Sequence record: MW248466.1
Reading direction: 5' to 3' (one strand)
Length of the DNA stretch: 64,000 nt
Positions 1 through 64,000 of the stretch are shown piece after piece. The translations under genes were made by a program, and so were the position numbers. The notes below the pieces were generated by a model. The model was not told the DNA's origin. It saw only the letters and a program-made list of their open reading frames with translations, and ran no database searches. How positions within the stretch are numbered: the stretch's first letter is position 1; every line of letters starts with the position of its first letter.

Positions 1-2
1 GT

Positions 3-125
3 GCTAAAGAAGAACTTTTATCTAAAGGATACCAATCATTACCTGTAATTGATTTTGGAACAGATGTAATTGTTGGTAATGATCCTGCTAAATTAACTCA
101 AATTTTATCTACAGTTACTGCTTAA
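3..125 (+). CDS. nrdH: NrdH-like glutaredoxin, C-terminal part (truncated by window edge)
   Basis: Manual translation AKEELLSKGYQSLPVIDFGTDVIVGNDPAKLTQILSTVTA*; GYQSLPVI resembles the NrdH cis-Pro loop; lies upstream of nrdI-nrdE-nrdF. Confidence 0.6.
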   Translation, partial: AKEELLSKGYQSLPVIDFGTDVIVGNDPAKLTQILSTVTA

Positions 126-150
126 TTAAATAATAAAGGAGATTATAATT

Positions 151-351
151 ATGCAAACTATTTTTAATAGTCCTGAAGAAGTAGATTTTAAAAAATTAGC
201 TGAGATGGCTAGAAACAATGATAATGTATTAAATACAAAAGCTGTTCATGAAGGAGAATACAATTACAATTTCAGTATTGAAGGTTGGAATTACTCATTC
301 AGTTCAGATGGAACTTATTGGAAATGGAATTATCAACAAGTTAATCAATAA
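151..351 (+). CDS. hypothetical protein (66 aa)
   Basis: ORF with RBS AAAGGGAG; no recognised motif. Confidence 0.6.
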   Translation: MQTIFNSPEEVDFKKLAEMARNNDNVLNTKAVHEGEYNYNFSIEGWNYSFSSDGTYWKWNYQQVNQ

Positions 352-369
352 TAATGATTAATAAAAAAC

Positions 370-407
370 GATCTATCACAGAGATAATCTGTGATGGATC
401 TATTTTT
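370..407 (+). terminator. intrinsic terminator-like hairpin
   Basis: GATCTATCACAGA-gataa-TCTGTGATGGATC followed by a T-tract. Confidence 0.6.
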
Positions 408-438
408 AACGAAAAATTTTATATTTGGAGAGATTTAA

Positions 439-843
439 ATGAAATTACTTTATTTCTCATTAACAGGAAATAGTAAAAAATTTGCTGAGAAATTAGATAG
501 CTCTATAGTAGGAGAACCTATTGAACTTAATAGAGATAATTGCGATGATATTAAAATGAATGAAGAGTATGTATTAGTATGTGGTTCTTACAATACTCCT
601 CACGCTATTTACAATCATGTAGAAAAATTTTTTAATAATGGTAATAATTTAGAATTATGTAAAGGTATAATTGGCTCAGGAAATAGAAACCTAAATTATC
701 AATTCTTAACTACACCTAAAAGATTATGTAGTGATTTTAATTTAGAATTGATTGCAGGAGTAGAGTTGTTTGGAATTAAAGATGAACATTTAGAAGTGAA
801 TAAAAAATTAAAAGAGTTATCTAACTCTAGTATTATAAATTAA
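439..843 (+). CDS. nrdI: NrdI flavodoxin (class Ib RNR)
   Basis: YFSLTGNSKKF, GIIGSGNRN, ELFG motifs; adjacent to nrdE. Confidence 0.9.
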   Translation: MKLLYFSLTGNSKKFAEKLDSSIVGEPIELNRDNCDDIKMNEEYVLVCGSYNTPHAIYNHVEKFFNNGNNLELCKGIIGSGNRNLNYQFLTTPKRLCSDFNLELIAGVELFGIKDEHLEVNKKLKELSNSSIIN

Positions 844-869
844 TATATCATAAGGAGACTTTTAATAAA

Positions 870-3071
870 ATGCCAAAAGAAATAGACTTAAATTCAGAAA
901 AATTTAAAGATTATTCATATAATGAATTAAACTCAAGAGGTTCACAATTAAAAGATGGTAATTTAGATTTAGAATTTGAATTAGCTTCAACTAACAAATA
1001 CTTTTTAGATAAAGTAAACAAAAATGTAAGATACTTCAAAACATATAAAGAAAAAATTAATTATTTAGTTGATAATGATTATATTGATGGAGATATGATC
1101 AATAATTATGATTTTGAATTTATTAAAGGATTAATGAAAGAATTAATGGCTTATAAACATAGATTCACTCGTTTATTAGGAGCTAAAAAATTCTATGAGC
1201 AATATGCAATGAAAGATGATGCAGGAGAAATCTTATTAGAACTATATGAAGATAGAATTTTATTTGTAGCTTTATATTTAGCTGATGGTGATGAAGAATT
1301 AGCTAGAAATATTGCTAATGAAATTATTACAGGTACATTCCAACCTGCTACGCCAACATTCCTTAATGCAGGTAGAGTACGTTCTGGGGAATTAGTAAGT
1401 TGTTTCTTATTAACTATGGAAGATTCTTTATCATCTATTTATAGAAATATCTCTAATGTAGCTCAATTGAGTAAACGTGGTGGAGGAATTGGAGTATCTT
1501 TAAGTAATCTACGTGCTGACAATGATCCAATTAAAGGTGTTGAAGGAGCAGCTTCAGGAGTAGTTCCAGTTATGAAAGTATTTGAAGACACATTATCATA
1601 TGTAAATCAATTGGGTCAACGTAATGGTGCAGGTGCACTTTACTTAAACATTTTCCATAAAGATGTAGTAAAATTCTTAGATACTAAGAAAGAAAATGCT
1701 GATGAGAAAGTAAGATTAAAAACTATTTCATTAGGTTTAACAGTTCCAGATAAATATTATCAATTAGTTAAAGAAAATAAATCATTATATACATTTAGTC
1801 CATATGATATTAAAAAATATTACGATTTAGATTTCGATAGTATTGACTTTAATACTTACTATGATATCTTTGTAGATGATAAACGTATCGGTAAAGAGAA
1901 AATGTATGCTCGTGATTTAGAAACTACTATTAGTAAATTACAACAAGAATCTGGTTATCCTTATATCATTAATATTGATACTGCTAATAGAGCTAATCCA
2001 ATTAGTCATGGTAAAATTAAAATGAGTAACTTATGTAGTGAAATTTTACAAGTACAATACCCTTCATTAGTTGACGATAATCAACAATACGTTAAAACAG
2101 GAACAGACGTTTCATGTAACTTAGCTTCAACTATTGTACCTGGTTTAATGAAATCAGAAGACTTTGGTAAATCAGTTGGAACTATGTTAAGAAGTTTAAA
2201 TTCAGTAGCAGAAAAATCTAATATTGAAGCTGTGCCTACAGTTAAGAAAGCTAATGATCTATTCCATACAGTTGGTTTAGGTGCAATGGGATTACACACT
2301 TATTTAGCTGAAAATCATATTCAATATGGATCAGAAGAATCTAAAGACTTTACTAATATTTATTTCATGTTATTAAACTATTGGACATTGGTTGAATCAA
2401 ATAAAATTGCTAAAGAAAAAGATGAGTCATTCTATTTATTTGATAAAACTGAATATGCTGATGGTTCTTACTTTGATAAACGTTACATTGGTAAAAATAT
2501 TCAACCACGTACTGAAAAAGTTAAAGAATTATTTGAAGATATCTTTATTCCATCTGATAGTGATTGGGAACAATTAAGAAATAATATCGTTATGGATGGT
2601 TTATACAATCAAAATAGATTAGCTGTAGCACCTAATGGTTCTATTGGTTATGTTAGAGAAGTATCACCTTCAATTCACCCTATTGTTGAATTAATTGAAG
2701 AACGTGTAGAAGGTAAAACAGGTACTACTTTCTATCCAGCACCAGGTATTACACCAGACAACTTCGAATACTTTAAGAAAAATGCATATCAATTGGATAT
2801 GAGAGATATGATTGATTTATATTCAGAAGCTCAATATCATGTAGATCAAGGTATTTCTATGAATATTTATTTAATGAATGAACTTGATCCAGATCTTTAT
2901 GAATGGAAAAAAGATTCTCTAGATAAAGAAACAACTACACGAGATATCAGTAGATTACGTAACTATGCTTATAGCAAAGGTATTAAATCTATGTATTATA
3001 CTCGTATTTATTCACCAGACCATGATGAAAACTCTCAAGGTATTGTTGAATGTGAATCATGTTCAATTTAA
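870..3071 (+). CDS. nrdE: ribonucleotide reductase class Ib alpha subunit
   Basis: FQPATPTFLNAGR, VSCFLL, SNLCSEILQ (radical Cys), AVAPNGS, C-terminal CESCSI. Confidence 0.95.
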   Translation: MPKEIDLNSEKFKDYSYNELNSRGSQLKDGNLDLEFELASTNKYFLDKVNKNVRYFKTYKEKINYLVDNDYIDGDMINNYDFEFIKGLMKELMAYKHRFTRLLGAKKFYEQYAMKDDAGEILLELYEDRILFVALYLADGDEELARNIANEIITGTFQPATPTFLNAGRVRSGELVSCFLLTMEDSLSSIYRNISNVAQLSKRGGGIGVSLSNLRADNDPIKGVEGAASGVVPVMKVFEDTLSYVNQLGQRNGAGALYLNIFHKDVVKFLDTKKENADEKVRLKTISLGLTVPDKYYQLVKENKSLYTFSPYDIKKYYDLDFDSIDFNTYYDIFVDDKRIGKEKMYARDLETTISKLQQESGYPYIINIDTANRANPISHGKIKMSNLCSEILQVQYPSLVDDNQQYVKTGTDVSCNLASTIVPGLMKSEDFGKSVGTMLRSLNSVAEKSNIEAVPTVKKANDLFHTVGLGAMGLHTYLAENHIQYGSEESKDFTNIYFMLLNYWTLVESNKIAKEKDESFYLFDKTEYADGSYFDKRYIGKNIQPRTEKVKELFEDIFIPSDSDWEQLRNNIVMDGLYNQNRLAVAPNGSIGYVREVSPSIHPIVELIEERVEGKTGTTFYPAPGITPDNFEYFKKNAYQLDMRDMIDLYSEAQYHVDQGISMNIYLMNELDPDLYEWKKDSLDKETTTRDISRLRNYAYSKGIKSMYYTRIYSPDHDENSQGIVECESCSI

Positions 3072-3087
3072 ACAGGGGGTATTTAAT

Positions 3088-3306
3088 ATGACATTAAAAG
3101 AAAAATTTGAAAGTAAATATAGAAATTTAAATAAAGAACCAGAAATTTTAATTGTAGTTATAAGTTTACCTAGTGGAGCTAAGGAAGTAATTTCCAATAG
3201 CTCCGATCTAGATAATAAAGTACATTATTATCTGGAAACATATGATAAATTTTTTAGACATAATAGAGATCATAATGTCAAAATAATTGATTTTATATTA
3301 GTATAG
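3088..3306 (+). CDS. small hypothetical protein (72 aa) between nrdE and nrdF
   Basis: Likely true start is ATG 3088 after RBS-like AGGGGGT; the track's longer 2965 start overlaps nrdE. Confidence 0.65.
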   Translation: MTLKEKFESKYRNLNKEPEILIVVISLPSGAKEVISNSSDLDNKVHYYLETYDKFFRHNRDHNVKIIDFILV

Positions 3307-3327
3307 AGAATAAGGAGAGTTAATTAG

Positions 3328-4395
3328 ATGACAGTAAAAGGAAGTTTTTTAACAAGTAATAAAGATGGGAACTATATTCCAATGAACTGGAATAATGTCG
3401 ATGATTATGTAGATATCATGACATTTGATACATTGGTATCACAATTCTGGACTTCAACACGTATCCCTGTTTCAAATGATATTAAAGCTTGGAATGGTTT
3501 AGACGATAATACAAGAGATGTAGTTAATAAAGTATTTTCAGAATTAACTATTCTTGATACACTTCAATCACGTGAAGGTGCAGATGCTTTAGTACATCAT
3601 GCTCTTACACCTATGGAAGAAGATGTTTTAAATAATATTAGATTTATGGAAACAATTCATGCTAGATCTTATTCTACTATCTTTACTACATTATGTAGTT
3701 CTAAACAAGTTGACGAGAATTTTAAATGGGCTAGAGAAAATAAATATGTACAAAAAAAGATTAAATTAATCAATGATGCATATCAATCTGATGATATTAT
3801 GAAAGTGCAAGCTGCTTCAGTATTCTTAGAATCATTCTTATTCTATTCAGGTTTCTATACTCCATTAAGATTAAAAGACAGTCTTAAATCAGTACTTGAA
3901 ATTATAAAACTTATTCTTAGAGATGAGTCAATGCATGGTACTTATATTGGATATAAATTTGGAAAACGTTTTGAAAGATTAGAAGAAAATGAACAACAAG
4001 AAATTAAAATGTGGGTTACTTCTTTATTATTTGAATTATATCAAGTAGAATGCGAATTTATTGAAGAAGTATACACTGAAATTGGATGGGCTGAAGATGT
4101 TAAAATCTTTGCTCAATATAACGCAAATAAAGCTTTATCAAATCTTAAATTAGATCCTATTTTTGAGACTACTGAAGAAGATGTAAATCCTATTGTAATG
4201 GCAGGACTGAAAACTTCTACAGGAAACCATGATTTCTTCTCTCAAGAAGGTAATGGTTATTTAATTGGTAAAGCAGAAAATACTAGAGAAGAAGATTATG
4301 ATTCAATTGATGTTAATGAACTTAATAAGAATATCATTGATTCATATAAAGATAAAGCAGACGATAGATTTAGTCATAGTTATTATATAGATTAA
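3328..4395 (+). CDS. nrdF: ribonucleotide reductase class Ib beta subunit
   Basis: FMETIHARSY, LESFLFYSGFY, RDESMHG di-metal ligands; NHDFFSQEGNGY C-terminal motif. Confidence 0.95.
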   Translation: MTVKGSFLTSNKDGNYIPMNWNNVDDYVDIMTFDTLVSQFWTSTRIPVSNDIKAWNGLDDNTRDVVNKVFSELTILDTLQSREGADALVHHALTPMEEDVLNNIRFMETIHARSYSTIFTTLCSSKQVDENFKWARENKYVQKKIKLINDAYQSDDIMKVQAASVFLESFLFYSGFYTPLRLKDSLKSVLEIIKLILRDESMHGTYIGYKFGKRFERLEENEQQEIKMWVTSLLFELYQVECEFIEEVYTEIGWAEDVKIFAQYNANKALSNLKLDPIFETTEEDVNPIVMAGLKTSTGNHDFFSQEGNGYLIGKAENTREEDYDSIDVNELNKNIIDSYKDKADDRFSHSYYID

Positions 4396-4478
4396 TAAAA
4401 ATTTTATTAAATGATTAACAAGTATAATATAATAAAAATATAAAAGGTAATTTTTTTATTATGATTAATTTGCATATA

Positions 4479-4516
4479 TTCCCTAACATTCTTAATTGAT
4501 TGTTAGGGGATTTTTT
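4479..4516 (+). terminator. terminator-like hairpin after nrdF
   Basis: TCCCTAACA...TGTTAGGGGA then T-tract. Confidence 0.55.
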
Positions 4517-4535
4517 ACGCCAAATTTTGATCTGT

Positions 4536-4547
4536 AACAAAGATATA
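4536..4547 (+). promoter_or_regulatory. putative late promoter AACA-N6-TA
   Basis: AACAaagataTA; same pattern as the AR9 late promoter; short motif, chance matches likely in AT-rich DNA. Confidence 0.4.
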
Positions 4548-4581
4548 TTAATTCAATTAATGGGAAAGGAGATAAAATGGA

Positions 4582-5328
4582 TTGAAACTTAAAGAACTTA
4601 AAAGAGATGGAAATTCTATTATATTCACTGGTGAAATATTAGACATTTACATTCCAAGAGAACAATTCAAAAAAGGTCTATCAGAACATCGTGGTGAGTA
4701 CATTAACACGTATGGAATGTTTCAATTTGAAATAAAAACTGAGAAGCAAGCTGAAGAAGGTAAACAAGGTGTTCTAAGAAAAATGAAATATCCTAACCCT
4801 ATCGATTTTAACTATGTAGAGAATTTTAAGTTTGATGGAAAACTGTCAGATAACATGGATTCAATACAGTATGAAGTCTTTAGATTAAGAACTGGATGTC
4901 AATTTGTAGCTAACGTTAATATAGAACAATCAGCTGAAACTGTTAAGAATTTCTTATTCTTATTCCATGCAGGTAAATTACCTACTTTTATAGATTATAA
5001 TGATATTATTAAACTTCATTATGATGTATTGGATAGTAATAAAGTAAACCTCAAATCTAATTCATTAACTTATGAATTGATTATTGCTGAATTATGTAGA
5101 TATAAAGAAAATGTAGAAACACCGTATAGAATAGCTTTAAATAAAAAACAGAATGTTGGTCCTTTGGATTATATTAATTACAATCTTAAAAAATTACCTA
5201 ACCTTAATTCTACATTTGCTTCATTTACATTTGAAGGCATGGATGATACTATTGTAACATCTATAGGTAGAACTGCTAAAGGTGGAACAGAAAAACGTTC
5301 ACCATTAGAAGACGTAATGAAATATTAA
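4582..5328 (+). CDS. probable RNA polymerase beta' C-terminal fragment (split phage RNAP subunit)
   Basis: YELIIAELCR ~ HIEVIVRQMLR; NSTFASFTFEGMDDTI ~ ESFISAASFQETTRVL; RSPLEDVM ~ RGLKENVI of bacterial RpoC C-terminus (alignment by eye). Confidence 0.55.
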   Translation: MKLKELKRDGNSIIFTGEILDIYIPREQFKKGLSEHRGEYINTYGMFQFEIKTEKQAEEGKQGVLRKMKYPNPIDFNYVENFKFDGKLSDNMDSIQYEVFRLRTGCQFVANVNIEQSAETVKNFLFLFHAGKLPTFIDYNDIIKLHYDVLDSNKVNLKSNSLTYELIIAELCRYKENVETPYRIALNKKQNVGPLDYINYNLKKLPNLNSTFASFTFEGMDDTIVTSIGRTAKGGTEKRSPLEDVMKY

Positions 5329-5351
5329 TAAGAAAGGATGAATCTAATAAA

Positions 5352-5546
5352 ATGTTCTGGAAAGTATCAAAGAATCTCTTAAAGTTATCTAGAAGTATTT
5401 TGACATTCATTGAACTTAATTCAAATAAAAAGAAATATCCACCCTATTTAGCTTTTTTAGTATTTCAGAATAGTATAACAATAGATCAAGTTCCTGATGA
5501 ATTTAAAGAAGAAGTTCAATATTTATTGGATGAAAGTTTTAAATAA
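5352..5546 (+). CDS. small phage protein, CD1375-like C-terminus
   Basis: ITIDQVPDEFKEEVQYLL resembles the CD1375 family motif. Confidence 0.45.
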   Translation: MFWKVSKNLLKLSRSILTFIELNSNKKKYPPYLAFLVFQNSITIDQVPDEFKEEVQYLLDESFK

Positions 5547-5584
5547 ATTATGATTGGTATCATTGTATATACTTTTCTAAATTA

Positions 5585-5596
5585 AACATACTATTA
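5585..5596 (+). promoter_or_regulatory. putative late promoter AACA-N6-TA upstream of sheath
   Basis: AACAtactatTA. Confidence 0.45.
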
Positions 5597-5674
5597 TAAA
5601 ATTTAATTATAATATAAAATCTATTGAAATTAATCACATAGATGTAAATATTCGAAAGGAAGGTTACAAAACAT

Positions 5675-8600
5675 ATGGCAGACTTTATGTATCTCCATCC
5701 TTCTGTACAAACACAAATCAACTCTTATCAAAATAATTACCCTACAGCTGAAGGTCCTGTAACATTATTTGCTGCAGACACTTTTGAAAAAGGTAAAGAT
5801 GGAGTTATTGATTTTGTTGGTACTGAAGAAGAATTTATTTTTAAATATGGTGAACCAAACTATACGAAATACGGTCAAGCCGCTTATAACGTCATGAACT
5901 GGTTACGTTCTGGTGGACAAGCTTATGTATTACGTGTATTACCTAAAAATGCAACTTACTCTCATGCTATATTAAACGTACAAAGTAGAGTACAAAAAGA
6001 TGGTAAAAAAGTTTTAACAGATGCAAATGAATTAGTTAAAATTGATGACGTTAAAATTCGTCCAACAATCGCATTTGTTAAGAAAAATAATAGAAATATC
6101 GAAGAATTAGTTAACGAAATCACTTTAGATCGTGGTAATGAACAAACAGTAGACGGTTATAATAATAACTTCTTACTTTTAGCTTATCCAAATGGTCGTG
6201 GTGAATCTTATAATGATTTAGGTATTCGTTTAACTTTAAATACTTCATATGACACTAGTGGTCGTACTGAACGTGTTTATAACTTAGAAGTACTTGAATT
6301 TGATGAATTCAGTAACGTTAATGTAATTGATGGACCATTCTTAGTTACATTTGATCCAGATTCAATTTCAGATACTGGTGAATCAATGTTCATTGAGGAA
6401 GTTGTTAATCGTTATTCTAAATACGTTAATATCAAATTTAATTTAGAAAACTTCCAAAATTTAGCTAAAGAAATTAACCCTAATGTACATCCTGCAAGTA
6501 TTGATGTTATCTCTGGTAAATCTAAAGTTAATATTGATGGAACTCCTGAAACTTTCTATTCAGAAAAAACTAAACAATCTGAAGATATTCATATCGCTTT
6601 ACACCGTTACAATAATAAAGGTGTACCAGTAACTATTAGTAGTAAACCTGTATTGAATAAGCCTGATTTTAACGATCCAGTTGAAAATGCATTAATCTCA
6701 TTAGATAATGGTATGCGTGAAAAAACTTTCGTTACAGATTCAGATCGTCTTTCTTACATGAGAGATCAATACAAAACTTTACGTTCTGATAGCTTTACAG
6801 AATTTAAATCATTATTAAATAAAATTATTGTGCCGGCTAATGGTTTATTTGAAGATGATGCAGGTGACTTGCCTAAAACTATTAAAGAAAATTTAGTTTC
6901 TGCAAAATTAACTCAAGAAGATGTAACTGCAGATATCAGTGATGAAGAAGCAGTTGAAGAAGAATTAGCTGGAAAATTCAAACCTTCTGAAATTAATTTT
7001 GGTGGTACACCTGCTGGAGCGGCTGAACGTTTAGTTCAAGATTATAACACTTATTTTGAAGATTCAAATGAAGAAAATCTTTCTGCAGTACTTTCAGGTA
7101 CAGAAGAAATTGGTTCTTTATTATTAAATGAATTTTTAGATAATGGTAATAGACTTAATGCTGCTTACGAATTAGTATATAAATCTAATTCAGGTATTTC
7201 TTCAAATCCTAAATATCAAGCTGATGTTAAAGAATTACGTGACGTATTGTCTCAAAAAGACCAAATCCGTATCTTTGGTATTCAACATAAATCTAATATC
7301 TTAGATATTACAAATGATATTGCTGAATTACGTATTGGTATGAAATCAGTTACTAATTTAGAAGGTATGTCTAAAGTATTAAATGATACTGAAACAGAAT
7401 TACGTTATGTAATTGATAACTTAATGCCAGCAGTTCGTGAAGGACTTCCTGAAGAAGCAGTTAACTTTATTAATACTGTTCCTGATGGTGACGATGAAGA
7501 CACAGAACGTGACTTAGTTTCTCCAGAAGCTATGTTAAACTCATTAGCTGACAAACAAATGTTAGTTGACGATATTAGCTTAGGATTAATGGAAGATAAT
7601 GCGGCTAACCGTGAAGAAGTATTTGTAGCTTGTAATGAAATAGCTAACCAATTAGTTGATTTAATTAACAGAGCTGTTTCAGTAGCTTCTGTATACAAAG
7701 TTGCTCGTGCAGTACGTATTGCAGCTAATACAATCTATTATGATATTTCTATCTTCCGTAAAAATATTGATGAAATGATTCAAACTCGTTCTAACTACAC
7801 AGAAAGAGATATTACATTGAATGCTCATCAAAATATTGAATTAGCTGTTGCTAACTTGAATAAAGCTAACTCTAAATACTTTAATACAAACCTTATTGAT
7901 GTATCTAGTCCAGTTAAATTCTTATTCGGTTCTGATGGCGACTTCTCATATGCTGAAGATATTTCATATAAAGATCGTAAAAATGCTGTTAACCGTGAAT
8001 TAATTAAAGCTTATAAAGGTTTAATTGATGAAGAAATTACTAACACTAAAGCTTTCCCATTTGATGTTGTTCTTGATGCTCGTTATTCTAACGAAGTTAA
8101 GTTCGCTATCTCTGAGTTAGCTAAAAGTGTTCGTAAAGACTTTGTATTCTTAGCTGATACTGTTACTGATCGTTACCCAGTTAGTCCTGAAGATGCAATT
8201 AGATGGAGAAAAGAAGAATTTGCAGTTTCTTCTGAGTATACAGCTATTTACTCTCAAGATTTAACTTACTATGATGAGTACACTGGTAGAGACATTCGTT
8301 TCACACCAACTTATCGTTTAGCTTCAATGATTCCTTATCAAGCTGTTAACTCTGGTTTACACTTCCCAATTGCAGGACCTAGACGTGGATTAGTTGAAGG
8401 ACATAAAGCTTTATCTTGGGCTCCTAATGAACCTTATAAAGAAAAACTTTATACTTCTAAAATTAACTACATTGAAAAAGATATTGATAGAACTAAATTT
8501 GGTGCACAAATGACTTCTATTAAATCTGATGGTCCTTTATCTAACTTGAACAACATCTTTACATTAAATCAAATTAAACGTGATGCAGAAACTCTTGTTT

Positions 8601-8827
8601 CTGATTACCAATTTGAATTAAATGATGATGAAACTCGTTCAATTATGGGTACAGAGTTGAATTCTTATCTTACTCGTTATGTATCTAACCGTAGCTGTGA
8701 AACTATTCAAGCTGAAGTTAGTGCAGATGAATATGATAAATCTCAACGTATTGTACGTGTTAAAATTTCTGTTAAATTCAACAATGTTATTGAACGTATC
8801 TTCATTGACATTAATGTTGAAAAATAA
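5675..8827 (+). CDS. contractile tail sheath protein (large, 1050 aa)
   Basis: N-terminal EEFIFKYGEP...GGQAYVLRV and C-terminal IAGPRRG...LVSDYQFELND...VRVKISVKF sheath domains; followed by tube gene. Confidence 0.85.
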   Translation: MADFMYLHPSVQTQINSYQNNYPTAEGPVTLFAADTFEKGKDGVIDFVGTEEEFIFKYGEPNYTKYGQAAYNVMNWLRSGGQAYVLRVLPKNATYSHAILNVQSRVQKDGKKVLTDANELVKIDDVKIRPTIAFVKKNNRNIEELVNEITLDRGNEQTVDGYNNNFLLLAYPNGRGESYNDLGIRLTLNTSYDTSGRTERVYNLEVLEFDEFSNVNVIDGPFLVTFDPDSISDTGESMFIEEVVNRYSKYVNIKFNLENFQNLAKEINPNVHPASIDVISGKSKVNIDGTPETFYSEKTKQSEDIHIALHRYNNKGVPVTISSKPVLNKPDFNDPVENALISLDNGMREKTFVTDSDRLSYMRDQYKTLRSDSFTEFKSLLNKIIVPANGLFEDDAGDLPKTIKENLVSAKLTQEDVTADISDEEAVEEELAGKFKPSEINFGGTPAGAAERLVQDYNTYFEDSNEENLSAVLSGTEEIGSLLLNEFLDNGNRLNAAYELVYKSNSGISSNPKYQADVKELRDVLSQKDQIRIFGIQHKSNILDITNDIAELRIGMKSVTNLEGMSKVLNDTETELRYVIDNLMPAVREGLPEEAVNFINTVPDGDDEDTERDLVSPEAMLNSLADKQMLVDDISLGLMEDNAANREEVFVACNEIANQLVDLINRAVSVASVYKVARAVRIAANTIYYDISIFRKNIDEMIQTRSNYTERDITLNAHQNIELAVANLNKANSKYFNTNLIDVSSPVKFLFGSDGDFSYAEDISYKDRKNAVNRELIKAYKGLIDEEITNTKAFPFDVVLDARYSNEVKFAISELAKSVRKDFVFLADTVTDRYPVSPEDAIRWRKEEFAVSSEYTAIYSQDLTYYDEYTGRDIRFTPTYRLASMIPYQAVNSGLHFPIAGPRRGLVEGHKALSWAPNEPYKEKLYTSKINYIEKDIDRTKFGAQMTSIKSDGPLSNLNNIFTLNQIKRDAETLVSDYQFELNDDETRSIMGTELNSYLTRYVSNRSCETIQAEVSADEYDKSQRIVRVKISVKFNNVIERIFIDINVEK

Positions 8828-8835
8828 TTAAATTT

Positions 8836-8873
8836 ATAGGATACGGCTTAATATAAAGTCGTATCCTATTTTA
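8836..8873 (+). terminator. hairpin between sheath and tube genes
   Basis: ATAGGATACGGCTT-aatata-AAGTCGTATCCTAT followed by TTT. Confidence 0.6.
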
Positions 8874-8981
8874 TTATATAAATAAAAGATCTTATATTAA
8901 ATTATGCTTATGGAGACAATATATAAACTTCTATAATATACATTTATGTAAATAAGATTAATGAAAAGGAGAAAATAATAT

Positions 8982-9788
8982 ATGATTTTACCAAGTAAAA
9001 ATCAGCGTGTGTTTGATAGTAACATCGCTAAGAATAAATGGTTCTATAATGGACATATGAACTTGCAAACTCTTGAATTTGATCCATTTGTAACTGGTTA
9101 TTCATTCATAGTATGGACTAAAGTTCCTTCTTGGGTTGAAAAGCAATTCCCTGGATTTAAATCTATGACTCAAAAGAACTTTAAATCATTCCAAGGTTTA
9201 GAAAACATTGAAATGACTACAAATGATTATATGCATACATTTAACGGTAATAACTATCGTACAGCTGCTAGTATTACAAAAGGAAACACTGGTTTCCAAA
9301 TGACTCACCAAGAATTCTCTGGTAGTCCAATTAAGAATATGTATCAATATTGGGTATCTGGTATCCGTGATCCTCGTACTGGTATTGCAACTTATCCTAA
9401 AATTCATAATTTAGAATATGCTGCTAAAAACCATACAGGTGAATTATTATACATTCAAACTCGTCCAGATGCTAATAATACATCTAAAAATAATATTGAA
9501 TTCGCTGCTTACTACACTGCAGTAATGCCTACTCGTATTTCTCTTGATCACCATAACTACACTATGGAAACTCATGAAGAAGCACAAATTGAGCAAGACT
9601 TTGCAGGTAATATGGAAATTTCAGCTCGTGTTAATGATTTCGCTAAATCTAAACTTAATGAAATTTACAGCTTTACTGAACAAGGTATGTTTGATCCATC
9701 TGCACCTAAAACTGCTGGTGACAACTTATCTGATTTCGACTATAATAAAGGTGGAATCACTGGTTCAGGTAACGGAGATCTTAAATAA
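8982..9788 (+). CDS. tail tube protein
   Basis: Directly after sheath; beta-rich; EFSGSPIKNMYQYWVSGIRDP resembles T4 gp19-like tube fold. Confidence 0.7.
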   Translation: MILPSKNQRVFDSNIAKNKWFYNGHMNLQTLEFDPFVTGYSFIVWTKVPSWVEKQFPGFKSMTQKNFKSFQGLENIEMTTNDYMHTFNGNNYRTAASITKGNTGFQMTHQEFSGSPIKNMYQYWVSGIRDPRTGIATYPKIHNLEYAAKNHTGELLYIQTRPDANNTSKNNIEFAAYYTAVMPTRISLDHHNYTMETHEEAQIEQDFAGNMEISARVNDFAKSKLNEIYSFTEQGMFDPSAPKTAGDNLSDFDYNKGGITGSGNGDLK

Positions 9789-9807
9789 TAGATTTTCTCA
9801 AATAAAA

Positions 9808-9839
9808 TCCCCTAATACTATTAATTTAGTATTAGGGGA
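9808..9839. terminator. bidirectional terminator between convergent genes
   Basis: TCCCCTAATACTA-ttaatt-TAGTATTAGGGGA. Confidence 0.6.
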
Positions 9840-9850
9840 ATATTTTTGAA

Positions 9851-12016
9851 TTATTTATTAATTCTACTGTATATATGGCAAAATGTTATGTCATCTAAAT
9901 TTACTGTTTCATTTAATAATCTTTCTTTCCAGTTCTCTCCAAGATCATATATCATTTCTGATAATAATTTCTCTGTGTAGTTCTGTAAAGGAACTAGTTT
10001 AGCATCATATTTACTGAATTTTTGTATATAGTTTTCATAACTTAAATCATCAGATACATATTTAATAGATTCAAATATATAAGGTTTAAATATCATATAT
10101 CTATCAAAGTCCATATCATCATGAATCATTAATAATTTAGGTAAATAATAAGATTCAATAGGTACTTTAATTTCTAATCCTTGAATATTATTTTTATAAT
10201 GAACTTCATATTTTAATTTTCTATCTTTCCAATCAAAATTATTAAGAGCATAATGTATAGGTTCTTCTTCAATATAATAATCAATTCCATCATTACTATA
10301 TAATTGAACACTATCAAATGATCTAGGATCATTATCTGAATCAATATTATTTAACTCATTATTTTCATTAGTCATTACATAATCTTCATATATAAAATAA
10401 TAATTTTTAATATTAGGATATACTAAAGCTTTTTTATTAACGTCTGAATGTTTCTTAACTGTATTTGAATTTATGATAAGGGAATCAAATAAGAAATTAT
10501 TTTCATCAGGTGTAGTTATTTGTATATCATTTTCTTTTCTAAGATATACTTCATTGATATACTCGTCTATATTCATTTCTGGAAATCTCTTATATAAACC
10601 TAATGTACATAAATTATTATGATCTTCATGAACTTTAGCAATATAATTTTTACCATTAATATTTACTACAGCTTCTTCTTGTTTAAAATTCTTTATTTGA
10701 TTGTTATTAAATTTTCTTCTAAATAATATTTTGAAATCATACATTCCAGATTCAGATAAAGAAACACTATTTTTAATAGTTCCTGTAGTTAAAGAAAACT
10801 TATCAGATAAACTACTAACTTCTTCTATATTTGTGACTCTATTATCTATTCTAAAGGTTTCTAAAGTTTTACCAGTTCCCTGATTGTAAGAATCATTATC
10901 TATATAGAAATCTTTAATAGGTACTATAGTTCTGGTTCCTACTTTGAAGTAATTTTCTTGTTTAGAATAGAAAGGATTTTTGGCTTCAGGAACTTCAACT
11001 TCTTCTAGTAATATAACGTTTATATCATTTTCTTTAGTAGAGAAGTTTTTATCATATTCAAATTTAAATGTATGAGTTCCTTCCTCCAAGTATATTGGTG
11101 GCTCTTCAAAATATTCATCTTTATCATCATCATATTTTTCTAATATAGATCTAAACCATAATAAACTTTTATTCGTAGGAGTTCTAAAATAACTTCCCAC
11201 ATTATCTATAAACACTTTATTCACTGTACCATTATTATAATGATTTCCAGCTTTAAATCTTACTTCATAATGGGATGATTTAGGAATATTAATTTTCATT
11301 TCTAATATTCCATCTTCTATAGTCACATATCCTTTTCCTAAGAATCTGTCATAACCTGAATCTCTCTTATAAGCTCCATCAAATTCACTTTCTCTAGTTC
11401 TATAAACATCACCTAAATATGCATCATAGAATATTCTTCCATCTTCTACTAATCCATTATATATAATACCATCTATTAATTCAGATTCTTTTAATATTTT
11501 TTGATTAAACGCATAGTCTTTAGGATAATTATTATTATCTTTATAGACTGGTGGATAAGGTTCAATTTTCACCTCACTTTCTACCAGATTGTTAAAATTT
11601 AAATCTTCATACTCAATATTACCTATATAATTGGTATCATATATTCTTTCCATTTTACCTAAATAATTATAATATATTGTAAATAGATCATACTTTAATT
11701 CACCAATTAATTCATAAGGTCTTTCTTCATATACTAAAACATCTTTAGTTAATTCATTTTGATTTAATATAGGATTTTCAATCCCATATTCTTTTTTAAT
11801 ATATGAAGCTGATTCAAATAAATTAACCTCACCATCTTCTTTAAAAGATAATTTATTATATTCATCAGAATCAAATTCTATTTTTAATAATAATTTTTCT
11901 TTCTTTTTAGTTTTAGTTGTAATTAATGGTCTATTTTCATTATCTTTAATTTTAGTAATGACAATTTCACCATTATTATTTTTATCAATTAATTCTTCTA
12001 TTCTATAAAGCTTCAT
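9851..12016 (-). CDS. virion-associated protein with putative CBM6/35-like beta-sandwich domains
   Basis: YEVRFKAGNHYNNG...VFIDN...LEEGTHTFKFEY and SGMYDFKILF...LRKENDIQIT resemble carbohydrate-binding modules; located in tail cluster. Confidence 0.45.
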   Translation of the reverse strand: MKLYRIEELIDKNNNGEIVITKIKDNENRPLITTKTKKKEKLLLKIEFDSDEYNKLSFKEDGEVNLFESASYIKKEYGIENPILNQNELTKDVLVYEERPYELIGELKYDLFTIYYNYLGKMERIYDTNYIGNIEYEDLNFNNLVESEVKIEPYPPVYKDNNNYPKDYAFNQKILKESELIDGIIYNGLVEDGRIFYDAYLGDVYRTRESEFDGAYKRDSGYDRFLGKGYVTIEDGILEMKINIPKSSHYEVRFKAGNHYNNGTVNKVFIDNVGSYFRTPTNKSLLWFRSILEKYDDDKDEYFEEPPIYLEEGTHTFKFEYDKNFSTKENDINVILLEEVEVPEAKNPFYSKQENYFKVGTRTIVPIKDFYIDNDSYNQGTGKTLETFRIDNRVTNIEEVSSLSDKFSLTTGTIKNSVSLSESGMYDFKILFRRKFNNNQIKNFKQEEAVVNINGKNYIAKVHEDHNNLCTLGLYKRFPEMNIDEYINEVYLRKENDIQITTPDENNFLFDSLIINSNTVKKHSDVNKKALVYPNIKNYYFIYEDYVMTNENNELNNIDSDNDPRSFDSVQLYSNDGIDYYIEEEPIHYALNNFDWKDRKLKYEVHYKNNIQGLEIKVPIESYYLPKLLMIHDDMDFDRYMIFKPYIFESIKYVSDDLSYENYIQKFSKYDAKLVPLQNYTEKLLSEMIYDLGENWKERLLNETVNLDDITFCHIYSRINK

Positions 12017-12046
12017 TGTAATAGCTCAACTCTCTTCTATAATATT

Positions 12047-13498
12047 TTATGATAATAAACTTCCAATAGGACTGTTAGGATGAGGGTTTGCTTTAGACTT
12101 ATAACCATAAATAGTATCATCTATTTGTTGTTTAAATACTCTTCCTTTTAATACTTGCATACTTCTTGAATATTGATTTTGCATATTAATTTGAGCTTTA
12201 TCTATAATTGATAGTTGATCTCTTCTAATACCTGCTAAACAATCAATGTAAGAGATTAAACCTGTATTAAATTTCATACGTTGGAATGATTTTGATGCCA
12301 TTAAGTTAGGATACATATCTCTTATATTTAGTGATATTGTTATTTCTCTAGGAAAACCATCAGCTGTCCATGTACCTTCTTCTCCACGAACTATATTCAT
12401 TGAAGTTATAATCCCTGTATGACATTCAAATCTGCCAGGACAATTTGCTCTAACAATGAATGGTTGTTTATATGAGAAAATAGAATCTTGTAAAGGTAAA
12501 GCTAATACTAATAATGACATGAATGGTAGATATACATTTTCAAAGATAGATTGAGGATCTCCATACGCACTGTAGAATTTAAATTCTAAATTATAAGTAC
12601 GATCAAAAGTTGAGTTCATCCAAACATCAGGGTAATACATTGATGCACCATCTAAATTTTCCATAAAGTTACCAACTATACCACCTAATACTGGCATACT
12701 TGAAACCATGTCATTAATACTATCTTTAATAGATCTTGTAATTTTACCTAAAATAGAAGCTCCTCCAATACGAGCCATTTCTTTTTCTTCACGTATTTCT
12801 TGGTTTTTATTATTAATTTGAGAAGCTATATCAGATTGATTATACTCATGCATTGCTGATTCAGATACACTAGTTGCCTTATCTGCATAATAAGCTAAAC
12901 CGTAGTTTTTATCATCTAAAGATCCACCCAGATCAAATGATCCTTTTAGTCCCATAGATGCGTGTAGTTGACTTCCCATAGTTTGTACATATTTATAGTA
13001 CTCACTCATTTTAGGTTCAAAACTAACCATACGTCCATCTTTAGTATTACCTATACCGACTAAACCAGCTGTAGTGTTTGCTAATTTATCTAAACCTTCT
13101 CCAAAACTCCATAGTTTACCTTCTCCCGGTTTACCAAATAGTTTACCATTTAGTTTAGGCATACCTGGCATTATAAATACTAAAGGTAAATCCAATTCAA
13201 ATGTTCTTTTATATATTCTTCTATTAGGATCATCTAAACTAGAATAATACATTGGCATTCCAAATACATCTAGTTCACCTTTAACATTTCTTAATTGAGT
13301 TTTATCAGAAGCTCCATATTCAGAAATATCACGAGTATTACCTGTGGCATCTTTAAATACACCTAAATCATTTTGACTAGGATCATATTCTTGAAAATCA
13401 TAATCGCCTTTAGTTTCATCGGGTTTAGGTATTAAAGCCATATCATCGTCACTAATATCTAATGGTTTCGTATCATTTTTTTCTTTTTCCTCTGCCAA
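12047..13498 (-). CDS. baseplate/tail-tube initiator-like protein (T4 gp48/54-like)
   Basis: FDRTYNLEFKF...LALP...PFIVR...IITSMNIVRG...DGFPREITISLNIRD pattern; TTG start. Confidence 0.5.
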   Translation of the reverse strand: MAEEKEKNDTKPLDISDDDMALIPKPDETKGDYDFQEYDPSQNDLGVFKDATGNTRDISEYGASDKTQLRNVKGELDVFGMPMYYSSLDDPNRRIYKRTFELDLPLVFIMPGMPKLNGKLFGKPGEGKLWSFGEGLDKLANTTAGLVGIGNTKDGRMVSFEPKMSEYYKYVQTMGSQLHASMGLKGSFDLGGSLDDKNYGLAYYADKATSVSESAMHEYNQSDIASQINNKNQEIREEKEMARIGGASILGKITRSIKDSINDMVSSMPVLGGIVGNFMENLDGASMYYPDVWMNSTFDRTYNLEFKFYSAYGDPQSIFENVYLPFMSLLVLALPLQDSIFSYKQPFIVRANCPGRFECHTGIITSMNIVRGEEGTWTADGFPREITISLNIRDMYPNLMASKSFQRMKFNTGLISYIDCLAGIRRDQLSIIDKAQINMQNQYSRSMQVLKGRVFKQQIDDTIYGYKSKANPHPNSPIGSLLS

Positions 13499-13539
13499 TA
13501 TTATTCACTTCCTTTAATTTCATTTATTTTGAAATAATA

Positions 13540-13579
13540 TATGCGGATATGACATATAATAAACTGTCATATCCGCATA
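13540..13579. terminator. perfect 15-bp stem hairpin between tail genes
   Basis: TATGCGGATATGACA...TGTCATATCCGCATA. Confidence 0.55.
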
Positions 13580-13629
13580 ATCTTTACTATATAAAAGAGA
13601 TGTTCTTCTATTTATTCAAATCATTAACT

Positions 13630-16600
13630 TTATTTACCTGAAAATACTGGTATAGCAGATCTCACGTCAATATTGAATTGATCTCCATAAGCTCTATTAA
13701 TAGCTTCTTGAAGATCAGAATCTCCTTGTGAAGGTCCATTATTATTACCAGGGTTGATAATAATAGTATCTCCATTTCCATTATTGTCACCTGTACCAGG
13801 ATTATATGGATCATTAGGATTAACAATGACATTTCCATTATTTCCGTTATTACCATTGTTTCCATTTTGTCCGTTATTACTATTATTGCCATTTTGTCCG
13901 TTATTACCGTTGCTACCATTATTTCCATTTGCACCATTGATAATATCTGGATTATTTTGTAAATTATCTTTAATGATTTTATCAATTTCTTTATTAATTT
14001 CTTTGATAATTACATTACCTTTAGAATCAACTAAGTCACCTTTATTATTGATAGTTGTGTTATTAAAGATATTGTCACCTTTATTAATAGTAGTGTTATT
14101 ACCTTTAAATGACATTTTTCTAAGTTGATCTAACATCTTAGCTGTATTCTTATCAATATTACTTGTATGCTTAGTAATTTCATCTAAATCCATACGTTTT
14201 TGCTTATCAACTTTCATAGGTCCATTTTTGTAAGATACTGTAGAGTTATTATAATTATTAGTAATATTATAAATATTTCTTACAGTATTATTATCACCTT
14301 GAATTGTTTGATGAGTAGTAGAATTGTTGGTTGTAGTTCCCGGTGAAGTATAGTTATTATTAACTATGGTAGAATTAGTATTCCCCCCATTATTAATTAC
14401 AGTACTTCCGCCAGAAGAACTTCCTGATCCTTGTTGTTGAGATTGACCTGGCATTGATGAAGATGATCCATCTTGACCAGTTGCACCAGATTGACCATCA
14501 GAACCACTAGATCCTGATGAACCAGAGTCTCCTGATTCACCATCTTCTCCATCAGATCCTGATGAACCTGATTCAGATTTCTTCTTACCAGCTTCAGATT
14601 TAAGCTTTTCTTGTTGTTCTTGATCTATTTTTTTGGCTTCTTCGTAATCAATACCATATATTTGAGCGTAACGTTTCATTAAACGATCATTTAATGCTTC
14701 TTGTTCTTCTTCATCCATACGGTTATCGTCACGTCCAGTAATGGATCCGTACCAAGTACCATTTTTGAAACTATATTCTGAAGCTCCTGGTGAACCTCCT
14801 GATTCTGAACCTTCATCACTTGAGCTTCCGCTATCAGAACCTCCTTCACCATATCTCATATATCCATCAATTCCCCATTTAGGGTTTTTATATTTATTAG
14901 CGCTGTTAATAACAACACCATCAACGCCATTAGCTTCTACTTGTTTACCTCCACCAATGTACATTGTAACGTGTTCTATATTATCACATAAAATAATGTC
15001 ACCTGGTTTAAGGTCTTTGGGACTTTTAGCTTTAATTTTTTCAAAAGGCGTATCTCCATTCCAGAATGAATGAGTAGTGGCGTTTTTATCCATATCTAAA
15101 CCAGCTTTTACATAAGCTCTAGCTATCAAACTAGAACAGTCAAAAGAATTAGCTCCTTGTCTGTTAGGTTGTGAATATTTTGCACCAACCTGTTTCTTAG
15201 CCCATGCAACAGCTTTATCAATTTTGGCTTTTTGACTTCCGCCACCGCCACCGCCTCTTTGTATAGGTGGATTGCCTTTAATTATTCCTGTTCTACGTGA
15301 GCTTTTGTTTTTTCCTGATGTAGATGAAACCATGTTAGAAAATTTACTAATATCATTTGTATCAGCTATAACTGAACCGGCTCCACCTCCACCAGCTCCT
15401 CCACCTTTTTTCTTAGTAGATTTTTTACCAGAACCACTGAATTGTTTGATAAAAGCATTACCAGAAGAAATACGTGACCCTAAAGCAGGAACACCAGCTC
15501 TTTCATATTTACTTACCCAAGAAGCAGCTGCTTGTTCTACTGTTTTAGTAGTTTTAAGGTGAGATAAGGCAGCACTTTCTGATCCACTTAATTCTTTCCA
15601 TAAATAATCTAATTGTAAGTCTAAATCAGACCATTTTTTACCTTTTTCTTTAGCATATTTCATTAAACCTTGTCTACGAGTATTATCCCATTGAGCAATA
15701 CCAATACCATAACCAGAAATAGCACTATTAGCTTTTGCTTCATCAAATTTGGCATCTCCTTGAACACGATCAGCTTTCATTCCAGATTCATGTGCAAAGT
15801 TACCTAAAACACCAGCAGTTTGTTCATCAGAAAGTCCTTTATCTTTAAGGAAATTCCAAATTTTCTCTGCACCTTCACCTTCAATTCCGGCTGCATCACT
15901 TCCTGAAGATGATGCTGAACTTGATGAAGATGATCCAGAGCCAGCCATAAAACCAGCCATGATATCATTCATCATTCCTCCGAGCTTGTCAAACCAGTCT
16001 CCAATAGTGTTAACTACTTCTCCACCTGGTTCATTTATATCTAATTTAGATTTTTTCTTTTTCTTCTTACTTAGTAGAGAATAAAAAGGAGACATACGCA
16101 TCATAGTTTCTGCTAATTTCTTAGGAGCCTTTTTAAGTTTACTCATAAGATTTTTAGGCATTAATTTATTCATTTGATGACCAATTCTACCCATTACTGA
16201 TAATGGTGAATTTTTCATAGCTCCGTCTACATCTTTTTTAATGTCGTCTCTAGTTTTTCCTGCTGATTCTTCTACTTGTTTCTTAGCATCTTTGTTAGCT
16301 TTATCTGACATACCTTGCATTTCTGCTATTTCTTTTTTAGCTCTATCAGATGCTTCACTTTCAATACCTTCTTGATATGAACCTAATTCTTCTTTACTAG
16401 CTTCAGTCATTTCTTTACTCATATTTCCCATTTCTTCTTCATGACTAGAGAATTTATCTTTTAACCATCCCCAACCAGATTTAATTAATCCAGTTCCTCC
16501 TTGAAGAAGCATAGAAGTCATACCAGTTAAATTACTTAAACCTTTACCGGCTAATGCTAAAGGAGCCATCATTAACATGGAAGCTCCACCAACAACTTTC

Positions 16601-19512
16601 TTAATTAATCCACCAAAGCCGCTTGATTTTTCTTCCATAGCCATATCAGTTTGATCTCCAAAACTTTTAGCCATACCAGTAGTTTTCTGAACCATATTCA
16701 TACCTAAACCAAATGCTGGTTTTACAATTGATTTATATAATCCCACACCAGCCAATCCTAATAAAGGAGTAGAAGCTAATAATGGATTATCTTTGATAAA
16801 TCCTCCTATAATTGAAGATTTATCTGTAGAACCATTCATTTTAGTATCAACTGAAGGATCAACTGCAAAGTTTTCTCCACCAGGTTGAGTTGAATCTAAT
16901 TTTTCTTGTTCCTTTTTAGTTTTAGAAGGATGATCATTGAATCCAATAATACTACCTAATGTTTTAATTGGATGTTTTAATGAGTCTATAGGATTAGTTA
17001 TTGTTCTAATAATATCTGGACCAGCTAATGCCAATGATGCAATCTGTCCAATTCCAGGGATAGCATTTACTCCAACACGAGCACCTACTTTAGCTCCTGC
17101 TTTAAGTAATCCTTTACCTACAGCTTTTTTAGCACCTTTTCCAGCAGCCATTTTAGCAGCTCTAGCTTTAAGTTTTCCTTTAAGTTTACTACCTGCACCG
17201 GCCATTAAGGCACCGCCAGCAGCAAATTTACCAGTTAAAGAACCACCTGCACTAGTTATTTTACTACCTAATTTAGTATTAGATAATTTCCCTATTTTTT
17301 CTTTAGCAAAGTCTTTACCTTTGTTTTTATATTTATCAAATTTTTCTTTGACATGTTTATTACTATCAATAAGATCTTGAGCATCTTCCATTCTATCTAC
17401 AAGATCTTTATCATCTGAATTGTCAGAAGGTTTTGCTTGTCCATTTTCTAAAGTTTGTTCATTAGGAATAATAGTAGATCTATTATCATCATCTTTAATA
17501 TTATCATTTCTTGTATTATCAGATTGTCTACTTTGATTTGGACTAGAAGATGTTGTAGAAGTATTTTTATTTAAAGTTTGTTCTCTAGGATCTATTTCTC
17601 TAGAAATATTATCATTAGGTTGATTTACATCACTAATAATACCACTTGAATTACTATCACTAGAATTTCCGCTATATCTTCTCTCAGGTATTTTATTATT
17701 TATTCTAGATACAATTTCTTTAATTTCACTTATATCTTTATTAACGATATTAAAGTTAATATTATCGTATAATGCATCTTTGTTAGTGCTAAGAATACCA
17801 CTTCTATTTTCATTATTTAATTTAGAAGTAATGTTTTTAGAAGTGCCTTTTCTTTCATTTTCATCATTAAGAGCATTTATAGAACTACTAGATAATTTTT
17901 TCTTAATATCTTTAGATTCTTTATTTAATTGCATTCTAGTTTTAGTTAAACTAGTTTTAGCTTCTTTATCATTAAATAATTTATCTAAAAGAATATTAAA
18001 TGGATCATTCGGATCATTTGATTTAACTTGATCAAGTTCATTACTGTTATTAATATTTTTAGAAATGATTTCTTTAATTTTAGATGTAGCTTTATTTTTA
18101 TTATTTTCATTACTAAAAAGATCAATACCTATTTCAGAAGCTATATTTTCAAATTCTTTAGTAAAACTAGATTCCTTAATAGTTTTACTAACTTTTTCTT
18201 CTATATCATCTTTAATTGACTTAGAAGTTTTAAATGAACCTGAATCATAGTCATAATGAATTTCTTGTCCATCTTCTGAAGTTAAACCAACTATTTTAGA
18301 TAAATAACCAGGTATAACTGTATTAAGTGTATTATGAGTTTCTACATCAAAAGCAACTTTTTGATGTCTATCTTTTCTGTTAGCAGTTGATATACCACCA
18401 GTTACACTATCAAATATTTTATCAATTAATTTACTTTTACCTGATTTAACATCTTCAAGAAGATCATCTCTTCTTTTATCTCTTTTTATTTGTTTATCTT
18501 TATCGTTTCCATCACTAAAAGGATTAAATTTTTTATTAGCAAATTTACCGACTGCTTTTTCTATGAAAGTATTTTCATTATTAAGAAAATCAAAAGCTTT
18601 ACCTTTAGCTACATCAACTAATCCTAAACTTTTAATTCCTTGTTTTTTAGAACCAATAACTTCTTTAAGCAATTCAGTTCCTTGTGTTTTAATAAAGTCT
18701 TTAGCTTTATCTTTAAATCCTTCTTCTTGAGATCCTTCCAATATATTTGATAAAGTTATATTAGATAGGAATAAATCTTCTAATGAATTACTATTTTTAA
18801 TTTCAGATATATTTTTAATTTTAGTATTCTGTCTAATAGCATTACTAGTTTGAATTAAACCATTTAAGTTCTGGAACATACTTTCTCTAATACTATCATT
18901 AGCTTCTCTCATTAAATTAAGATTATCAATCATAGAAGTAAATCCGGTAGTATTTATTTGAGAAAGATTAGACACAGAAGAAGTTAATAAAGCTGTAGAT
19001 TTAGCAGAAGAACCACCATCATTAATAACAGTTGTAGAAGATACTATTTTAGATTTATTATTATCTTCTTCATCAAAGTCATCAAATTCAAAATCTCCAT
19101 CTAAAGAATCATCCATTTCAGAGTCCATATCTGAAAAACTATCGTCAAAACCAAAATCTTCAAAATCACCACCGACATCCATACCCATGTTATTGAAGTC
19201 TTTTAATGATCCTTTATCTTGAATTGTTTCTCCAGTTTTAAAGGTATTTTTAGTAGATTCTAAAGCTTCTTTAGATAAATCTTTAGTAGATTCACTTATC
19301 TTTTGTAATTGTTTTTTCTTTTTATTCTTTAATTCTTTAACATCTTTTAATGGATTATTTTGATCCATAATGCGTTTCATGTCATTAGACTTCATGTTAT
19401 TTAAATTTTTATTAAATTCATTATCTATATATTTTCTAGAAGATTTAGAGAAGGAGTTATTTCTAAACTCCTTCTCTATCTTGCTAGTACTAAATTTATT
19501 ATCTTTAGCCAA
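13630..19512 (-). CDS. tape-measure-like tail protein A with phage lysozyme and NlpC/P60 domains
   Basis: AGVLGNFAHESGM...GIGIAQWD (phage lysozyme 2 type, ~15490-15870); FDCSSLIARAY...EHVTMYIGGG (NlpC/P60 Cys-His, ~14860-15230); G/A-rich helical middle; S/G/N low-complexity tail. Confidence 0.8.
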   Translation of the reverse strand: MAKDNKFSTSKIEKEFRNNSFSKSSRKYIDNEFNKNLNNMKSNDMKRIMDQNNPLKDVKELKNKKKKQLQKISESTKDLSKEALESTKNTFKTGETIQDKGSLKDFNNMGMDVGGDFEDFGFDDSFSDMDSEMDDSLDGDFEFDDFDEEDNNKSKIVSSTTVINDGGSSAKSTALLTSSVSNLSQINTTGFTSMIDNLNLMREANDSIRESMFQNLNGLIQTSNAIRQNTKIKNISEIKNSNSLEDLFLSNITLSNILEGSQEEGFKDKAKDFIKTQGTELLKEVIGSKKQGIKSLGLVDVAKGKAFDFLNNENTFIEKAVGKFANKKFNPFSDGNDKDKQIKRDKRRDDLLEDVKSGKSKLIDKIFDSVTGGISTANRKDRHQKVAFDVETHNTLNTVIPGYLSKIVGLTSEDGQEIHYDYDSGSFKTSKSIKDDIEEKVSKTIKESSFTKEFENIASEIGIDLFSNENNKNKATSKIKEIISKNINNSNELDQVKSNDPNDPFNILLDKLFNDKEAKTSLTKTRMQLNKESKDIKKKLSSSSINALNDENERKGTSKNITSKLNNENRSGILSTNKDALYDNINFNIVNKDISEIKEIVSRINNKIPERRYSGNSSDSNSSGIISDVNQPNDNISREIDPREQTLNKNTSTTSSSPNQSRQSDNTRNDNIKDDDNRSTIIPNEQTLENGQAKPSDNSDDKDLVDRMEDAQDLIDSNKHVKEKFDKYKNKGKDFAKEKIGKLSNTKLGSKITSAGGSLTGKFAAGGALMAGAGSKLKGKLKARAAKMAAGKGAKKAVGKGLLKAGAKVGARVGVNAIPGIGQIASLALAGPDIIRTITNPIDSLKHPIKTLGSIIGFNDHPSKTKKEQEKLDSTQPGGENFAVDPSVDTKMNGSTDKSSIIGGFIKDNPLLASTPLLGLAGVGLYKSIVKPAFGLGMNMVQKTTGMAKSFGDQTDMAMEEKSSGFGGLIKKVVGGASMLMMAPLALAGKGLSNLTGMTSMLLQGGTGLIKSGWGWLKDKFSSHEEEMGNMSKEMTEASKEELGSYQEGIESEASDRAKKEIAEMQGMSDKANKDAKKQVEESAGKTRDDIKKDVDGAMKNSPLSVMGRIGHQMNKLMPKNLMSKLKKAPKKLAETMMRMSPFYSLLSKKKKKKSKLDINEPGGEVVNTIGDWFDKLGGMMNDIMAGFMAGSGSSSSSSASSSGSDAAGIEGEGAEKIWNFLKDKGLSDEQTAGVLGNFAHESGMKADRVQGDAKFDEAKANSAISGYGIGIAQWDNTRRQGLMKYAKEKGKKWSDLDLQLDYLWKELSGSESAALSHLKTTKTVEQAAASWVSKYERAGVPALGSRISSGNAFIKQFSGSGKKSTKKKGGGAGGGGAGSVIADTNDISKFSNMVSSTSGKNKSSRRTGIIKGNPPIQRGGGGGGSQKAKIDKAVAWAKKQVGAKYSQPNRQGANSFDCSSLIARAYVKAGLDMDKNATTHSFWNGDTPFEKIKAKSPKDLKPGDIILCDNIEHVTMYIGGGKQVEANGVDGVVINSANKYKNPKWGIDGYMRYGEGGSDSGSSSDEGSESGGSPGASEYSFKNGTWYGSITGRDDNRMDEEEQEALNDRLMKRYAQIYGIDYEEAKKIDQEQQEKLKSEAGKKKSESGSSGSDGEDGESGDSGSSGSSGSDGQSGATGQDGSSSSMPGQSQQQGSGSSSGGSTVINNGGNTNSTIVNNNYTSPGTTTNNSTTHQTIQGDNNTVRNIYNITNNYNNSTVSYKNGPMKVDKQKRMDLDEITKHTSNIDKNTAKMLDQLRKMSFKGNNTTINKGDNIFNNTTINNKGDLVDSKGNVIIKEINKEIDKIIKDNLQNNPDIINGANGNNGSNGNNGQNGNNSNNGQNGNNGNNGNNGNVIVNPNDPYNPGTGDNNGNGDTIIINPGNNNGPSQGDSDLQEAINRAYGDQFNIDVRSAIPVFSGK
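14589..14790 (-). repeat. copy 1 of ~200-bp segment shared by the two tape-measure-like genes
   Basis: Encodes PGASEYSFKNGTWYGSITGRDDNRMDEEEQEALNDRLMKRYAQIYGIDYEEAKKIDQEQQEK. Confidence 0.9.
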
Positions 19513-19535
19513 TTATTAGTTCCACCTCCTGCTAT

Positions 19536-22500
19536 CTATTTCAATTCTTCTAATAAACGGTCTAATTCTTTAGTAGATGCTAATGTATTTCTATCTATAT
19601 TAGCTAACATTCTTACTAAATCATCTGAATACCATAATTTTTCATAATCATAAGTATAACCAGAGTTACCATTTTCAATTTTAGAATTTTTATAATTGTT
19701 TACAATTTTATTATAATGGTTAGTTACTCGGTTTTTACCTTTTATAAATTCTTTATTCACATTTTCATTATTAATGACATTACTTTGTCCATTTTGATAG
19801 TTGTTATTAACTGTTTGAGTATTTTTACTACCTTGATTATTGACATTGTTATTACCTTTATTAATATTAGAGAAATCACTATTATTTAATGTTGGTAATT
19901 GGAATACCGGAGGATTTCCGATATTCTTATTATTAGTTATTTGAGAACTTGATTCTTGTGGTTTAGATGGCGATGCTGAAGAATCAGAACTATCTGAAGA
20001 TTCTTTATCTCCAGAATCTTCACTTCCAGATCCTGATGAACCTGATCCGGCTTCAGATTTTTTCTTTTCTTGTTGTTCTTGATCGATCTTTTTAGCTTCT
20101 TCATAGTCAATACCGTATATCTGAGCATAACGTTTCATTAATCTATCATTTAATTCTTCTTGCTCGTCTTCATCCATACGATTATCATCACGACCAGTTA
20201 TTGAACCGTACCAAGTACCATTTTTGAAACTATATTCTGAAGCTCCTGGACCTGATTCACTATTTCCTTCTTGCTCGTCTTCATCACTTTTAGAAGCAGA
20301 AGAACTAGATCCTCCTCCGCCAATAGTCTCTTTAATTGTACTTGCTAAAGCTTTCTTACCTTTACTATTCGGATGAACACCTAAACCATCATTTTCAATC
20401 ATATCAGAACTGGCTTTACTATTCCAGTCTATTACTTTTGAATCTGAACTTTCAATAGCTTTGTTAGTTGCTTCAATAATATCAGAAATATCAGATCCTT
20501 TTCTCTTTTCAGGATCTACATACGTATTAACAAAGTATACATCTGCTTTGTCATACATATCTTCTATTTCTTTAACATTACCTGTAGTTAATCCTCCATT
20601 AGTACCTAATTGTACTATAATTGCATTTTTATCTTTATTGTATTTCTTTTTGTTGGATTCTAATACATTTTTACCATTAGGCGAAGGACCTCCACTTGAA
20701 TAAGTTCTTGAAGGAACTGCATTAATTTGAATTTTACTAACTGATTTTCTTATTTCAGAAGCAGCTCCTGCACCTATGGAGTCACCTACCATAAATACTT
20801 TATTGTAGGATTTACCTCCACCGCCTCCACCAGTTACTGTTTTAGCTATTTTTCTAATGGCTTCAGGAGTATTACTGAATGGAAATCTATCTTTAACAAA
20901 ATTATCAACTCGTTTTTTAATCTTCTTAATATTGTATATATCTGAATTGTAAATCTTAGTTTTTTCTTTTTCTGCCTTTTCTTCAGTTTTCTTCTGATTA
21001 TTTTCTAATTTATTTAAAAGAGCTCTATCATTTCTTACTTCTTTAGCTCTTTGTCTTTTAGCTTCTTTGACTTCTTGTGATTTATAACCACCGTCTACCA
21101 TTTTTACAGTAGGATCAAATGCAGCTCCACCTTTTTTACCTTTTTTAGATTTTCCAGCTTTACTACCTTTGTCTTCATCACTACCGCCTTTAGAACCTTT
21201 TAAAGGAGCTTTAATCCAAGGTGATGGATCTACAGAGTTTTTCTCCATAGCCCAACCGCCTGGTTTACCTTTATTTATTTGGAAGTGAAGGTGACCTGAA
21301 CCAGCAGTATTAGCACCAGTGTTACCTGAGATTGCTATAACTTGTCCAATTTTAACTTTATCGCCCTTTTTAACTAATTGTTTAGATAAATGCATATACG
21401 TACTATAGATGTTACCAGGTGATTTAACTTGAACAACATTACCTCCACCCGGATCGGTGTCTGATCTAATAACTGTACCTTCTACCATACATTTAACTTT
21501 TTGACCTGGAAGCATACCTATATCAATACCATAGTGCTTTCCTCCGTTAAATGATAAACCAGAGTAGTTACCATATGGTTGCCAAATCGCAGCACTTGGT
21601 ATTTTTTTCATCCAAGCACCAACTGTACCATCTGGTATTTGATTAATAGAACCAGGTACAATTTTCTTAGTATTCATATCTACTTCGCCAGCTTCACCTG
21701 AAACTTCAGGTTCACCGTCTCCACCAGAATCGCCACCACTAGAATTTTTCATTTTAGACATTGCAACAACCATTTCTTCCATTTTAACTAAGAAACGACT
21801 GAACCAGTCTCCAATTTCACCTTTACCATATTTAGAGAAATCAATTCCACCCTTAGCTATCTGATACAAACTACCTAGAGGTGTACTCATGAACATATCT
21901 TTTTGAATATTTTCTTCAGCCTTCGGTCCTGATTTCATTTTATTATCGGTAACTGTTTTAAACATATCTCCGCCAACTTTAGCTAGTGGGAACATAGGAG
22001 ATGCTCTAAACATTAGTTTAGAAGTACTTAATATTAATCTACCTAGACCTGTTTCATCTTCAGTATGTTTTTCTTCTTTACTTTTAGCTTCATCCTCTAT
22101 TTTATCACCGGGATGCTCTCCAATTCCAAAGAAGCTACCTAATGTTTTAATTGGATGTTTTAATGATTCTATAGGATGTTTAATAGTCTTAATAATATCA
22201 GGAGCCCACAATGCTGCACCAATTACTGGTCCAACGAATGGTATGAATGGTAATGCTGTTTTCAATCCTGCTTTTAATGCAAATTTTCCTCCAGCTTTCG
22301 CTGCACCTTTACCAAATAATTTATTTTTAGCTTTACCTATAGCACCAAAAGCTTTTCCTCCAAGTTTCTTAGCTCCGCCAAATAAACCTTTACCGATAGA
22401 TTTAACTCTGTTAAAGCCATTAGAAGCAAATTTACTTAATCCCTTAGTAGCAGCTGAAGCATTCTTTTTATTAAATATTTTAGATATACCACTTTTAGCT

Positions 22501-25493
22501 ACGTTCCCTATAGTTTTACCAACACTTAATCCTTTTTTGACTAATCCTGCACCTTTACCGATAACCATTTTGCCTAAAGCTTTAACAGTAGGTATTTTAC
22601 CTTTAGCAAATTTCCCAATACCTTTAAATACGTTACCTATCTTTTTAGGAACACCTGTAATACCTTTAAATAATTTTCCTAATCCAAATTTTCCAGCTAT
22701 ATTTTTAATTCCGCCACCTATTTTACCTAACATTCCAGGCATACCAGTAAAGAATTTACCTATTCCACCCGGTAATAATTTAGATAATAATTTAGGTCCA
22801 AATTTAGCAGCTAAGAACCCTCCAGCACCTAGCATAGCAGCGTTACCTAAGAACCCTCCAGCAGATGACAAGAATCCTTTTTTACCAGTTTCTGGACCGT
22901 TCTTACCATTTATACCTTTCATTAATGATCCTAATACAGCTGCAGAAGTTCCAGCAAATAAAACTGGTCCCATTTTACTAAAATCAAGCATACCACTCAT
23001 CATCTTTTTAGTACCAATGGATTTCTCAGCTTCTCCGCCTTTTCCAAAGTTTATATTACCTCTAATAGACTCAGCAATTTCTTTCTTACTAGATCCAGTC
23101 ATTGTAGACATAACATTTTCTCCAAGTTTTCCAGTATCAGCAGTTGAAAGACCTTGTTTCATTCTTTCTAAAGCTCCAGCATCTTGAGAATCTTCCATAT
23201 CTTTTTTAATAGTTGGATCGTTACCAAAAGCAGTTTTAACTAAATCAATTATTGTACTCTTAGCTTTCTTTTCTTTTTCTTCTCTAGTTAAATCATCTAT
23301 AGTTTTACTTGGTTCTTTAGTGTAAGCATCTTTATTAGCTTCATTATTATTAATTGATAATTTATTTAAACCAGGAATATTCTTCATTAAATCCGTTAAT
23401 GGATTATTGTCTATAATACTAGATTGATTTATATTCTGGTAAGGATGTTCATCATCTTGAACTGGTTGAATATTTTCTTGAGATGAATCAACTCTATTAG
23501 ATGCAGAAGAAACCATATCTTTAATAGCACTTGTAGGATTTTCTTTGTATTCTTTAGCTTTACTAACTGCATTAGAAAGACTATTTAATTTATCCATTAC
23601 AGAAGCATGAGCTTCATTACTTCCATTATTTCCACTTAGAATAGGGAAACTTTTACCTTTATCTATGATATTATTGATTGTATTAACTTTATTATTAATA
23701 AATTCTTTATTATCATTAATATTACCACTACTGAAATTATTGTCTAATTTTCTTTCTATTTCTAAGAAAATATTTTTAATTTCTTCTAAATCACTATTTT
23801 CCCAGTTAATATTACCAAAATCTTTAATCTGATTAATATTATCATTATTATTAGATCTAGAATATGTTGAATTAGATTTATTTAAACCTTCAATTTCAGT
23901 AAATGCCATTATTCTTGAATTATCTTTTTTATCAAGTGTTTTTGAAACGGATTTTTTAATATTGAATAAATCAGTATTGAATTTAGCCGAGTCTTTTTCA
24001 AATACTTCAGATAATGATTCAGTATTAACATTTATATTTTTCTGATTGATTATTTCTTTAAGTTTAGAAGTCTTTTTAATAGGTTTGTCTATTTTAGTTA
24101 ATTCAGTTAAAACTTCTTTAGTTCTTTCTTCATCATTATCCAATTTAGATAATAGTTCTTTACCTAAATAAGTGTCTTTAAAGTTAAATAATGAGTCTGA
24201 TTTAATTTTATCTAAGTCTTTTTCCTTAGCAGAACCTCGACTTTCCCAAACACCTTTTCGGTAGTTATAAATACTACCTAATTCAGCATTATCTGCTAGT
24301 CCACCTGAACGTCCTTCTTTTTTAGCTATCAAATTACCTTGAAGCCTAGATAAGAAATCTGGTATAACTTTATTAATAGACGTATGAGATTCCATATCAA
24401 ATTCAACAGGAGTATCTTTTTTACGTTTATTTTTTAGAGAAATACCACCTTTACCATCGCCTAATAATTCTTCTTTAAATTGATCTAGTCTACCTGAAAG
24501 AGCGTTTCCTAAATTAGATATATACTTATTATCATTGCCAGTTAATCTTTCTAAACCTTTATTAAGTTTACTATCTTCATCAAGATTTCTATTAATAAGC
24601 ATAGACCCTATATTCTGTGGATCAAATCTTTTATTCAATCTATTAAATATATTTTTATTATCGCCTTCAGGATCATAACCACCAATATCACCGTATAGAA
24701 GTTTATTAAAAGCAATTTTAGCTCCTTGAGTTGCAGCAAATTCAATAGGATTCTTAGCTACACCCATTAACATTGATTTAAGTTGATCACCGGACATCAT
24801 ACCCATTAATAAATTTTCAGGATTAGTTTTCTCGTCCAAATATTTTAATAAACTAACATTTCCATTTAATATGGAATGTAATTTATTTTGTTTATTTCTT
24901 TTGGTATTTTCTTCCATTATCGTATTCTGGTATATACCATCTTGTATTGTACTTAAATTTGATAAAGCTGAATCTACGAGACTGTTAGTTGCTTGCATTG
25001 ATAAAGAATAATTATTCAGTGCAATATTTGTTCCAACAAATCCTCTTTGATTTATCTCAGCTAAATTATTCATTGCTACTAGAGGTGAATTTGTTATTCT
25101 AGATTTCTTTTTATCTGATAAACTAACAATTTCAGATTTAGTTCCATCAGGATTATCGATATATTCTGTTACTGATTTATATTCAGGTTTTTCATTAGAT
25201 AATTTTTCATTACTACTTGAAAAAAGATCATTTTCATTAGATTTATTTTTTAGTGTTTTTAATAAATCATTAGTAGAACCTTTAACTTCAGAAAATTTCT
25301 TTAATCTTCTTTCATCATTGTTGAATAATTTTAAACCTGAATCTCCCACTATAGCATCTAATGATGGATTAGATTTTATAAACGCATTAAAAAGAATACG
25401 ACCAGTATTTTTAGAAGCATTTTTAATGACAGTTGATTTATTATTATTTTCTAATTGTCTAATATTCTTTTTATTTCTATTATTTTTAGCCAA
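19536..25493 (-). CDS. tape-measure-like tail protein B with M23 peptidase and SGNH hydrolase domains
   Basis: HYGIDIG...GHLHFQI (M23 Zn ligands, ~21240-21580); VGDS...QLGTNG...DGLGVHP (SGNH, ~20320-20810); paralogous to 13630-19512. Confidence 0.8.
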   Translation of the reverse strand: MAKNNRNKKNIRQLENNNKSTVIKNASKNTGRILFNAFIKSNPSLDAIVGDSGLKLFNNDERRLKKFSEVKGSTNDLLKTLKNKSNENDLFSSSNEKLSNEKPEYKSVTEYIDNPDGTKSEIVSLSDKKKSRITNSPLVAMNNLAEINQRGFVGTNIALNNYSLSMQATNSLVDSALSNLSTIQDGIYQNTIMEENTKRNKQNKLHSILNGNVSLLKYLDEKTNPENLLMGMMSGDQLKSMLMGVAKNPIEFAATQGAKIAFNKLLYGDIGGYDPEGDNKNIFNRLNKRFDPQNIGSMLINRNLDEDSKLNKGLERLTGNDNKYISNLGNALSGRLDQFKEELLGDGKGGISLKNKRKKDTPVEFDMESHTSINKVIPDFLSRLQGNLIAKKEGRSGGLADNAELGSIYNYRKGVWESRGSAKEKDLDKIKSDSLFNFKDTYLGKELLSKLDNDEERTKEVLTELTKIDKPIKKTSKLKEIINQKNINVNTESLSEVFEKDSAKFNTDLFNIKKSVSKTLDKKDNSRIMAFTEIEGLNKSNSTYSRSNNNDNINQIKDFGNINWENSDLEEIKNIFLEIERKLDNNFSSGNINDNKEFINNKVNTINNIIDKGKSFPILSGNNGSNEAHASVMDKLNSLSNAVSKAKEYKENPTSAIKDMVSSASNRVDSSQENIQPVQDDEHPYQNINQSSIIDNNPLTDLMKNIPGLNKLSINNNEANKDAYTKEPSKTIDDLTREEKEKKAKSTIIDLVKTAFGNDPTIKKDMEDSQDAGALERMKQGLSTADTGKLGENVMSTMTGSSKKEIAESIRGNINFGKGGEAEKSIGTKKMMSGMLDFSKMGPVLFAGTSAAVLGSLMKGINGKNGPETGKKGFLSSAGGFLGNAAMLGAGGFLAAKFGPKLLSKLLPGGIGKFFTGMPGMLGKIGGGIKNIAGKFGLGKLFKGITGVPKKIGNVFKGIGKFAKGKIPTVKALGKMVIGKGAGLVKKGLSVGKTIGNVAKSGISKIFNKKNASAATKGLSKFASNGFNRVKSIGKGLFGGAKKLGGKAFGAIGKAKNKLFGKGAAKAGGKFALKAGLKTALPFIPFVGPVIGAALWAPDIIKTIKHPIESLKHPIKTLGSFFGIGEHPGDKIEDEAKSKEEKHTEDETGLGRLILSTSKLMFRASPMFPLAKVGGDMFKTVTDNKMKSGPKAEENIQKDMFMSTPLGSLYQIAKGGIDFSKYGKGEIGDWFSRFLVKMEEMVVAMSKMKNSSGGDSGGDGEPEVSGEAGEVDMNTKKIVPGSINQIPDGTVGAWMKKIPSAAIWQPYGNYSGLSFNGGKHYGIDIGMLPGQKVKCMVEGTVIRSDTDPGGGNVVQVKSPGNIYSTYMHLSKQLVKKGDKVKIGQVIAISGNTGANTAGSGHLHFQINKGKPGGWAMEKNSVDPSPWIKAPLKGSKGGSDEDKGSKAGKSKKGKKGGAAFDPTVKMVDGGYKSQEVKEAKRQRAKEVRNDRALLNKLENNQKKTEEKAEKEKTKIYNSDIYNIKKIKKRVDNFVKDRFPFSNTPEAIRKIAKTVTGGGGGGKSYNKVFMVGDSIGAGAASEIRKSVSKIQINAVPSRTYSSGGPSPNGKNVLESNKKKYNKDKNAIIVQLGTNGGLTTGNVKEIEDMYDKADVYFVNTYVDPEKRKGSDISDIIEATNKAIESSDSKVIDWNSKASSDMIENDGLGVHPNSKGKKALASTIKETIGGGGSSSSASKSDEDEQEGNSESGPGASEYSFKNGTWYGSITGRDDNRMDEDEQEELNDRLMKRYAQIYGIDYEEAKKIDQEQQEKKKSEAGSGSSGSGSEDSGDKESSDSSDSSASPSKPQESSSQITNNKNIGNPPVFQLPTLNNSDFSNINKGNNNVNNQGSKNTQTVNNNYQNGQSNVINNENVNKEFIKGKNRVTNHYNKIVNNYKNSKIENGNSGYTYDYEKLWYSDDLVRMLANIDRNTLASTKELDRLLEELK
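20049..20249 (-). repeat. copy 2 of ~200-bp shared segment
   Basis: Encodes PGASEYSFKNGTWYGSITGRDDNRMDEDEQEELNDRLMKRYAQIYGIDYEEAKKIDQEQQEK. Confidence 0.9.
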
Positions 25494-25526
25494 ACTTCAA
25501 ATTCACCCCTAACATGATTTTCTTAA

Positions 25527-25538
25527 TACATATATGTT
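25527..25538 (-). promoter_or_regulatory. putative late promoter AACA-N6-TA
   Basis: Minus strand AACAtatatgTA upstream of the tail operon starting at 25493. Confidence 0.45.
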
Positions 25539-25571
25539 TCTATCAGATTCATATAGATTAAATTAAAGGAT

Positions 25572-25639
25572 AAAAAAAAAATAAAATATTCACCCTAACA
25601 CAAATAATCCAATTAAGGACTAAATGTGTTAGGGTGAAT
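25572..25639 (-). terminator. terminator for minus-strand gene 25645-26313
   Basis: ATTCACCCTAACACA...TGTGTTAGGGTGAAT stem with an A10 tract on the + strand (U-tract on -). Confidence 0.6.
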
Positions 25640-25644
25640 TAATA

Positions 25645-26313
25645 TTATTTATTCTTGACTACATCTTGTATTTTATTCAATACACTATCTAAATTTTTAG
25701 TATAAACTAAATTATTAAATAATACATCTAATAAAAGCACTATCGTTCTATGAATGATATAAAATAAATTATTAACTATTTTATTTTGTTCTTCTTCACT
25801 AATTTCTTCTTTATCTTGATGATATTTTCTATTAGGTAATGAACGTCTACTTAATCCCATACACTCAACTAAACCTTCATTTAATTTTGTTTTAATATAA
25901 TTAAGTCTATCATAATCATTAATGCTTTTATCGTTAGCTAAAAGAAGAGTTCTGTTATAATTGATATTACTTGTTTGAGGAAATTCATTATCCATATATT
26001 TATCCAATAATGTTGAATTAATAGATATTAAGTAAAGAATAATATCTAACAATTCTTTTGATGCATTACTAATGTATCCAAACTTTTCAGTCTGATTATA
26101 TTCAGGATTATTAGTAACTTGATTTATTTCATAATTGAATTCATGAATTTCTTCAACTATTTGAGGTATGAATCTATCTAGCATTTGATGTACTTCCTCG
26201 TCACCAAAATCGTAACGAGAAATTACACTTATATGATTTGCATACATAGCTTTTATATCTAATTCAATAGATTCTCTTTTCTTATAAAAATGTTGCATTG
26301 ACAATTCCTCCAT
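25645..26313 (-). CDS. putative all-alpha NTP pyrophosphatase (MazG/dimeric dUTPase-like)
   Basis: VEEIHEF and KELLDIILY resemble the EExxE / ExxD acidic motifs. Confidence 0.45.
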   Translation of the reverse strand: MEELSMQHFYKKRESIELDIKAMYANHISVISRYDFGDEEVHQMLDRFIPQIVEEIHEFNYEINQVTNNPEYNQTEKFGYISNASKELLDIILYLISINSTLLDKYMDNEFPQTSNINYNRTLLLANDKSINDYDRLNYIKTKLNEGLVECMGLSRRSLPNRKYHQDKEEISEEEQNKIVNNLFYIIHRTIVLLLDVLFNNLVYTKNLDSVLNKIQDVVKNK

Positions 26314-26327
26314 ATTTCTAATTGGTC

Positions 26328-27245
26328 TTATCTAAAACGTTTTTTGTATTCTTCTTCATATTTAGCATTGACATCTGAAACTTTAATATCTTTACCATCA
26401 TCCGTTTTAAAGTTATCTTTATCAATTTCTTCACCTTTAATTACTTCTTTATCTTCATTTTCTACTTTAGCTACCATAGCAATATGAGGTGGTACAAATG
26501 ATGCTTGTTTAATTGTTTCCATTTTAGCATTATGAATACGTCCTTTAATTAATTTACGAGAGAAATGTACATTTTTCATAGTTATTGTTTTACCTTTAAC
26601 TAATGCATTTTCTCTAAGTTCATCAATTTTATTAATAATATCACTTAATTCTTTTTTAGAATATTCATTCTCTTCTAGATTTATTACTAAGTCATTAACA
26701 AGTTCTTCTTTAGTATAAGATTTCTCACTGAATTTTTTAACATTTTTCTTTTTATTAGTCATTTTCTTTTTACCAACCTTCTGATTTGATTTAGTTTTTG
26801 TACTTTGTTTTTTCTCTTTTAATACTGGATTCTTAACTTCTTCTTTAACCTCTTCTTGCTTAGTTTCTTCTTTAACCTCTTCTGGCTCAGTTTCTTTTTG
26901 CTTAATCTCTTTTGCTTTTTCTGGATTTATACCTGAAGCTGTTACAGTTACTTTATCATAAGAACTTTCTGTTGGAATATCTTTAAGATTAATTTCAACA
27001 TCTTTAAGTTCATCTGAATTGATGAAAATTTCTTTTTTATCATAATTAATCTTAATAACATTATCATCTTCAGGAATTAAAACTAAATTCTTTCTGTCAT
27101 ATTTCTCTGGGATAGTTTCAATATCAAATGTAATTGTATCTCCTTCATATCCTTGTTCTTCTGATAATTTAATCTTAGCTGACTCTAATACAGTTAAATC
27201 CTCTTTTTCTTTTGTAACTTTCTTTCTTGTAATTGCCATATCCAA
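26328..27245 (-). CDS. protein with C-terminal HU/IHF-like DNA-binding domain
   Basis: YTKEELVNDLV...SKKELSDII...NALVKGKTITMKNVHF matches the HU helix1-helix2-beta pattern; central E/K-rich linker. Confidence 0.5.
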   Translation of the reverse strand: MDMAITRKKVTKEKEDLTVLESAKIKLSEEQGYEGDTITFDIETIPEKYDRKNLVLIPEDDNVIKINYDKKEIFINSDELKDVEINLKDIPTESSYDKVTVTASGINPEKAKEIKQKETEPEEVKEETKQEEVKEEVKNPVLKEKKQSTKTKSNQKVGKKKMTNKKKNVKKFSEKSYTKEELVNDLVINLEENEYSKKELSDIINKIDELRENALVKGKTITMKNVHFSRKLIKGRIHNAKMETIKQASFVPPHIAMVAKVENEDKEVIKGEEIDKDNFKTDDGKDIKVSDVNAKYEEEYKKRFR

Positions 27246-27299
27246 ATCTCTCCTTATATAAAATGATTTGAAGTTAATATTCTTACTAACTTCATTAAA

Positions 27300-27312
27300 A
27301 TAATATATATTT
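27300..27312 (-). promoter_or_regulatory. AAATATATATTAT motif (putative early promoter)
   Basis: Exact 13-mer on minus strand upstream of 27245 gene; one of 7 intergenic copies. Confidence 0.6.
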
Positions 27313-27585
27313 ATATTATTAATTGAAGTTTATAAATTTTTATTATTAGAGTTTTTCTATGATCCAAAGTATTAATATATTTTATTAATTAAGAATATAT
27401 TTATTAATAATATTTATATTAATTATTAAATTTATAATTACTTACTAATATAAGTAATATATTAATACAGAATTTTAAAAATTTATAAGTAAAAATTTTA
27501 TAAAATCTGAATAACCAATTTATATTAATTAAAAAATCAATGACGTTTAAAAATATAATAAATTTGATCGAGGTGTATTGAGATA

Positions 27586-28794
27586 ATGGGTTTAAATAAA
27601 AAACAAGAAGAAGGATTAAGATTATCTAAAGAATGGTATAATAATGATAGTCATAGACCTTTTGTATTATCAGGTATTGCTGGAAGCGGGAAGTCATTTA
27701 CAATGACTAAAATAATTGATTCTTTAGGTTTACATGAAGCTAATGTTTCTTTTATAGCATATACAGGAATGGCTGCAGGTGTATTAGTTAAAAGAGGTTT
27801 GAATGCTACTACAATTCATAGAACTATTTATAATCATTTTATGGATGAAAAAACTGGTAAAGTGAATTTTAGACTAAAAGATGAATTACCGAGAGATATT
27901 AAATTAATAATTATAGACGAAGTTTCAATGGTTCCTATGAAGATGATAGAAGAAATTCAAAGTTTTGGAATACCTATACTATGTTTAGGAGATCCAGCAC
28001 AGCTTAAAAGTTTATCAGGAAGAAATGAATTATTAGATAAACCTGATATATTTTTAGATGAACCAGTAAGACAATCATTAGATAATCCTATACTCGTTGC
28101 AGCTAATTTAGTTCGTAATGGTAAAGATTTAGAATATGGTTCATATGGAGATAATGTACATGTAATTACTTCAGATGAATTGACTTTAGATATGTATCAG
28201 AATGCAGATCAAGTTCTAATGAGCTATAATAGAACAGTGGATCAATTTAATAGATTCTATAGAAGCCAAATATTAAATATTGATGTTGAAAATAATCCAT
28301 TTCCTAAAGAAGATGAAAAAATTATTTGTCTAAAAAATAATTGGTCTAAAGTAGTTAATGAAGGTAATATAACTCAATACTTAACTAATGGTTTGATTGG
28401 TAATATAACTAGATCTGGTAAAAAGAAACCTATGACTAAATCAACTCAGTTGGATTTTAAACCTAAAGGTTTTGAAATGGAAAGATTTAGTAGAATATAT
28501 TACGATGATTTAATCTTTGAAGGTACTATTGGAGATCAACAAGAACTATTTGATTTAAGATTCAAAGATAATGAAATTAATAAAATATTTAAGAAACGTT
28601 ATGTAACTGAAATGTCTGATTTTGGTATGAAAGTAAATCCATTTAATTTTGCATACGGAATTACTATTCATAAATCTCAAGGTTCTGAATTTGATAATGT
28701 AATAGTATTTAGTGAAAATATGAGTAAAGATAGATTTAAGTCATTGTATACAGCTATTACTCGTGCTAAAAAGAATTTGATTGTAGTTCAATAA
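27586..28794 (+). CDS. RecD/Dda-like SF1B DNA helicase
   Basis: GIAGSGKS (Walker A), IIIDEVSM, LGDPAQL, YGITIHKSQGSEF, YTAITRAK. Confidence 0.9.
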   Translation: MGLNKKQEEGLRLSKEWYNNDSHRPFVLSGIAGSGKSFTMTKIIDSLGLHEANVSFIAYTGMAAGVLVKRGLNATTIHRTIYNHFMDEKTGKVNFRLKDELPRDIKLIIIDEVSMVPMKMIEEIQSFGIPILCLGDPAQLKSLSGRNELLDKPDIFLDEPVRQSLDNPILVAANLVRNGKDLEYGSYGDNVHVITSDELTLDMYQNADQVLMSYNRTVDQFNRFYRSQILNIDVENNPFPKEDEKIICLKNNWSKVVNEGNITQYLTNGLIGNITRSGKKKPMTKSTQLDFKPKGFEMERFSRIYYDDLIFEGTIGDQQELFDLRFKDNEINKIFKKRYVTEMSDFGMKVNPFNFAYGITIHKSQGSEFDNVIVFSENMSKDRFKSLYTAITRAKKNLIVVQ

Positions 28795-28805
28795 TATGTA
28801 TAAGG

Positions 28806-29066
28806 ATGATACAAGTGAATAATAATAATGTAAGTAGTAAAATCAATAAAAATCAATTACAAACAGCAATGAATAATATGACTAAAAATATAAATGATAT
28901 AAGTAGAAAGATGACTGGACAAGATAGAATTGATGAAATTAATAGACTTAAAAGAGAAAATGAAGAATTACATCGTTTTCTCTTTAAGATATATCAAGAT
29001 GATGATTTTGATAGAAGAGAATTGAAGAAAATTATATTTAAAGATGTAAATAAAAAATTTAAATAA
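28806..29066 (+). CDS. small coiled-coil paralog
   Basis: LKRENEELHRFL motif shared with neighbours. Confidence 0.7.
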   Translation: MIQVNNNNVSSKINKNQLQTAMNNMTKNINDISRKMTGQDRIDEINRLKRENEELHRFLFKIYQDDDFDRRELKKIIFKDVNKKFK

Positions 29067-29068
29067 GG

Positions 29069-29275
29069 GTGATTAAGTTGAATTCAGATATACAAATAGA
29101 TAGAAGCGGACTTCGTATAAAAACTAATGATGTATATGCAAATGAGTTAAGTAAAATTAGAGAAGAAAATAAAAAATTAAAAGATTTTATTATTGGTATT
29201 AAAAATAATGGCGGTTATAATGAAAAGGAATTAAATAAAATAGTAAATGAAATTGTTAAGGAGAATTTAAAATAA
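29069..29275 (+). CDS. small coiled-coil paralog with C-terminal KENLK tag
   Basis: IREENKKLKDFI; ends EIVKENLK. Confidence 0.7.
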   Translation: MIKLNSDIQIDRSGLRIKTNDVYANELSKIREENKKLKDFIIGIKNNGGYNEKELNKIVNEIVKENLK

Positions 29276-29730
29276 TGTCAAATGAAAAAATTATTGCTAA
29301 AGAATTAACTTTAGATCAAAAAATTAAAATGTTAGAACCAAAGATAGATGAAGAAGCATATTTAAGACCATTAAGTCAAGTGGATGAATCTTTTTATAAT
29401 GAAGTTATTAAAGATGAATTAATTGAGAAAATTAATAATGAAGACCATAAATTTGAAAGTAATTTTGATTATCATATATTTAAAAACGGACCAGTACAAT
29501 TATTAGGTTTCATTTATAAATTTGAATTTAATGAAAATGCAGTAAAGGTTAAAAAAGAGAAACCTAATGAAGGTAATATCTATTTTGGAAGTTTTATATT
29601 AAATAATAAAAATAAAAAAGATGATTCAATATATTTACTTAGAGTTGATAGTAGTTTAGTTGATTTCAGTATATTAGAAAATAAAAAGTATAAAGAATTT
29701 GGGCGTAATTTATTTAAATTGATTAAATAA
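29275..29730 (+). CDS. hypothetical protein
   Basis: ORF with stop/start overlap (TAATG). Confidence 0.7.
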   Translation: MSNEKIIAKELTLDQKIKMLEPKIDEEAYLRPLSQVDESFYNEVIKDELIEKINNEDHKFESNFDYHIFKNGPVQLLGFIYKFEFNENAVKVKKEKPNEGNIYFGSFILNNKNKKDDSIYLLRVDSSLVDFSILENKKYKEFGRNLFKLIK

Positions 29731-29743
29731 GGGTGATTTAAAA

Positions 29744-30022
29744 ATGAATGAAGAAATCGAAGATTTAGCAGGAGGAATAAACAATCTAGAAGTTGACCTT
29801 AAAGATATGACTCATAGATTATCTAATGATAGATCAATTATTAATTTTGAAATTGAAAAATTAAATAAAGCTGTAAATGATCTTTATGCATATAATGAAA
29901 ATCTTAAAAAAGAAAATGAACTTCTTAAAGAAGCAATAGTGTCTATTTCTAAGCATACAGGATTTAAGAATGATTATATAAATAAATTGTCTAAAGAAAT
30001 TGTTAAAGAAAATTTTAAATAA
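29744..30022 (+). CDS. small coiled-coil paralog with C-terminal KENFK tag
   Basis: LKKENELLKEAI; ends EIVKENFK. Confidence 0.7.
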   Translation: MNEEIEDLAGGINNLEVDLKDMTHRLSNDRSIINFEIEKLNKAVNDLYAYNENLKKENELLKEAIVSISKHTGFKNDYINKLSKEIVKENFK

Positions 30023-30042
30023 TAAAGAGATGTGATTTTATT

Positions 30043-30318
30043 TTGAATAATGAAAAAAGTTTAATTAATCGTGTGGAAGAATTAGAAGAACGTACTAGAA
30101 TGAATGAAATTAAATTAAATACTATGAAAGATAATTATCATTATTTAAATGACATTATAGGTACATTAATTAATAGAATAGAAAATTCCAATCAAACTAA
30201 TGAAAAGAAATTGGATGAAGTAAGATTAGAATTAGTTCGTCTTTCTAACGAATTAAATTCACATTCTGAAGTAACTAAAAAGTATCTAAAGAATTTTATC
30301 AGAGATAATCTTAAATAA
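30043..30318 (+). CDS. small coiled-coil protein, tag-like C-terminus
   Basis: Heptad pattern; ends KNFIRDNLK. Confidence 0.65.
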   Translation: MNNEKSLINRVEELEERTRMNEIKLNTMKDNYHYLNDIIGTLINRIENSNQTNEKKLDEVRLELVRLSNELNSHSEVTKKYLKNFIRDNLK

Positions 30319-30322
30319 AGGA

Positions 30323-30604
30323 ATGAAGTGTATGAATGCTATTAAAAGAATAATTGGTTCAGATGAATTTATTAATACTGTAAAGAAAACTATAGCTAGA
30401 ACTAAGAAAGCAGAAGAGAAATTTTATGATTTAAATAATAGAGTTGATAAAGCTTTATCTTTGGCTAATAAAGTTGTTGAAGATAATAAAGAAAAAGAAA
30501 GACAAATTAAAGAACTAAAAGAAGCTTTATCTAAAGAGAAAATTAATAACAGAAGTATAAAATCTCGATATAATAATCTACTATATAAAAATGGAGGAAA
30601 GTAA
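30323..30604 (+). CDS. small coiled-coil protein
   Basis: Heptad-rich ORF within tightly packed operon. Confidence 0.65.
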   Translation: MKCMNAIKRIIGSDEFINTVKKTIARTKKAEEKFYDLNNRVDKALSLANKVVEDNKEKERQIKELKEALSKEKINNRSIKSRYNNLLYKNGGK

Positions 30605-30609
30605 TAATT

Positions 30610-30837
30610 ATGAATCCAAATATTAGTTTTAATGACAATGGTAAATCTATGGATGAACTATATTCAAGGATACAACTTAGAGCAGCTAAACAAGTAGAAA
30701 AAGATATATTGAAAGATAATGAAGAATATTTTCTAGAAAAAGAAGTAAAAGAACTTAGAGAGCTTGTTTTTGAAGTAGCTAAAAAATATGACGTTAAAGA
30801 AATAAAAGATTATTTAGTTAGAAAAAATATGAAATAA
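30610..30837 (+). CDS. small coiled-coil paralog, tag-like C-terminus
   Basis: EKEVKELRELV; ends KEIKDYLVRKNMK. Confidence 0.7.
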   Translation: MNPNISFNDNGKSMDELYSRIQLRAAKQVEKDILKDNEEYFLEKEVKELRELVFEVAKKYDVKEIKDYLVRKNMK

Positions 30838-30863
30838 AGATTTAAGAAAAGAGTTGAATAAAA

Positions 30864-31055
30864 ATGGCTGAAAACGAACCTGATATTCTTAAAACAATTG
30901 AGAAAGTAACCAATGAAATTCTAGATAAAAATAAAGAATTAAAAAATGAGAATTTGGAACTTAAAGAATTGATATTGGATATTTCTAAAGATCATAATAT
31001 AGTAGACAAACGTATAACTGAAATAAAAGTTGATCTAGCAAAAAATATGAGGTAA
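30864..31055 (+). CDS. small coiled-coil paralog
   Basis: LKNENLELKELI; ends DLAKNMR. Confidence 0.7.
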   Translation: MAENEPDILKTIEKVTNEILDKNKELKNENLELKELILDISKDHNIVDKRITEIKVDLAKNMR

Positions 31056-31079
31056 TGACATTAATTTGTCATTACCTCA
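31048..31079. terminator. bidirectional terminator hairpin
   Basis: TGAGGTAATGACA-ttaatt-TGTCATTACCTCA between convergent genes. Confidence 0.6.
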
Positions 31080-31091
31080 ATTATACTGCTT

Positions 31092-33320
31092 TTAGTTATC
31101 ATATTTATCTTTGTATTCATAGTAGCTATCAAATTGAACTTCTAAACCTGAGAAAGCTGAAATGAATCCCATTCTACCTTCCATATTGATGTTTTCAATA
31201 TCTTTAAAATCAACATCTGGTTTACGATAATTGAAATTCTTATTTTTGTCTATAAATATTCTAATTCTATTTTCATTCTTAATAATCTTAATATACTTGT
31301 TATTAATATCTAATGGAACATGATTAGTTAAGAATAATTGTTTTTCTGATTCATCTTGGAATATTTCTTTAGGTTTCCCAAATACTTTATCAATTTCATA
31401 GAATCCAGTTTTCATGATACGGTCAGGATCTGTCATTACATCTTCATCATTCAAATCAAAGTAAGGAACATCCCAATTTTCTTGTTGAGAGGCTATCCAA
31501 AGCATATAACCTGAATTGAGTTGAGTGTTATAATCGAATACGATTCCCGCTCCACCAGTTTTATTTTTATTAATTACTTTAAATGTCATAATGTAATTTT
31601 TAGGGAATTTAAAGTTCTGGCTATAAACATAGTTCAATGCATCGTCATCAAATTTAGTTGTTCCTTCTATGAAGCTAATATAACCATAATTACCTAACGA
31701 TTGTTTAGATAAAGTTTTATTATAAAATCCGGTATAAGTTTGAGTTTCCACAGGAAACGTACCGTATGATCTTAATGCAACTATCATAGGATTAAAGTAT
31801 ATTCCTGATCTACTTTCATCATAGAAATAATCAGAACCATCTGGATTTTTAAGTGAATAATTGTATTCTAACTCAACTGTATACCAATCTTCTTTAGTCA
31901 CAATAAATGTATTATCAAATTCTTCATGACTAATTCCAGCTATTTCAAATTCATCTAAACTAACTTGAATTATTTCATTTGGATCAACGTCATCAACAAA
32001 ATTTGTTAATTTGACTTCTATTTCCATTTTCTTAATATTCTTCATATTGTACATCATATGTTTAAGATATGATTTTTGACCTTGAGTATTATAATTTTTA
32101 TTATTTGAAGGGAATATATTCTCTACTTTTTTGACTTTACCTGTATTTGATGTTAATGTGATATCATAAACTAATTTAGCTGTAGGATGATTATTATCTT
32201 TAAAGTTAGTTGAGTATCCCATATTAAACGCAAAGAAATCATAATTTAATAAACGTTTAATATTCATTCTAGGATTTTCATTTTCATCATCTAAAGTTAT
32301 CTTAACAAATGATGCAGAATTCTCATCTTCTTTATCAGATTTACTTAAAATATCTCCTTTAACTTCATATAAGCCAGTTTCTTGATTAAAGCTTACTGAA
32401 GATAATCTTGTTGATTCAAGATTAGAATGACTTACATCTTCATCATTAGCTTTTCTCAAGTCAAATATAGCTGTAGGTGCTTTAAATTGATAGTTCTCTG
32501 TAGCATTGATTATATTAAAACCTTTTCTGTCTGTTATTTTTAATTTAGATGTACCATTTTGTAAAGGTGCAAATAAATATTTCTCTCCTGGTTTAAAGTA
32601 CATTTTACCCTGAAATTTACGTGAAAAACCTTTTTTGTAAAATAAGTGTGGTAGAGTTTTCAAGCCATCATTATTAAGTGTAAATGGTTCTACTAAATCT
32701 TTATTATCTGTATCAGGTCTATAGAATTTATGCTCATGAACTTCATGTCTTTCTCTTAGATATCTATCAGAAGTGATATTCTCTAATTTATCTTCAAAAT
32801 CTGTTTCAGGTACAAATGGTATAATTCTAGGATCGTTATATCCCGGAGTAACTCTACCTGATTTTTCTTCAGTACTTTTCATCATGTGTTTAAAAATAGG
32901 TTTAGGGTTATTTTCAGTACCTAATATTTCATTTTCTTCATTAATAATCTTATTTAAATCATTAATGACAGTCTCTGGAAAAATTTTTACAGTATCTGTA
33001 TTAAATTGATCCGCTGTTTGCATATCATTAACAAAAAGTAAAAGATACCAAAGGTCAGTAGTACCATATAGTTCATTAGATAGATATTCAGGTCTATAGT
33101 GATATGATTTTGATAAGTCATAATCTATTAAATCTCTTTTAAGTACATTTTCATATTTTTTTAGTAATGGTAAACTAAAGACAGCTTGTTTTTCAAATAA
33201 ATACCATTCTGATATATTATTAAGTAATATTTTATTCGTCTTGGAGTATTCTATTTCATCAGACATTTCAGGTACATCATTTCTACCCATATTGTTATTT
33301 CCTACGTCACGAATAAGCAA
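31092..33320 (-). CDS. baseplate wedge (T4 gp53/LysM-like N-terminus) fused to long beta-rich extension
   Basis: YHYRPEYLSNELYGTTDLWYLLLFVN is the gp53-like motif; C-terminus (GAGIVFDY...YIKIIKNENRIRIFID...EGRMGFIS) resembles a lectin/DUF1080-type sandwich. Confidence 0.6.
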   Translation of the reverse strand: MLIRDVGNNNMGRNDVPEMSDEIEYSKTNKILLNNISEWYLFEKQAVFSLPLLKKYENVLKRDLIDYDLSKSYHYRPEYLSNELYGTTDLWYLLLFVNDMQTADQFNTDTVKIFPETVINDLNKIINEENEILGTENNPKPIFKHMMKSTEEKSGRVTPGYNDPRIIPFVPETDFEDKLENITSDRYLRERHEVHEHKFYRPDTDNKDLVEPFTLNNDGLKTLPHLFYKKGFSRKFQGKMYFKPGEKYLFAPLQNGTSKLKITDRKGFNIINATENYQFKAPTAIFDLRKANDEDVSHSNLESTRLSSVSFNQETGLYEVKGDILSKSDKEDENSASFVKITLDDENENPRMNIKRLLNYDFFAFNMGYSTNFKDNNHPTAKLVYDITLTSNTGKVKKVENIFPSNNKNYNTQGQKSYLKHMMYNMKNIKKMEIEVKLTNFVDDVDPNEIIQVSLDEFEIAGISHEEFDNTFIVTKEDWYTVELEYNYSLKNPDGSDYFYDESRSGIYFNPMIVALRSYGTFPVETQTYTGFYNKTLSKQSLGNYGYISFIEGTTKFDDDALNYVYSQNFKFPKNYIMTFKVINKNKTGGAGIVFDYNTQLNSGYMLWIASQQENWDVPYFDLNDEDVMTDPDRIMKTGFYEIDKVFGKPKEIFQDESEKQLFLTNHVPLDINNKYIKIIKNENRIRIFIDKNKNFNYRKPDVDFKDIENINMEGRMGFISAFSGLEVQFDSYYEYKDKYDN

Positions 33321-33353
33321 AATTATTTCACTTCCATTCTTATTTTGTTATAA

Positions 33354-33365
33354 TAAATGCATGTT
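33354..33365 (-). promoter_or_regulatory. putative late promoter AACA-N6-TA
   Basis: Minus strand AACAtgcattTA upstream of 33320. Confidence 0.45.
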
Positions 33366-33417
33366 AAAGTTCGAATGAGCATATTAATAAAAAACTAAAA
33401 ATTTCAACTAATATTTT

Positions 33418-33430
33418 AAATATATATTAT
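33418..33430 (+). promoter_or_regulatory. AAATATATATTAT motif (putative early promoter)
   Basis: Exact 13-mer upstream of the MoxR gene. Confidence 0.6.
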
Positions 33431-33498
33431 TTTAATGAGATTGAGATGGAATTAATCTTAATACTCAAAAATAAAAATTTTTAATTACAAGGAGAGAT

Positions 33499-35049
33499 TT
33501 GGATATGGCAAAAGTAAAATACTCACAAACAAAATTATTGGTAAGAGGAGCATTTAGAGCAGATGAAATTATCAACGTAGTTGGTGATGGCGGAATTGGT
33601 AAAACACAAATGATGAGAGATATTGCAGAAGAAGATAATATGAACTTCATTACAATTGCTGCGAATAACTTAAAAGAAGGGGAATTATCTTTACCAATGT
33701 TATCACAGAAAGATAATGAAGTTATCTATGCTCCAATGGATAAAATTAAATTAGCTAATAATCTTTTTGATAGTTATAAAGAATATCAAAGAGAAGGTGG
33801 AAAACAATATTCACGTAAAGACCTTTCTTTAAAATCTGTTGATGAATTAAAAGAAATTTATGTGAAATTGACTGGTAAAGATATTGTTGATTATTATGAG
33901 GATACTCATGAAAACTATGTTAATAAAGTATTTAACAAAGCTAGAGTTAAAAATGTTAAATATAGTAAAAATGATTTAATGAAAAAATCATTTGACGAGT
34001 TAGATGAAATTTATACAGAATTAACAGGTAAAGAATTAAGAGATAAAATTGGTAAAGGTTTCTATATCAAAGAAATTTTAGAAGCAGTTCCAAGACCTTA
34101 TACTCTATTATTCATTGATGAGATTGGTCGTACAGACCAACAAGTACAATCAGAGTTAATGAACTTCTTATTAGAACGTCAAGTAAACGGTTATCATTTA
34201 CCACCTAATGTTAAAATCGCACTAGCACAAAACCCATCTTCAGATATGCCGGGATTTGAAGATTCAGAATATGCAGCAACTTCTATGGATAACGCTGTAA
34301 GTTCACGTATCACATTTGTGCACATGATTCCAGATATTGAAAGTTGGGTAGACTTTGCTACTAAATATAAAGATGGTTCAGAAAAGCAAAATATTCATCC
34401 ATCTATTGTTGAGTTTGTAACTGAAAAAGAGAGTACTGAATACTTATTCAGACCTCAAAAAGAAGCTGGTAAAGATTTCAATGATACGAATCCACGTTCT
34501 TGGGAAATGATCTCTAACATGCTATATGTATTAGAAGAAGATGACATGTTTAAATTCTCTAATAGAGAAGAAGAGAAACGTAAGAAGAAAGATACTTTAC
34601 AATTCTTCACTGAAGGTAAAATTAATAGTGATTTAGCAAACTTATTTGTTAAATTCTATATTGAGAAACAAGCTAAATTACCTCGTCCAAGTGATATTCT
34701 ATTTGAATATGATAAAGGTAAAATGGTTCCTCGTAAAGAATTAGCTAAACAGCATATTGAAGTTATTGAAAGTCAATCAACTATTAGACAGTTAACATTG
34801 AAAACTTCAATGATTAACTACTTAAAAAATAATCCTGATTTAGCTGAAGAGCAAGTTATTCAAATTGCTGTAGAAGCTTTATTATTAGGTAAAGTTGAAA
34901 CTAATGCTACACCAATTAGATTAATTTCTAGACTTTCAGAATCTACTGAAGAGTCAGACCAAGAATTATATGAGAAATTCACTGATAACGAACTATACAG
35001 TGACAAAGCATTTGCACTATACGAACAAATGGTAGGAAGTTTAGGATAA
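33499..35049 (+). CDS. MoxR-like AAA+ ATPase with internal repeat insertion
   Basis: GDGGIGKT, LLFIDEIGR, AQNP, MDNAVSSR, TNPRSWE. Confidence 0.85.
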   Translation: MDMAKVKYSQTKLLVRGAFRADEIINVVGDGGIGKTQMMRDIAEEDNMNFITIAANNLKEGELSLPMLSQKDNEVIYAPMDKIKLANNLFDSYKEYQREGGKQYSRKDLSLKSVDELKEIYVKLTGKDIVDYYEDTHENYVNKVFNKARVKNVKYSKNDLMKKSFDELDEIYTELTGKELRDKIGKGFYIKEILEAVPRPYTLLFIDEIGRTDQQVQSELMNFLLERQVNGYHLPPNVKIALAQNPSSDMPGFEDSEYAATSMDNAVSSRITFVHMIPDIESWVDFATKYKDGSEKQNIHPSIVEFVTEKESTEYLFRPQKEAGKDFNDTNPRSWEMISNMLYVLEEDDMFKFSNREEEKRKKKDTLQFFTEGKINSDLANLFVKFYIEKQAKLPRPSDILFEYDKGKMVPRKELAKQHIEVIESQSTIRQLTLKTSMINYLKNNPDLAEEQVIQIAVEALLLGKVETNATPIRLISRLSESTEESDQELYEKFTDNELYSDKAFALYEQMVGSLG

Positions 35050-35113
35050 CAATTATAGATAATGGAGATTATTAGTCTCCATTATCTTCATTTATTTTTT
35101 TATAATTAGGAGA

Positions 35114-37051
35114 GTGAATTTGATAATGAATGATAATAGAACAATTAAAGTAATTAGAAAAGAAATATTAGATGAGGTACAGGAATCAATTGTAAATGAT
35201 AGACAATTAGATAAAAAGAAATTAACGAAGCTTGGAGAAGAATTAATTGAAAATAGTATTTTTGTTTTGTATACTTCTGATGTTGATATTTATGGAGTAA
35301 TGTTAATGACTGTAGAAAAGATCATTGATATTGAAATTCCAGAACCAACTTTCTCAGTATTTGATGAAGAAAAAGGTTATAAGATTGGTATTAATCCAGT
35401 ATTATTAGCTACTATGGTTGATAAAGATGAAGAAATAGTTTCTATGTTCCTGCATGAAGTTATACATGTAGCTCATGGACATTTAATTGAATTTAGAATG
35501 TTAAGAAATAAAGAAGACTCACAATTAAAAATGTTAAGTCACTTAGGAATGGATTTATCAGTATTTGAAATTGAAGAAGACTTCCAATTAGGTAAACGTG
35601 AAGCTAATACAAGTAAAAAAGTTTTACCTGAAATTGCACCTAATGTAGATAAGATTGAAAAGTATATTCAAGATAAATTTAATAAAACAGACTTTAAATT
35701 AAATCATAATGATGCTTCTCACTATTATATTAAACAATTAGTAGATATCTACAAAGAGAATAATGAAGAAGATATGTTTGATTCTATGGGTGAATCTATG
35801 CAAAATATGATTCAAGAGGCTTCAGAAAAACAAAATGAACGTGATGAAGATTCATTGAATGAAGAAAACGAAATGTTGAAAGGTATGTTAGAAGATTTAA
35901 AAGATATTGAAGATAAAAATGATTTATCTAGTAAATTAGAAGATAACAAACTAGAAGAAAATAAAGTTGATGATTTTGAAAATAAAGCTCAAGAGTATAT
36001 CAATAAATTAGATGAAATGAATCAAAATGATGAAGATAACAGTAATGATACTCAAAATCAAAAAGATATAGAAGAGAAAATGAACGATTTACTAGATTCA
36101 ATGAGAAATAATACCTCAGATAATAAATTTGATAGTAAAGATAATAGTGATTTATCTGATAAAATACAAGAAATGAAATCAGATATACTAAATCAAATGA
36201 TTCAGAATAATATGCAACAAGGTTCTCAAGGCATGCAAGGTGAAGATGGAGGTATGCAAGGAGGACAAAATGTCTCTGATATGGGAAGTAATATGACTAT
36301 GTCATCTTCTTTAGATGGAAATTCTAAACATGCAGATAAATTTGATTCTAATCCTCTTGAAGGAGATGCTACAGAGGAAAGAATGAAAGACCAATTGTAC
36401 GATTTATTAGAAAGTGCTAGTAGTAATAGTCGTGGTGACACACCTGCTCATATTAAAGAACAAATTGAAATTCTAAAACGTAAACCTAAGATTAAATGGC
36501 AAGATTATCTTAAAGCTAAAGTAGGTAAAAAACGTTCTTCTAGTACGAAAACTATTTTAAGAAGAAATAGAAGACAACCTTATCGTAGTGATGTACGTGG
36601 AACTTTACCTGGTAGAAAATTAGGTAAAGTATTTGCAGCTATTGATACTTCAGGGTCAATGGGTAGAAATGAAATTGAAGAAATTATCGCTGAATTATAT
36701 TATATTAGTAGTGATATGAAAATTGATTTAGTTTTATTATTCTTCTCAACTGATGTTGAAGAAGTAGTTGAAATAAATAGACCAAATCAATTTAATGATT
36801 ATGTAATGGGTCGTGGTGGAACTTACTTCAGTTCTGTATTTAGTTTCTTAAATGAAAAAGATAATAAACGTAAATATTCAGTATCGAAAGATGATACACT
36901 ATTATTCTTCTCAGACGGTTTTGGAGAACCTGAAGTAGAATACGGTGTATTAACTGATGTTATTTGGGTTATCACTGAAGATGAAGATAATCTTTCAGTT
37001 AGAGATCCAAAAGGTAAAGTATTAAAATTAGAAGTAGATAATAATAGATAA
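35114..37051 (+). CDS. metallopeptidase-like (HEXXH) + vWA domain protein, partner of MoxR
   Basis: FLHEVIHV; AAIDTSGSM (MIDAS), GRGGTYF, FFSDGFG; true start possibly TTG 35120 or ATG 35126. Confidence 0.8.
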   Translation: MNLIMNDNRTIKVIRKEILDEVQESIVNDRQLDKKKLTKLGEELIENSIFVLYTSDVDIYGVMLMTVEKIIDIEIPEPTFSVFDEEKGYKIGINPVLLATMVDKDEEIVSMFLHEVIHVAHGHLIEFRMLRNKEDSQLKMLSHLGMDLSVFEIEEDFQLGKREANTSKKVLPEIAPNVDKIEKYIQDKFNKTDFKLNHNDASHYYIKQLVDIYKENNEEDMFDSMGESMQNMIQEASEKQNERDEDSLNEENEMLKGMLEDLKDIEDKNDLSSKLEDNKLEENKVDDFENKAQEYINKLDEMNQNDEDNSNDTQNQKDIEEKMNDLLDSMRNNTSDNKFDSKDNSDLSDKIQEMKSDILNQMIQNNMQQGSQGMQGEDGGMQGGQNVSDMGSNMTMSSSLDGNSKHADKFDSNPLEGDATEERMKDQLYDLLESASSNSRGDTPAHIKEQIEILKRKPKIKWQDYLKAKVGKKRSSSTKTILRRNRRQPYRSDVRGTLPGRKLGKVFAAIDTSGSMGRNEIEEIIAELYYISSDMKIDLVLLFFSTDVEEVVEINRPNQFNDYVMGRGGTYFSSVFSFLNEKDNKRKYSVSKDDTLLFFSDGFGEPEVEYGVLTDVIWVITEDEDNLSVRDPKGKVLKLEVDNNR

Positions 37052-37059
37052 TTTAAATT

Positions 37060-37091
37060 ACGTCAATGGATATTAATTTATCCATTGACGT
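37060..37091 (+). terminator. terminator-like hairpin
   Basis: ACGTCAATGGATA...TATCCATTGACGT. Confidence 0.55.
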
Positions 37092-37128
37092 TTATATTTA
37101 AAATTTTTTACTTAAAGGAGATTAAACA

Positions 37129-39198
37129 ATGTTAAACAAGACTACAGAAAATGAATTAGAAAAGTTATTTAATGTCACTATTTATAATGAAGAATTTTCT
37201 AATTTAAAACCTATGTATAATAGAAAAGATACTGAAACTAGAACTAAATTAAATGACAATCAGAACTCTAGAGTGTATGAGAATTTAATAAATTTCATTA
37301 ATTATTCTAAATTAGGAATGACTCATATGTTTTTAACTCGTTCTAATAAATATAAAGGTAAATATATTGATTTTCTAAAAAATAGACTTGGCAAAGAAGA
37401 TTTATTAGATAAGAATGAATATGACTATACAGATAGATTTTTCAGATCTTTTATATACAATGTAGATATAATTAGAAGAAGTGAATATCAAACACATCAA
37501 TCTATAGAAAATGACTCTAAATTAGAAGATTCTTTCTTATTAAGAAATGGAAATGCAAATATTGACAGTTTTAAAACAGATAATGGATTATCTATAGAAT
37601 TTTTAGATAAAGATGTAAAGAAAGATTTCTTAGACAAAAACAAGCAAATTAGTTTAGAATCTTTACTAGCTATTGATACAATGGTATCTAATTCATTAAG
37701 AAAGAAATGGATAAAATCAATTGAACGTGAAGAATTACCTGATATGAATATTATATTTAAAGAAGTTCCAGAAGTAGTAATTATATTAGCTAATATTATA
37801 TATGAAGGATCAGACTTTAGATTATCACACATAGATAGAAGTGTTATTAATATAAATGAAGATGTTTCAGATGTTTTAAAACGAATATTAACTTTAACAT
37901 CTAATATCAATTATAAATTAATATTGGATTTAATGAATAAAGATTATTTAGACGAAAAATCAAAACATTTAAAAAATAATGAATTTTGTTTATTTGACGA
38001 TGATGATATTGATGCCGCATTTACTATAATCGGAAATATTAAAAGACAAACAGATCACATTAATAATTTTATAGAAGAAGGTAAATCAGATAATCTAGAA
38101 GATAATATTAATTTAATAATTAAAGAAAATGAAAATGAAGTAGATGATAATTTTGGAGAAATAATAAAAGTTTATATTGATAGAGTATTATCTAAATTTA
38201 GAGAATATGTTAAAGATGATACCGATATATTAAAAAATTCATCTAAGATTTTAATAGGTGAAGATTTATTTGATTTCCTTATGAAATTAGATGACCTCGA
38301 AATTTTGATGGTTAGAAATATATACAGAGTTTTAGATAATAATTTATATAATCCTGTAATCAGAGATGTTAGAGAATCAAAAGAAGAAGTTATGAATGAA
38401 ATAACAGATTATTTTAAAAATAACACTAAGAAATTATATTTAGATTTATCTAATATCGATATAAGTAAATTGAAAGATAGTTCTTTTGCATTATTAAATG
38501 ATTTCATAACAAATGGAGAAGTAAATAATCTTCGTATGAAACCTAATGAAGCTAATATGGAGTATTTCTATAAATTAAGTGTGGATAAAGAATTAAACCG
38601 TGATATATTAAATGATAATATAAAATATATGAAGCAAGAATTATTAGAAAATTTTAATGCTGAATCTAAAGCAACTTCCAACGCTATTATTGAATTTGAT
38701 AACTTTAATATTAATTTTTCTGTAATAGAAAATAATTCATATAATAATGAAATAGAAATAATGATGCAAGGAGTTACTTTTAAGAAAAAATTAACTGATG
38801 AAGATATTGCTACTATCTTTTTATATTCACATAAAGAAGTTAGTTTATATCAAGACAAAAAATTAGTTATCATAGATAAAAATTATTTCTCTAGAAGAGG
38901 TATAAATAAATTTATAAATAATATGAATAATATCTTTACTGATTTAGATGGTGAAAGTTTATCTAAATATATGTCTTTAATTTATGATTTGTTATCCTTA
39001 TCAGATAGCTCTTTTGAAGAAAATAAAGAAATTTATAATACTTTATATTATAATAAATTTGAATATACTAATGAAGAAAATGAGTTAAAAATCGATAGTT
39101 ATATTAATATAATTAATAATAAAGATATAACATCTGATTTTAAAAAGAAATTTAAAAAGGTAAGATCTAAGTATTTAGTTTCTAGAATATTTATTTAA
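37129..39198 (+). CDS. hypothetical protein (689 aa)
   Basis: Long ORF with RBS AAAGGAG; ends KYLVSRIFI (weak tag-like end). Confidence 0.7.
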   Translation: MLNKTTENELEKLFNVTIYNEEFSNLKPMYNRKDTETRTKLNDNQNSRVYENLINFINYSKLGMTHMFLTRSNKYKGKYIDFLKNRLGKEDLLDKNEYDYTDRFFRSFIYNVDIIRRSEYQTHQSIENDSKLEDSFLLRNGNANIDSFKTDNGLSIEFLDKDVKKDFLDKNKQISLESLLAIDTMVSNSLRKKWIKSIEREELPDMNIIFKEVPEVVIILANIIYEGSDFRLSHIDRSVININEDVSDVLKRILTLTSNINYKLILDLMNKDYLDEKSKHLKNNEFCLFDDDDIDAAFTIIGNIKRQTDHINNFIEEGKSDNLEDNINLIIKENENEVDDNFGEIIKVYIDRVLSKFREYVKDDTDILKNSSKILIGEDLFDFLMKLDDLEILMVRNIYRVLDNNLYNPVIRDVRESKEEVMNEITDYFKNNTKKLYLDLSNIDISKLKDSSFALLNDFITNGEVNNLRMKPNEANMEYFYKLSVDKELNRDILNDNIKYMKQELLENFNAESKATSNAIIEFDNFNINFSVIENNSYNNEIEIMMQGVTFKKKLTDEDIATIFLYSHKEVSLYQDKKLVIIDKNYFSRRGINKFINNMNNIFTDLDGESLSKYMSLIYDLLSLSDSSFEENKEIYNTLYYNKFEYTNEENELKIDSYINIINNKDITSDFKKKFKKVRSKYLVSRIFI

Positions 39199-39209
39199 AT
39201 ATATATTAT
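39197..39209 (+). promoter_or_regulatory. AAATATATATTAT motif (putative early promoter)
   Basis: Exact 13-mer. Confidence 0.6.
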
Positions 39210-39271
39210 ATAATTGAGTTGGTAATTTAACTTATCAACTCAATTTAATTTTTAATTAATAGGAGAGTGAA

Positions 39272-40459
39272 ATGGATATGAGTAAATCAATAAAAGATTT
39301 ATTTATCAATTACAATATATGTTATATTGAAGTTAATGAAAATCATGAACTTAACGAAATTGATAAAGAAGAATTATTAAAAGTATTAGATTTTGATATT
39401 AAATTTGAAAGGGAAGAAATTTTAATAAGTGATAATATTAAATTGAATAATTTTAACGGTAATAAGTTAATAAATCTTATATTTAATTATTACTATACAA
39501 ATAATGAATCACTAAAAGTATTTTTAAAAGATGTTATCAAAGATATTATTATGTATGGATATAAAGAAGATAGAAAAATAAGTCTAAATATAAATCAATT
39601 ACCTTTAATATTCTATATAAATAAATTTTGTAAAGATAATGGTATTAAAAATATTAAATTCTTTTATACTTTTAAAAATTCATATGGAAATTTTTCATTT
39701 GGTTTATTAAAAGAAGAACATCTAGATGAATTTATCAACGATATGGATGAAATAAGTAATAATAAATTTTTCAATTTAAATAGAGAATTTTTAGATACTA
39801 AATTATTGATTAATGGAAATAAAAAGAAATTTATGAAACTAATGTCTAGTTTAATAGATTTGGATATGTCACATAAGAGTAATATATTTAAATTAACAAT
39901 GATAAATTATTTTTATAAATTATTCAATAGACATATTGATAGTAAAGAAGATTTGGAATATGCAGATGAATTAATGAAGTCTAAAATAGATAGCGTTAAA
40001 TATGATGAATTTAATAAATACTATCTATTTGAAAGATCCATAATTGGTATAGATACATTATATGAAAATGAACTCCTAGGATACAATAAGATAACAAATT
40101 ATAATTATTTTACTGAAAAAATACAAAGAGTTGAAGATGAAGATAAAGTTAAACACCTTTCAAAAATCAATTTCTTTAAATCAATAGATGATATTTATAA
40201 GGAAGTATCATTCTTGTTATCCTTTGAAACAGCCAATGAATATACAGACATTGCAGTTAAAGAAATATTAAGATTAATTGAAAATAATTTTACAGAAAAT
40301 CAGAAAAAACAATTTGTTAAAACATATATGAGTATCAAAGATAGTTCATTTAACATTTCAAATGATAAATATAATCAAACATCTACACTTGTTAAAATGT
40401 CTAAAGGAAAATTAAAGAAATTAATTATGAATGAAACAGTTAAAAAGACATTTATTTAA
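39272..40459 (+). CDS. hypothetical protein (395 aa)
   Basis: ORF with RBS AGGAG; ends ETVKKTFI. Confidence 0.7.
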   Translation: MDMSKSIKDLFINYNICYIEVNENHELNEIDKEELLKVLDFDIKFEREEILISDNIKLNNFNGNKLINLIFNYYYTNNESLKVFLKDVIKDIIMYGYKEDRKISLNINQLPLIFYINKFCKDNGIKNIKFFYTFKNSYGNFSFGLLKEEHLDEFINDMDEISNNKFFNLNREFLDTKLLINGNKKKFMKLMSSLIDLDMSHKSNIFKLTMINYFYKLFNRHIDSKEDLEYADELMKSKIDSVKYDEFNKYYLFERSIIGIDTLYENELLGYNKITNYNYFTEKIQRVEDEDKVKHLSKINFFKSIDDIYKEVSFLLSFETANEYTDIAVKEILRLIENNFTENQKKQFVKTYMSIKDSSFNISNDKYNQTSTLVKMSKGKLKKLIMNETVKKTFI

Positions 40460-40473
40460 AGGAGAATCCACTT

Positions 40474-41187
40474 ATGTTAGTTAAAAAAGAAAAATTAAAG
40501 AATAGAAATGATATTAGAATAGATCATATTATAAGTATTAATTTAGATGATCCTTCTTCACTTAATATGGTTTCTTTTCAATTATTAATAGAAAGTAATA
40601 TTCTGAGTTGTTATATTAATAACAACTTGGATACTACTTTATTTACTAAAAAAGAATTAGATAAATATAATAAATTCATAGATTTTGCTATTGATAATTT
40701 TGAATCAAATGGTTTATTTATAAATAAAAAACCAGATGAATTTCTAACTGGTTTAATAAGAAAAGCTTCTATTTCTAGATTATTTAAAATGATTGACCCA
40801 ATTGATAAAACTATCAGTAATGAAAATTTATTTATTACTAGATTAAAAAATATTAGATATAATATAAATGAGACTGATAGTAAAGATTTAGCTTACTTCT
40901 TATATACTAATTTTAGAGAAGATATACCATTAGATAGATTAAAAGGTTTAATGTATAATCCACATTTAACATCATTATTTGAGTATTTAATGAATGGTAA
41001 TTTAATAATGGAGATTGATGAGCAATTATTAAATAAATGGATTATGTTTATTGATTATGAAATAGATGCTATTAAGGGACCTAATTATTATAGATTAAGA
41101 CATAGTTTAGTTAATGTAATTAATAAGTATAATAATATACAAGAAGCTAAAGGTTATTTAGGATATGAAAGATTAGAATTAGAATAA
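40474..41187 (+). CDS. hypothetical protein (237 aa)
   Basis: ORF with RBS AAGGAG. Confidence 0.7.
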   Translation: MLVKKEKLKNRNDIRIDHIISINLDDPSSLNMVSFQLLIESNILSCYINNNLDTTLFTKKELDKYNKFIDFAIDNFESNGLFINKKPDEFLTGLIRKASISRLFKMIDPIDKTISNENLFITRLKNIRYNINETDSKDLAYFLYTNFREDIPLDRLKGLMYNPHLTSLFEYLMNGNLIMEIDEQLLNKWIMFIDYEIDAIKGPNYYRLRHSLVNVINKYNNIQEAKGYLGYERLELE

Positions 41188-41216
41188 ACTTGAAGTTTAG
41201 TGAAGGGAAATTTTGA

Positions 41217-41876
41217 ATGGAGAAATTTAGAAATGAATTAATAAACCATTATACTGATTTGCTAAGATTTAAAGATGATTCTTATTATTATTATAGATTA
41301 AAAATTAATTATTTGAATTTCGATTTTTCTAAAAATGTAAATTTAAGAAAAAGTAATGTGTTTAAATTAAATGATAAAATCAGCTTTTTCTTATATTTTA
41401 AAATTTTAATCCAAGATTTTATTTCAAATAGTTTAGATGAAAGTAGCGTGTCATTAATATTTTCAAGTGATTTTGATAATAATAATTTTATTTCTATATT
41501 ATTCACTAAGTATGGTTCTGATATTGAATTGAAATTAGATTTAGGTGTATATTATGATTTACATGCAACTAAAATAGCTTTAATAGATTTAAATGAAGAG
41601 TTTCATACAGAATATTCGGACGATAGTGTTATAATTCATACAGATGAAGATAATTTTGAAAATGTAGTTTATTCTCTTCTAAACAAAATTAAATTCATTT
41701 TAGGAAATATATATTTATTTAATTTATCTTTATTTAAAAATGGAGTGATAGAAGATAGTAATATATTTTATTTAGAAGAGATCGAAAATGTATTTAATGT
41801 CAGAAAGAATAGTATAATTGAAGAACTTTCTGAAAGTGAAGTTAAAAAATATAAAATCAAAGAAGGGTTTAAATAA
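41217..41876 (+). CDS. C-terminal-tag family protein
   Basis: Ends EELSESEVKKYKIKEGFK. Confidence 0.75.
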   Translation: MEKFRNELINHYTDLLRFKDDSYYYYRLKINYLNFDFSKNVNLRKSNVFKLNDKISFFLYFKILIQDFISNSLDESSVSLIFSSDFDNNNFISILFTKYGSDIELKLDLGVYYDLHATKIALIDLNEEFHTEYSDDSVIIHTDEDNFENVVYSLLNKIKFILGNIYLFNLSLFKNGVIEDSNIFYLEEIENVFNVRKNSIIEELSESEVKKYKIKEGFK

Positions 41877-41935
41877 AATATAATAGACTAAAAGTTATTT
41901 AGCTTACAAAAGATTAGAAATGGAGTGATATTTTA

Positions 41936-42580
41936 ATGGAAGAGAGTTATCTTGATAAAAGATTTGATAGTGAATATTTTAAAATAAAAACTAGAGATAT
42001 GATAAACACTGCAAGATTTACTAAAGAACCAAACTTTGATTTAATTATAAATAACCGTAAAGAAGAAAAATTTTTATATACTAAAAATGACAGTATTAGA
42101 AATTTATTTATTGAATCTTTTATCTTATATTTAAAAAATAATATTACAGACGTTTATACATTTAGTATATCAAGCAGTGATATTAAGTTAATTTTTAGTT
42201 TAAGATACAATCATACGAATAACGATACCAAATTTTTAATTTATATAATAGAAAATGATAAATTTAATTATGAAAAAGATGTATCTGAATTAGAAAAAAT
42301 ATTAAATGACATATCTTCTTTAGTAAATAAAGAATACTATATATCTAAAGGTAGTTTTATAATAGACTATTTAGATATTGAAAAAATTGATAAAATATTG
42401 TATTACATTAATAAATTAGATGATCTTTATATACTATTAGATAATTCAGAAAAAGAAGGAAAATCGTATTTAAGTTACAATTCTTTTCTTAAAGAACTTT
42501 ATTTAAAAAGAAACCTATATTCTAAAAGTATTACTAAAAAGGAATATACTGATAATTTAGTTAAAGAAAATTTCAAATAA
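41936..42580 (+). CDS. C-terminal-tag family protein
   Basis: Ends ITKKEYTDNLVKENFK. Confidence 0.75.
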   Translation: MEESYLDKRFDSEYFKIKTRDMINTARFTKEPNFDLIINNRKEEKFLYTKNDSIRNLFIESFILYLKNNITDVYTFSISSSDIKLIFSLRYNHTNNDTKFLIYIIENDKFNYEKDVSELEKILNDISSLVNKEYYISKGSFIIDYLDIEKIDKILYYINKLDDLYILLDNSEKEGKSYLSYNSFLKELYLKRNLYSKSITKKEYTDNLVKENFK

Positions 42581-42584
42581 TATA

Positions 42585-42619
42585 ATCCCAATACCTATTA
42601 ACTCAATAGGTATTGGGAT
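42585..42619. terminator. bidirectional terminator hairpin
   Basis: ATCCCAATACCTAT...ATAGGTATTGGGAT between convergent genes. Confidence 0.6.
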
Positions 42620-42635
42620 AAATTTAAATTATTTT

Positions 42636-42932
42636 TTATTTCTTACTGTCTAATTCAGCTAATTTTAATTTAGCTTTAGTTGCATATTTTTGACGAATTA
42701 TTTCACGCCATTTTTTACGAGCACGAGCAGCTTTTTGATATTTAAAGTAAATTGGATCTTGAGCTTCTTTAGCTGCAACTAATGCTAATTGGTTCAATCT
42801 ACGTTTACGTTTAGTACGTTCATCTAAACGCATGATATTTTGTTCACGTAAAAGAGCTTCATCAGTTGCTTGCATAATTTGCTCTTCTAGTGGAGTAATA
42901 TTATTTTTCATAATGGAAGATCTTCCTTTCAA
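42636..42932 (-). CDS. small basic hypothetical protein
   Basis: K/R-rich 98-aa ORF with codon usage like the structural genes. Confidence 0.65.
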   Translation of the reverse strand: MKGRSSIMKNNITPLEEQIMQATDEALLREQNIMRLDERTKRKRRLNQLALVAAKEAQDPIYFKYQKAARARKKWREIIRQKYATKAKLKLAELDSKK

Positions 42933-43060
42933 AATTATTTTTGTTATTCATTATAATGATTATAAGAAATATGTTTTATTTAAGAAATGTGAAAAAATTA
43001 TTGAATCATAATAACTTATCTTATATAAGTATGATTTTATAAGGAGATGAGAATTTATTT

Positions 43061-44294
43061 ATGTCTAATCAAGATAATAAATATGAACGTAAAAGAGCTA
43101 TAACAGGTTATTTAGAGAATTTAATCAAATTAATTAAAATAAGAAAACCTGATATTGATAATGAAAAATTAATTAATGCTTGTAGAGAGTATATTAAAAA
43201 ACATGTAGATCCAGCTTTAATAGAAATATCTGGACAAAAAATGAATGTGGATACAACCTTAAGACAAATTATTGATAATAATTTAATTGTAACTGGGTCT
43301 GGTTCTATTTATCAACCTCAATCACAAAGAAAAAATTTAAATGCAGATATGTTAAAAGACTTTATAGATTCTCGTAAAGTAGCTAAGCACAATATGTTTA
43401 TTTATAAAGGTAAAGATGATGTTTTACATGATAAATATATGAATGAACAAAAAACAATTAAGATCTTAGCTAATAGTTATTACGGTGCTATGATTCAGAA
43501 GAATAGTACATTCTATGATTCTAATTCAGGTCCAGCAACTACTTATAGTGGTGTTGATATTGTAACTACTTCAGCAATAGCTTTAGAAAGATTTATTGGT
43601 GGTAAAATCTTCTTTATGAATATTGCTGAAATATATCATTATATATTAAGAATAATTAATGAGAAATATGAAGATCATGATATTAAGATAAAATCAATTC
43701 CGACTGATAGAAAAATTCTAGAAGATTTAGTTTCTAATATTGAAGAAGATTATAGTGAAGAAGAGTTTCTTAAATTAGAAGATGTATTTAGTAAATTAAG
43801 TCAAGAAGATAAAAATAAAGTATATTTCAAAAATAATTTATCTGGATTAATTGATCATACCGATATATTTGAGAATAAAATTAGCAAAATGACTGGTAGA
43901 GAAGATTTCTTAGATCCAAACGAACCACCTGAAGATTTGATTCCATTATTAGATGAATTATTTGAGATATTAAAAGATTGGGTTATATATAATTATCAAG
44001 ATTACAATAGAATGTATAGAATGAATTACAAGAAACGTAGAAGTGTTCTCACAATTGACACAGATTCAAATTTCGTTCACTTAGATCCATTATATGAAAA
44101 AATGAAATCATTAAAACCTGAAGATTTCCCTATTGCAGAAAATGGTTTAGAAGATAAATTAGAACAACGTGTAGGTAATATATCTATTATTAACTATCAA
44201 ATAACTAAATTATTAGAATTATCTTACTATAGATTCTGTAAAGATGTAGGATTAGAAGAAGAACATTTAGGTTTAATATCAATGAAAAATGAGT
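43061..44294 (+). CDS. family B DNA polymerase (polymerase domain), exon 1
   Basis: KILANSYYGA (motif B), TIDTDSNFV (motif C), MKNE at the exon end; spliced to 44481-45181 gives 644 aa. Confidence 0.85.
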
Positions 44295-44480
44295 ATTATC
44301 AAGTTAATGCTCCGTTGTATAGTGATATACAGAAAGACAAATTTATTAATTGCTGGGATAATTCATTAATTAAATCAGCATCTTAAGAAATTAAGTTCAA
44401 CGACTAAATATAAATATACTTAATATAAAGTATAAGATATAGTCTAATCTTTATTAAATTAATAAAGACTAATAAAAATG
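44295..44480 (+). ncRNA. ORF-less group I intron (186 nt) in DNA polymerase
   Basis: P1 GAGU|AUUA/UAAUGCUC with U44294-G44309 wobble; AAUUGCUGGG (P4), AAUCAGCA, GUUCAACGACUA (P7), AAGAUAUAGUC; ends in G44480; splicing restores MKNEFLLDKQLTTDKKKTYA. Confidence 0.9.
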
Positions 44481-45181
44481 TTTTACTTGATAAACAATTA
44501 ACAACTGATAAAAAGAAAACTTATGCATCATCAGTAATTCAACAAGAAGGTAATTTAGTTCAACCACCAGATTTAGATGTTAAAGGTATGGCTATCAGAA
44601 AAGTAAATACTAATAAACGTATTAGAGAATTATTTACTGAAATATTACAAAAAGATATTTTAGAAAATAAAACTGGTGTAGATCGTATTAAGATAATACG
44701 TAAATTTAAAGATATTGAAGAAATGATTAAGAAATCATTAGATAATGGAGAAATTGAATTCTTAAAACCATTTAAGGCTAATAATGCTGAGGTATATAAA
44801 GATCCTTACTCTCAAATGGCATATAGAGCTGCTTTAGCATGGAATATAATGTACCCAGAAAAAGAAATAGCACTACCTGCTAAGATATTAGCAGTTAAAT
44901 TAAATATTAGTACATTTGGAGATATTAAAAATAAGATAACTGATGAAGATACTTTAAATAGATTTAGAGAAGTATTTAAGAATGAAAGTTTAGTTAAAAA
45001 TGGTTTAAATGTAATTGCAGTTGAAGGTAATACAATTCCTGAAGAGTTTAGACCTTTTATTGACTATGATAGTATGATTGAAGATCATATTAAACCAGGT
45101 AAAGATATTATTGAATCTATAGGAGTTAGAGTATTGGAATCTTCAAATAGCTCATTTGTATCTAATATGATTAAATTCTAA
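44481..45181 (+). CDS. family B DNA polymerase, exon 2
   Basis: KKKTYA...EG...LDVKGM polB thumb-region motifs lie upstream of the track's ATG 44588 and are in frame after splicing. Confidence 0.85.
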
Positions 45182-45204
45182 ATAATTAATCGAGGTATTT
45201 AATT

Positions 45205-45780
45205 ATGGAAAAATACTATAAATTTAATTTATTTGAATGCATACTGAAAAGTATTGGTATGCATTCAGATGAATATGAAAATGTGATAAGAAATATAAAT
45301 AAAAATTTTACATCTTTATATTTTTATGACTATGAAGTTAATAATAGCAATATAGATGAGTTGATATATAACAATATACATGAACAATTAATTGACAACG
45401 GATATTTTTTATTTGAAGTTAATGAAGAAGAAAAAATATTAATTGATTTTGAAAATAATCTTTTATATGATAAATATAATGAGAAAATAGGAATGGTTTC
45501 TTTAAATAGAATTACTTCTTCTAGAGTAAATTTATTTTCAGATTTTGAGAATAAATATAGAGATCTAATATTTATGGAGAAAGAAGATATAAAATATGAA
45601 AATCTAATTGATATGGGTTTTAATATTGTTCCTACTTTTGAAACTTCTATTGTATGTAAAAATAAAATAAATAATTTTGGTTTTTATAGTTTTGATATTA
45701 AAAATATTAAATATAAACTATTAATTGAATGTGATGAAAAAGAATTCAAGCTTAATAAGATTAAAGATAATTTTATATAA
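45205..45780 (+). CDS. C-terminal-tag family protein
   Basis: Ends CDEKEFKLNKIKDNFI. Confidence 0.7.
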   Translation: MEKYYKFNLFECILKSIGMHSDEYENVIRNINKNFTSLYFYDYEVNNSNIDELIYNNIHEQLIDNGYFLFEVNEEEKILIDFENNLLYDKYNEKIGMVSLNRITSSRVNLFSDFENKYRDLIFMEKEDIKYENLIDMGFNIVPTFETSIVCKNKINNFGFYSFDIKNIKYKLLIECDEKEFKLNKIKDNFI

Positions 45781-45839
45781 TTAGAAAAATCTACCAACTT
45801 TTATGTAAAATTTCTTGCATAAATTTTTAATTTGCGTTA

Positions 45840-45852
45840 AAATATATATTAT
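45840..45852 (+). promoter_or_regulatory. AAATATATATTAT motif (putative early promoter)
   Basis: Exact 13-mer. Confidence 0.6.
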
Positions 45853-45904
45853 AGAATTGTGATAGAAGTGTATCTTTTTTAAGATACATTTTTAAATAAA
45901 TGAA

Positions 45905-47227
45905 ATGGAGTATATTAACACTATGGCAAAACAATCAGATGTAAAAGGACAAAATGAAAATTTGTACCGAAAAAATGGCAGAAAAATACCGGCAAAACAA
46001 AGGAAAATGGATGATAATGGTACATGGTTTTACAGATTTGACCAAAATAGATTTATAATTGATAATATTATGAGATTCAATGAAGATAAAGAATTAGTGA
46101 AGCTATTAAAAGAATATAGAAAAAATAATAAAGATTACTTTAATAACAATGCTTATTTCTTTAAATTTAATAGAGATGTAACTATTTTTAATGATTATCA
46201 AATTTCAATATTTTTAAGTGATATTATTAAAGAACATGTTGGAAAAGACTTCTTAAAAGATATTACTTTAAGTGATAATTCTAAATTAATGATAAAAGAT
46301 ACAGGTGATATGGAAGTATGGGCAAGAGAACCTGAAACTAAAAATTTGTATGATCCACATAAACTTGATTTGGATTTATATAAAATAATATCATATGTGG
46401 ACTATGAAAGAGATTTAATTATTATTAATATGATTGAAAATGAAAGTCCTAAGATGTTTAGCTTAGTTATTAAATCTTTAGATCGTATTGATGAAGAAGA
46501 TATTAGATATAATGAAGAAGAGAAAGAAATTCAAATCAAATTCACAAAGTCTAATTTAAGAAAAGTATTGACTAGATGTAATAGTAAAACTTTTAAGACT
46601 ATTTTACCTTTTACGTATAATTATGAAGGGTTTGACGAAGAACATTCTATCGTATTAGATAAATTTAGTAAAACATATATTAAACAGATTGAAAAAGAAG
46701 AATATGATACAAGACAAAAAATTGGTGGTCAACCATATCATTTAAGACCTGAAAATAGACCTTATTTTGCTAAACGTAGAAAAATAAAAGATTGGGAAGT
46801 ACTTGAAGTATTTGATGAAAATAAAGACGGTTATAAATTGTTTAGTGTTAAAGATAAATCCAGTGGAGTTATTTATTTAGTTTATTATACTGGTAAGGAT
46901 TATCATGGTAAAGGTATTTTAAAACAAGGTAAGGATGTGCCAAGATTACAAGATCCTTCCAATTATAGAAAAGCAGTAAAAATAAAAGATATTTATTATT
47001 CTGTATTAATGACACAAGCAAAATATAATTTAATGAAGAAGAATAAATTTGATTTGTATACATCATTTGATTCATCAAAATTAAAATACTTAACTGTGGT
47101 TGATGAAGATAATAATGACTCAACAGATTTTCTAGATAATTCTACAGTATTTAAAATAAGACAGATTACTTTTGATGAAAATAAATTAGAACCATTAAAA
47201 GATAAATTTATCAAGGATTATGAATAA
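45905..47227 (+). CDS. hypothetical protein (440 aa)
   Basis: Long ORF; no motif recognised. Confidence 0.7.
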   Translation: MEYINTMAKQSDVKGQNENLYRKNGRKIPAKQRKMDDNGTWFYRFDQNRFIIDNIMRFNEDKELVKLLKEYRKNNKDYFNNNAYFFKFNRDVTIFNDYQISIFLSDIIKEHVGKDFLKDITLSDNSKLMIKDTGDMEVWAREPETKNLYDPHKLDLDLYKIISYVDYERDLIIINMIENESPKMFSLVIKSLDRIDEEDIRYNEEEKEIQIKFTKSNLRKVLTRCNSKTFKTILPFTYNYEGFDEEHSIVLDKFSKTYIKQIEKEEYDTRQKIGGQPYHLRPENRPYFAKRRKIKDWEVLEVFDENKDGYKLFSVKDKSSGVIYLVYYTGKDYHGKGILKQGKDVPRLQDPSNYRKAVKIKDIYYSVLMTQAKYNLMKKNKFDLYTSFDSSKLKYLTVVDEDNNDSTDFLDNSTVFKIRQITFDENKLEPLKDKFIKDYE

Positions 47228-47963
47228 GGAGACTTTGAATTTTATGTATAAAGAAGATGAAATGAATACAGGTCATATAGTTGCTGATTGTGATGAAGTT
47301 TTAGTAAATATTTCCCCTAAGATAGTTCAATTAATGCATGAAGATTTTGATTATTACAATCAATTCTTCAGACTATCTCCAGAATATAATTATAGCAATC
47401 ATTATAATACAGTTCTTAATCGTCCTGAATATTATATTGACCAATGGTTAGTAAGAAAAGATGTTTATGAAAAATTTTCTGAAGACGAAGTTAATGAGGC
47501 TAGAAATAGATTACAAAATGAAATTATATTTAAAAAAGATTTATACGATACATTAGAACCAACAAATTTAGCTAAAAGTTTGTCATATACAATTAATACA
47601 CCTTTAATGAATAAATTATCAATTGTAACTAAAACTTCTGATAATAACTTAAAATCTAAAGAGAAATTTTTGAAAACTTTATTTAGAGGAAGTATGGAAA
47701 AGGTTGATATTTATTATCTTGAATCAGATGAGAAGAAATCAGATGTAATCAATACACTAGGATATGTTACTAGAATATATGAGGATGAAGTTAGTAATAT
47801 TAAAGACATTATTATGAATTGTGATAATGTTATGCAAACTGGCATCGATATTCCTTCATTAGGATATAACCAAAAATTAGATGAAGCAACTATTATGAAA
47901 GCTAAAGAAAAAGAGATAGACTTAAATTATTTCAGTTATATGAGTAATAGTTTAGTTAATTAA
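47220..47963 (+). CDS. HAD-family 5'(3')-deoxyribonucleotidase-like protein
   Basis: IVADCDEVLVN (DxD motif I), SIVT (motif II), K...YEDE (motifs III/IV). Confidence 0.65.
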   Translation: MNKETLNFMYKEDEMNTGHIVADCDEVLVNISPKIVQLMHEDFDYYNQFFRLSPEYNYSNHYNTVLNRPEYYIDQWLVRKDVYEKFSEDEVNEARNRLQNEIIFKKDLYDTLEPTNLAKSLSYTINTPLMNKLSIVTKTSDNNLKSKEKFLKTLFRGSMEKVDIYYLESDEKKSDVINTLGYVTRIYEDEVSNIKDIIMNCDNVMQTGIDIPSLGYNQKLDEATIMKAKEKEIDLNYFSYMSNSLVN

Positions 47964-47971
47964 TAATTATT

Positions 47972-48005
47972 GCCATGTTAAGTTTATAGCTTAACATGGC
48001 TTTTA
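47972..48005 (+). terminator. intrinsic terminator-like hairpin
   Basis: GCCATGTTAAG...CTTAACATGGC + TTTT. Confidence 0.6.
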
Positions 48006-48054
48006 TATATTTATTTTTTTTTTTTATAAAATAAGATTGGAAGTGAAATGTTAG

Positions 48055-49216
48055 ATGAAAATAGATATGATCAACGTTGATCAAATTATTACAGCTTATG
48101 AAGCTAAAGAAGTTACAAACCCTATTTTCTTTGATTCAGGAACTTTACCTAAAGAAGACGGTTTATTCTCATATGAAATATTTGGTTTAATAGGTACTGA
48201 TGAAAGAAAGAATAATGTAGGTTGGATTAATCTAGGCGGTAAATACCTAAATCCTGTAGCTTATAAATCTATGAAAGAATTAGATAAAAATGTCGATTTA
48301 TGTATTCAGGGATCTGATTACTTTAAAATTGAAAAAGGGCAATTAGTTCCAGATGAAAATGGAGAAACTGGGTTAAATTTCTTATACGATAATTATGAAA
48401 ATCTTAAATTTAGAAAAAATGATTCTCGTATCCGAAATGAAAAAATTGATATGCTTAAAAATACTCCTAAAGATAGAATATTTACAGATAAATGGCCTGT
48501 AATACCTGCTTTCTATCGTGACTTTAACCCTAATGAAACTTCAGGAGAAATTCAGGATACTGAAGAAATAAATGATATGTATGCAAGTATCTTAAGATCT
48601 GTAGATTCAATTAGTTTTAATTCATTTGAATTTGTAGCTAATACGACTAAATATAATATTCAAAATAAATTATTTGAAATATATGTTAAATTAACTTCAG
48701 GTGAACTATCAGGTAAAACTGGTATGATGCAAAGAAATATTTTAGGTAAAACAGTAGATAATAGTACTCGTTCAGTTATTTCTTCACCTAAAATTAATTC
48801 AAATAAATGGAATGAAATGCAAATTGAATTCGGTCAATTAGGTGTTCCGTTAACTCAATTAATAACATTATTCTTACCTTTCTTTAGCAAATATATTATA
48901 GACTTTATTGAAATTCATAAAGATGCTTTCCAAACTGCTACTGGAACTGATGAAAAAGAATTATCGCTAGAAGAAGTATATGAACAATTTGATGATAAAT
49001 CTATTAAGAATATGTTAGAATTCTTTATTAAAGATCCTAATGAAAGATTTAGTCCTATATATGTAAATGACAGACAAGGTAAACGTCATAAAGTTAAATT
49101 ATTTGAAAATACTTTAGGCAGAACTTTTACTGTAATTGATTTACTTTATATAGCTGCTACAGAGATATGTGAAGATAAGCATGTAGTTTATTCGAGGTAC
49201 CCGATTGAAAATTTCC
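48055..49216 (+). CDS. rpoC: RNA polymerase beta' N-terminal subunit, exon 1
   Basis: DGLFSYEIFG, GWINL, PVIPAFYR, GKTGMMQRNILGKTVDNSTRSVIS, RYP; four exons join to 503 aa. Confidence 0.9.
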
Positions 49217-50692
49217 GTGCGAAGTGTTTCCCTATAAGTGCTTAAAGCATGAAATGGGATAGTTTTTATTTTATATAAAAATGAAACTTTAATAGAGATG
49301 ACTGGTAACGGTCACATAGACACCTACATGCATTGTGAGTAATTACTTTGTATGAAGCTAGGTAATATGGGTCATATATGGTGACGAATAGGAACTTCTT
49401 ATGATGTCCTTTAAAATGAAGAGAGTAGTTTGGAATGGTGAAATCTTCTTTAAGTGTTTTAAAGGGTAGAGGGAGCACCTAAGTATGATATACTATCTAT
49501 TAAGGAACGCTTGAGATCCAATAATTGTTTTAATATTGGAAGTCAGCAGACCATAGTAGCGTTGAAGCTTTGTAATAAAAGTGGAGCGAAGGGTCATAGT
49601 CAATAAAAGAAAACTTTTTTAATAGAAAACTTTTTTAATGAACAATAAGCTATTAAGATATAAAGGAATGATAGCTTATGAATATTAAAAAAATGAATCA
49701 AGATCAAAAAAATGAATGGTTTCAAAATAAATTAGATGAAAAATATGATTCTGATAATAGATTATTATTATTAAGTGATTATAAAACTACTCATGAAAAA
49801 GTTAAAATAAAGTGTTTAAAATGTGGTCATGAAGATATTAGGAGACCTGCAGTCTTAATTCAAGGAAATAGATGTTCTAGTTGTGGAAATAGAAAAAGAT
49901 ATACAACTAAAACACTACAAGAAAGATTTGATGAAGTTTATCCTAATGAATATGAAATTTTAGAAGAATATAATGGTCATATAAGAGATAAAATGAGAAT
50001 AAAACATATTCCTTGTGGGGAAATTCTTCATAAATCTCCCAATTCTATTTTAAATACTGGAAGAAAATGTCTAAAATGTTCTAAACTCAAAAAGAAATCT
50101 ATACAGGAAACACAAAATTTAATTGATAGTAAATTTAAGGAAAGAGAATTTACAATTGTTTCTGAAGAATATATTAATAAAGATACTCCATTAAATATTA
50201 AACATGAAAAATGTGGAAATATAATAAATATTTCATATACAAATATACGAAATGATGTTTTTTATTGTAAATATTGTAATAGAAGTAATGGAGAACTATT
50301 GGTAGCTAATATATTAGATGAGTTAGGCATTGATTATGAGATAGAATATAATCACGAAAAAGTTAAAAGTTTAAAAAATAGATATATGCCTTTTGATTTC
50401 TTCTTTAAAATTAATGGTAAAGAATGTGCAATTGAGTATGATGGAAGACAACATTTTGAAAAAGATTACATTGGTTTTAAAGATGAAAAATCATTTGAAG
50501 AAAGAGTCAAAAAAGATTTACTTAAAAATAAACTTTGTGAAGAAAATAATATTAATCTATTGAGAATCCGTTTTGATCAAAATAAAACTATTAGAAAAGA
50601 TATTTTTGAATTTATTGATGGAACGCTGTATGCGATGAAAGTCGCACGTACAGTGTGAAGCGGGGGAAAATCGTAAGATTACCTATCGCTAT
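49217..50692 (+). mobile_element. group II intron (1476 nt, no RT) in RNAP beta' gene
   Basis: 5' GUGCGA at 49217; 34-nt domain V ACGCUGUAUGCGAU-GAAA-GUCGCACGUACAGUGU (50623-50656); domain VI with bulged A50685; 3' ...AU; removal restores RYPIENFLNVAPAKIKILT. Confidence 0.9.
49678..50658 (+). CDS. intron-encoded putative homing endonuclease (Zn-ribbon repeats + Vsr-like/EDxHD-type nuclease)
   Basis: Three repeated CxxCG/HxxCG...CxxC units; C-terminal GE..VANIL...PFDFF...AIEYDGRQHF...DLLKN...NINLLRI; RBS AAAGGA. Confidence 0.8.
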   Translation: MNIKKMNQDQKNEWFQNKLDEKYDSDNRLLLLSDYKTTHEKVKIKCLKCGHEDIRRPAVLIQGNRCSSCGNRKRYTTKTLQERFDEVYPNEYEILEEYNGHIRDKMRIKHIPCGEILHKSPNSILNTGRKCLKCSKLKKKSIQETQNLIDSKFKEREFTIVSEEYINKDTPLNIKHEKCGNIINISYTNIRNDVFYCKYCNRSNGELLVANILDELGIDYEIEYNHEKVKSLKNRYMPFDFFFKINGKECAIEYDGRQHFEKDYIGFKDEKSFEERVKKDLLKNKLCEENNINLLRIRFDQNKTIRKDIFEFIDGTLYAMKVARTV

Positions 50693-50883
50693 TAAATGTC
50701 GCACCTGCTAAAATTAAAATACTAACTACCGTTGATACAATTCCAGAAATTACTTTAGATGATATTGTACTTAAAGATTATCCTAAAGTTGTTCATGAAT
50801 ATCCTGTTGATGAAGATGTATTTATAGATACTGCCATTATACACAATTCATATGCTGGAGCACTCGGTGCAGATTTTGACGGT
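50693..50883 (+). CDS. rpoC: RNAP beta' exon 2
   Basis: LNVAPAKIKILT...HNSYAGALGADFDG. Confidence 0.9.
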
Positions 50884-51041
50884 AAGTTATATTGCCGTAT
50901 TTAAATATTATTAATTGCTGGGAGAGATTATCATCTTAATCAGCATCACTACAAATAGTGTTCAACGACTAAATATAATATGCTTATTTAAAGTAAAGAT
51001 ATAGTCTGATCTATATTATCTTAATATAGATAACATAAATG
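50884..51041 (+). ncRNA. ORF-less group I intron (158 nt) inside the catalytic DFDG|D motif
   Basis: P1 ACGGU|AA/UUGCCGU with U-G wobble; AAUUGCUGGG, AAUCAGCA, UUCAACGACUA, AAGAUAUAGUC; terminal G51041. Confidence 0.9.
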
Positions 51042-51167
51042 GATATGATCTCTATAAGATCTCTTTGGACAGTAGAGGCTAATAAAGAAGCTAATAAACT
51101 TCTTAATAAGAAAACCAACTATCTAAACTACACTGGTAATTCAGTACGTAATTTGGGTAATGAGAGT
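51042..51167 (+). CDS. rpoC: RNAP beta' exon 3
   Basis: DMISIRSLWTVEANKEA...GNSVRNLGNES completes GADFDGDM. Confidence 0.9.
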
Positions 51168-51307
51168 AACATGCTTGTATGCTCTCAATAAATAATATTA
51201 ATTGCTGGAAAAATCTAATTAGATCAATCAGCATCAACTTCATATAAGTTGTTCAACGACTAAATATATTACTAAGAAGATATAGTCTAATTATCATAAA
51301 TAATATG
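51168..51307 (+). ncRNA. ORF-less group I intron (140 nt)
   Basis: P1 UGAGAGU|A/UGCUCUCA with U-G wobble; AAUUGCUGG, AAUCAGCA, UUCAACGACUA, AAGAUAUAGUC; P9 AUUAU/AUAAU; terminal G51307. Confidence 0.85.
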
Positions 51308-51340
51308 GTACAAGCTTTATACTCTTTAACTAAAGAATAA
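51308..51340 (+). CDS. rpoC: RNAP beta' exon 4
   Basis: VQALYSLTKE*; spliced GNESVQALYSLT resembles bacterial SQDVVLGLYYMT. Confidence 0.8.
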   Translation, partial: VQALYSLTKE

Positions 51341-51350
51341 TTTAAAAAAC

Positions 51351-51383
51351 AGAGGTAACGGACAATTATAGTTCGTTACCTCT
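51351..51383 (+). terminator. hairpin after beta' gene
   Basis: AGAGGTAACGGAC...GTTCGTTACCTCT. Confidence 0.55.
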
Positions 51384-51416
51384 ATTATATTGCAAAAATG
51401 CATTCAATAATATTTT

Positions 51417-51429
51417 AAATATATATTAT
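51417..51429 (+). promoter_or_regulatory. AAATATATATTAT motif (putative early promoter)
   Basis: Exact 13-mer. Confidence 0.6.
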
Positions 51430-51485
51430 AATTATGAAGTTGATAATTATTAATCAACTAATATAATAAAAAAGGATGGATTTAA

Positions 51486-51785
51486 ATGAATACAATCAAA
51501 ATAATGGATACAGAAATTCTACAGGAAGCTGTAGAAGGAAAAGAGAATAACGGTGGAGGTTACGAACATACTCGTACCGTTTTCGAATTCCAAGGAAAAC
51601 AAGGAGTTTTCGAAGACACTTCTTGTGGTGATTTCGGTAGCAGATTCTTCATGGAATGGGATGGAAAAATGACTATGTGGGGAAGTATGTTTGATAGTGA
51701 AGTCGAATACAGTGAATTCGATGAACAAGAACAATCAGAACTTCTAAACCATTTTAGAGTTCCTGTTTTTGAAGAAACAATCTAG
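51486..51785 (+). CDS. acidic hypothetical protein (99 aa), monocistronic
   Basis: Own promoter motif, RBS AAGGA, and terminator TCTAGGACATT/AATGTCCTAGA at 51781-51802. Confidence 0.75.
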   Translation: MNTIKIMDTEILQEAVEGKENNGGGYEHTRTVFEFQGKQGVFEDTSCGDFGSRFFMEWDGKMTMWGSMFDSEVEYSEFDEQEQSELLNHFRVPVFEETI

Positions 51786-51847
51786 GACATTAATGTCCTA
51801 GATTTCTTTTTATTTTTTTTTTTCTAAAAATATTTGATTTTGTATGT

Positions 51848-51860
51848 AAATATATATTAT
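51848..51860 (+). promoter_or_regulatory. AAATATATATTAT motif (putative early promoter) heading the tag-family array
   Basis: Exact 13-mer. Confidence 0.6.
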
Positions 51861-51925
51861 AAAAATAGATGTAATTAAGAATTACTTAATTAAAGAAGAA
51901 TTTAAATAAGGAAGTGTAAAAGGAT

Positions 51926-52408
51926 ATGATATACTATAAAAATAAAATAAATAATGAAATATATGAAGTTAATAATATTCATAGAAAGGATGATGCTTTT
52001 TATTATGTGTTTGGTAATGAATTTAAAAAAGAAAGAATGGAATTATATGAATCAGTGGGTAAAAAAATTGATTTATTTGATAAAGATAAAGGACATAAAG
52101 AATTAAACTTCCAATTAAATTATGACTCATCTAGATTATTTTTAGTTACACATATGAAATATGATAATAATAATCCTTTTGCACCTAAAGTAGTAGATTT
52201 AAAGAATCAAAATCTTGTCTCATCTGATTCTTCAGAAGATCTTTACTATATATTATATAAAAGAATGTGTAATGCAATAGATATACCTTTATTAAATTAT
52301 AATATATTATTAAAAGAATTTAATTTTGATAATGAAGACATATTTAAAATAATACCAGAAGATTGTAAAGAAGTAAAAGATTTTAAAATTAGAAATCTTT
52401 TTAAATAA
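51926..52408 (+). CDS. tag-family protein (paralog of 53136)
   Basis: Starts MIYYKNKINNEIYEV; ends EDCKEVKDFKIRNLFK. Confidence 0.8.
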   Translation: MIYYKNKINNEIYEVNNIHRKDDAFYYVFGNEFKKERMELYESVGKKIDLFDKDKGHKELNFQLNYDSSRLFLVTHMKYDNNNPFAPKVVDLKNQNLVSSDSSEDLYYILYKRMCNAIDIPLLNYNILLKEFNFDNEDIFKIIPEDCKEVKDFKIRNLFK

Positions 52409-52423
52409 AAGGAGAAATTTTAA

Positions 52424-53125
52424 ATGGAAAATATTAAATTGTATAAAAATCTAGAAAATGGTAATAAATTTACTTTATCTAAAGATGAAATTAATAATGG
52501 TAGATTTCTTTATAAAGTCATGAAACAAATAAAAAGTAATTTTTACCCATTTTATAATTATGAAGACCATCCCATTACAATCAATGAAAACTCTTATTTA
52601 ATTAATGAACAAATGAATTTTCATTTTTATACACGTTCAGATATTATTATAAATTTTAAAAATTTAATTGGAGTAGACGAAGATATAATAATTAAAATTA
52701 ATGAAAATGAAGAAAGAAATAATTCAGCTTCAATTGTTTGTTTCTCTGATTCCAATACAGATAATGATGGAATTTATGAAAATATATTTCAAATTGTTTT
52801 AAATACAAAAAAGGCTAAGAAAATAAATCGTATGCTAAATAAATATGAAAGTGATAAATATAAAATATCTTCTCATACAATGGATAAAAATGAAGTAAAT
52901 TTTAAAGTCAAATTTAAACAAGATTATTTGTCTGATAAGAATAATGACTTTTATGATTCTCTAGATGAATTGATATATTATATATTAAAGGACCTTAGAA
53001 TTAAGATCGATAATTCGTATATGTATTTTATGGATTATCTAAGATGGAATTTGGAATTTATTGCTGAAGAAATTACTGATGAGGAAGAAATTAAAAAATA
53101 CTTAATTAAAGAAAAATTTAAATAA
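52424..53125 (+). CDS. tag-family protein
   Basis: Ends EEITDEEEIKKYLIKEKFK. Confidence 0.8.
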   Translation: MENIKLYKNLENGNKFTLSKDEINNGRFLYKVMKQIKSNFYPFYNYEDHPITINENSYLINEQMNFHFYTRSDIIINFKNLIGVDEDIIIKINENEERNNSASIVCFSDSNTDNDGIYENIFQIVLNTKKAKKINRMLNKYESDKYKISSHTMDKNEVNFKVKFKQDYLSDKNNDFYDSLDELIYYILKDLRIKIDNSYMYFMDYLRWNLEFIAEEITDEEEIKKYLIKEKFK

Positions 53126-53135
53126 GGAAGTGTAA

Positions 53136-53627
53136 ATGGATATGATATATTACAAAAATAAAGTAAATGATGAAATATATGAAGTTAATAATATTCATAG
53201 AAAAGATGATGCATTTTATTATGTATTCAATAATGAATTTAAAAAAGAGAATTCGTCTTTTTATAAATCTTATGGTAAAAAGATTGATTTATATGATGAA
53301 GATGTAGGAAGTATAAAATTGGAGTTTTTCTTAATTTATGATTCTATTAATCTTCATTTAACTACACACTTTTCTTGGGATTTTAATAATATTCCTTTTA
53401 TACCTAAAAATATAGAATTAACAAACCAAAATCTTGTCATATCAGACTCTTCAATTGATCTTTATTATTTATTCTATAAAGGAATATGTGATGTGATAGA
53501 TATAAATATGGCACATTATAATATTCCATTAGAAAAATTTAATTTTGATAATGGAGATATATTTGAAATAATTTCAGAAGATTGCAAAGAAGTAAAAGAT
53601 TTTAAAGTTAAAAATCATTTTAAATAA
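53136..53627 (+). CDS. tag-family protein (paralog of 51926)
   Basis: Ends EDCKEVKDFKVKNHFK. Confidence 0.8.
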   Translation: MDMIYYKNKVNDEIYEVNNIHRKDDAFYYVFNNEFKKENSSFYKSYGKKIDLYDEDVGSIKLEFFLIYDSINLHLTTHFSWDFNNIPFIPKNIELTNQNLVISDSSIDLYYLFYKGICDVIDINMAHYNIPLEKFNFDNGDIFEIISEDCKEVKDFKVKNHFK

Positions 53628-53641
53628 GGAGATAGATAAAT

Positions 53642-53818
53642 ATGAGAAAAGAAATTAGAAAAAATGAAAGTAAACAATTGACTTTACAAGAAAAATGGGA
53701 AATTGATGTAGAATTATACAGAGAGAAAAATAAAGACAAGAAAAAAATAAAAGGTCCAATTATAGGAAAGAAAGTTTCTAAAGAAGAAATGAAAAGAATC
53801 TTAAAAGGAGAAGAATAA
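53642..53818 (+). CDS. small basic hypothetical protein (58 aa, not in ORF track)
   Basis: RBS AAGGAG; MRKEIRKNESKQLTLQEKWE...KRILKGEE*; stop overlaps next ATG. Confidence 0.6.
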   Translation: MRKEIRKNESKQLTLQEKWEIDVELYREKNKDKKKIKGPIIGKKVSKEEMKRILKGEE

Positions 53819-54489
53819 TGAAAAATTATGATTTTGATTTATATATGATAAATAAAGATACAAAAGATAATTATTTTATGAAAATAAATAAAGATAAATA
53901 TAATAATGATAGAGAGTATATTGAAAAAGTAAATACTATTAATATGATAAAATTATTAACTGATAACGCTGATCCTGATTTTGAAAATATAACAGAATTT
54001 GAAGTTGATTGTAAACTTAAATTAAGAGATTATGATGATTATAAAGATATTAAGTTATCTTATTATCAAAATATGAATGAACTTACAAACAATTTTGCTG
54101 GAATAACATATGTATCAACTAAATTAAAATTTATAAGTAAAGAAAAAGATAATAGTTATCTAATAGATGAAATATTATATGAGTATAAAATGATGAATGG
54201 AAATGTAGATTTGAATAATAAACGTAATACAGTTAAAGTAAAAAGAAATGAAACTGTTACTTTGAAAGATGTTAGTGAAAGATGTCCTAAATTCTACTTA
54301 TCACTTGAGAAGTTTACAAAAGAATTCATGAAGATGATAACTGAATTAAATAAATATGAAGACATACAGTTTTTAATTGATGGAACATACTATAGTTTAA
54401 AAGATATCAATTTACACAATAAAGATTTATTTAGAACTGCTACTAATAAAGAATTTAAGAATTATTTAGTTAAAAAGGGATTTAGATAA
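53818..54489 (+). CDS. tag-family protein
   Basis: Ends TNKEFKNYLVKKGFR. Confidence 0.8.
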   Translation: MKNYDFDLYMINKDTKDNYFMKINKDKYNNDREYIEKVNTINMIKLLTDNADPDFENITEFEVDCKLKLRDYDDYKDIKLSYYQNMNELTNNFAGITYVSTKLKFISKEKDNSYLIDEILYEYKMMNGNVDLNNKRNTVKVKRNETVTLKDVSERCPKFYLSLEKFTKEFMKMITELNKYEDIQFLIDGTYYSLKDINLHNKDLFRTATNKEFKNYLVKKGFR

Positions 54490-54556
54490 AAATGAGATAA
54501 TGAATTAATATAATTCATTATCTATATATTAATTTAATTAGGAGAGTGGAAAAGGT

Positions 54557-55165
54557 ATGATTTTAAAAGAGAATGAATTCTATTATAATAAAGATATTAA
54601 TGAACTTTTTATAATTAGTAAAGATGAAAGTGATATTAACGATAAGATAAATAAATTCTATTATAAAAAATTAATAGAAAGAAATTTAGATTATCATGAT
54701 TTAAATGATACTTTTTACCATAATGGAAATGTAGTTTTTGATTTAATGGATAATGATAAAATATTCTTCAGTGACATATATGATGGAACTAGAAAATACA
54801 TTCCTGTAGGATACGTAGAATTTTTATATTCAGAAATTGAAAATGACGAATCAACATTACAATTAGATATTTTTATTAGCAAAGATAATGATGTACACTT
54901 TTTAGAAATTGATGATCATTCACAAGGTGTTTCTATAACAATGATGAAAGACTTTTGTGAAAAAGATCTTATAAATTATAATAAATATGAAAATGATTTA
55001 AATGCATTACCTAATTTATTTGACATAATGCTTAAAGAAAATAATAATGGAAATATTAAAATCTTTATAAATGGTATTGATATATTTGAACCTCATGCAT
55101 ATTTTAGAAAATTAGAAGACGAAAAAGAAATTAAAAATACACTAGTCAATAAAAATTTTATATAA
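54557..55165 (+). CDS. tag-family protein
   Basis: Ends KLEDEKEIKNTLVNKNFI. Confidence 0.8.
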   Translation: MILKENEFYYNKDINELFIISKDESDINDKINKFYYKKLIERNLDYHDLNDTFYHNGNVVFDLMDNDKIFFSDIYDGTRKYIPVGYVEFLYSEIENDESTLQLDIFISKDNDVHFLEIDDHSQGVSITMMKDFCEKDLINYNKYENDLNALPNLFDIMLKENNNGNIKIFINGIDIFEPHAYFRKLEDEKEIKNTLVNKNFI

Positions 55166-55179
55166 AGGAGATAAATATA

Positions 55180-55800
55180 ATGAATGTAAATGAATATATA
55201 ACTAATCATGATTTTTATAGAGTTGGGAATGAAGGTCAAGTATTTGTATTTAATAAAGATATATCAAAGGATGAATTAAATTCTAAAATATTTACTAAAT
55301 TATTTGCATGCGAAAATATACACATATTATTGCCTGAATATGGATATTATGTAATAGAAGAAAAAAATGTATTCTTAAGAAATAATGATAAAATATTATT
55401 AGTCGAAAATATTACTATTGACATAAGTTTAATTAAGGACGATCTAATTGAATTAAATTTTATATTAAATATTGAATCTGATCTTTATTCAAAAATTGGC
55501 CCTTTTGAAAAAGATAATCATGATCCTTTTTATTATTATAATACTATTATTCAAATAGAAAATAAAGATAACTTTCAACATGAATTAATTTCTCATATAA
55601 CAAATCATTTTAATAAAATGAGTGATGTTGATTTAATGCTTTTAACTACTAAAAATGAAATTAAATTTAATAAAGATCATAGCGTTAATAAAAAATGTAT
55701 TGATTTTAAATGTAATTTTAATGAAATTTATAAAATACTTAATAAATTAGAAGATGAGAAAGAAATTAAAAAATATCTAACTAAAGAAAATTTTAAATAG
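55180..55800 (+). CDS. tag-family protein
   Basis: Ends KLEDEKEIKKYLTKENFK. Confidence 0.8.
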   Translation: MNVNEYITNHDFYRVGNEGQVFVFNKDISKDELNSKIFTKLFACENIHILLPEYGYYVIEEKNVFLRNNDKILLVENITIDISLIKDDLIELNFILNIESDLYSKIGPFEKDNHDPFYYYNTIIQIENKDNFQHELISHITNHFNKMSDVDLMLLTTKNEIKFNKDHSVNKKCIDFKCNFNEIYKILNKLEDEKEIKKYLTKENFK

Positions 55801-55813
55801 GAGAAGATCAATA

Positions 55814-56485
55814 ATGTATAATTTCGAACTATATAAAAATATCGATACAGGTATTTACACAGAAATGAAAGATATGGAAAATAAAAAATATATTAAAGGT
55901 TTTTCTCTTATAAATTGTTTAGATGATCGAGTATATATAGTATTAGAAGGTGAAGATGGAAAACCTACATTAAGACATCAAGGTATGACAAGAAATTTTA
56001 TTGCAATAAGACAAGGAGATATTATTTATAAAGTAAAGGAAATTGAATTTATTGTAAAATTTAAAAATGATAAAATGGAAGTTCATTCTAAATTAACGCC
56101 AAAAGCTTCAACTCTTAATAAATTAGAAAAAATAGGAAATTTTTATAAAATAAGAAATTTATTCTATTACAAAAAGACTTTTCATAAAGATAATGAAATA
56201 AATAACTCTTATAGACGAGATGATAAAAATCAGGTTATTATTAGCGAAGTATTTGAAAAATTATTAAATGAAATTAAAAATGACACTATTGATTTCTATT
56301 TAACTGATTACGATATGATAGAGGAATTAGAAAACAATAAAAATAAAATGAATATAAAAGATTTTTCTAAATATAAAGATGGTACATTGGAAGATTTTAA
56401 TATATTGAATATAGGAAAACAGTTAAAGATAGTTACAGATGAAAGAGAAATTAAGAAATATATAATAAGAGAAAATTTTAAATAA
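55814..56485 (+). CDS. tag-family protein
   Basis: Ends VTDEREIKKYIIRENFK. Confidence 0.8.
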   Translation: MYNFELYKNIDTGIYTEMKDMENKKYIKGFSLINCLDDRVYIVLEGEDGKPTLRHQGMTRNFIAIRQGDIIYKVKEIEFIVKFKNDKMEVHSKLTPKASTLNKLEKIGNFYKIRNLFYYKKTFHKDNEINNSYRRDDKNQVIISEVFEKLLNEIKNDTIDFYLTDYDMIEELENNKNKMNIKDFSKYKDGTLEDFNILNIGKQLKIVTDEREIKKYIIRENFK

Positions 56486-56498
56486 GGATAAGATAAAT

Positions 56499-57053
56499 AT
56501 GAATTTAGATAATATTGTAATATTAAAAAAGAAAAATGATGGTGAATTTAGCAATAATGGATTTGTAGAATTTAATCATAATAGTATTAATAATGATGAT
56601 ATATTGAGTCTTTCATTAATTACTTTATACACAAATTTGTATATAAAGAGTGACATGAAATATGATAATTTTGTTGATCATTTAAGTAATTTTTATTTAG
56701 AAATAGATGGACATTTAAAAGGACCATTAGTTATAACATACGATGAGAATAATCGTATACTTATATTTCATAACAGTAGATTGAACTCAGATATTTTTGA
56801 GCTTAGAGAATTTAATGTAAATACTAAATTATATTCATATTTAATTAAAGATATTGAATATGATGTAGTAGAAGAAGATTTAATAAAATCAGTAATTAAT
56901 GGATCAGAATATATAATAAATAGTGAAAGAATTAAACCAAAAATTATTATTGATGGATTATATAAGGATATTACAAATGTATTAAATTATTTTGAAAAAC
57001 TTACCGATGAAAGAGAAATTAAAAATTTCTTAGTTCAGAAAGGATTTAAATAA
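56499..57053 (+). CDS. tag-family protein
   Basis: Ends KLTDEREIKNFLVQKGFK. Confidence 0.8.
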   Translation: MNLDNIVILKKKNDGEFSNNGFVEFNHNSINNDDILSLSLITLYTNLYIKSDMKYDNFVDHLSNFYLEIDGHLKGPLVITYDENNRILIFHNSRLNSDIFELREFNVNTKLYSYLIKDIEYDVVEEDLIKSVINGSEYIINSERIKPKIIIDGLYKDITNVLNYFEKLTDEREIKNFLVQKGFK

Positions 57054-57072
57054 AATATAAGGAGGAATAAAT

Positions 57073-57696
57073 TTGGATAAGACATTATATGTATCAGATA
57101 TATTAGATGAAAAAATTATAGGAAGAAAGGATCTTAATAAAGATGAACTTTTTGATTTGTCATTTAATACAATTTTAAATAATTCTGATGACAATAGATT
57201 TAATAAAGAAGGATTTAGTTTAATGTTAACGTTTTCAAAAGGATTAATTTTAAAATTTGATTATACAGACAAATATTTTTATGTGAAAGATTTTATATTT
57301 TTAATAGAAAAAGTTGATGGCAACTATGAATTTAATTTTACATTAAGTATTCCAGAATTTACAGACAGTAAAATTGAAATTGGATTAGGAATTTTTGAAT
57401 CTGAAAAAGGTCATAGAGAATTTTATTTTAATGATTTTTCTTGTTATAAAGAAGGAAAAACTTTATTAGAAAGAGCTAAAGAATATTTAACGGATGATAT
57501 TTTTAATAATTATGGATTAAGTATCAATATTTTTACATTGAAAGATAAAAATAGAATTTTGTCAGATTATGATTTTGTCATAAATAATAATGATATAGAT
57601 GAGATTTACAGTTTAAAAAATATAGACAAATTATTTAAAGAAATAACAAATGAGAAAGAAATTAAGAAATATCTAACTAAAGAAAATTTTAAGTAG
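57073..57696 (+). CDS. tag-family protein
   Basis: Ends EITNEKEIKKYLTKENFK. Confidence 0.8.
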   Translation: MDKTLYVSDILDEKIIGRKDLNKDELFDLSFNTILNNSDDNRFNKEGFSLMLTFSKGLILKFDYTDKYFYVKDFIFLIEKVDGNYEFNFTLSIPEFTDSKIEIGLGIFESEKGHREFYFNDFSCYKEGKTLLERAKEYLTDDIFNNYGLSINIFTLKDKNRILSDYDFVINNNDIDEIYSLKNIDKLFKEITNEKEIKKYLTKENFK

Positions 57697-57741
57697 AGTG
57701 GAGTAAAAATAATTATTTAATTCAGGAAGGGTTTAGGTAAT

Positions 57742-58344
57742 ATGGAAATGAATTTAGATTCTTATGAATATTATTATAATGATGATGAAAAAGTTTTAGC
57801 TAAAACACCAGTTGATATATCAAAAGAAACTACTAATAAAAAGATTTCAATTGAATACTATAAAAATATATTTAAAAAAGATTTTTATCTGTTTCGTAAA
57901 CAAATTATTGGAACTCATGTAATATTCGACAGTGATTCTTTGCATAAAATAATTAATAAGAGTGATGGAACATCTGTACCAGGATTTAATTTATTATTAG
58001 ATTTTGAAGTTCTTAGTGTTTCAAGAGAAATTATCTTGAAACTAAGTTTTTCAATTAATGATTCTAAATTCTTTAAAACATTTGATAAAAGTAAAGATAT
58101 TTTAGAATTTTCAAAAATGAGTTCTATATATTACGATCATGTAGAGGATAACCTTGAAGATAAAATGGCATATTTATTAGCTAAACTATTCTTTGATATG
58201 CATGTGAATGAGAATGAAGATATCGAAATTTATTTAGAGGATAAATTTAATGAAATGTTAGATATATCTAAACCGTATAAATACTTTAGATTGTTAAATG
58301 AAAAAGAAGTTAAAAAACACTTAACAAGAGAAGGATTTAAATAA
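57742..58344 (+). CDS. tag-family protein
   Basis: Ends LLNEKEVKKHLTREGFK. Confidence 0.8.
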   Translation: MEMNLDSYEYYYNDDEKVLAKTPVDISKETTNKKISIEYYKNIFKKDFYLFRKQIIGTHVIFDSDSLHKIINKSDGTSVPGFNLLLDFEVLSVSREIILKLSFSINDSKFFKTFDKSKDILEFSKMSSIYYDHVEDNLEDKMAYLLAKLFFDMHVNENEDIEIYLEDKFNEMLDISKPYKYFRLLNEKEVKKHLTREGFK

Positions 58345-58415
58345 ACATTTTTAATGAATTTAATTAACTTTCTTTTATATTAATAAATATAATGAAAGAG
58401 AGTTGAATAAGATAA

Positions 58416-59195
58416 ATGTCTGAAACTAATGAAATTGATTTAATATCACAAATCAATGATATGATGGATGAGTATAAAATGTTAGTTAAATTTAAAGATA
58501 AAATGGAAAATAAAGAAATTCAATTAGAAAATCGTATACAGGATTTAACTAAGAATCTGAAATATCCTAAACATACATTCGTATCTAATATGGAAGCTAA
58601 TATTATCAGTGTAGAAAAAGAAATTAAAGATACTATTATGCAAATGAAAAATGTTAAAAAAGATATTATTGACTTAACTATGAAAGCTCAGAAAATGGCT
58701 GAAGATGATGAATCTGAAGATAATTACAAAACTCTTGCTAAAAATGTACTTAATGAGCTTAATAATATGTCTAATAAAGATATTCTAAACAGTATGATGG
58801 AACCTGAAGAAGTAAATGATGAAGATACTGATTTTAGTGAAGAATTGGATGCGAAATTATCACAATTAGATGAAGAAGAGAAATCTATTAATAAAGAAGT
58901 AGATCAAAAAGAAGAATTAAGCGAAGAAATTAATGAACTAGACCAACAAGATTTATCTTCTATATTAAAAGTCTATAAAGGCACATTACAATTCTTTGTT
59001 ATAGGAGATTCTCCTGAAGAATATGAATTAGTAGTTGCTGATATGGATATGAATATTATTGAAGAAGATGAAATGAAAGATGAATACCCAGAGTTATTTA
59101 CTATGACTAGAGATCTATTATTTGAAGATGTTGAAGGTAATGATGAAATAGTTACAGATGATTTTGGAAATATTTATCAAAAAGCAGAATTTTAA
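58416..59195 (+). CDS. acidic coiled-coil hypothetical protein
   Basis: N-terminal heptads, very D/E-rich C-half; lacks the tag. Confidence 0.7.
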   Translation: MSETNEIDLISQINDMMDEYKMLVKFKDKMENKEIQLENRIQDLTKNLKYPKHTFVSNMEANIISVEKEIKDTIMQMKNVKKDIIDLTMKAQKMAEDDESEDNYKTLAKNVLNELNNMSNKDILNSMMEPEEVNDEDTDFSEELDAKLSQLDEEEKSINKEVDQKEELSEEINELDQQDLSSILKVYKGTLQFFVIGDSPEEYELVVADMDMNIIEEDEMKDEYPELFTMTRDLLFEDVEGNDEIVTDDFGNIYQKAEF

Positions 59196-59265
59196 ATTAT
59201 TTTACCCCATAATATATTAATACAATATATTATGGGTATTTATTATATAGGAGAGTGAAATAGAT

Positions 59266-59391
59266 ATGTTAAAAAGATTATACAATTTATTAACTAAGAA
59301 AAAATTTGAAAAGAGATTATACGACTTTAGATTTAATTATCAAGATCATGAACATCTAAATCAAGTTCATAGAGATTCAAATAATATATAA
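59266..59391 (+). CDS. possible small protein (41 aa, not in ORF track)
   Basis: RBS AGGAG upstream; MLKRLYNLLTKKKFEKRLY... Confidence 0.4.
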   Translation: MLKRLYNLLTKKKFEKRLYDFRFNYQDHEHLNQVHRDSNNI

Positions 59392-59410
59392 TATGAAAGG
59401 ATGATTATTA

Positions 59411-59812
59411 ATGTTATCAGAATATAGATTAAATTCAAGTAAAGAAAATATTAAACAGCTATTAAGAGATTATGGTTTTAAAAAGGACTCTTATACTAAA
59501 GCTTTATTATATAGAAAACGTGTAACTGATCCAAATGATATTTTATTCATAGTAGCTGAAGTAGTTATTGAAACTAATTCAGATCTAGTTAAATTAAATT
59601 ACTATGATAGTAAACATAATAGATTTAATCCTTCTAATGAATCACCAGAAGTTCAAAAGGGATTAAGTATATTAGAAGATATGAAAGAAAAAGAATTATT
59701 AATTGAACCAGAATTAACTCGAAATGAAGAAGAAAAAGAAGTTCTTGATAAACTTAAAAAACAACGTGAAGAAATGGAAAATGGTCAAGTATCACCCAAT
59801 TCTGAAAATTAG
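59411..59812 (+). CDS. hypothetical protein (133 aa)
   Basis: ORF with RBS AAAGGA. Confidence 0.7.
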   Translation: MLSEYRLNSSKENIKQLLRDYGFKKDSYTKALLYRKRVTDPNDILFIVAEVVIETNSDLVKLNYYDSKHNRFNPSNESPEVQKGLSILEDMKEKELLIEPELTRNEEEKEVLDKLKKQREEMENGQVSPNSEN

Positions 59813-59815
59813 AAT

Positions 59816-59828
59816 AAATATATATTAT
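59816..59828 (+). promoter_or_regulatory. AAATATATATTAT motif (putative early promoter)
   Basis: Exact 13-mer upstream of second block of tag genes; followed by hairpin 59838-59867. Confidence 0.6.
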
Positions 59829-59880
59829 AAAAATGTTATCCCAATACTATTAAATTAGTATTGGGATTATTATACTAAAA

Positions 59881-60699
59881 TTGGAGATGAAATGGATAAT
59901 GACAAAATATTTTATAGATAAAGAGAAAGATGAATTAATTGAAATTGATAGGAATTATCTTAACCGATATGAATATATTGCATATGTATTAACTACTATG
60001 GATATTAATAATCTTTTAAGTAGTAAAGGATATGCTAAATCTTTCATAGATAATATTTCTAAAGAAGAAGATTATATGAATTTTCATTATAAAGAAATTG
60101 ATAATGATATTTATTTTATAGACAAACATAATAAAAATGATGCTTTTAAAAGATTTAATACTAATTTTCATATTAATTTTAATACTAGTAGAATGGATAA
60201 AATTGAAAGTGGAGAATTTAAATTAGATTTTTATTTTGAAAATTCATTATATAAAAAATATTTCAATGTAATTACTAATGGTTTAGTAAATAAAAATAAT
60301 TTAGTTAATGAAGGAATAAATGAAAAAACGAGAGCTTTTATACATGTTAAATCATTTGAAAAAGGTTTATATGATATCAAATATAGTGATGAATTATTTA
60401 CGGACGTAAATTTTCCAATACCTGCATTTGAGAAAAATCCTATTATTAAATTTATAGAAGATTTTAAGGATTTATTCTTTATCATATTATATCAGAATAA
60501 TCTTAGTGTATTAATGTCTCTTTATGAGATTAAATATATGTATAAAGATGATATAGAATTTTATATTAGTTTCTCCAGTAAGGGTGGCGGTTTAATTAAT
60601 TTATTAGATCTAATAGAAAGTGATGAAAATGATTTATTTAAAGAAATTAAAACCGAAAAAGAAATGAAAGCTTTTAAAGTTAGAAAAGGATTCAAATAA
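59881..60699 (+). CDS. tag-family protein
   Basis: Ends EIKTEKEMKAFKVRKGFK. Confidence 0.8.
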   Translation: MEMKWIMTKYFIDKEKDELIEIDRNYLNRYEYIAYVLTTMDINNLLSSKGYAKSFIDNISKEEDYMNFHYKEIDNDIYFIDKHNKNDAFKRFNTNFHINFNTSRMDKIESGEFKLDFYFENSLYKKYFNVITNGLVNKNNLVNEGINEKTRAFIHVKSFEKGLYDIKYSDELFTDVNFPIPAFEKNPIIKFIEDFKDLFFIILYQNNLSVLMSLYEIKYMYKDDIEFYISFSSKGGGLINLLDLIESDENDLFKEIKTEKEMKAFKVRKGFK

Positions 60700-60720
60700 T
60701 ATAAAGAAAGGATTTTCATA

Positions 60721-61461
60721 ATGGAATACAATAATTATTATAGATATAAATTAGATGGAAAAATACTTCACTTTGATATGGATAGAACTGATTTACGTAG
60801 AGATAAATTGGCTGAAATATTTACTAAAGTTAAGATGGAATATATTTATAAAGATGAAAAAATGATTAAAGAACCAAGAAACTTTATTTACCGATCTAAT
60901 CTTTCTTTAGAGTATTCTCATTTTAAAGATAAGGTATGTGAAATCAGACAAATTTCTAAAATAATGGGTAAAAACTATTTAAAAGATTTATTAATTTACG
61001 ATACAGATATTAGTTTAAGTTTTAATTCTATTTTAGATGGAGCTATATTTAAAAAAGATTTTCCAGAAGGATCTTTTCATGACAAAATAGAAAGTAATAT
61101 GAATAGAAAATATTTAATTTTAAGTGATAATATAAGTCATACTAGTGAAAATTTTGTTGATTTAAATGATAAAGATTATATTTTAAATTTTGAAGAAGTA
61201 GAATTGCTGATCAAAGAATTTAATAGAACTCTTTTAAATTATCTTATGGATTTAATGAGCTATGGAGATTTAAAATTAAATGTTAGGAAATCAGATTTAG
61301 CATATTTTATGACAGGAATATATACAAAAATGGAAGAACACGAAGATAAATTATTCCCTATATTTGATTATAAATTTTTACTTAATGAATCTGGATTATT
61401 TGAAGAGATTACAGATGAGAAAGTTATTAAAGAATATTTAGTGAAAAATAATTTTAAATAA
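60721..61461 (+). CDS. tag-family protein
   Basis: Ends FEEITDEKVIKEYLVKNNFK. Confidence 0.8.
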   Translation: MEYNNYYRYKLDGKILHFDMDRTDLRRDKLAEIFTKVKMEYIYKDEKMIKEPRNFIYRSNLSLEYSHFKDKVCEIRQISKIMGKNYLKDLLIYDTDISLSFNSILDGAIFKKDFPEGSFHDKIESNMNRKYLILSDNISHTSENFVDLNDKDYILNFEEVELLIKEFNRTLLNYLMDLMSYGDLKLNVRKSDLAYFMTGIYTKMEEHEDKLFPIFDYKFLLNESGLFEEITDEKVIKEYLVKNNFK

Positions 61462-61477
61462 AAGGAGAAATAATATA

Positions 61478-62257
61478 ATGAGTATAAATAAAAGTTATAC
61501 AAAATATTTTTTAAGCAAAATGACAGACGAATTATTTTCAGTCACTAATTTATCCAGATATGGTATAAATGAAGATCATTTATATCTACCTTATTTACTT
61601 CCTAACTTACAAATAAAAAGTGAAGAAATAACTATATCGTCTGAAGAGATTGTTGATAAAGGTGGCAATGGAAAGAATTTATATTCAGGAACTATATCAA
61701 TTGGATATATTTTCCCAATTATCAAATATAGTGTTAATAATAAAAATTCAATGAATATGCTTATTATTGATTTTGATATTATTTTCAACGAAGAAATAGA
61801 AAATGAAAACTATTTAAAAGTTAAAATTGAAAGCCCATATGATTCAGATATAAATTCAATATTTTTTAATAACGTTATTGGTAATATATTAGACGAATCC
61901 AATTCTTTAAAAATACCTTTTAGATTGCATATAAATAGTATGGAAGACTTAATATCAGATTTTAATAATAGTAAAGAAAATAATTTTAAAAATAATAAAG
62001 ATTTATATCAAATATTAGTTAAAGTGAATAGTTCTATATTGGAAATTTTATCACAAATTAGAGATCATTTTAATATAGAATTCTTTGTTTCAGATTCCTG
62101 TTTCTCACATATACCAATAATTGATAAGAGAAATAATAAGGATATGGATGATAAATATTATAATTTATTTGATGAGTATAGAATATCTGGTGTATTTGAA
62201 GAAATTACGGATGAAAGAGTCATTAAAAAATACTTAGTGAAAAATAATTTTAAATAA
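61478..62257 (+). CDS. tag-family protein (paralog of 62272)
   Basis: Ends FEEITDERVIKKYLVKNNFK. Confidence 0.8.
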   Translation: MSINKSYTKYFLSKMTDELFSVTNLSRYGINEDHLYLPYLLPNLQIKSEEITISSEEIVDKGGNGKNLYSGTISIGYIFPIIKYSVNNKNSMNMLIIDFDIIFNEEIENENYLKVKIESPYDSDINSIFFNNVIGNILDESNSLKIPFRLHINSMEDLISDFNNSKENNFKNNKDLYQILVKVNSSILEILSQIRDHFNIEFFVSDSCFSHIPIIDKRNNKDMDDKYYNLFDEYRISGVFEEITDERVIKKYLVKNNFK

Positions 62258-62271
62258 AGGAGATCAATATA

Positions 62272-63099
62272 ATGAGTGCAATTAAAAGTGATAAAAAGTA
62301 TTTCTTATGTAAAATAAATGATGAATTATTTGAAGTTGATAATAAAAATAATAGAGGGTCATTAGTTGATAATAAAAATAATAGATGGCCATTTTTATAT
62401 GATTATTTACCTTTAATAATAGCTGAAAAAATAATTAATTCAGATGAAAAAGACTCATATGAAACTAGTGCATTAGATGTGCATTATAAAAAAGAAGATA
62501 ATGTGATTACAGGAAATTTAAGATTTTTATCAAGATGTTTACCTCCTGTCCTTTACAATGTTAATGATAAAAATTCATTTGAAACAATTATAACTCTTGC
62601 AGATTTTAAGTTTAAAAGAGATATCACTAAATCTCCATTTAGCATAGATAAGAATAGTGCTATTGACAAAATACTATTTACAATGGAACCTATACAAAAT
62701 GAAATTGATGCAGCTTTATTTAATAGTATTATAAAAGATATTTTAAACGAAGAAGATGAAATAGAATTAGAAAGATTTATATTAGTTGATAATATTGAAA
62801 AATTATTAAATGAAATTCAAGAACAGAATATAAAACATCATGATGAATTTAGAGGTTTAATTTCAGATATATTCAATAATTATCTTAATATATTAAAATC
62901 ATTAAGACATCATTTTAATATTGAATTTTTCTTTGCTAAAACTTCTTTTTTAGATATGCTAAATATCTATGATTATGATGCCATTATTAATGATAGCTAT
63001 AAAATAAATATTTTTGAAGGCGATTTAGATGTTATATTTGAAGAGATTACGGATGAGAAAGTTATTAAAAAATACTTAGTGAAAAATAATTTTAAATAA
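62272..63099 (+). CDS. tag-family protein
   Basis: Ends FEEITDEKVIKKYLVKNNFK. Confidence 0.8.
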   Translation: MSAIKSDKKYFLCKINDELFEVDNKNNRGSLVDNKNNRWPFLYDYLPLIIAEKIINSDEKDSYETSALDVHYKKEDNVITGNLRFLSRCLPPVLYNVNDKNSFETIITLADFKFKRDITKSPFSIDKNSAIDKILFTMEPIQNEIDAALFNSIIKDILNEEDEIELERFILVDNIEKLLNEIQEQNIKHHDEFRGLISDIFNNYLNILKSLRHHFNIEFFFAKTSFLDMLNIYDYDAIINDSYKINIFEGDLDVIFEEITDEKVIKKYLVKNNFK

Positions 63100-63155
63100 A
63101 ATTAAAAATTTATAGTAACGGAATTATATTTACCAATAGGAGTTGAAACTGGATA

Positions 63156-64000
63156 ATGAAGATTAAAAGATTAAAGTTAAAGAATTTTATCGGTATTTAT
63201 GCTGGTATGGGGTTAAAAGAAGTTGAAATTGATTTTAGTAAAAGTAAAAATAATATGATAATGCTTCTTGGAGATAACGCTTCAGGTAAAACAACTATTA
63301 TGTCTAACCTTAATCCGTACAGAGAAACTAATGATCAACGTAAAACTATAGTATTAGAAGATGAAAAAGGATTAAAAGAAATTGAGTATATTAAAGATAA
63401 TGATGTTTATGAAATTAAACATCATTATGGAAAAAATAGTTCTCAAAATAAATCATTCATCAAGAAGAATGGTGAAGAACTTAATGAAAATGGCGGTATT
63501 AAATTATTCAATGAAATAGTGGATAAAGAATTAGGTGTATCTAAAGATTACTTTACTGTGGGACGTTTAGGTGATAATGTATCAAACTTTATCGATTATA
63601 CTACAGGTGATCGTAAATCATACATTAATAAATTTGTACCTAATATTGATAGATATTTAGAAGCTTATAAAGTAGCTAATGAGAAATTAAAAATCATTAC
63701 TAAAGATTTAAAATCACTTAGGTTTGATTTAGATAAATATAAAGAATTTGATGAAATTAAAAAAGAAAAAGAGAATTTAGAAACTTTAATTGATCAATTA
63801 CAAAATGAGCTTGATGAAGCTAATAAAGATAAAACAACTCATGAAACTAAAATGAACTCTATCATGGAAGATAAATACAAAGAGATTCATCCAACTGAAT
63901 ATAAAAATCAATTAATTAATGAAGTTAATGAACTTAATCAAGAATTAGAAAAAGAAAGAAAGTTAAAAGAAGATAATGAGAATTTAAATAAATATACTAT
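63156..64000 (+). CDS. SbcC/Rad50-like SMC ATPase, N-terminal part (runs off window)
   Basis: Manual translation MKIKRLKLKNFIG...MLLGDNASGKTTIMS (Walker A) followed by coiled coil; RBS AGGAG. Confidence 0.85.
   Translation, partial: MKIKRLKLKNFIGIYAGMGLKEVEIDFSKSKNNMIMLLGDNASGKTTIMSNLNPYRETNDQRKTIVLEDEKGLKEIEYIKDNDVYEIKHHYGKNSSQNKSFIKKNGEELNENGGIKLFNEIVDKELGVSKDYFTVGRLGDNVSNFIDYTTGDRKSYINKFVPNIDRYLEAYKVANEKLKIITKDLKSLRFDLDKYKEFDEIKKEKENLETLIDQLQNELDEANKDKTTHETKMNSIMEDKYKEIHPTEYKNQLINEVNELNQELEKERKLKEDNENLNKYT

Follow-up and report, generated by a model that had tools for sequence, protein, structure and literature searches.

An OatA-C-like SGNH domain in the annotated tape measure protein of Staphylococcus jumbo phage MarsHill, a candidate peptidoglycan O-acetyl esterase

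The DNA analysed here (the window, 64,000 nucleotides from sequence record MW248466.1) comes from the Staphylococcus jumbo phage MarsHill, and the stretch searched, positions 13000-26500 of the window, is 100% identical to that record. It forms part of a tail module, in which two long genes on the minus strand encode paralogous proteins. The genes concerned are:

5675..8827, strand not given: tail sheath gene, in the same tail module as gp087
13630..19512, minus strand: gp086 (CPT_MarsHill_086, "tail lysin"), 1960 aa, paralogue of gp087 and likewise a scaffold, bearing another cassette at the corresponding place
19536..25493, minus strand: gp087 (CPT_MarsHill_087), 1985 aa, annotated tape measure protein, the scaffold bearing a cassette of M23 and SGNH domains
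31092..33290, strand not given: baseplate wedge gene, in the same tail module as gp087

The protein gp087 has the features expected of a tape measure: a gene in the tail module, placed by the annotation between the sheath and tube genes and the baseplate genes, a length in keeping with the tail, and hydrophobic, glycine-rich segments. The tail has been measured at 233 nm, which would be compatible with an extended scaffold of about 1700 residues at 0.15 nm per residue within the 1985 aa of the protein. A hydrophobic Gly/Ala/Lys-rich region is visible in the translation, and the MarsHill authors based their annotation on helical content and predicted transmembrane segments (MarsHill preprint). 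The assignment to a tail protein, proposed originally from the letters alone, agrees with this position in the tail module. In the LC-MS analysis of DC4 virions (15 proteins detected) neither paralogue's orthologue was reported, and in that of SA1 virions (52 proteins) both paralogue rows are without peptide data; low copy number could explain both results. The placement of gp087 in the virion is putative, and the lack of detection counts against the esterase proposal made below.

The features of the gp087 cassette are given below, with residue counts taken over 150 representative relatives of the domain, including 81 fused to hydrolases and 21 fused to AT3 domains:

21267..21539, minus strand: Peptidase M23 domain, aa 1319-1409 (Pfam PF01551, 6.6e-23)
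20817..21266, minus strand: linker between the M23 and SGNH domains, about 150 residues, rich in Lys, Gly and Glu, with a Gly run at its end
20319..20816, minus strand: OatA-C-like SGNH domain, aa 1560-1725, core of the AlphaFold2 model
20778..20780, minus strand: block I nucleophile position Ser1572 (GDS, in VGDSIG), Ser in 146 of 150 representatives
20766-20768, minus strand: Gly1576 at Ser+4, replacing the water-ordering Asp of S. aureus OatA
20709..20711, minus strand: Ser1595 at the block II position, where SGNH enzymes canonically have Gly; Arg1596 comes next
20598..20600, minus strand: block III oxyanion position Asn1632 (LGTNGG), Asn in 147 of 150 representatives
20373..20390, minus strand: block V DGLGVH, Asp1702 to His1707, with a two-residue insertion relative to the canonical DxxH

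The M23 domain is intact, with the zinc ligands and catalytic His in place (HxxxD, His1320/Asp1324; His1368; HxH, His1401/His1403), and its motifs are kept in all five aligned jumbo-phage orthologues, irrespective of the type of SGNH domain (A or B, see below) that they carry. The original prediction had set the SGNH domain right after an M23 peptidase; the peptidase does lie upstream in the same protein, but immediate adjacency does not stand, given the linker between them, the modelled part of which (residues 1-30 of the cut-out) has low pLDDT in the AlphaFold2 prediction. The span first proposed for the SGNH domain, 20320-20810, is essentially that of the AlphaFold2 core. Moreover, all the sequence blocks noted at the time (GDS, LGTNG, DGLGVHP, V-x-F-V-N-T and IDW) are present on the minus strand of the open reading frame 19536..25493: VYFVNT lies in the SGNH domain, IDW corresponds to Asp1689/Trp1690, and the codon of His1707 occupies 20373-20375.

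The AlphaFold2 model of the SGNH domain reaches pLDDT above 90 over the core and, together with Foldseek, shows the three-layer alpha/beta/alpha fold with a five-stranded parallel sheet. The top 29 Foldseek matches in the PDB are all SGNH/GDSL proteins, and ranks 1-5 are taken by the OatA-C domains of S. aureus and S. pneumoniae. The S. aureus domain is matched with an E-value of 2.3e-09 and a TM-score of 0.81 by Foldseek, with 5.7e-10 by phmmer (6wn9/6vjp), and with 8.9e-15 by a profile built from four phage domains. With Ser, Asn and His in place, the OatA-C-like character claimed at the outset is confirmed, and the resemblance is far beyond chance. Further solved matches are the GDSL-family esterase Cj0610c of C. 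jejuni and PatB; the unassigned Cj0610c apart, the best solved matches are enzymes handling peptidoglycan O-acetyl groups. As regards the SGNH superfamily, the block I Ser and the Asn of the block III GxN are present in gp087, and the block II Gly is not. The backbone NH of Ser1595 could still serve the oxyanion hole, and S. pneumoniae OatA likewise carries Ser at this position (PMC9487903). Pfam GDSL models score only 16.6 bits on the domain (E 0.0092), where 23.6 bits would be required, which counts against the esterase reading. Pfam and NCBIfam searches of the whole of gp087 and of the cut-out returned for this region only sub-threshold GDSL and DUF459 matches, which is probably why the domain is unannotated. 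It is not mentioned in the MarsHill preprint or in the DC4 paper.

The best solved match both by sequence and by predicted fold, S. aureus OatA-C (PDB 6VJP/6WN9), shares with the MarsHill domain a compact SGNH core of about 155 residues, the GDS, GxN and IDW-like motifs and the His. Sequence identity is, however, only 24%, and the MarsHill domain differs in having no AT3 domain, Gly instead of Asp at Ser+4, a block II Ser where the S. aureus domain has Gly, and two additional residues between the Asp and His of block V. In S. aureus OatA the Asp at Ser+4 orders a water molecule, and its replacement raised hydrolysis about 3.8-fold (PMC9487903); the MarsHill residue is Gly. OatA-C domains, moreover, have weak esterase activity when no acceptor is present (PMC5697884). 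An acetyltransferase of the OatA-C type, moving acetyl onto or between glycan strands, might be suggested by the fact that acetyltransferases are the best structural matches and that acetyl-enzyme chemistry is common to SGNH transferases and esterases (PMC9487903). Nevertheless, this is very improbable, since gp087 has no AT3 or MBOAT partner domain (Pfam and NCBIfam searches of the protein gave no match to AT3, PF01757), an acetyl donor is absent outside the cell, the water-excluding Asp is missing and all 21 AT3-fused relatives are of the other block V type. Judged by its residues and domain make-up, the MarsHill domain is not an OatA, lacking both AT3 and the water-ordering Asp, and the reaction to be expected of it would be hydrolysis rather than the transfer carried out by OatA.

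The original prediction had entered a caveat on the spacing of Asp and His in block V, DxxxxH rather than DxxH. The spacing is real, and it proves to be a conserved two-residue insertion typical of a hydrolase-fused SGNH subfamily, a grouping made in this analysis and not a curated family. The [D/N]GLGVHP insertion is found in 71 of the 150 representatives, none of them AT3-fused, and 55 of these 71 are fused to PF18013, M23 or NlpC/CHAP-type domains, whereas DxxH is retained in all 21 AT3-fused representatives. The block V His column holds His in 144 of 150, and the position five residues before it holds Asp in 124 and Asn in 16. The displaced triad Asp, with Asn at the equivalent position in those 16 relatives, counts against an esterase; active SGNH enzymes without a block V Asp are known (PMC9487903). 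The remaining marks also differ between hydrolase-fused and AT3-fused sequences: at Ser+4, Gly occurs in 56 of the 81 hydrolase-fused representatives and Asp in two, as against Asp in eight of the 21 AT3-fused ones, and block II has Ser in 62 of 81 hydrolase-fused and Gly in 13 of 21 AT3-fused sequences. All the sequence marks of the hydrolase-fused subfamily are present in the MarsHill domain; M23 is its neighbour within gp087, and gp086 carries PF18013 and NlpC/P60.

Among the best 40 matches, Pfam finds PF18013 in 31, M23 in 10 and CHAP in 7. The closest counterparts are secreted proteins of Saccharibacteria/Patescibacteria in which SGNH is joined to PF18013 (in some also to M23, CHAP or NlpC), and membrane proteins of Gram-positive conjugative elements with an N-terminal SGNH domain. 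Both share with MarsHill the [D/N]GLGVHP block, the block II Ser and the Gly at Ser+4 (37-43% identity), the partner domains PF18013, M23 and NlpC/CHAP, and an association with machines carrying DNA across the cell wall. They differ in that most are of 420-620 aa with all the enzymes on one polypeptide, whereas the phage splits four activities over two paralogues of about 2000 aa. Matches in genomes belong to Saccharibacteria and other Patescibacteria, and the three SGNH-PF18013 genes examined all adjoin VirB4-type ATPases in secretion loci; the sources of the metagenomic relatives were assigned from the context of their contigs and by scanning genomes. The nearest clade consists of large membrane proteins encoded by Gram-positive conjugative elements that also have a MobL relaxase, a coupling protein and an LPXTG protein. 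As to the origin of the domain, capture of a host OatA was considered and rejected, since in a rough NJ tree (31 of 40 bootstraps) the AT3-fused sequences form the outgroup and the conjugative-element proteins the nearest clade. No viral relatives were found by scanning IMG/VR with the SGNH-PF18013 alignment, tblastn against PLSDB plasmids gave no match, a related-locus search with a broad domain alignment did not find a conserved stretch, and a word-indexed protein search returned five matches only. A literature search on the cellular and plasmid-borne SGNH-lysozyme proteins of the subfamily found no paper.

Ape1 of Neisseria (PDB 4K3U) carries out the proposed reaction, and with the proposed logic: once it has removed the 6-O-acetyl groups, enzymes that cleave glycan are able to act. 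It also has the SGNH fold. Structurally, though, OatA-C leads the Foldseek list, while Ape1, an authentic O-acetyl-peptidoglycan esterase, is a weak match at rank 31 (E 2.7e-03, TM about 0.4 relative to the query), which tells against the esterase reading and leaves the MarsHill domain outside the Ape1 family. Furthermore, the triad of Ape1 is canonical and a carbohydrate-binding domain is inserted in the enzyme (PMC9487903), whereas the compact 166-residue MarsHill core is without an inserted domain.

An active esterase or lipase could also have another substrate, such as O-acetylated capsular or surface polysaccharide, the ester-linked D-alanine of teichoic acids, or membrane lipids crossed by the tape measure. 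Deacetylation of surface polysaccharides is common among SGNH domains on the tail fibres and tailspikes of phages, many viral SGNH proteins are distant fold matches, and the hydrophobic Gly-rich segments and predicted transmembrane domains of gp087 lead one to expect contact with the membrane. We consider such a substrate improbable all the same: the closest solved structures are mainly peptidoglycan O-acetyl enzymes and not lipases, the fusion partners in the subfamily are peptidoglycan glycosidases and peptidases rather than polysaccharide depolymerases or receptor-binding domains, and identity to the other viral SGNH domains does not exceed 19%. A tail-tip SGNH hydrolase domain of an S. aureus phage is comparable in that the cell wall is its proposed target, with a putative activity, but it belongs to another SGNH lineage (matches to CE2 esterases/lipases) and is carried by the baseplate hub protein instead of a tape measure.

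Within the phage group, the cassette exists in two types. In five of the ten related staphylococcal jumbo phages (Machias, AH12, PB50, SA1 and LY01) the M23-SGNH cassette is of type B, in which the nucleophile Ser is replaced by Glu or Asp and the base His by Met or Thr, block III and the Trp of IDW are retained, and the Asp of IDW varies. Type B domains are 44-60% identical among themselves, and the SGNH fold of the Machias domain is predicted confidently (pLDDT 85, best match OatA-C); SA1 and LY01 were left out of the alignment submitted for structure prediction. The catalytically dead module that the original prediction had named as speaking against it is therefore found in five of the ten related phages, with Ser and His lost, and not in MarsHill. 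Since half of these phages carry a version without Ser and His, the group does not need SGNH catalysis, and the function of the domain in it may be other than catalytic.

It could accordingly be argued that the domain is non-catalytic throughout, as a glycan- or O-acetyl-MurNAc-binding module that positions M23 or as a scaffold element of the tape measure, the Ser and His of the MarsHill group being an ancestral leftover of no present function. The loss of nucleophile and base in type B, with domain, block III and Trp kept, and the same predicted fold in Machias would suit this explanation, as would the contribution of MurNAc O-acetyl groups to adsorption in other phages of S. aureus, since phi11 adsorption is halved in an oatA mutant (PMC4876445). 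A tape measure protein, however, is inside the tail tube before ejection and cannot act in initial adsorption; the MarsHill-type domain (type A) fits the catalytic columns of an active-looking cellular family at every key position at only about 40% identity; and in the rough NJ tree it stands on a short branch and type B on a long one. Such a pattern would fit continued selection on catalysis in type A and its relaxation in type B; in the MarsHill group 2 of 513 nucleotides differ, so that dN/dS has no power. A non-catalytic domain in MarsHill is thus rather unlikely, though a more serious contender than another substrate.

For the catalytic reading, the paralogue gp086 would provide the partner. 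Its domains, and the segment that it shares with gp087, are:

15439..15870, minus strand: lysozyme-like domain of gp086 (PF18013), aa 1215-1358, Pfam 1.6e-35
14893..15153, minus strand: NlpC/P60 domain of gp086, aa 1454-1540, Pfam PF00877 4.8e-11
14590..14790, minus strand: shared post-cassette segment, gp086 copy, 67 aa, same position as in gp087
20049..20249, minus strand: shared post-cassette segment, gp087 copy, 67 aa, directly after the cassette, 96% identical to the gp086 segment

The DNA of a somewhat wider shared stretch is 88% identical column by column, with differences that by eye look mostly synonymous. The lysozyme that had been placed on the paralogous protein is there in the form of the PF18013 domain, which is related to the N-terminal domain of phi29 gp13 (PDB 3csq, "Morphogenesis protein 1", E 8.5e-05). 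This tail-knob enzyme is likewise a virion protein with a PF18013-type lysozyme domain and an M23 endopeptidase for the Gram-positive wall, and the gp086 lysozyme matches it directly. It differs in being a small protein without an esterase domain, whereas MarsHill has lysozyme and M23 divided between the two paralogues, with NlpC/P60 and SGNH domains in addition. The nearest relatives of the SGNH domain are mostly fused to PF18013, the lysozyme family of gp086, which gives independent support to a partnership of esterase and glycosidase.

Taken together, the de-O-acetylase reading is partly supported. We give about even chances to the proposal that in MarsHill and its four closest relatives the SGNH domain serves the gp086 lysozyme as a catalytically competent partner, an O-acetyl esterase whose substrate is the 6-O-acetyl-MurNAc of staphylococcal peptidoglycan, with putative activity, substrate, timing and location in the virion. 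The paralogues gp087 and gp086 are tape-measure-like proteins of a jumbo phage with a contractile tail, and both bear a two-enzyme wall cassette in the C-terminal third. In the proposed mechanism, Ser1572 would act as nucleophile and His1707 as base, and the side chain of Asn1632 would make up the oxyanion hole together with the backbone NH groups of Ser1572 and Ser1595; His1707 may be supported by Asp1702 from a loop longer by two residues, or a Ser-His dyad may operate instead. The acetyl-enzyme would be resolved by water, given that an AT3 donor domain is missing and that Gly takes the place of the Asp at Ser+4. Once de-O-acetylated, the glycan strands would become open to cleavage by the phi29-gp13-like lysozyme domain of gp086, while M23 and NlpC/P60 would cut the peptide cross-links; the four activities together would give the tail tube a way through the thick, lysozyme-resistant wall.

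A wider interpretation is held more tentatively, at something less than even chances: the subfamily would consist of OatA-C-like SGNH domains turned peptidoglycan de-O-acetylases for machines that take DNA through the wall (phage tape measures, Gram-positive conjugative elements and Saccharibacteria secretion systems), hard-wired to PF18013 lysozymes much as Ape1 licenses lytic transglycosylases in Gram-negative bacteria. The MarsHill domain would then be the phage member of an unrecognised family, and type B a derived pseudoenzyme binding O-acetyl-peptidoglycan, in a cassette exchanged among jumbo phages.

The lysozyme resistance of S. aureus is due to OatA-dependent peptidoglycan O-acetylation. 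If the proposal is true, removal of acetyl groups where the phage enters would account for the ability of a virion lysozyme to work on an O-acetylated wall, and the domain would be the first described esterase of this fold on Gram-positive peptidoglycan. The intact and inactivated cassette alleles in otherwise similar phages are a natural comparison set. Finally, the finding would give a functional label to the uncharacterised SGNH-lysozyme fusion proteins of conjugative elements and Saccharibacteria.

The stretch 13000-26500 of the window is 100% identical to the record of MarsHill (MW248466.1; window position = record position minus 62000), a 266.6-kb Staphylococcus jumbo phage with a contractile tail and kin of the Bacillus phages AR9 and PBS1. 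The SGNH domain belongs to gp087 (CPT_MarsHill_087), which is encoded within a tail module; the motif positions below were taken from its translation:

5675..9788, sheath and tube-like genes of the tail module around gp087
13630..19512, gp086 (CPT_MarsHill_086), 'tail lysin', paralogue of gp087, in the tail module
14590..14790, minus strand, 67-aa segment shared by the paralogues, gp086 copy
19536..25493, minus strand, gp087, 1985 aa, annotated 'tape measure protein'
20049..20249, minus strand, 67-aa shared segment, gp087 copy
20373-20390, minus strand, DGLGVHP with Asp1702 and His1707
20598-20600, minus strand, LGTNG, Asn1632
20778-20780, minus strand, GDS, Ser1572
31092..33290, baseplate wedge gene of the tail module

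The MarsHill tail is ~233 nm long, which would correspond to roughly 1700 extended gp087 residues, two globular domains being subtracted, at 0.15 nm/residue. Virion LC-MS of the phages DC4 and SA1 detected neither gp086 nor gp087 orthologues. Elsewhere in the window, the genes for DNA polymerase I (43061..45181) and RNA polymerase beta-prime (48055..51191) are annotated as split, in two and three pieces respectively, the latter with a homing endonuclease gene inside (49678..50658). About eighteen consecutive plus-strand genes (51926..63099), of roughly 40-275 aa, mostly 160-275 aa, and all hypothetical, may form a paralogous gene array.

All the motifs quoted in the original prediction (GDS, LGTNG, VYFVNT, IDW and DGLGVHP) are found, with coordinates checked, in translated gp087. 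The M23 peptidase is indeed upstream (aa 1319-1409, Pfam 6.6e-23), with complete zinc and catalytic motifs, but it does not directly adjoin the SGNH core as had been supposed, a low-complexity linker of ~150 residues lying between them. The proposed likeness to the catalytic domain of OatA goes far beyond chance by phmmer, by profile comparison and by Foldseek with the AlphaFold2 model. Using a gp087 cut-out (aa 1530-1745) both as phmmer query and for the AlphaFold2 model, the best PDB match was 6WN9/6VJP (E 5.7e-10), the C-terminal catalytic domain of S. aureus OatA (OatA-C, PMC9487903), while a profile built from four jumbo-phage domains matched PDB OatA-C with E 8.9e-15. Residues 1560-1725 were modelled with pLDDT above 90, and Foldseek against the PDB ranked S. 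aureus OatA-C first (E 2.3e-09, TM 0.81), followed by S. pneumoniae OatA-C, the C. jejuni GDSL esterase Cj0610c and PatB (C. jejuni, N. gonorrhoeae); Ape1, the other comparison that had been proposed, came only at rank 31. No Pfam model rose above threshold for SGNH on gp087 or on the cut-out, and both the MarsHill preprint and the DC4 paper are silent on an SGNH domain.

The gp087 domain was rejected as an OatA: family scans of the protein found no AT3 domain, Ser+4 is Gly1576 instead of the Asp of S. aureus OatA, block II has Ser1595 where the canonical residue is Gly, and the Asp-His spacing is DxxxxH rather than DxxH. Hydrolysis by S. aureus OatA is limited by the Ser+4 Asp, which orders a water molecule, and rises ~3.8-fold when this Asp is replaced; SGNH enzymes can be active even where the block V Asp is missing (PMC9487903). 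Moreover, esterase activity of OatA-C domains can be measured even when no acceptor is present (PMC5697884). In gp087, the acetyl-enzyme would be resolved by water, since there is no donor domain and the water-ordering Asp is absent; that the domain is a transferase appears highly improbable.

Scanning 1.84 billion representative proteins with HMMER yielded 195 matches at E up to 0.001. Beyond the phage's own family, the best are not OatA but secreted proteins of 420-620 aa with N-terminal SGNH, and Pfam assigned PF18013 'phage tail lysozyme' to 31 of the best 40 matches, M23 to 10, CHAP to 7 and AT3 to only 2. The domain was extracted and aligned from the 150 matches listed (of 195), to which the following counts refer: the nucleophile Ser is present in 146/150, the oxyanion Asn in 147/150, the catalytic His in 144/150 and the Trp of IDW in 148/150, and the His-5 position is Asp in 124 and Asn in 16. 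The two extra Asp-His residues are a discrete insertion, carried by 71 of these 150; none of the 71 is AT3-fused and 55 are joined to a peptidoglycan hydrolase domain, whereas canonical DxxH is kept in 21/21 AT3-fused sequences. Likewise, among the matches listed, Ser+4 is Gly in 56/81 hydrolase-fused sequences versus Asp in 8/21 AT3-fused ones, and block II has Ser in 62/81 versus Gly in 13/21. The DxxxxH spacing, raised earlier as a caveat, is thus real but no defect, and these distributions by fusion type mark it as characteristic of a separate subfamily associated with hydrolases.

As regards gene context, one SGNH-PF18013-CHAP gene shares its locus with genes of TrbL, PrgI and TraC type and with one for a VirB4-type ATPase, and in two Saccharibacteria loci the SGNH-PF18013 gene is the second after that of a VirB4-type ATPase. 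In these metagenome and MAG loci of Saccharibacteria type (L007, L010, L012), the order is VirB4-type ATPase, a ~1000-aa protein with no or weak family matches (one weak Peptidase_M74) and the SGNH-PF18013 gene. The 12 relatives found in MAGs by genome scan comprise 7 Candidatus Saccharibacteria, 1 Saccharimonadales, 1 Patescibacteria group and 3 labelled only 'bacterium'. The two closest non-phage matches (1518 and 1662 aa) have an N-terminal SGNH, after which one of them, P0002, continues with hydrophobic stretches and long, probably helical regions of low complexity. One of the two lies in an element marked as a Gram-positive conjugative one by its MobL relaxase, type IV coupling protein and LPXTG surface protein. 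In a rough neighbour-joining tree, the phage domains group with these two proteins in 31/40 bootstraps, the AT3-fused sequences being the outgroup. No close viral relatives emerged from BFVD (matches <=19% identical) or an IMG/VR pattern scan, and nothing matched among PLSDB plasmids. Four short (7-11 kb), unannotated 'Listeria phage' records of the phage collection (OR848364.1, OR846926.1, OR848271.1, OR846888.1) match the SGNH domain at 28% identity (E about 3e-03); these contigs, though filed as phage, may carry bacterial genes of OatA type.

The paralogue gp086 is built on the same scaffold as gp087 (25% identity in the N-terminal third, 44% in a central motif), with PF18013 and NlpC/P60 by Pfam at the position of M23 and SGNH. 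The lysozyme domain that had been expected on the paralogue is present, and it matches phi29 gp13 (PDB 3CSQ, E 8.5e-05). The four-domain repertoire is split over two proteins in MarsHill, while cellular relatives carry it on one polypeptide. Directly after the cassettes, the 67-aa segment is 96% identical between the paralogues; the DNA of a slightly wider stretch is 88% identical by column, with differences that look mostly synonymous by eye, a pattern that suggests either gene conversion or an interaction motif common to both proteins and under strong constraint. Close to its C-terminus, gp086 has repeated Gly-Asn-Asn triplets (aa 1860-1893, 13834..13935) that give a Pfam collagen-repeat match (1.2e-07), and its aa 1639-1717 give weak PHROG matches to minor tail and tail fibre proteins of collagen-like type.

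On the basis of the domains, residues, fold, family statistics and gene contexts established here, it is plausible, though our confidence is evenly divided, that the gp087 domain is a de-O-acetylase acting with the gp086 lysozyme during entry; its activity, substrate, virion location and the order of steps are what we infer. Sheath contraction would let the tape-measure-like proteins exit the tail tube, so that their C-terminal cassettes reach the wall. Ser1572, with His1707 as base, would attack the 6-O-acetyl ester of MurNAc, the oxyanion being stabilised by Asn1632 and the main-chain NH groups of Ser1572 and Ser1595. The de-O-acetylated glycan would then become a substrate for the gp13-like lysozyme, and M23 and NlpC/P60 would cut the peptide part. 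An esterase acting instead on another substrate, for example O-acetyl groups of the capsule, esters of teichoic acid or lipids, is a distinctly unlikely reading.

The SGNH domain occurs in 10/10 jumbo staphylococcal phages of the collection, but catalytic residues are kept only in MarsHill, Madawaska, S6, DC4 and PALS_2 (type A). In type B, the nucleophile motif is GDE (Machias, AH12, PB50, SA1) or GDD (LY01), and the His is Met or Thr. M23 motifs are intact in both types (MarsHill, PALS_2, Machias, SA1 and LY01 checked). Over M23, linker and SGNH (aa 1276-1725, 20319..21666), the identity profile gives 99-100% between MarsHill and PALS_2, above the rest of gp087, and only 28-52% between MarsHill and LY01, against 80-99% in the LY01 flanks; the M23 domains of LY01 and Machias are 89% identical. 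From these contrasts, two alleles circulate, and the region behaves as an exchangeable cassette: type A has the look of an active enzyme, while type B, by its residues, is inactivated. Type B forms a long branch in the rough neighbour-joining tree, and an OatA-C-like fold is predicted confidently for Machias (pLDDT 85). These inactivated cassettes show that catalysis is dispensable for the phage group and, having retained the domain after loss of Ser and His, leave room for a non-catalytic binding or structural module. For gp087 this is rather unlikely, as type A matches the cellular family at every key catalytic column despite only ~40% identity to any member, which argues for continued selection on the predicted active site in the MarsHill group.

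Examples of SGNH domains are already known from tail proteins of S. aureus phages: that of phi11 Gp44/80alpha gp59 Tal, of putative activity, is of a different SGNH lineage. Similarly, phi29 gp13 is a known example of tape-measure/tail-tip proteins bearing lysin domains. What is new is the OatA-C-like lineage of the phage domain, the fact that it sits in a tape-measure-like protein and belongs to an uncharacterised subfamily of hydrolase-fused domains shared with conjugative and Saccharibacteria secretion loci, and the existence of active-looking and apparently inactive cassette alleles.

Follow-up and report, generated by a model that had tools for sequence, protein, structure and literature searches.

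The virion RNA polymerase beta-prime N gene of the Staphylococcus jumbo phage MarsHill is very probably split by one group II intron and, downstream of it, two group I introns, all three self-splicing. The sequence that we analyse (the window) is the stretch of 64,000 nucleotides between bases 62001 and 126000 of MW248466.1, and we use window positions throughout; the features of the gene are collected in Table 1. The group II intron and the theme of mixed introns in this gene are already published, and only the 140-nt intron 3, the 33-nt exon 4 and the family of miniature introns discussed below appear to be new.

Table 1. Features of the MarsHill beta-prime N gene, in window positions. Helices are given as the two paired strands.
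Feature	Position	Strand	Description
Terminator-like hairpin, upstream	47972-48000	+	13-bp stem, then T run; closes the upstream transcription unit
Exon 1	48055-49216	+	1162 nt; codons 1-387 and first base of codon 388
Intron 1 (group IIB)	49217-50692	+	1476 nt; 5' GUGCG, 3' end AU
Intron 1, domains I-III	~49217-49610	+	domain IV holds the ORF; V-VI at 50621-50692
Homing endonuclease gene in intron 1	49678-50658	+	326 aa; PHROG 559, E = 5e-60; annotated in GenBank
Exon 2	50693-50883	+	191 nt; 3' end holds the codons for GADFDG
Intron 2 (group I)	50884-51041	+	158 nt; no ORF, no P2; between G and last D of DFDGD
Intron 2 P1	50879-50883 with 50894-50898	+	ACGGU with GCCGU; U·G at splice site
Intron 2 P10	50889-50893 with 51042-51046	+	GAUAU with AUAUU
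Intron 2 P3	50905-50911 with 50975-50981	+	
Intron 2 P4	50916-50920 with 50941-50945	+	
Intron 2 P5	50924-50928 with 50933-50937	+	
Intron 2 P6	50947-50951 with 50956-50960	+	
Intron 2 P7	50965-50970 with 51003-51007	+	
Intron 2 P8	50982-50985 with 50991-50994	+	covaries
Intron 2 P9	51010-51018 with 51022-51030	+	
Intron 2 terminal G	51041	+	
Exon 3	51042-51167	+	126 nt; begins with last Asp of DFDGD
Intron 3 (group I)	51168-51307	+	140 nt; no ORF, P2 or P8; absent from GenBank annotation
Intron 3 P1	51162-51167 with 51181-51186	+	GAGAGU with GCUCUC; U·G
Intron 3 P10	51175-51180 with 51308-51313	+	GUACAA with UUGUAU (exon 4)
Intron 3 P3	51194-51198 with 51266-51270	+	five A-U pairs
Intron 3 P4	51203-51207 with 51229-51233	+	
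Intron 3 P5	51213-51216 with 51221-51224	+	
Intron 3 P6	51235-51240 with 51246-51251	+	
Intron 3 P7	51256-51261 with 51284-51288	+	
Intron 3 linker in place of P8	51271-51276	+	6 nt
Intron 3 P9	51290-51294 with 51300-51304	+	
Intron 3 terminal G	51307	+	
Exon 4	51308-51340	+	33 nt including stop; encodes VQALYSLTKE*
Terminator-like hairpin, downstream	51351-51383	+	10 nt past stop codon; 13-bp stem, 6 G-C pairs

Exons, product and predicted transcript

Joining the four exons gives 1162+191+126+33 = 1512 nt and a protein of 503 residues that ends in YSLTKE*, exactly as proposed in a preliminary description of this DNA. We fix the junctions by aligning the product with its 503-residue orthologs from phages PALS_2 (L002:1501-3012) and SA1 (L003:1501-3012), both encoded by intronless genes of 1512 nt; the alignment is full length with zero gaps, the residues across every MarsHill junction are the same in both orthologs, and exon 1 accounts for residues 1-387 (tblastn). 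Since the flanking bases differ at the splice sites, each junction is unique at the nucleotide level and shifted cuts change the product. The assignment of the protein as a beta' N-subunit, also made in the preliminary description, is borne out by searches with the intact PALS_2 ortholog as query, which match chain d of the AR9 polymerase (PDB 7S00/7S01, E = 1e-11) and PHROG 2986 (E = 3e-110); a Pfam search of the exon-encoded pieces gives zero matches. Exons 2-4 encode the part that bacterial beta-prime covers (its residues ~412-514 against 404-501 of the product), and the catalytic motif GADFDGD occupies residues 446-452.

The primary transcript would span from one terminator hairpin to the other (the Madawaska annotation has a terminator at the place of the upstream one), and removal of the three introns would leave the message for the 503-residue protein. 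Domains V and VI would mediate the removal of intron 1, which lies inside codon 388, by branching or by hydrolysis; introns 2 and 3 would leave by guanosine-initiated transesterification, with a single contiguous internal guide sequence in each that would align both exons via P1 and P10. In each intron an in-frame stop follows the 5' splice site at a distance of 7-9 codons (as the eighth to tenth codon read; in intron 2 it is the seventh intron codon), and these early stops may keep ribosomes off the ribozyme core. Tryptic peptides of the predicted protein that span one junction each are YPIENFLNVAPAK, one ending …GADFDGDMISIR, and NLGNESVQALYSLTK, the last of which crosses the exon 3/exon 4 junction (51167/51308).

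In public sequencing runs we found no splice evidence for MarsHill itself. A joined form is present in RNA runs X25 and X26, and because it is only ~91% identical to MarsHill we attribute it to an SA1-like phage in whose DNA this gene is free of introns; in runs X16 and X18 a related group II intron is represented by no more than a fragment. For the related phage AR9, the mature coding sequences have been determined experimentally (Korn et al.).

Intron 1 and its endonuclease

Both ends of intron 1 identify it as a group II intron. Domains V and VI match RF00029 with 57.1 bits (gathering score 40), domain V starts with the CGC triad, and domain VI fits the consensus with the branch-point A present; at the 5' end, GUGCG (49217-49221) directly follows exon 1 and matches the GUGYG consensus, at a boundary set by the intronless orthologs. 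Models of domains I-IV give marginal scores (RF02001, 31.8 bits vs 32; RF01998, 26 bits vs 35). The ribozyme sequence aligns to the group II intron of AR9, which scores 80.7 bits on RF02004 and is inserted at the same position. The candidate for EBS1-IBS1 (GGAAGU at intron positions 322-327, with AUUUCC) is ambiguous and overlaps a predicted stem, and the EBS/IBS search returned no clear EBS2. Merk, Jones and Eddy (NAR 2025, PMC12350094) list the intron in their Table S1 as MW248466 111217-112691, IIB, CGC, 5' GTGCG, 3' AT; the domain V/VI match to RF00029 and the alignment with the intronless orthologs place its 3' end one base further, at 112692.

The reading frame within intron 1 encodes a homing endonuclease and not a reverse transcriptase/maturase, which is a known minority arrangement among group II introns (Merk et al. 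2025, PMC12350094). The protein also falls into the endonuclease families PHROG 681/7140/9084, matches Pfam DUF2726 weakly over residues 250-309, and shares 34% identity (E = 1e-40) with AR9 g147, encoded in the homologous intron. The sequence of the MarsHill protein shows CxxC pairs in repeats and the motif EYDGRQH, and its domains have been described as zinc-ribbon-like (CapR-like) repeats with a C-terminal Vsr/EDxHD-like nuclease, MarsHill being one of the four founding examples of introns with a CapR-like plus EDxHD/Vsr-like endonuclease (Merk et al. 2025, PMC12350094). This free-standing gene in domain IV most likely moves the intron as DNA, by cutting intronless alleles.

Two miniature group I introns

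Introns 2 and 3 match RF00028 over the full model, at 39.2 and 32.6 bits, in both cases below the gathering score of 50 and only when a segment of 451 nt is searched. Neither is matched by RF00028 in searches of 5 kb, 32 kb or 64 kb; a 5-kb Rfam search at E up to 10 gives zero group I matches, and at gathering thresholds an Rfam scan of the whole window detects only group II domain V/VI. Folding z-scores are -3.2 for intron 2 and -3.4 for intron 3, and intron 3 scores 118 bits against CM R1. Together with the RF00029 match of intron 1 and the covariation described next, the full-model matches uphold the preliminary assignment of one group II and two group I introns.

Introns 2 and 3 belong to a family of miniature group I introns without ORFs that is present in multiple copies in each of six Staphylococcus jumbo phages, and we propose, tentatively, that this family has not been described before. 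Its members are ~140-190 nt long, about a quarter of the copies do without P8, and each of the six genomes contains ~9-34 copies (the figure of 9 for MarsHill comes from blastn only); the motif formed by P7 and J8/7 is found in >120 viral contigs. Across 43 copies P4, P7 and the J8/7 core (AAGAUAUAGUC) are invariant, with a bulged C in P7 ahead of the guanosine-binding G-C pair. Helices P3, P5, P8 and P9 covary, with changes on both sides (38-44 copies); P3 is 90% paired, and both sides have changed in 5/7 of its pairs. Pairing is found in 82% of the cells of a plain MAFFT alignment, vs 32-45% when the partners are slid, and the covariation score is 0.33 vs <0.09; in the model-fitted alignment, 87% of cells pair and the score is 0.41.

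A linker of ~6 nt takes the place of P8 in 11 of the 43 copies. Some of these occur within essential genes or next to them, the LY01 gyrase B gene being one example, and a form without P8 is therefore clearly viable. To our knowledge the group I ribozymes characterised so far have P8; a literature search on the smallest group I intron and on P8-less introns gave nothing usable. Should the 140-nt form prove to self-splice, it would rank with the smallest group I ribozymes found in nature, and the P8-less form of this length would be a natural minimal group I scaffold. Standard Rfam scans miss the family, and surveys of introns in phage genomes therefore count too few. Family introns leave micro-exons down to 9 nt in LY01, and sub-families have common guide sequences with matching target words at unrelated sites, a sharing of guides and targets that would fit spread by reverse splicing.

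How the end of the gene is read depends on intron 3. The GenBank CDS (110055..113191) is hand-joined from three pieces that include exons 1-3, so that of exons 2-4, which the preliminary description expected automated annotation to miss, only exon 4 is absent from the record. This CDS runs 24 nt into intron 3 and thereby loses exon 4 and the true C-terminus, ending …GNESNMLVCSQ (tail NMLVCSQ) vs …GNESVQALYSLTKE in the four-exon model. That the deposited model is right, with intron 3 retained and a 7-residue read-through tail, is very unlikely: it has in its favour the in-frame stop at 51189-51191 where the CDS ends, and yet the ten residues of exon 4 are identical at the ends of the PALS_2 and Madawaska genes and similar in AR9 (AIQAIYSLTRE), intron 3 has the full architecture of P1, P10 and terminal G with a guide sequence that pairs with exon 4, and the same layout of intron 3 and exon 4 recurs, unannotated, in LY01, Machias, PB50 and AH12. 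The deposited MarsHill protein very probably has the wrong C-terminus. We give even less weight to a decaying pseudogene or to pieces translated as separate polypeptides without splicing. Exon 1 alone does yield a 396-residue ORF, and polymerase subunits of jumbo phages are naturally divided among several genes; but the protein of exons 2-4 is 100% identical to the intact PALS_2 gene, these exons have neither start codons nor annotated ribosome-binding sites, the catalytic DFDGD would be severed between G and D, and the intron cores are conserved with compensatory changes. Inteins and translational bypass were rejected along with the pseudogene, given in-frame stops and a ribozyme core in each insert and perfectly conserved exons.

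A more serious alternative, although we consider it rather improbable, is that introns 2 and 3 are derived from group I introns but non-autonomous, and need a protein (of phage or host) or another RNA to fold and splice. Many group I introns require protein cofactors, and the RF00028 scores of both introns are under the family threshold. Of the two, intron 3 is the likelier case: without P8 and with a P3 of only five A-U pairs, it may not splice unaided. Against this stand the invariant core of P4, P7 and J8/7 and the P8-less copies in or beside essential genes, and the introns have no evident cofactor gene beside them. Self-splicing of both introns is the reading that we prefer.

Intron occupancy in relatives and known systems

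In related phages introns occupy seven sites in this gene, all of them within the last 120 codons around DFDGD, which agrees with the preliminary view that the insertions cluster around the active site and cleanly exemplifies how mobile introns accumulate at the active site of an enzyme. Intron content varies between close relatives of MarsHill, as is expected for mobile introns. Madawaska has a 1472-nt intron at the DFDG|D site for which Rfam gave no class; reading its ends reveals a group I core, in which the endonuclease gene follows the 5' splice site and precedes the guide sequence.

Both intron classes have been shown to invade the beta-prime N gene family (Merk et al. 2025, PMC12350094). 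The preliminary remark that mixed introns in a single phage gene are unusual is fair, but the observation is not new: the MarsHill intron is in Table S1 of that study, and the mixed introns of the AR9 homolog are annotated in GenBank. The ortholog in the Bacillus phages AR9 and PBS1 is g145, described in the same study (Merk et al. 2025, PMC12350094), which has a group IIB intron at the homologous codon with a homologous endonuclease, and a group I intron at or adjoining DFDG|D; its protein ends at the same place as that of MarsHill. The AR9 group I intron is ~1.9 kb long and has its own endonuclease gene, in contrast to the ORF-less introns of 158 and 140 nt in MarsHill, and the third MarsHill site is intron-free in AR9.

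Other split genes resemble this one in part. The gene orf142 of Staphylococcus phage Twort, on which Landthaler and Shub reportedly wrote in 1999, is said to be one gene with three group I introns; like the MarsHill gene it comes from a Staphylococcus phage, its exons are short, and several group I introns in it self-splice and lack ORFs. Its introns are reportedly all of group I, roughly 250 nt or longer and complete in their helices, whereas those of MarsHill are of mixed classes, the group I introns being much smaller. Yeast mitochondrial COX1 differs from the MarsHill gene in being organellar; its splicing is assisted by proteins, and its introns are large and mostly carry ORFs. The Azoarcus tRNA-Ile intron of ~205 nt, usually cited as a minimal natural self-splicing group I intron, shares with the MarsHill introns a compact core without large peripheral domains. 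It has P2 and P8 and is G+C-rich, however, whereas introns 2 and 3 of MarsHill are 140-158 nt long with ~27% G+C, and intron 3 has neither of these helices.

The gene for the beta-prime N subunit and its deposited model

The stretch from 48055 to 51340 is identical over its full length (100%, blastn against phage genomes) to bases 110055-113340 of MW248466.1, the 266.6-kb genome of the Staphylococcus jumbo phage MarsHill, and the window thus spans record bases 62001-126000. This phage has been described as AR9/PBS1-like and as having several polymerase genes interrupted by introns (Korn et al. preprint). In blastn, the match of PALS_2, S6, UFV_DC4 and SA1 to this stretch is limited to ~1475 contiguous bases, and both PALS_2 and SA1 are annotated with an uninterrupted 1512-nt CDS at the orthologous locus. 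The four-exon split proposed in the preliminary description proves to be exact: the joined exons (1512 nt, 503 aa) give a product that aligns without gaps to the intact PALS_2 and SA1 proteins, with identical residues at 3/3 junctions. Because the flanking bases differ at each of the three junctions, the cut positions are unique.

Coordinates of the gene, its introns and neighboring features (window positions)
Feature	Position	Length	Remarks
Exon 1	48055-49216		
Intron 1	49217-50692	1476 nt	group II
Intron 1 ORF	49678-50658	326 aa	endonuclease
Domain V/VI match	50621-50692		RF00029
Exon 2	50693-50883		
Intron 2	50884-51041	158 nt	group I
Exon 3	51042-51167		
Intron 3	51168-51307	140 nt	group I
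Exon 4	51308-51340		
Terminator-like hairpin	47972-48000		strong
Terminator-like hairpin	51351-51383		strong
Promoter motif	near 51425-51440		AT-rich, TATATTAT-like
DNA polymerase I catalytic-subunit gene	43061-45181		
Third mini intron	44295-44480	186 nt	P2 and P8 present

The PALS_2 ortholog matches the beta-prime chain of the AR9 polymerase (PDB 7S00/7S01, E ~1e-11) and PHROG 2986 (E = 3e-110), and its residues 404-501 align to residues ~412-514 of bacterial beta-prime; the joined MarsHill product is a true N-terminal piece of beta-prime. The earlier suggestion that it ends near the usual split point of such polymerases is supported by the AR9 ortholog, which stops at the equivalent position after a similar C-terminal sequence (AIQAIYSLTRE). 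Since GADFDGD occupies residues 446-452 of the product, intron 2 lies between G and the final D of this metal-binding motif. The hairpins bracketing the gene make it look like its own transcription unit, and the promoter motif, of the kind reported by Korn et al., is found upstream of the next gene.

The GenBank CDS (CPT_MarsHill_113, record bases 110055..113191, in three pieces) is labelled 'viral RNA polymerase beta-prime subunit' and has a 'homing endonuclease' gene annotated inside it; the describers predicted its exon joins by aligning proteins to AR9 (Korn et al. preprint). Automated annotation had been expected to miss exons 2-4; the deposited CDS, joined by hand from three pieces, covers exons 1-3 and misses exon 4. 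The deposited CDS ends at record base 113191 (51191 in the window), the end of the first in-frame stop past exon 3 and 24 nt into intron 3, and thus a 7-residue read-through tail replaces VQALYSLTKE. This exon 4 peptide closes the intact genes of PALS_2 and Madawaska without any change, and in LY01, Machias, PB50 and AH12 it follows the same intron, again beyond the annotated CDSs. The third intron and the final exon correct the gene model and appear to be new.

Two classes of intron in one gene

The preliminary description counted one group II intron in the gene; this is intron 1, and it has already been published. It begins with GUGCG, its 3' end matches RF00029, the Rfam model of domain V/VI (57.1 bits; gathering score 40), two domain I-IV models matched near threshold, and it is entered in Table S1 of an earlier survey as MW248466 111217-112691, class IIB, triad CGC, GTGCG…AT, endonuclease-encoding (Merk, Jones and Eddy, NAR 2025, PMC12350094). 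That study assigns CapR-like repeats and an EDxHD/Vsr-like nuclease to the intron protein; in our searches the ORF product matches endonuclease PHROGs (E = 5e-60) and, weakly, DUF2726, and is something other than a reverse transcriptase. It shares 34% identity (E = 1e-40) with g147, the endonuclease encoded in the group II intron of AR9; that intron interrupts the codon homologous to the intron 1 site (RYPIENF/L vs RYPIEQY/…). Two public sequencing runs labelled 'RNA?' (X16, X18) yield a contig that matches the 5' ribozyme part of intron 1 (49238-49629) at ~96% identity and diverges at 49629, just upstream of the endonuclease ORF; intron 1 therefore has a variant elsewhere that lacks this ORF.

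Introns 2 and 3 are miniature group I introns. In both, the final exon base is U and pairs to G of the guide sequence, P10 forms between the bases directly 5' of the guide and the opening 5-6 bases of the downstream exon, and the last intron base is G. With the copy in the DNA polymerase gene they have three motifs in common, a J3/4-P4 word, the P7 word CAACGACUAAAU and the J8/7-P7' word AAGAUAUAGUC, and the P7…J8/7 pattern is present in >120 viral contigs. Their minimum-energy folds give P1, P4/P5, P6, P7, P8 and P9 (z-scores -3.2 and -3.4). Neither intron was reported by RF00028, the Rfam group I model, in 5-kb, 32-kb and 64-kb searches; given 451 nt only, the model aligned to both over its whole length at 39.2 and 32.6 bits, short of its gathering score of 50 bits, with large deletions at the P2 place and, in intron 3, also at the P8 place. 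P2 is missing from both introns, and intron 3 has a 6-nt linker between P3' and J8/7 in place of P8, which is likewise absent in 11/43 aligned copies of the family. Intron 3 is well under the size of the usual 'minimal' natural example, the Azoarcus intron of roughly 205 nt; its small size with a complete core and the loss of P8 are possibly unprecedented, which we offer as a lead and not as a claim. An in-frame stop follows the 5' splice site of each intron by 7-9 codons (eighth to tenth codon read); such stops are common in phage introns and prevent ribosomes from entering the ribozyme core.

Insertion sites in orthologous genes

The insertions had been read as a hotspot at the active site, and the survey of ortholog intron occupancy proposed alongside bears this out. 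The SA1 protein, mapped to the loci of the orthologs, gives seven sites, as CDS positions, whose occupancy varies among phages: 1151 (Machias, PB50, AH12, LY01), 1162 (MarsHill; AR9 at the homologous codon), 1330 (LY01; a group I intron of ~405 nt), 1338 (AH12), 1344 (LY01), 1353 (MarsHill, Madawaska, Machias, PB50, AH12, LY01; AR9 at or adjacent) and 1479 (MarsHill, LY01, Machias, PB50, AH12). The first 383 codons have zero insertions in the mapped orthologs, and 7/7 sites lie in the last 24% of the gene (p ~4e-5 if uniform and independent, indicative only, as the sites are non-independent). Conserved active-site codons are where mobile introns are expected to insert, according to a review text, and we take the hotspot to be real.

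Madawaska, a sister phage whose genome is ~92% identical to that of MarsHill (Korn et al. preprint), has neither the group II intron nor the third intron, and at 1353 (DFDG/D; L004:2854-4325) it carries a different group I intron of 1472 nt, with no Rfam match, in which a 378-aa endonuclease gene separates the 5' splice site from the same AUAUUGCCGU guide. The LY01 ortholog (OR836606.1, L126:2640-4050), annotated solely as disconnected 'hypothetical protein' fragments, is interrupted by five group I introns; three fall within the 11 codons for AGALGADFDGD and leave micro-exons of 14 nt and 9 nt. In AH12 (L128:4020-4215) an extra mini intron leaves a 15-nt micro-exon; its sole in-frame junction places C at the 5' splice site, where U is usual, and a search there for a convincing P1 found none.

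Predicted splicing and the miniature intron family

RNA-seq contigs in two public runs (X25, X26) contain all three joins but are ~91% identical to MarsHill, and so derive from an SA1-like phage with DNA already intronless. We infer splicing in MarsHill from the essential subunit, the perfect exon conservation, the intact ribozyme cores, the lack of start signals in exons 2-4 and the mature mRNAs of AR9, stated to have been determined by experiment (Korn et al. preprint). The original observation is confirmed and its interpretation is correct; little of its headline is new, as earlier publications already cover the group II intron, the unusual endonuclease and the mixed-class invasion of this gene family. 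The miniature group I family, partly P8-less and overlooked by standard scans, does appear to be new.

Intron 2 finds 132 places by blastn in six Staphylococcus jumbo phages (MarsHill 9, Madawaska 11, PB50 20, Machias 29, AH12 30, LY01 33) and zero in the four phages with the intronless gene. With 38 non-redundant copies aligned by plain MAFFT, 82% of cells pair in the group I structure that we drew, compared to 32-45% with slid partners, and the covariation score is 0.33, compared to <0.09; a covariance-model alignment gives 87% paired and a score of 0.41. Both-side changes occur in P3, P5, P8 and P9, and P4 and P7 are invariant. Family covariation, the full-model RF00028 alignment and P1, P10 and terminal G uphold the group I class first given to introns 2 and 3. 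For the third MarsHill member, in a gene where GenBank joins two exons, the junction was set by alignment to the intronless SA1 gene; its exon end GAGU pairs with a GCUC guide, and its last base is G. At normal filter settings RF00028 detected zero group I introns in the whole window and in the related-phage loci L004, L005, L126 and L128, and Rfam-based surveys would score these phage genomes as group I intron-free.

LY01 has 34 mini-intron copies in 249 kb by nhmmer; across its genome pieces (L143-L147) there are ~30-34, often 3-4 in a row per gene region (for example L145:37951-39241, L143:40366-41138 and L147:33666-34446), and we know of no report of a similar intron density in a phage. 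In LY01, members of a sub-family sit at unrelated sites, have a common guide sequence and follow a common short exon word: three sites have CGAU/ with GUCG, two have CUGGGU/ with GCUCAG and two have GUG(G/A)GU/ with GCUCAC (loci L146:27972-28182, L146:27222-27434, L147:41786-41997; L147:26119-26329, L146:15600-15801). Spread by reverse splicing would be expected to produce this pattern of common guide and target word.

Follow-up and report, generated by a model that had tools for sequence, protein, structure and literature searches.

How does a group II intron splice and spread when its only gene is predicted to encode a DNA endonuclease in place of a reverse transcriptase (RT) or maturase? 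[quoted passage not shown] We analysed a 64-kb window of this Staphylococcus phage genome (MW248466.1; record position = window position + 62000), and all features below are given in window positions and lie on the plus strand. Exon 1 (48055-49216), placed by the annotation and by alignment to S6 CDS positions 1-1161 at 96% identity, ends with ...RYPIENF and the first base of a Leu codon. It is followed by a group IIB intron of 1476 nt (49217-50692), recognized by its Rfam D5/D6 match and by having no counterpart in the S6, SA1 and Madawaska alleles. In phase 1 it interrupts the codon that follows RYPIENF. Exon 2 (50693-50883; LNVAP...GADFDG) aligns to S6 CDS positions 1162-1353, exon 3 (51042-51167; DMISIRSLW...GNES) was placed by alignment to intron-less relatives, and exon 4 (51308-51340; VQALYSLTKE, then stop) follows from the four-exon join. 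An earlier note on this DNA had claimed that removal of the group II intron restores the frame exactly. Indeed, joining 49216 to 50693 gives ...RYPIENF/LNVAP..., collinear with the uninterrupted 503-aa beta'-N of S6 and SA1, and the complete join encodes a 503-aa protein collinear with both and 100% identical to the Madawaska beta'-N.

The same gene also houses two tiny group I introns of 158 nt (50884-51041) and 140 nt (51168-51307), both missing from S6 and SA1. The 158-nt intron is preceded by an exon U and ends with G, its P1 pairs exon ACGGU with GCCGU, and it matches RF00028 over the full model span with 39.2 bits, short of the gathering score of 50. In the 140-nt intron P1 pairs exon GAGAGU with GCUCUC, P8 is nearly missing and the RF00028 score is 32.6 bits (gathering score 50). 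This second intron is unannotated in GenBank, where the CDS ends at 51191 inside it, and because it was missed the beta'-N models of MarsHill and Machias have a wrong C-terminus. A third copy of the mini-intron lies in the DNA polymerase gene, with boundaries that are not fixed without an intron-less homologue.

The ends and the catalytic core of the large intron are those of a group IIB ribozyme. An Rfam search, as the earlier note had proposed, returned RF00029 (group II D5/D6) at 50621-50692 with 57.1 bits against a gathering score of 40 and an E-value of 1.4e-8 computed for both strands of the whole 64-kb window, in which it was the sole Rfam family to reach its gathering score. The 5' end GUGCGA (49217-49222) and the 3' end AU (50691-50692) were as described before, so that the 5' GUGYG, the 3' AY and the precise frame restoration of class IIB are all found here. 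Domain V (50623-50656; Rfam match and fold) is a 34-nt hairpin of 14 base pairs with zero mismatches and three G.U wobbles, carrying the CGC triad (50624-50626), a GAAA loop (50637-50640) and an AC bulge (50646-50647). Domain VI (50659-50690; Rfam match and fold) has a single bulged adenosine, the branch-point candidate A50685, 7 nt ahead of the 3' splice site. The pair of domains thus shows the expected helix of about 34 nt, triad, 2-nt bulge, GNRA loop and adenosine 7-8 nt from the 3' site, and folds at -27.7 kcal/mol (z = -4.5), with none of 200 shuffled sequences as stable.

The Rfam models for domains I to IV stayed slightly below threshold (31.8 bits versus 32 and 26 bits versus 35), and domain I (49217-49513; closing helix about 49221-49228 with 49506-49512) was therefore established by alignment to relatives. 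Across six homologous introns, 27 of its 45 pairs predicted by RNAalifold are maintained through two-sided changes. An 11-nt GAAA-tetraloop receptor (zeta; 49377-49483), composed of UAUGG (49377-49381) and CCUAAG (49478-49483), has both halves kept in all six aligned introns, lies inside the D1D4-3 match and surrounds the EBS1 hairpin. EBS1 (GGAAU, 49432-49436) occupies the terminal loop of this hairpin (49421-49452) and faces IBS1 (UUCC, 49213-49216) with 4 bp, or with 5 bp in an alternative register without a partner for the final base of the exon, whereas the relatives form 6-7 bp. The loop position covaries with IBS1 among five related introns, with EBS1/IBS1 pairs that include GGUACUG/CAGUAUC in AR9, GGGAAUU/AAUUUCC in L007, GGUAUC/GAUAUC in L008 and GUAGAC/GUCUAC in S6-beta. 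GGAAGU at 49538 looks like a perfect EBS1 but was dropped as a candidate since it sits in the 3' strand of domain II or J2-3 and not in domain I. EBS2/IBS2 and EBS3/IBS3 pairings were looked for in the MarsHill intron and none was found. Domains II and III (49517-49595, boundaries approximate) are a minimal hairpin (49517-49540) and the segment 49549-49595, both taken from the minimum free energy fold of the intron minus the ORF interior and strongly conserved in sequence in the alignment. Domain IV (49599-50619) is closed in the same kind of fold by a basal stem of 49599-49625 with 50588-50619, and its loop houses the endonuclease gene.

This homing endonuclease gene (HEG), CPT_MarsHill_114, encodes 326 aa (49678-50658; PHROG 559, E 5e-60) behind a ribosome-binding site AAGGAA at 49663-49668, and no paralogue was found elsewhere in the 64-kb window. 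The product gave no match to RVT_1, GIIM or Intron_maturas2 even at E<=10, in agreement with the earlier view that it has no RT or maturase domain. The Zn-ribbon units and the EYDGRQH motif noticed before are present as well, the former as one CxxC...CxxC and two HxxC...CxxC units, the latter within IEYDGRQH. The predicted layout is three Zn-ribbon repeats at about residues 9-203 and an EDxHD/Vsr-like nuclease at about 204-313. Pfam matches of the protein itself are weak (DUF4379 and DUF2726), and its homologues carry PF14311, PF05265 and PF21817. AlphaFold2 models had a pLDDT of 92 for the protein and 92.3 for the nuclease domain alone. Foldseek with the full-length model retrieved weak, generic PD-(D/E)xK nuclease matches, and it was modelling the nuclease domain alone that brought out I-Bth0305I (3r3p_B) as the top match (E-value 1e-2, prob 1.00, TM 0.56 by query and 0.71 by target, rmsd 3.6), with the Vsr-like protein 3hrl also among the matches, in accordance with the Vsr-like/EDxHD type assigned from the letters.

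I-Bth0305I is the EDxHD (Vsr-like) prototype and resides in a group I intron of a Bacillus phage recA gene (PMC3239194). Both proteins are modular, with N-terminal DNA-binding repeats and a C-terminal nuclease in which E, D, H and D follow in order, but the MarsHill protein has Zn-ribbon repeats where I-Bth0305I has NUMOD/HTH elements, is housed in a group II instead of a group I intron and shows no significant match to it at the sequence level. Searched against the PDB, the sequence profile of the HEG did not retrieve 3R3P at E<=10, and single-sequence and profile searches gave weak Zn-ribbon, AbaSI, PvuRts1I and 3HRL matches. Over 44 HEG homologues D240, E253, G256 and H259 are invariant and E206, Q258, D280 and K283 nearly so. 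The EDxHD residues of I-Bth0305I are E170, D196, H213 and D222, to which E206, D240, H259 and D280 presumably correspond, a mapping made by order and spacing and not by superposition. The end of the ORF does overlap domain V as the earlier note had it, but the shared stretch comprises its final 11 codons and the initial base of its stop codon, not 12 codons. The HEGs of the relatives end at a conserved UGA just ahead of domain V, which the MarsHill frame reads through.

A canonical bacterial mobile group II intron is Ll.LtrB with its LtrA RT-maturase. The MarsHill intron resembles Ll.LtrB and the LPJP1 DNA-polymerase intron in its GUGYG 5' end, domains I to VI, triad and bulged A, but it has no RT, X/maturase or En domain, and its mobility would be DNA-based and not retrohoming. 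A tblastn search of 50,697 phage records with the group II RT of jumbo phage LPJP1, whose ORF carries RVT_1 and HNH, yielded no match to a Staphylococcus record at E<=1e-3. With neither an RT/maturase domain in the ORF nor a group II RT homologue in these Staphylococcus phage records, we filed the element as a group II ribozyme and not as a retroelement. Splicing itself appears not to need an intron-encoded protein, to judge from two phages of Bacillus. The AR9/PBS1 g145 intron with its HEG g147 shares host gene, insertion point and codon phase with MarsHill, and both its ribozyme, which likewise has a CGC triad, and its HEG (34% identity, E 3e-41) are homologous to those of MarsHill. The two ribozymes are beyond the reach of blastn outside domain V, and AR9 differs in its 7-bp EBS1, in extra D1 and D6 segments and in an ORF that ends before domain V. 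In Internexus this site of the gene is occupied by a near-identical version of the AR9 intron that has no ORF. The two differ by a clean 961-nt indel of the HEG module in domain IV and are 97-99% identical in the rest.

The distribution of the intron and the sequences around it point to movement at the DNA level. Among the roughly ten Staphylococcus jumbo phages with sequenced genomes MarsHill alone has the intron, which at blastn sensitivity was not detected in the others. The beta'-N CDS of MarsHill and of Madawaska, in which the group II intron is absent, differ at 23 of 1512 positions, all 23 silent, with 10 of them between -22 and +38 relative to the group II junction (binomial P about 3e-8). 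A further 11 silent differences surround the next intron site, and at this neighbouring site Madawaska has a group I intron with a HEG of the same family (26% identity, E 3e-13). The silent-site cluster could also stem from a patch of recombination in which the endonuclease had no part. The nearest homologues of the HEG (40-44% identity) likewise reside in group II introns, which occupy this insertion site or one 15 nt upstream of it in beta'-N genes with only 41-47% identity. A lineage-specific D5/D6 covariance model detected no group II intron beside the best 80 IMG/VR homologues of the HEG, which confines the group II association to the closest relatives. The comparative evidence thus favours DNA-level homing of the MarsHill intron. 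We infer splicing, endonuclease activity and homing of the element from such comparisons, and the ribozyme identification and the group-I-style homing suggested by the earlier note agree with them and with Merk et al. 2025 (PMC12350094).

Could the intron instead be an immobile, vertically inherited passenger, with an endonuclease that is dead or kept for another job such as splicing cofactor or weapon against intron-less co-infecting relatives? The weakened EBS1, the drift of the ORF into a frame through domain V where the relatives stop at a conserved UGA, and the single carrier among about ten Staphylococcus jumbo phages would fit such decay, and the HEG of an intron in the PhiPA3 RNA polymerase gene does act in interference competition (PMC12908238). 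Yet the confidently modelled protein keeps every invariant nuclease residue and each of the three Zn units, and presence and absence among near-identical phages together with the two-sided silent cluster indicate a recent event at the DNA level. The twin in Internexus, which has no ORF, speaks against a need for the protein in splicing, and a role as a weapon would supplement homing and not substitute for it. We consider this explanation unlikely.

Classical retrohoming, in which the endonuclease ORF would be incidental and an RT/maturase would act in trans from the host, from another element or as the phage's own retron-like RT, seems very improbable to us. MarsHill does encode a retron-like RT elsewhere in its genome, and trans mobilisation of ORF-less group II introns is possible and has been proposed for LPJP1 (Merk et al., PMC12350094). 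Against it stand the lack of any Staphylococcus phage record with a group II RT homologue at E<=1e-3, an EBS1 pairing of 4-5 bp that is poor for RNA-guided target recognition, the occurrence of HEG and intron together at one site across distant phages, and a silent-site tract that flanks the insertion site on both sides. Co-conversion of flanking exons is not expected in bacterial retrohoming. Jumbo-phage RNA polymerase subunits are naturally divided over several genes, so one might also imagine that nothing is spliced and that the pieces of a split gene are translated separately. We find this scarcely credible, as exon 2 has neither start codon nor ribosome-binding site, unspliced exon 1 would read 29 nt into the intron and stop at 49243-49245, close relatives have a single uninterrupted 503-aa protein, the insert bears a complete, covarying ribozyme, and, according to Korn et al., the mature mRNAs of the intron-containing genes of AR9 were determined experimentally.

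Taken together, we regard it as highly probable that the locus holds a compact self-splicing group IIB intron of bacterial type in which a free-standing HEG in domain IV replaces the RT/maturase and which homes at the DNA level. In the RNA, the folded domain I would bring EBS1 (GGAA) into pairing with UUCC at the end of the exon, the GAAA loop of domain V would dock into the UAUGG/CCUAAG receptor, and A50685 would attack the 5' splice site before the exons are ligated to give ENF-LNV. The HEG would be translated from its own ribosome-binding site, in a frame that takes in the 3' side of the domain IV stem and the whole of domain V, and translation and ribozyme folding would therefore be mutually exclusive on one RNA molecule. 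When infections are mixed, the intron-less beta'-N allele may be bound by the three Zn-ribbon modules and would be cut by the Vsr-like (EDxHD) nuclease, and recombinational repair would copy the intron in with flanking exon sequence.

The intron and its reading as a HEG-homing element are already published by Merk, Jones & Eddy (NAR 2025, PMC12350094). Their Table S1 lists MW248466 111217-112691 (window 49217-50691/2) with an ORF at 111678-112655 as class IIB, with a CGC triad, GTGCG/AT ends and the label 'HEG', and scores pseudoknot evidence as '-' (PMC12350094). The authors describe these HEGs as CapR/DUF4379/DUF723-like Zn-ribbon repeats followed by an EDxHD/Vsr-like nuclease and propose HEG-based homing (PMC12350094). 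Of the 3-5 Zn repeats of about 60 aa that precede a nuclease of about 100 aa in their HEG group, the MarsHill protein, a named member, has three. In their main text and Table S1 we found no mention of the exon silent-site tract, the overlap of the ORF with domain V or the gene's third intron. Merk et al. also cite LAGLIDADG or GIY-YIG ORFs in group II introns of fungal mitochondria and Thiomargarita (PMC12350094), where a DNA endonuclease likewise replaces the RT and homing by double-strand-break repair is presumed, although the MarsHill endonuclease belongs to another family and its host is a phage with uracil-containing DNA.

Phage group II introns, some with a DNA homing endonuclease for the RT, are therefore known, and the present work confirms this one in more detail and adds comparative evidence for DNA-level homing as well as evidence that splicing needs no intron-encoded protein. 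MarsHill and Madawaska, one with and one without the intron but both with the identical beta'-N protein, are a natural pair in which endonuclease-driven homing of a group II intron could be tested directly. We can speculate further, though with considerable doubt, that splicing in vivo proceeds without a dedicated protein cofactor, that endonuclease homing goes along with damage to the RNA polymerase gene of rivals, and that splicing and HEG production are switched, all at once. A rival-damaging role has so far been shown only for the group I intron endonuclease of PhiPA3 (PMC12908238). If this joint picture were correct, the endonuclease would work on uracil-containing jumbo-phage DNA and drive homing with co-conversion, co-infecting intron-less relatives would suffer damage to an essential RNA polymerase gene, and the HEG frame, by running across domain V and the stem of domain IV, would switch the intron between splicing and endonuclease production.

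By blastn against 50,697 phage records, window 48000-52000 matches positions 110000-114000 of Staphylococcus phage MarsHill (MW248466.1) at 100%; subtracting 62000 from a record position gives the window position. The host gene of the group II intron is CPT_MarsHill_113, which GenBank names 'viral RNA polymerase beta-prime subunit' and annotates as three joined exons, and the ORF inside the intron is CPT_MarsHill_114, 'homing endonuclease' (HEG). The same beta'-N gene is an uninterrupted 1512 nt in phages S6 and SA1; positions 1-1161 of the S6 gene align with 48055-49215 and 1162-1353 with 50692-50883, the one-base overlap reflecting a T/C difference, silent, in the final base of the exon. With 49216 joined to 50693 the product reads RYPIENF/LNVAP as in the intron-less S6 and SA1 proteins, so the exact frame restoration claimed in the earlier note stands. 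The RYPIENF/LN segment is an intron hot spot: besides the MarsHill site (49216/49217), a mini group I intron lies 10 nt upstream of it in phage Machias (L006:2667-2851), and a group II intron with a HEG 15 nt upstream of it in the metagenomic locus L008 (796-2316). The introns of Bacillus phage AR9, phage Internexus and metagenomic locus L007 sit exactly at the MarsHill insertion site.

The initial observation, a group II intron at 49217-50692 with an endonuclease ORF instead of a maturase, is confirmed. The intron begins with GUGCGA at 49217, and the covariance search that had been proposed matched the full RF00029 model (group II D5/D6) to 50621-50692 with 57.1 bits (E 1.4e-8; gathering score 40); no other Rfam family attained its gathering score anywhere in the 64 kb of the window. 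Domain V (50623-50656) has the triad C50624-G-C50626, GAAA loop and AC bulge described earlier, with 14 pairs, three of them G.U, and no mismatch; in domain VI (50659-50690) a single A, A50685, is bulged, 7 nt from the splice site, and AU forms the 3' end of the intron. For the 72 nt of D5-D6 the folding energy is -27.7 kcal/mol (z = -4.5), a value equalled by none of 200 shuffles.

The 5' part of the intron was aligned with those of AR9, Internexus, L007, L008 and the S6 beta-subunit intron (n = 6), the L007 and L008 introns being metagenomic and found via the HEG. Judged on this alignment the six introns are clearly homologous. RNAalifold returned 45 pairs, 27 of which keep pairing through changes on both sides, and the canonical 11-nt GAAA receptor (UAUGG 49377-81 / CCUAAG 49478-83), which is expected to receive the loop of domain V, is conserved across all six introns. 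In the relatives the exon end and the loop in the EBS1 position covary, EBS1/IBS1 reading GGUACUG/CAGUAUC (AR9), GGGAAUU/AAUUUCC (L007), GGUAUC/GAUAUC (L008) and GUAGAC/GUCUAC (S6 beta). The MarsHill loop UGGAAUG forms only 4 bp (GGAA/UUCC), or 5 bp with the last exon base unpaired, and this short pairing is a real weakness. Compared with its relatives the MarsHill intron is trimmed: a stretch of D1 (about 45 nt), a hairpin of 24 nt that follows EBS1 and 13 nt of domain VI are missing.

In the minimum free energy fold the domain IV stem pairs 49599-49625 with 50588-50619, a position in which the end of the ORF (49678-50658) would double as the 3' strand of D4 and all of D5. The last 12 codons of the ORF had been equated with domain V; the overlap is real, the count being 11 codons with the stop codon starting at the last base of the domain. 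UGAUGGAA, with a UGA just before D5, is invariant in all six aligned introns, the ORF-less Internexus copy included. This UGA, directly before D5, is the ORF stop in the four HEG-carrying relatives; in MarsHill it is read in another frame, which is why the ORF runs on through D5. The domain IV leader contains a tandem direct repeat, GAAAACTTTTTTAAT (49609-49623 and 49625-49639), whose first copy pairs with the 3' end of the ORF in the predicted D4 stem. In another predicted hairpin, formed by 49645-49655 and 49669-49679, the start codon of the endonuclease is part of the stem and the RBS lies in the loop, an arrangement that could restrain translation on the folded pre-mRNA.

Searched at E<=10, the ORF matched neither RT nor maturase domains, in line with the earlier reading. 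Its three Zn-ribbon units were recovered as one CxxC...CxxC and two HxxC...CxxC, and the EYDGRQH motif is present as IEYDGRQH. The protein matches PHROG 559 (E 5e-60); Pfam gave DUF2726 and DUF4379 only, both sub-threshold, and PF14311, PF05265 and PF21817 were found in its homologues. AlphaFold2 with a 44-sequence alignment modelled the full protein with a pLDDT of 92 and residues 199-326 with 92.3. The full model drew only weak matches to generic PD-(D/E)xK nucleases; for the nuclease domain alone the top structural match was I-Bth0305I (3r3p_B, probability 1.00, TM 0.71 by target, rmsd 3.6, E 1e-2), with Vsr-like 3hrl also among the matches. Four residues, D240, E253, G256 and H259, are invariant; another four, E206, Q258, D280 and K283, are nearly invariant. 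The composite EDxHD motif of I-Bth0305I consists of E170, D196, H213 and D222 (PMC3239194), which the series E206...D240...H259...D280 appears to fit by order.

Merk, Jones and Eddy (NAR 2025, PMC12350094) searched phage genomes with Rfam group II models, and their Table S1 lists for MW248466 MarsHill 'viral RNA pol beta prime' an intron at 111217-112691 with an ORF at 111678-112655, subtype B, triad CGC, GTGCG...AT and 'HEG'. They describe four phage group II introns whose ORFs carry 3-5 CapR/DUF4379/DUF723-like repeats and a distant EDxHD/Vsr-like nuclease; our literature search found no further paper on EDxHD endonucleases in phage group II introns. The finding of an endonuclease-carrying intron in MarsHill is correct but a rediscovery.

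The beta'-N gene has four exons rather than the three annotated. Relative to S6 and SA1 it contains two mini group I introns, of 158 nt after GADFDG (50884-51041) and 140 nt after GNES (51168-51307), each preceded by an exon U and ending in G, with a possible P1 bearing a U.G pair at the splice site. Both match the whole Rfam Intron_gpI model below its threshold of 50 (39.2 and 32.6 bits) and only on a short slice of 451 nt, searches of stretches of at least 4 kb having missed them; at P8, which takes up 59 nt in the model, the 140-nt intron is down to 1 nt. Among self-splicing group I introns the smallest is commonly given as that of Azoarcus, about 200 nt long, and both mini-introns would be smaller if self-splicing. 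The GenBank CDS of CPT_MarsHill_113 ends at 51191 with a stop inside the 140-nt intron (...NESNMLVCSQ), and its C-terminus is therefore wrong; the deposited Machias beta'-N model (L006:3330-3450) likewise misses the last intron and stops within it. The four-exon join ends in ...NESVQALYSLTKE and a stop, exactly as in Madawaska, and is collinear with the S6 and SA1 genes. The mini-introns form a multi-copy family: by blastn the 140-nt query gave 130 matches in six Staphylococcus jumbo phages only (LY01 33, Machias 28, AH12 28, PB50 19, Madawaska 12, MarsHill 10), with none in S6, DC4, PALS_2, SA1 or any other phage record. A third copy in the window has its core at 44348-44444, inside the DNA polymerase gene; all three are without an ORF.

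The jumbo phage Madawaska has a beta'-N protein 100% identical to that of MarsHill and is without the group II intron, which blastn did not find in the other sequenced jumbo phages of Staphylococcus either. With the introns removed, the coding sequences of the two phages show 23 differences in 1512 positions, every one of them silent. Ten lie from -22 to +38 around the group II junction (binomial P of about 3e-8), 11 flank the next intron site and only two fall in the first 1139 nt. At the ten tract positions MarsHill agrees with the distant, intron-less SA1 at six, and S6 with Madawaska at eight. Such a tract is the pattern that would be expected of flanking-exon co-conversion in double-strand-break repair from a diverged donor. 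Conversion of both flanks is not expected of bacterial retrohoming, and the tract argues against retrohoming by a trans-acting RT, as does a tblastn search in which the jumbo-phage LPJP1 group II RT (RVT_1 + HNH) matched 53 phage records, but no Staphylococcus phage, at E<=1e-3. The RT known from MarsHill is of the retron-like kind, part of another system. We consider retrohoming with a trans-acting RT very unlikely. That the intron is an immobile relic, or its ORF a repurposed protein, is less far-fetched and still improbable. Compared with window 49190-49216 + 50693-50720, the intron-less S. lentus phage SA1 (L005:2157-2276) shows no difference from MarsHill in the last 11 nt before the exon junction and the first 25 nt beyond it; Madawaska and S6, also without the intron, have four silent differences from MarsHill within the 11 nt following 49215. 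Either SA1-like phages may be a natural donor or target background, or SA1 may have lost the intron precisely.

The AR9 and Internexus introns share 99% identity in the 5' 500 nt and 96.7% in the 3' 91 nt and differ by a 961-nt domain IV block containing the HEG, which is therefore a separable module. The persistence of an ORF-less ribozyme of this lineage in an essential gene argues that splicing needs no intron-encoded protein. Since the host gene is essential and the ribozyme intact and covarying, splicing of the MarsHill intron is strongly implied, and we can hardly credit an unspliced split gene, the least probable reading of all. The closest HEG homologues, P0003 and P0004 (40-44% identity), lie inside group II introns with a D5/D6 match directly after the stop codon, in beta'-N genes that share only 41-47% identity; more distant homologues are found outside group II introns, none of the 80 best IMG/VR loci having a D5/D6 match. 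At the neighbouring GADFDG/D site Madawaska has a group I intron whose HEG is another member of the MarsHill HEG family (E 3e-13).

The identity of the parts, intron and HEG, is essentially certain; endonuclease activity and homing we infer. The best-supported account, and quite probably the correct one, is of a protein-independent IIB ribozyme, which would render the insertion harmless, and an EDxHD-type endonuclease, which would spread the whole unit by double-strand-break-repair homing in mixed infections. The interpretation in the earlier note, of a ribozyme invaded by a DNA endonuclease, is supported. In an RNA polymerase gene of phage PhiPA3 an intron endonuclease gives a competitive advantage in co-infection (PMC12908238), and by analogy the MarsHill endonuclease could confer such an advantage in addition to homing.

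Follow-up and report, generated by a model that had tools for sequence, protein, structure and literature searches.

The locus and its host gene

The window analysed here is a stretch of 64,000 nucleotides of record MW248466.1, from the 267-kb AR9-like Staphylococcus jumbo phage MarsHill; record positions are obtained by adding 62000 to window positions, and the 3.3-kb region around the host gene matches the record with 100% identity. The ORF starting at 48055 is MarsHill gp113, the gene for the N-terminal portion of the beta' subunit of the virion RNA polymerase (RNAP). GenBank labels it 'viral RNA polymerase beta-prime subunit' and describes its CDS as a three-piece join ending at window position 51191, with the comment 'exon junction predicted based on alignment to YP_009283049', the AR9 protein. 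A Pfam search of the MarsHill exon pieces returned nothing useful. Its identification as beta' comes from phage S6, where the homologous gene is uninterrupted: in the region with NADFDGD, the S6 protein gave matches to the N-terminal beta' subunit of AR9 (7S00/7S01) and to bacterial beta' chains. The organization of the gene is as follows.

48055-49216, plus strand: exon 1, amino acids 1-387 and the first base of codon 388; colinear with nt 1-1161/2 of the S6 CDS; part of the GenBank CDS join.
49217-50692, plus strand: group II intron (GUGCG...AU) with an endonuclease ORF at 49678-50658; RF00029 match of 57.1 bits, domains V/VI; absent from S6.
50693-50883, plus strand: exon 2, ending ...GALGADFDG; from comparison with S6 protein and DNA.
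50884-51041, plus strand: 158-nt group I-type intron without ORF and without P2; empty site in S6; RF00028 39.2 bits; our own mini-intron model R1 124.9 bits; MFE z -3.5.
51042-51167, plus strand: exon 3, DMISIR...NLGNES, source of the third Asp of DFDGD; from comparison with S6.
51168-51307, plus strand: second miniature group I-type intron, 140 nt, without P8 hairpin, unannotated; empty site in S6 and Madawaska; RF00028 32.6 bits.
51308-51340, plus strand: exon 4, VQALYSLTKE and stop; residues identical in S6 and Madawaska.

Between MarsHill and S6, 72 bases of the coding sequence differ; of the changed codons, 56 are synonymous and 8 non-synonymous, indicating that the gene is under purifying selection and functional and is no decayed copy. 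The preliminary description had raised the possibility of an intact DFDGD paralog that would make this copy a pseudogene; given the purifying selection, this objection fails. Across all six frames of the whole window there is a single DFDG. Two further introns of the gene, of group II before the 158-nt insert and of 140 nt after it, had escaped that description.

Boundaries of the 158-nt insert

The exon codons GGT GCA GAT TTT GAC GGT (GADFDG) end at 50883 and GAT ATG ATC TCT ATA AGA (DMISIR) begin at 51042, leaving an insert of 158 nt that is preceded by U (50883) and has G (51041) as its last base. In the unspliced frame the insert reads AAG TTA TAT TGC CGT ATT TAA, i.e. KLYCRI*. The letters thus bear out the earlier observation that DFDG is parted from the third catalytic Asp and that read-through would give DFDGKLYCRI*, so that an unspliced message can yield nothing but a truncated product.

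Excision of 49217-50692, 50884-51041 and 51168-51307 leaves 1512 nt encoding 503 amino acids. This product aligns without gaps to the S6 protein, also of 503 amino acids, and the residues are identical at all three junctions; the peptide spanning the DFDG|D junction would be ...ALGADFDGDMISIR... In the DNA alignment, the S6 gene falls into four blocks that break exactly at the MarsHill exon coordinates, the bases on either side of the DFDG|D junction are the same in the two phages, and S6 carries the exact empty site GATTTTGACGGT|GATATGATC. With PALS_2, DC4 and SA1, four phages have this empty-site allele, showing at the DNA level that precise excision would restore the host reading frame. Judged from these alignments, the 158-nt insert is a precise insertion, far beyond chance.

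On the sense strand the insert has no ORF beyond seven codons, and hence no intron-encoded homing endonuclease. Group II features are absent from it as well: it starts with AAGUU and has no RF00029 match.

Group I anatomy of the insert

The elements recognized in and next to the insert are listed below.

50879-50883, plus strand: 5' exon strand of P1, ACGGU, in which U50883 is the cleavage-site U; pairs with GCCGU at 50894-50898.
50886-50898, plus strand: internal guide sequence, consisting of the P10 strand GUUAUAUU (50886-50893) followed by the P1 strand GCCGU (50894-50898); from exon pairing.
50902-50904, plus strand: stop codon in the frame of exon 2, the seventh codon of the intron, between P1 and P3; read from the sequence.
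50905-50911, plus strand: P3 5' strand AUAUUAU, partner at 50975-50981; covariation, 15 copies.
50916-50945, plus strand: P4 (50916-21 / 50940-45) around P5 (50924-28 / 50933-37); RNAalifold, pair counts, MFE fold and segment folds.
50947-50960, plus strand: P6 hairpin CACUA/UAGUG; MFE fold, with other complementary sequences in sibling copies.
50961-50974, plus strand: J6/7, P7 5' strand and J7/3 (UUCAACGACUAAAU), the conserved R element; RF00028 consensus, invariant in 15 copies.
50975-50981, plus strand: P3 3' strand AUAAUAU; covariation, 15 copies.
50981-50995, plus strand: P8 hairpin UGCUU/AAGUA; covariation and MFE fold.
50996-51006, plus strand: J8/7 (AAGAUA) and P7 3' strand UAGUC, the conserved S element; RF00028 consensus AAGAUAUAGUC and RNAalifold.
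51009-51031, plus strand: P9 hairpin, 10 bp; MFE fold and segment folds.
51041, plus strand: terminal G (omega G), 3' splice site; G-terminal in 16 of 16 curated family members.

The guide can pair with both exons, forming a P1 of 5 bp (ACGGU, 50879-83, with GCCGU, 50894-98) with the wobble U50883.G50894 at the splice site, and a P10 of 8 bp between GUUAUAUU and the 3' exon sequence GAUAUGAU (51042-51049). P7 corresponds to GACUA/UAGUC in the RNAalifold structure. The R element matches the RF00028 consensus at nearly every position, and the core blocks AAUUGCxGG, AAUCAGCA, GUUCAAxGACUAAA and AAGAUAUAGUC are identical to it. The thermodynamic MFE fold of 50876-51047 returned P1, P4, P5, P6, P7, P8 and P9, with z = -3.5. 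On this anatomy, the insert at 50884-51041 displays every structural hallmark of a group I intron, and together with the S6 empty site it upholds the first assignment of a group I-type intron of exactly 158 nt.

It is presumably spliced, and autocatalytically so. The intron has few helices, and these are short and rich in AU (23% GC, with P5 and P8 alone each contributing about -2 kcal/mol in segment folds), which makes unaided self-splicing uncertain; a protein helper may be needed.

Covariation among related copies

Fifteen copies from MarsHill, LY01, Machias, PB50 and AH12 were aligned on a structure comprising P3, P4, P7 and P8. In these copies 99.7% of the paired cells could pair, against 85% when shuffled and 19–49% when the partner strand was slid. 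Both partners had changed in 5 of the 6 pairs counted for the long-range helix P3 and in 4 of the 5 of P8. P4 (6 bp) had one compensatory pair and one change from wobble to Watson-Crick pairing. The short hairpins P5 and P6 have complementary sequences that differ from copy to copy. P7 is always pairable yet invariant, and thus has no covariation support of its own. The 158-nt intron has the pseudoknotted P3/P7 core, with P8 nested between P3' and P7'.

P1 and P10 were found in all 16 curated family members, and the guide follows the exon. Machias, PB50 and AH12 have GAUGGC in the exon and ACCAUCA in the guide of the orthologous introns, giving the pairing UGAUGGC/ACCAUCA where MarsHill has ACGGU/GCCGU; the C-G pair at position -4 has become U-A and the U.G at -1 has become C.A. 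Such a C(-1).A pair has been documented as a variant that occurs in nature (PMC11915505).

Detection by Rfam and annotation

The gathering cut-off of Rfam model RF00028 (Intron_gpI) is 50 bits. The 158-nt intron was aligned globally (model positions 1-253) with 39.2 bits and an E-value of 1.3e-8 in a search of 471 nt, falling short of 50 because P2 and most of P5, P6 and P8 are deleted. The missed cut-off is a score convention and not a structural feature. Rfam group I searches of the whole window at default settings and a 12-kb scan by E-value gave no group I match; the sub-threshold global alignment surfaced only in a scan of under 500 nt. At the gathering threshold, zero group I introns were likewise reported in loci L003 and L149-L152, though about 15 are present, two of them large, and across six phages none of the roughly 17 introns of the beta'-N gene was reported at the curated threshold. 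As a consequence, several GenBank records list gene fragments as separate proteins: those of LY01, PB50 and AH12 annotate the pieces as separate CDSs, in LY01 as hypothetical proteins. For MarsHill, GenBank already joins the CDS across the 158-nt intron, but omits the intron at 51168-51307. We infer from the three-piece join ending at 51191, whose internal coordinates are not shown, that the 158-nt intron had already been recognised.

The R...S core motif GTTCAACGACTAAA...GATATAGTC was present in at least 120 IMG/VR loci and, where tested, sits within threshold-passing RF00028 matches in other viral contigs.

Other introns of the gene and of the family

The intron at 49217-50692 has the GUGYG 5' end, domain V/VI and AY 3' end of group II introns; its domains D1-D4 gave sub-threshold Rfam matches. 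In place of a reverse transcriptase, its ORF at 49678-50658 encodes a 326-aa zinc-finger/DUF2726-like endonuclease. AR9 and PBS1 have a group II intron at the same codon, and the MarsHill group II intron is already listed for MW248466 (PMC12350094 supplement). Three public runs classed as 'RNA?', with 5–6% of the words, yielded contigs that match the 5' portion of this intron at about 96% identity, together with a few diverged exon scraps; the contigs cover window positions 49238-49629 and lack most of the flanking exons. They point to a close relative of this intron that resides elsewhere, in another genome or sample. The three runs, which hold only this relative's fragment, contained no joints over the beta'-N gene and speak neither for nor against splicing there.

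The 140-nt intron (51168-51307) has a P1 of 7 bp and a P10 of 8 bp and splits ...NLGNES|VQALYSLTKE. The GenBank CDS ends inside it, at 51191, which gives a C-terminus ...NESNMLVCSQ, not the conserved ...NESVQALYSLTKE; with the intron removed, the spliced product would end in ...NLGNESVQALYSLTKE. Co-conversion at this site, considered from the codons AAC GAA TCG in S6 and AAT GAG AGT in MarsHill, was dropped because the intron-less Madawaska carries the MarsHill codons.

A third member of 186 nt (44295-44480) lies in the DNA polymerase gene at an E|FLLDK junction and has a P2-like hairpin. The site is empty in S6, the difference in length from S6 confirms the 3' end at 44480, and GenBank gives this gene as a two-piece join. 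The window therefore holds three copies of the same core, two in the beta'-N gene (158 and 140 nt) and one in the DNA polymerase gene (186 nt). A weak R1 match at 13206-13294 on the minus strand (18.6 bits, E 0.72) is probably due to chance. The product gp111 (45923-47227, 434 aa) has no Pfam match and is flanked by homologs of two genes that are adjacent in S6, which makes it an insertion or deletion difference.

Copies of the family were found by blastn at 9–33 places per relative's genome. In LY01, the beta'-N gene (positions 2952-4314 of locus L149) has six introns, four of them miniature, and a 9-nt exon, TTTGACGGT (FDG, 3883-3891), lies between two mini-introns, so that DFDGD is assembled from three exons. 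Two LY01 introns, at 2952-3124 (I384) and 3702-3882 (D447), have the common guide GUCG and a near-identical 5' part, and their target sites have only CCGAU in common. A shared guide at targets so little alike suggests guide-directed, reverse-splicing-like transposition rather than endonuclease homing. By the U/G rule, splice sites could not be fixed for the large LY01 intron and the AH12 'LG' intron.

With model R1, the same compact architecture was also found clustered in IMG/VR contigs of uncultivated jumbo phages (200–400 kb). Dense clusters occur in loci L109, L044, L034, L063, L027 and L012, with at least 9 matches within 8 kb in L109, and the P8-less form was seen in L044 (2378-2509). 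Matches of about 100 nt were rejected as still smaller introns; they are partial alignments of larger introns.

The DFDG|D site in relatives

The following states were found at the DFDG|D site.

Empty: S6, PALS_2, DC4, SA1.
157–158-nt intron, mutually 97% identical (flanking exons 93–95%): MarsHill, LY01.
149–150-nt intron without P8: Machias, PB50, AH12.
Intron of about 1.47 kb with a DUF4379-type endonuclease ORF and the guide as in MarsHill: Madawaska.

By eye from the printed sequences, the LY01 and MarsHill introns show five differences, all in loops or junctions. In Machias, PB50 and AH12 (L150, L151 and L152, respectively), the DFDG|D introns, at about 3037-3186, lack P8 and have C(-1).A at the splice site; their core is 83% identical to the MarsHill 140-nt intron versus 75% to the 158-nt one. 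The introns of the same phages at the NES site (about 3313-3454) keep P8, and the P5 hairpin is absent. Because some members do without P8 and others without P5, either stem seems dispensable in the mini-intron family.

As far as these genomes can tell, the DFDG|D site is evolutionarily labile, and the DNA of the catalytic motif is a recurrent landing site for introns. The preliminary description had called the intron effectively undeletable, which does not agree with a site that is empty in four close relatives and otherwise occupied in Machias, PB50, AH12 and Madawaska.

Interpretation

We read 50884-51041 as a group I intron of the late beta'-N gene, stripped down and without an ORF, tolerated as a selfish element and not acting as a regulator, with a probability of about 0.85. 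This reading builds on the demonstrated boundaries, empty-site allele, covariation-supported group I secondary structure and exon-tracking complementarity of the guide. In the pre-mRNA, the guide at 50886-50898 would pair with the last five exon bases to form P1, with U.G at U50883, and again with the first eight bases of the next exon to form P10, the P3-P9 core folding around the guanosine site in P7. An external guanosine would then cut after U50883, and the terminal G51041 would dock in turn, leading to exon ligation and restoring GADFDG-DMISIR. Ribosomes entering unspliced RNA would halt at 50902, ahead of the core. The anatomy of the gene likewise lends support to the earlier proposal that the RNAP needs excision of the intron.

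Homing elements are usually recognised by their position in a conserved motif. The intron probably sits in the catalytic motif because the DNA of this motif is highly conserved, and would thus offer a durable target both for homing endonucleases, which the Madawaska and AR9 introns carry, and for guide-directed insertion; being selfish, it would be tolerated because it splices. Splicing itself, autocatalysis and arrival by homing or by guide-directed insertion are thus what the anatomy and the distribution of the intron would predict.

A broader claim, which we put forward only tentatively, is that the mini-intron family comprises the smallest complete natural group I ribozymes (140–186 nt, no P2, some without P8 or P5), multiplying endonuclease-free by guide-directed, reverse-splicing-like insertion to about 30 copies per genome, with up to six introns in the LY01 gene.

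Somewhat less probable still, and the most serious of the alternatives, is a group I-derived intron that has the same junctions and has lost its autonomy, the whole mini-family being served by a phage or host protein (maturase or chaperone). The MarsHill intron is indeed short of core-stabilising periphery, with no P2 and minimal P5, P6 and P8, its AU-rich helices are marginally stable, sibling copies are entirely devoid of P8 or P5, and the 9–33 places per relative's genome would make a shared cofactor worthwhile. On the other side, the catalytic-core sequences are all intact and invariant, no candidate splicing cofactor was identified, and engineered sunY mini-ribozymes of similar size stay active.

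The preliminary description had suggested that the intron could be a regulatory switch; splicing controlled by timing or temperature would then gate the active virion RNAP. Temperature-limited splicing is conceivable, since the ribozyme helices are weak and these phages plaque poorly at 37 °C (Korn et al.), and RNAP activity would have to depend on excision. However, the site is labile among very close relatives, four having no intron and others different ones, so that a conserved regulatory role cannot be ascribed to the intron; neither a ligand-binding element nor one for an alternative structure was seen, and the same intron family occurs in unrelated genes such as that of the DNA polymerase. 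We regard a switch as improbable.

Least credible of all is an unspliced gene, either a pseudogene, against which purifying selection speaks, or a fragmented one whose pieces are translated separately and assemble non-covalently: the intron does end in AUG (51039-51041), giving M-DMISIR..., which ORF finders call as 51039-51191, such fragments are annotated as separate CDSs in LY01, PB50 and AH12, and these phages in any case encode beta' in several separate genes (Korn et al.), but no Shine-Dalgarno-like sequence was seen by eye upstream of 51039, the catalytic triad would be on two chains, the 9-nt exon of LY01 between two such introns cannot be translated alone, and the conserved, covarying group I core with guides complementary to both exons would be left unexplained.

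Novelty and significance

An intron splitting the RNAP catalytic motif is not new, as that of AR9 lies one codon away and the MarsHill CDS is already joined. Introns beside the catalytic aspartates of jumbo-phage RNAP (PMC11620839) and abundant group I introns of roughly 200 nt in jumbo phages (PMC12880540) are also known. Nothing decisive was found in the literature on the smallest group I intron or on P8-less introns. What is new here is the group I typing and structure of the 158-nt intron, its unannotated 140-nt sibling at 51168-51307, the finding that the Rfam threshold misses all introns of the beta'-N gene in five relatives, and the picture of a family with 9–33 blastn places per genome and members without P8 or P5.

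For the phage, these results would mean that a packaged essential enzyme requires the removal of three different putative self-splicing elements from one message. For annotation, they mean that the MarsHill GenBank record gives a wrong C-terminus. AU-rich introns of 140–158 nt are natural counterparts of the engineered mini-ribozymes and, if active, candidates for the smallest self-splicing group I introns. Should the mini-introns self-splice unaided, the minimal natural group I catalyst would be redefined; should they not, a general splicing cofactor must come from the phages themselves or be borrowed.

Comparison with known systems

The Azoarcus tRNA-Ile intron and the engineered sunY mini-ribozymes are minimal group I catalysts, consisting roughly of P1 and P3-P9. 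The Azoarcus intron has 205 nt and keeps P2 and GC-rich helices, and the sunY mini-ribozymes are laboratory deletions. The MarsHill intron, a putative catalyst, is by contrast natural, about 50 nt shorter than that of Azoarcus, and has 23% GC.

Compact group I introns with a mean length of about 206 nt, around 18 per genome, have been described in the gut 'Jug' jumbo phages, where 37 of 76 predicted introns in three genomes were backed by metatranscriptome reads (PMC12880540). As in the MarsHill clade, many short ORF-less group I introns break essential genes of these phages (PMC12880540). The MarsHill-clade copies differ in being shorter (140–186 nt), in scoring under the Rfam cut-off and in residing in phages of a Gram-positive host.

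In phage PhiPA3, the gp210 intron, a putative group I intron, lies in an RNAP beta-subunit gene (PMC11620839). Like the MarsHill intron, it breaks a jumbo-phage RNAP gene right after conserved aspartates of the catalytic region, though the subunit is another one. It codes for an HNH endonuclease and has been shown to act in competition between phages (PMC11620839). The MarsHill intron has no ORF.

Korn et al. reported intron-disrupted RNAP genes in the MarsHill group of phages from protein alignment, without typing or structures, and found the Madawaska genome to be 92.4% identical to that of MarsHill. The Madawaska intron has the same DFDG|D junctions and the same guide, UAUAUUGCCGU, as the MarsHill intron. 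It differs by an ORF of 378 aa with a DUF4379 treble-clef domain, where the MarsHill intron has none, and by a much larger core that is otherwise unrelated in sequence and lacks the P9 hairpin seen in MarsHill.

A close parallel is AR9 gp144 (YP_009283049, virion RNAP beta'-N). This homologous gene has, like that of MarsHill, a group II intron after amino acid 387 and an annotated group I intron inside the catalytic DxDGD motif, which in AR9 carries the homing endonuclease gp145. The core motifs of the two group I introns are the same (CUGCUGG...AAUCAGCA...GUUCAACGACUA...GAAGAUAUAGUC). The AR9 intron is placed one codon upstream, at DYD|GD compared with DFDG|D in MarsHill, and is about 1.9 kb long as against 158 nt, the endonuclease ORF separating its guide from the 5' splice site, and with P5, P6 and P8 that are full-sized and more GC-rich than those of MarsHill.
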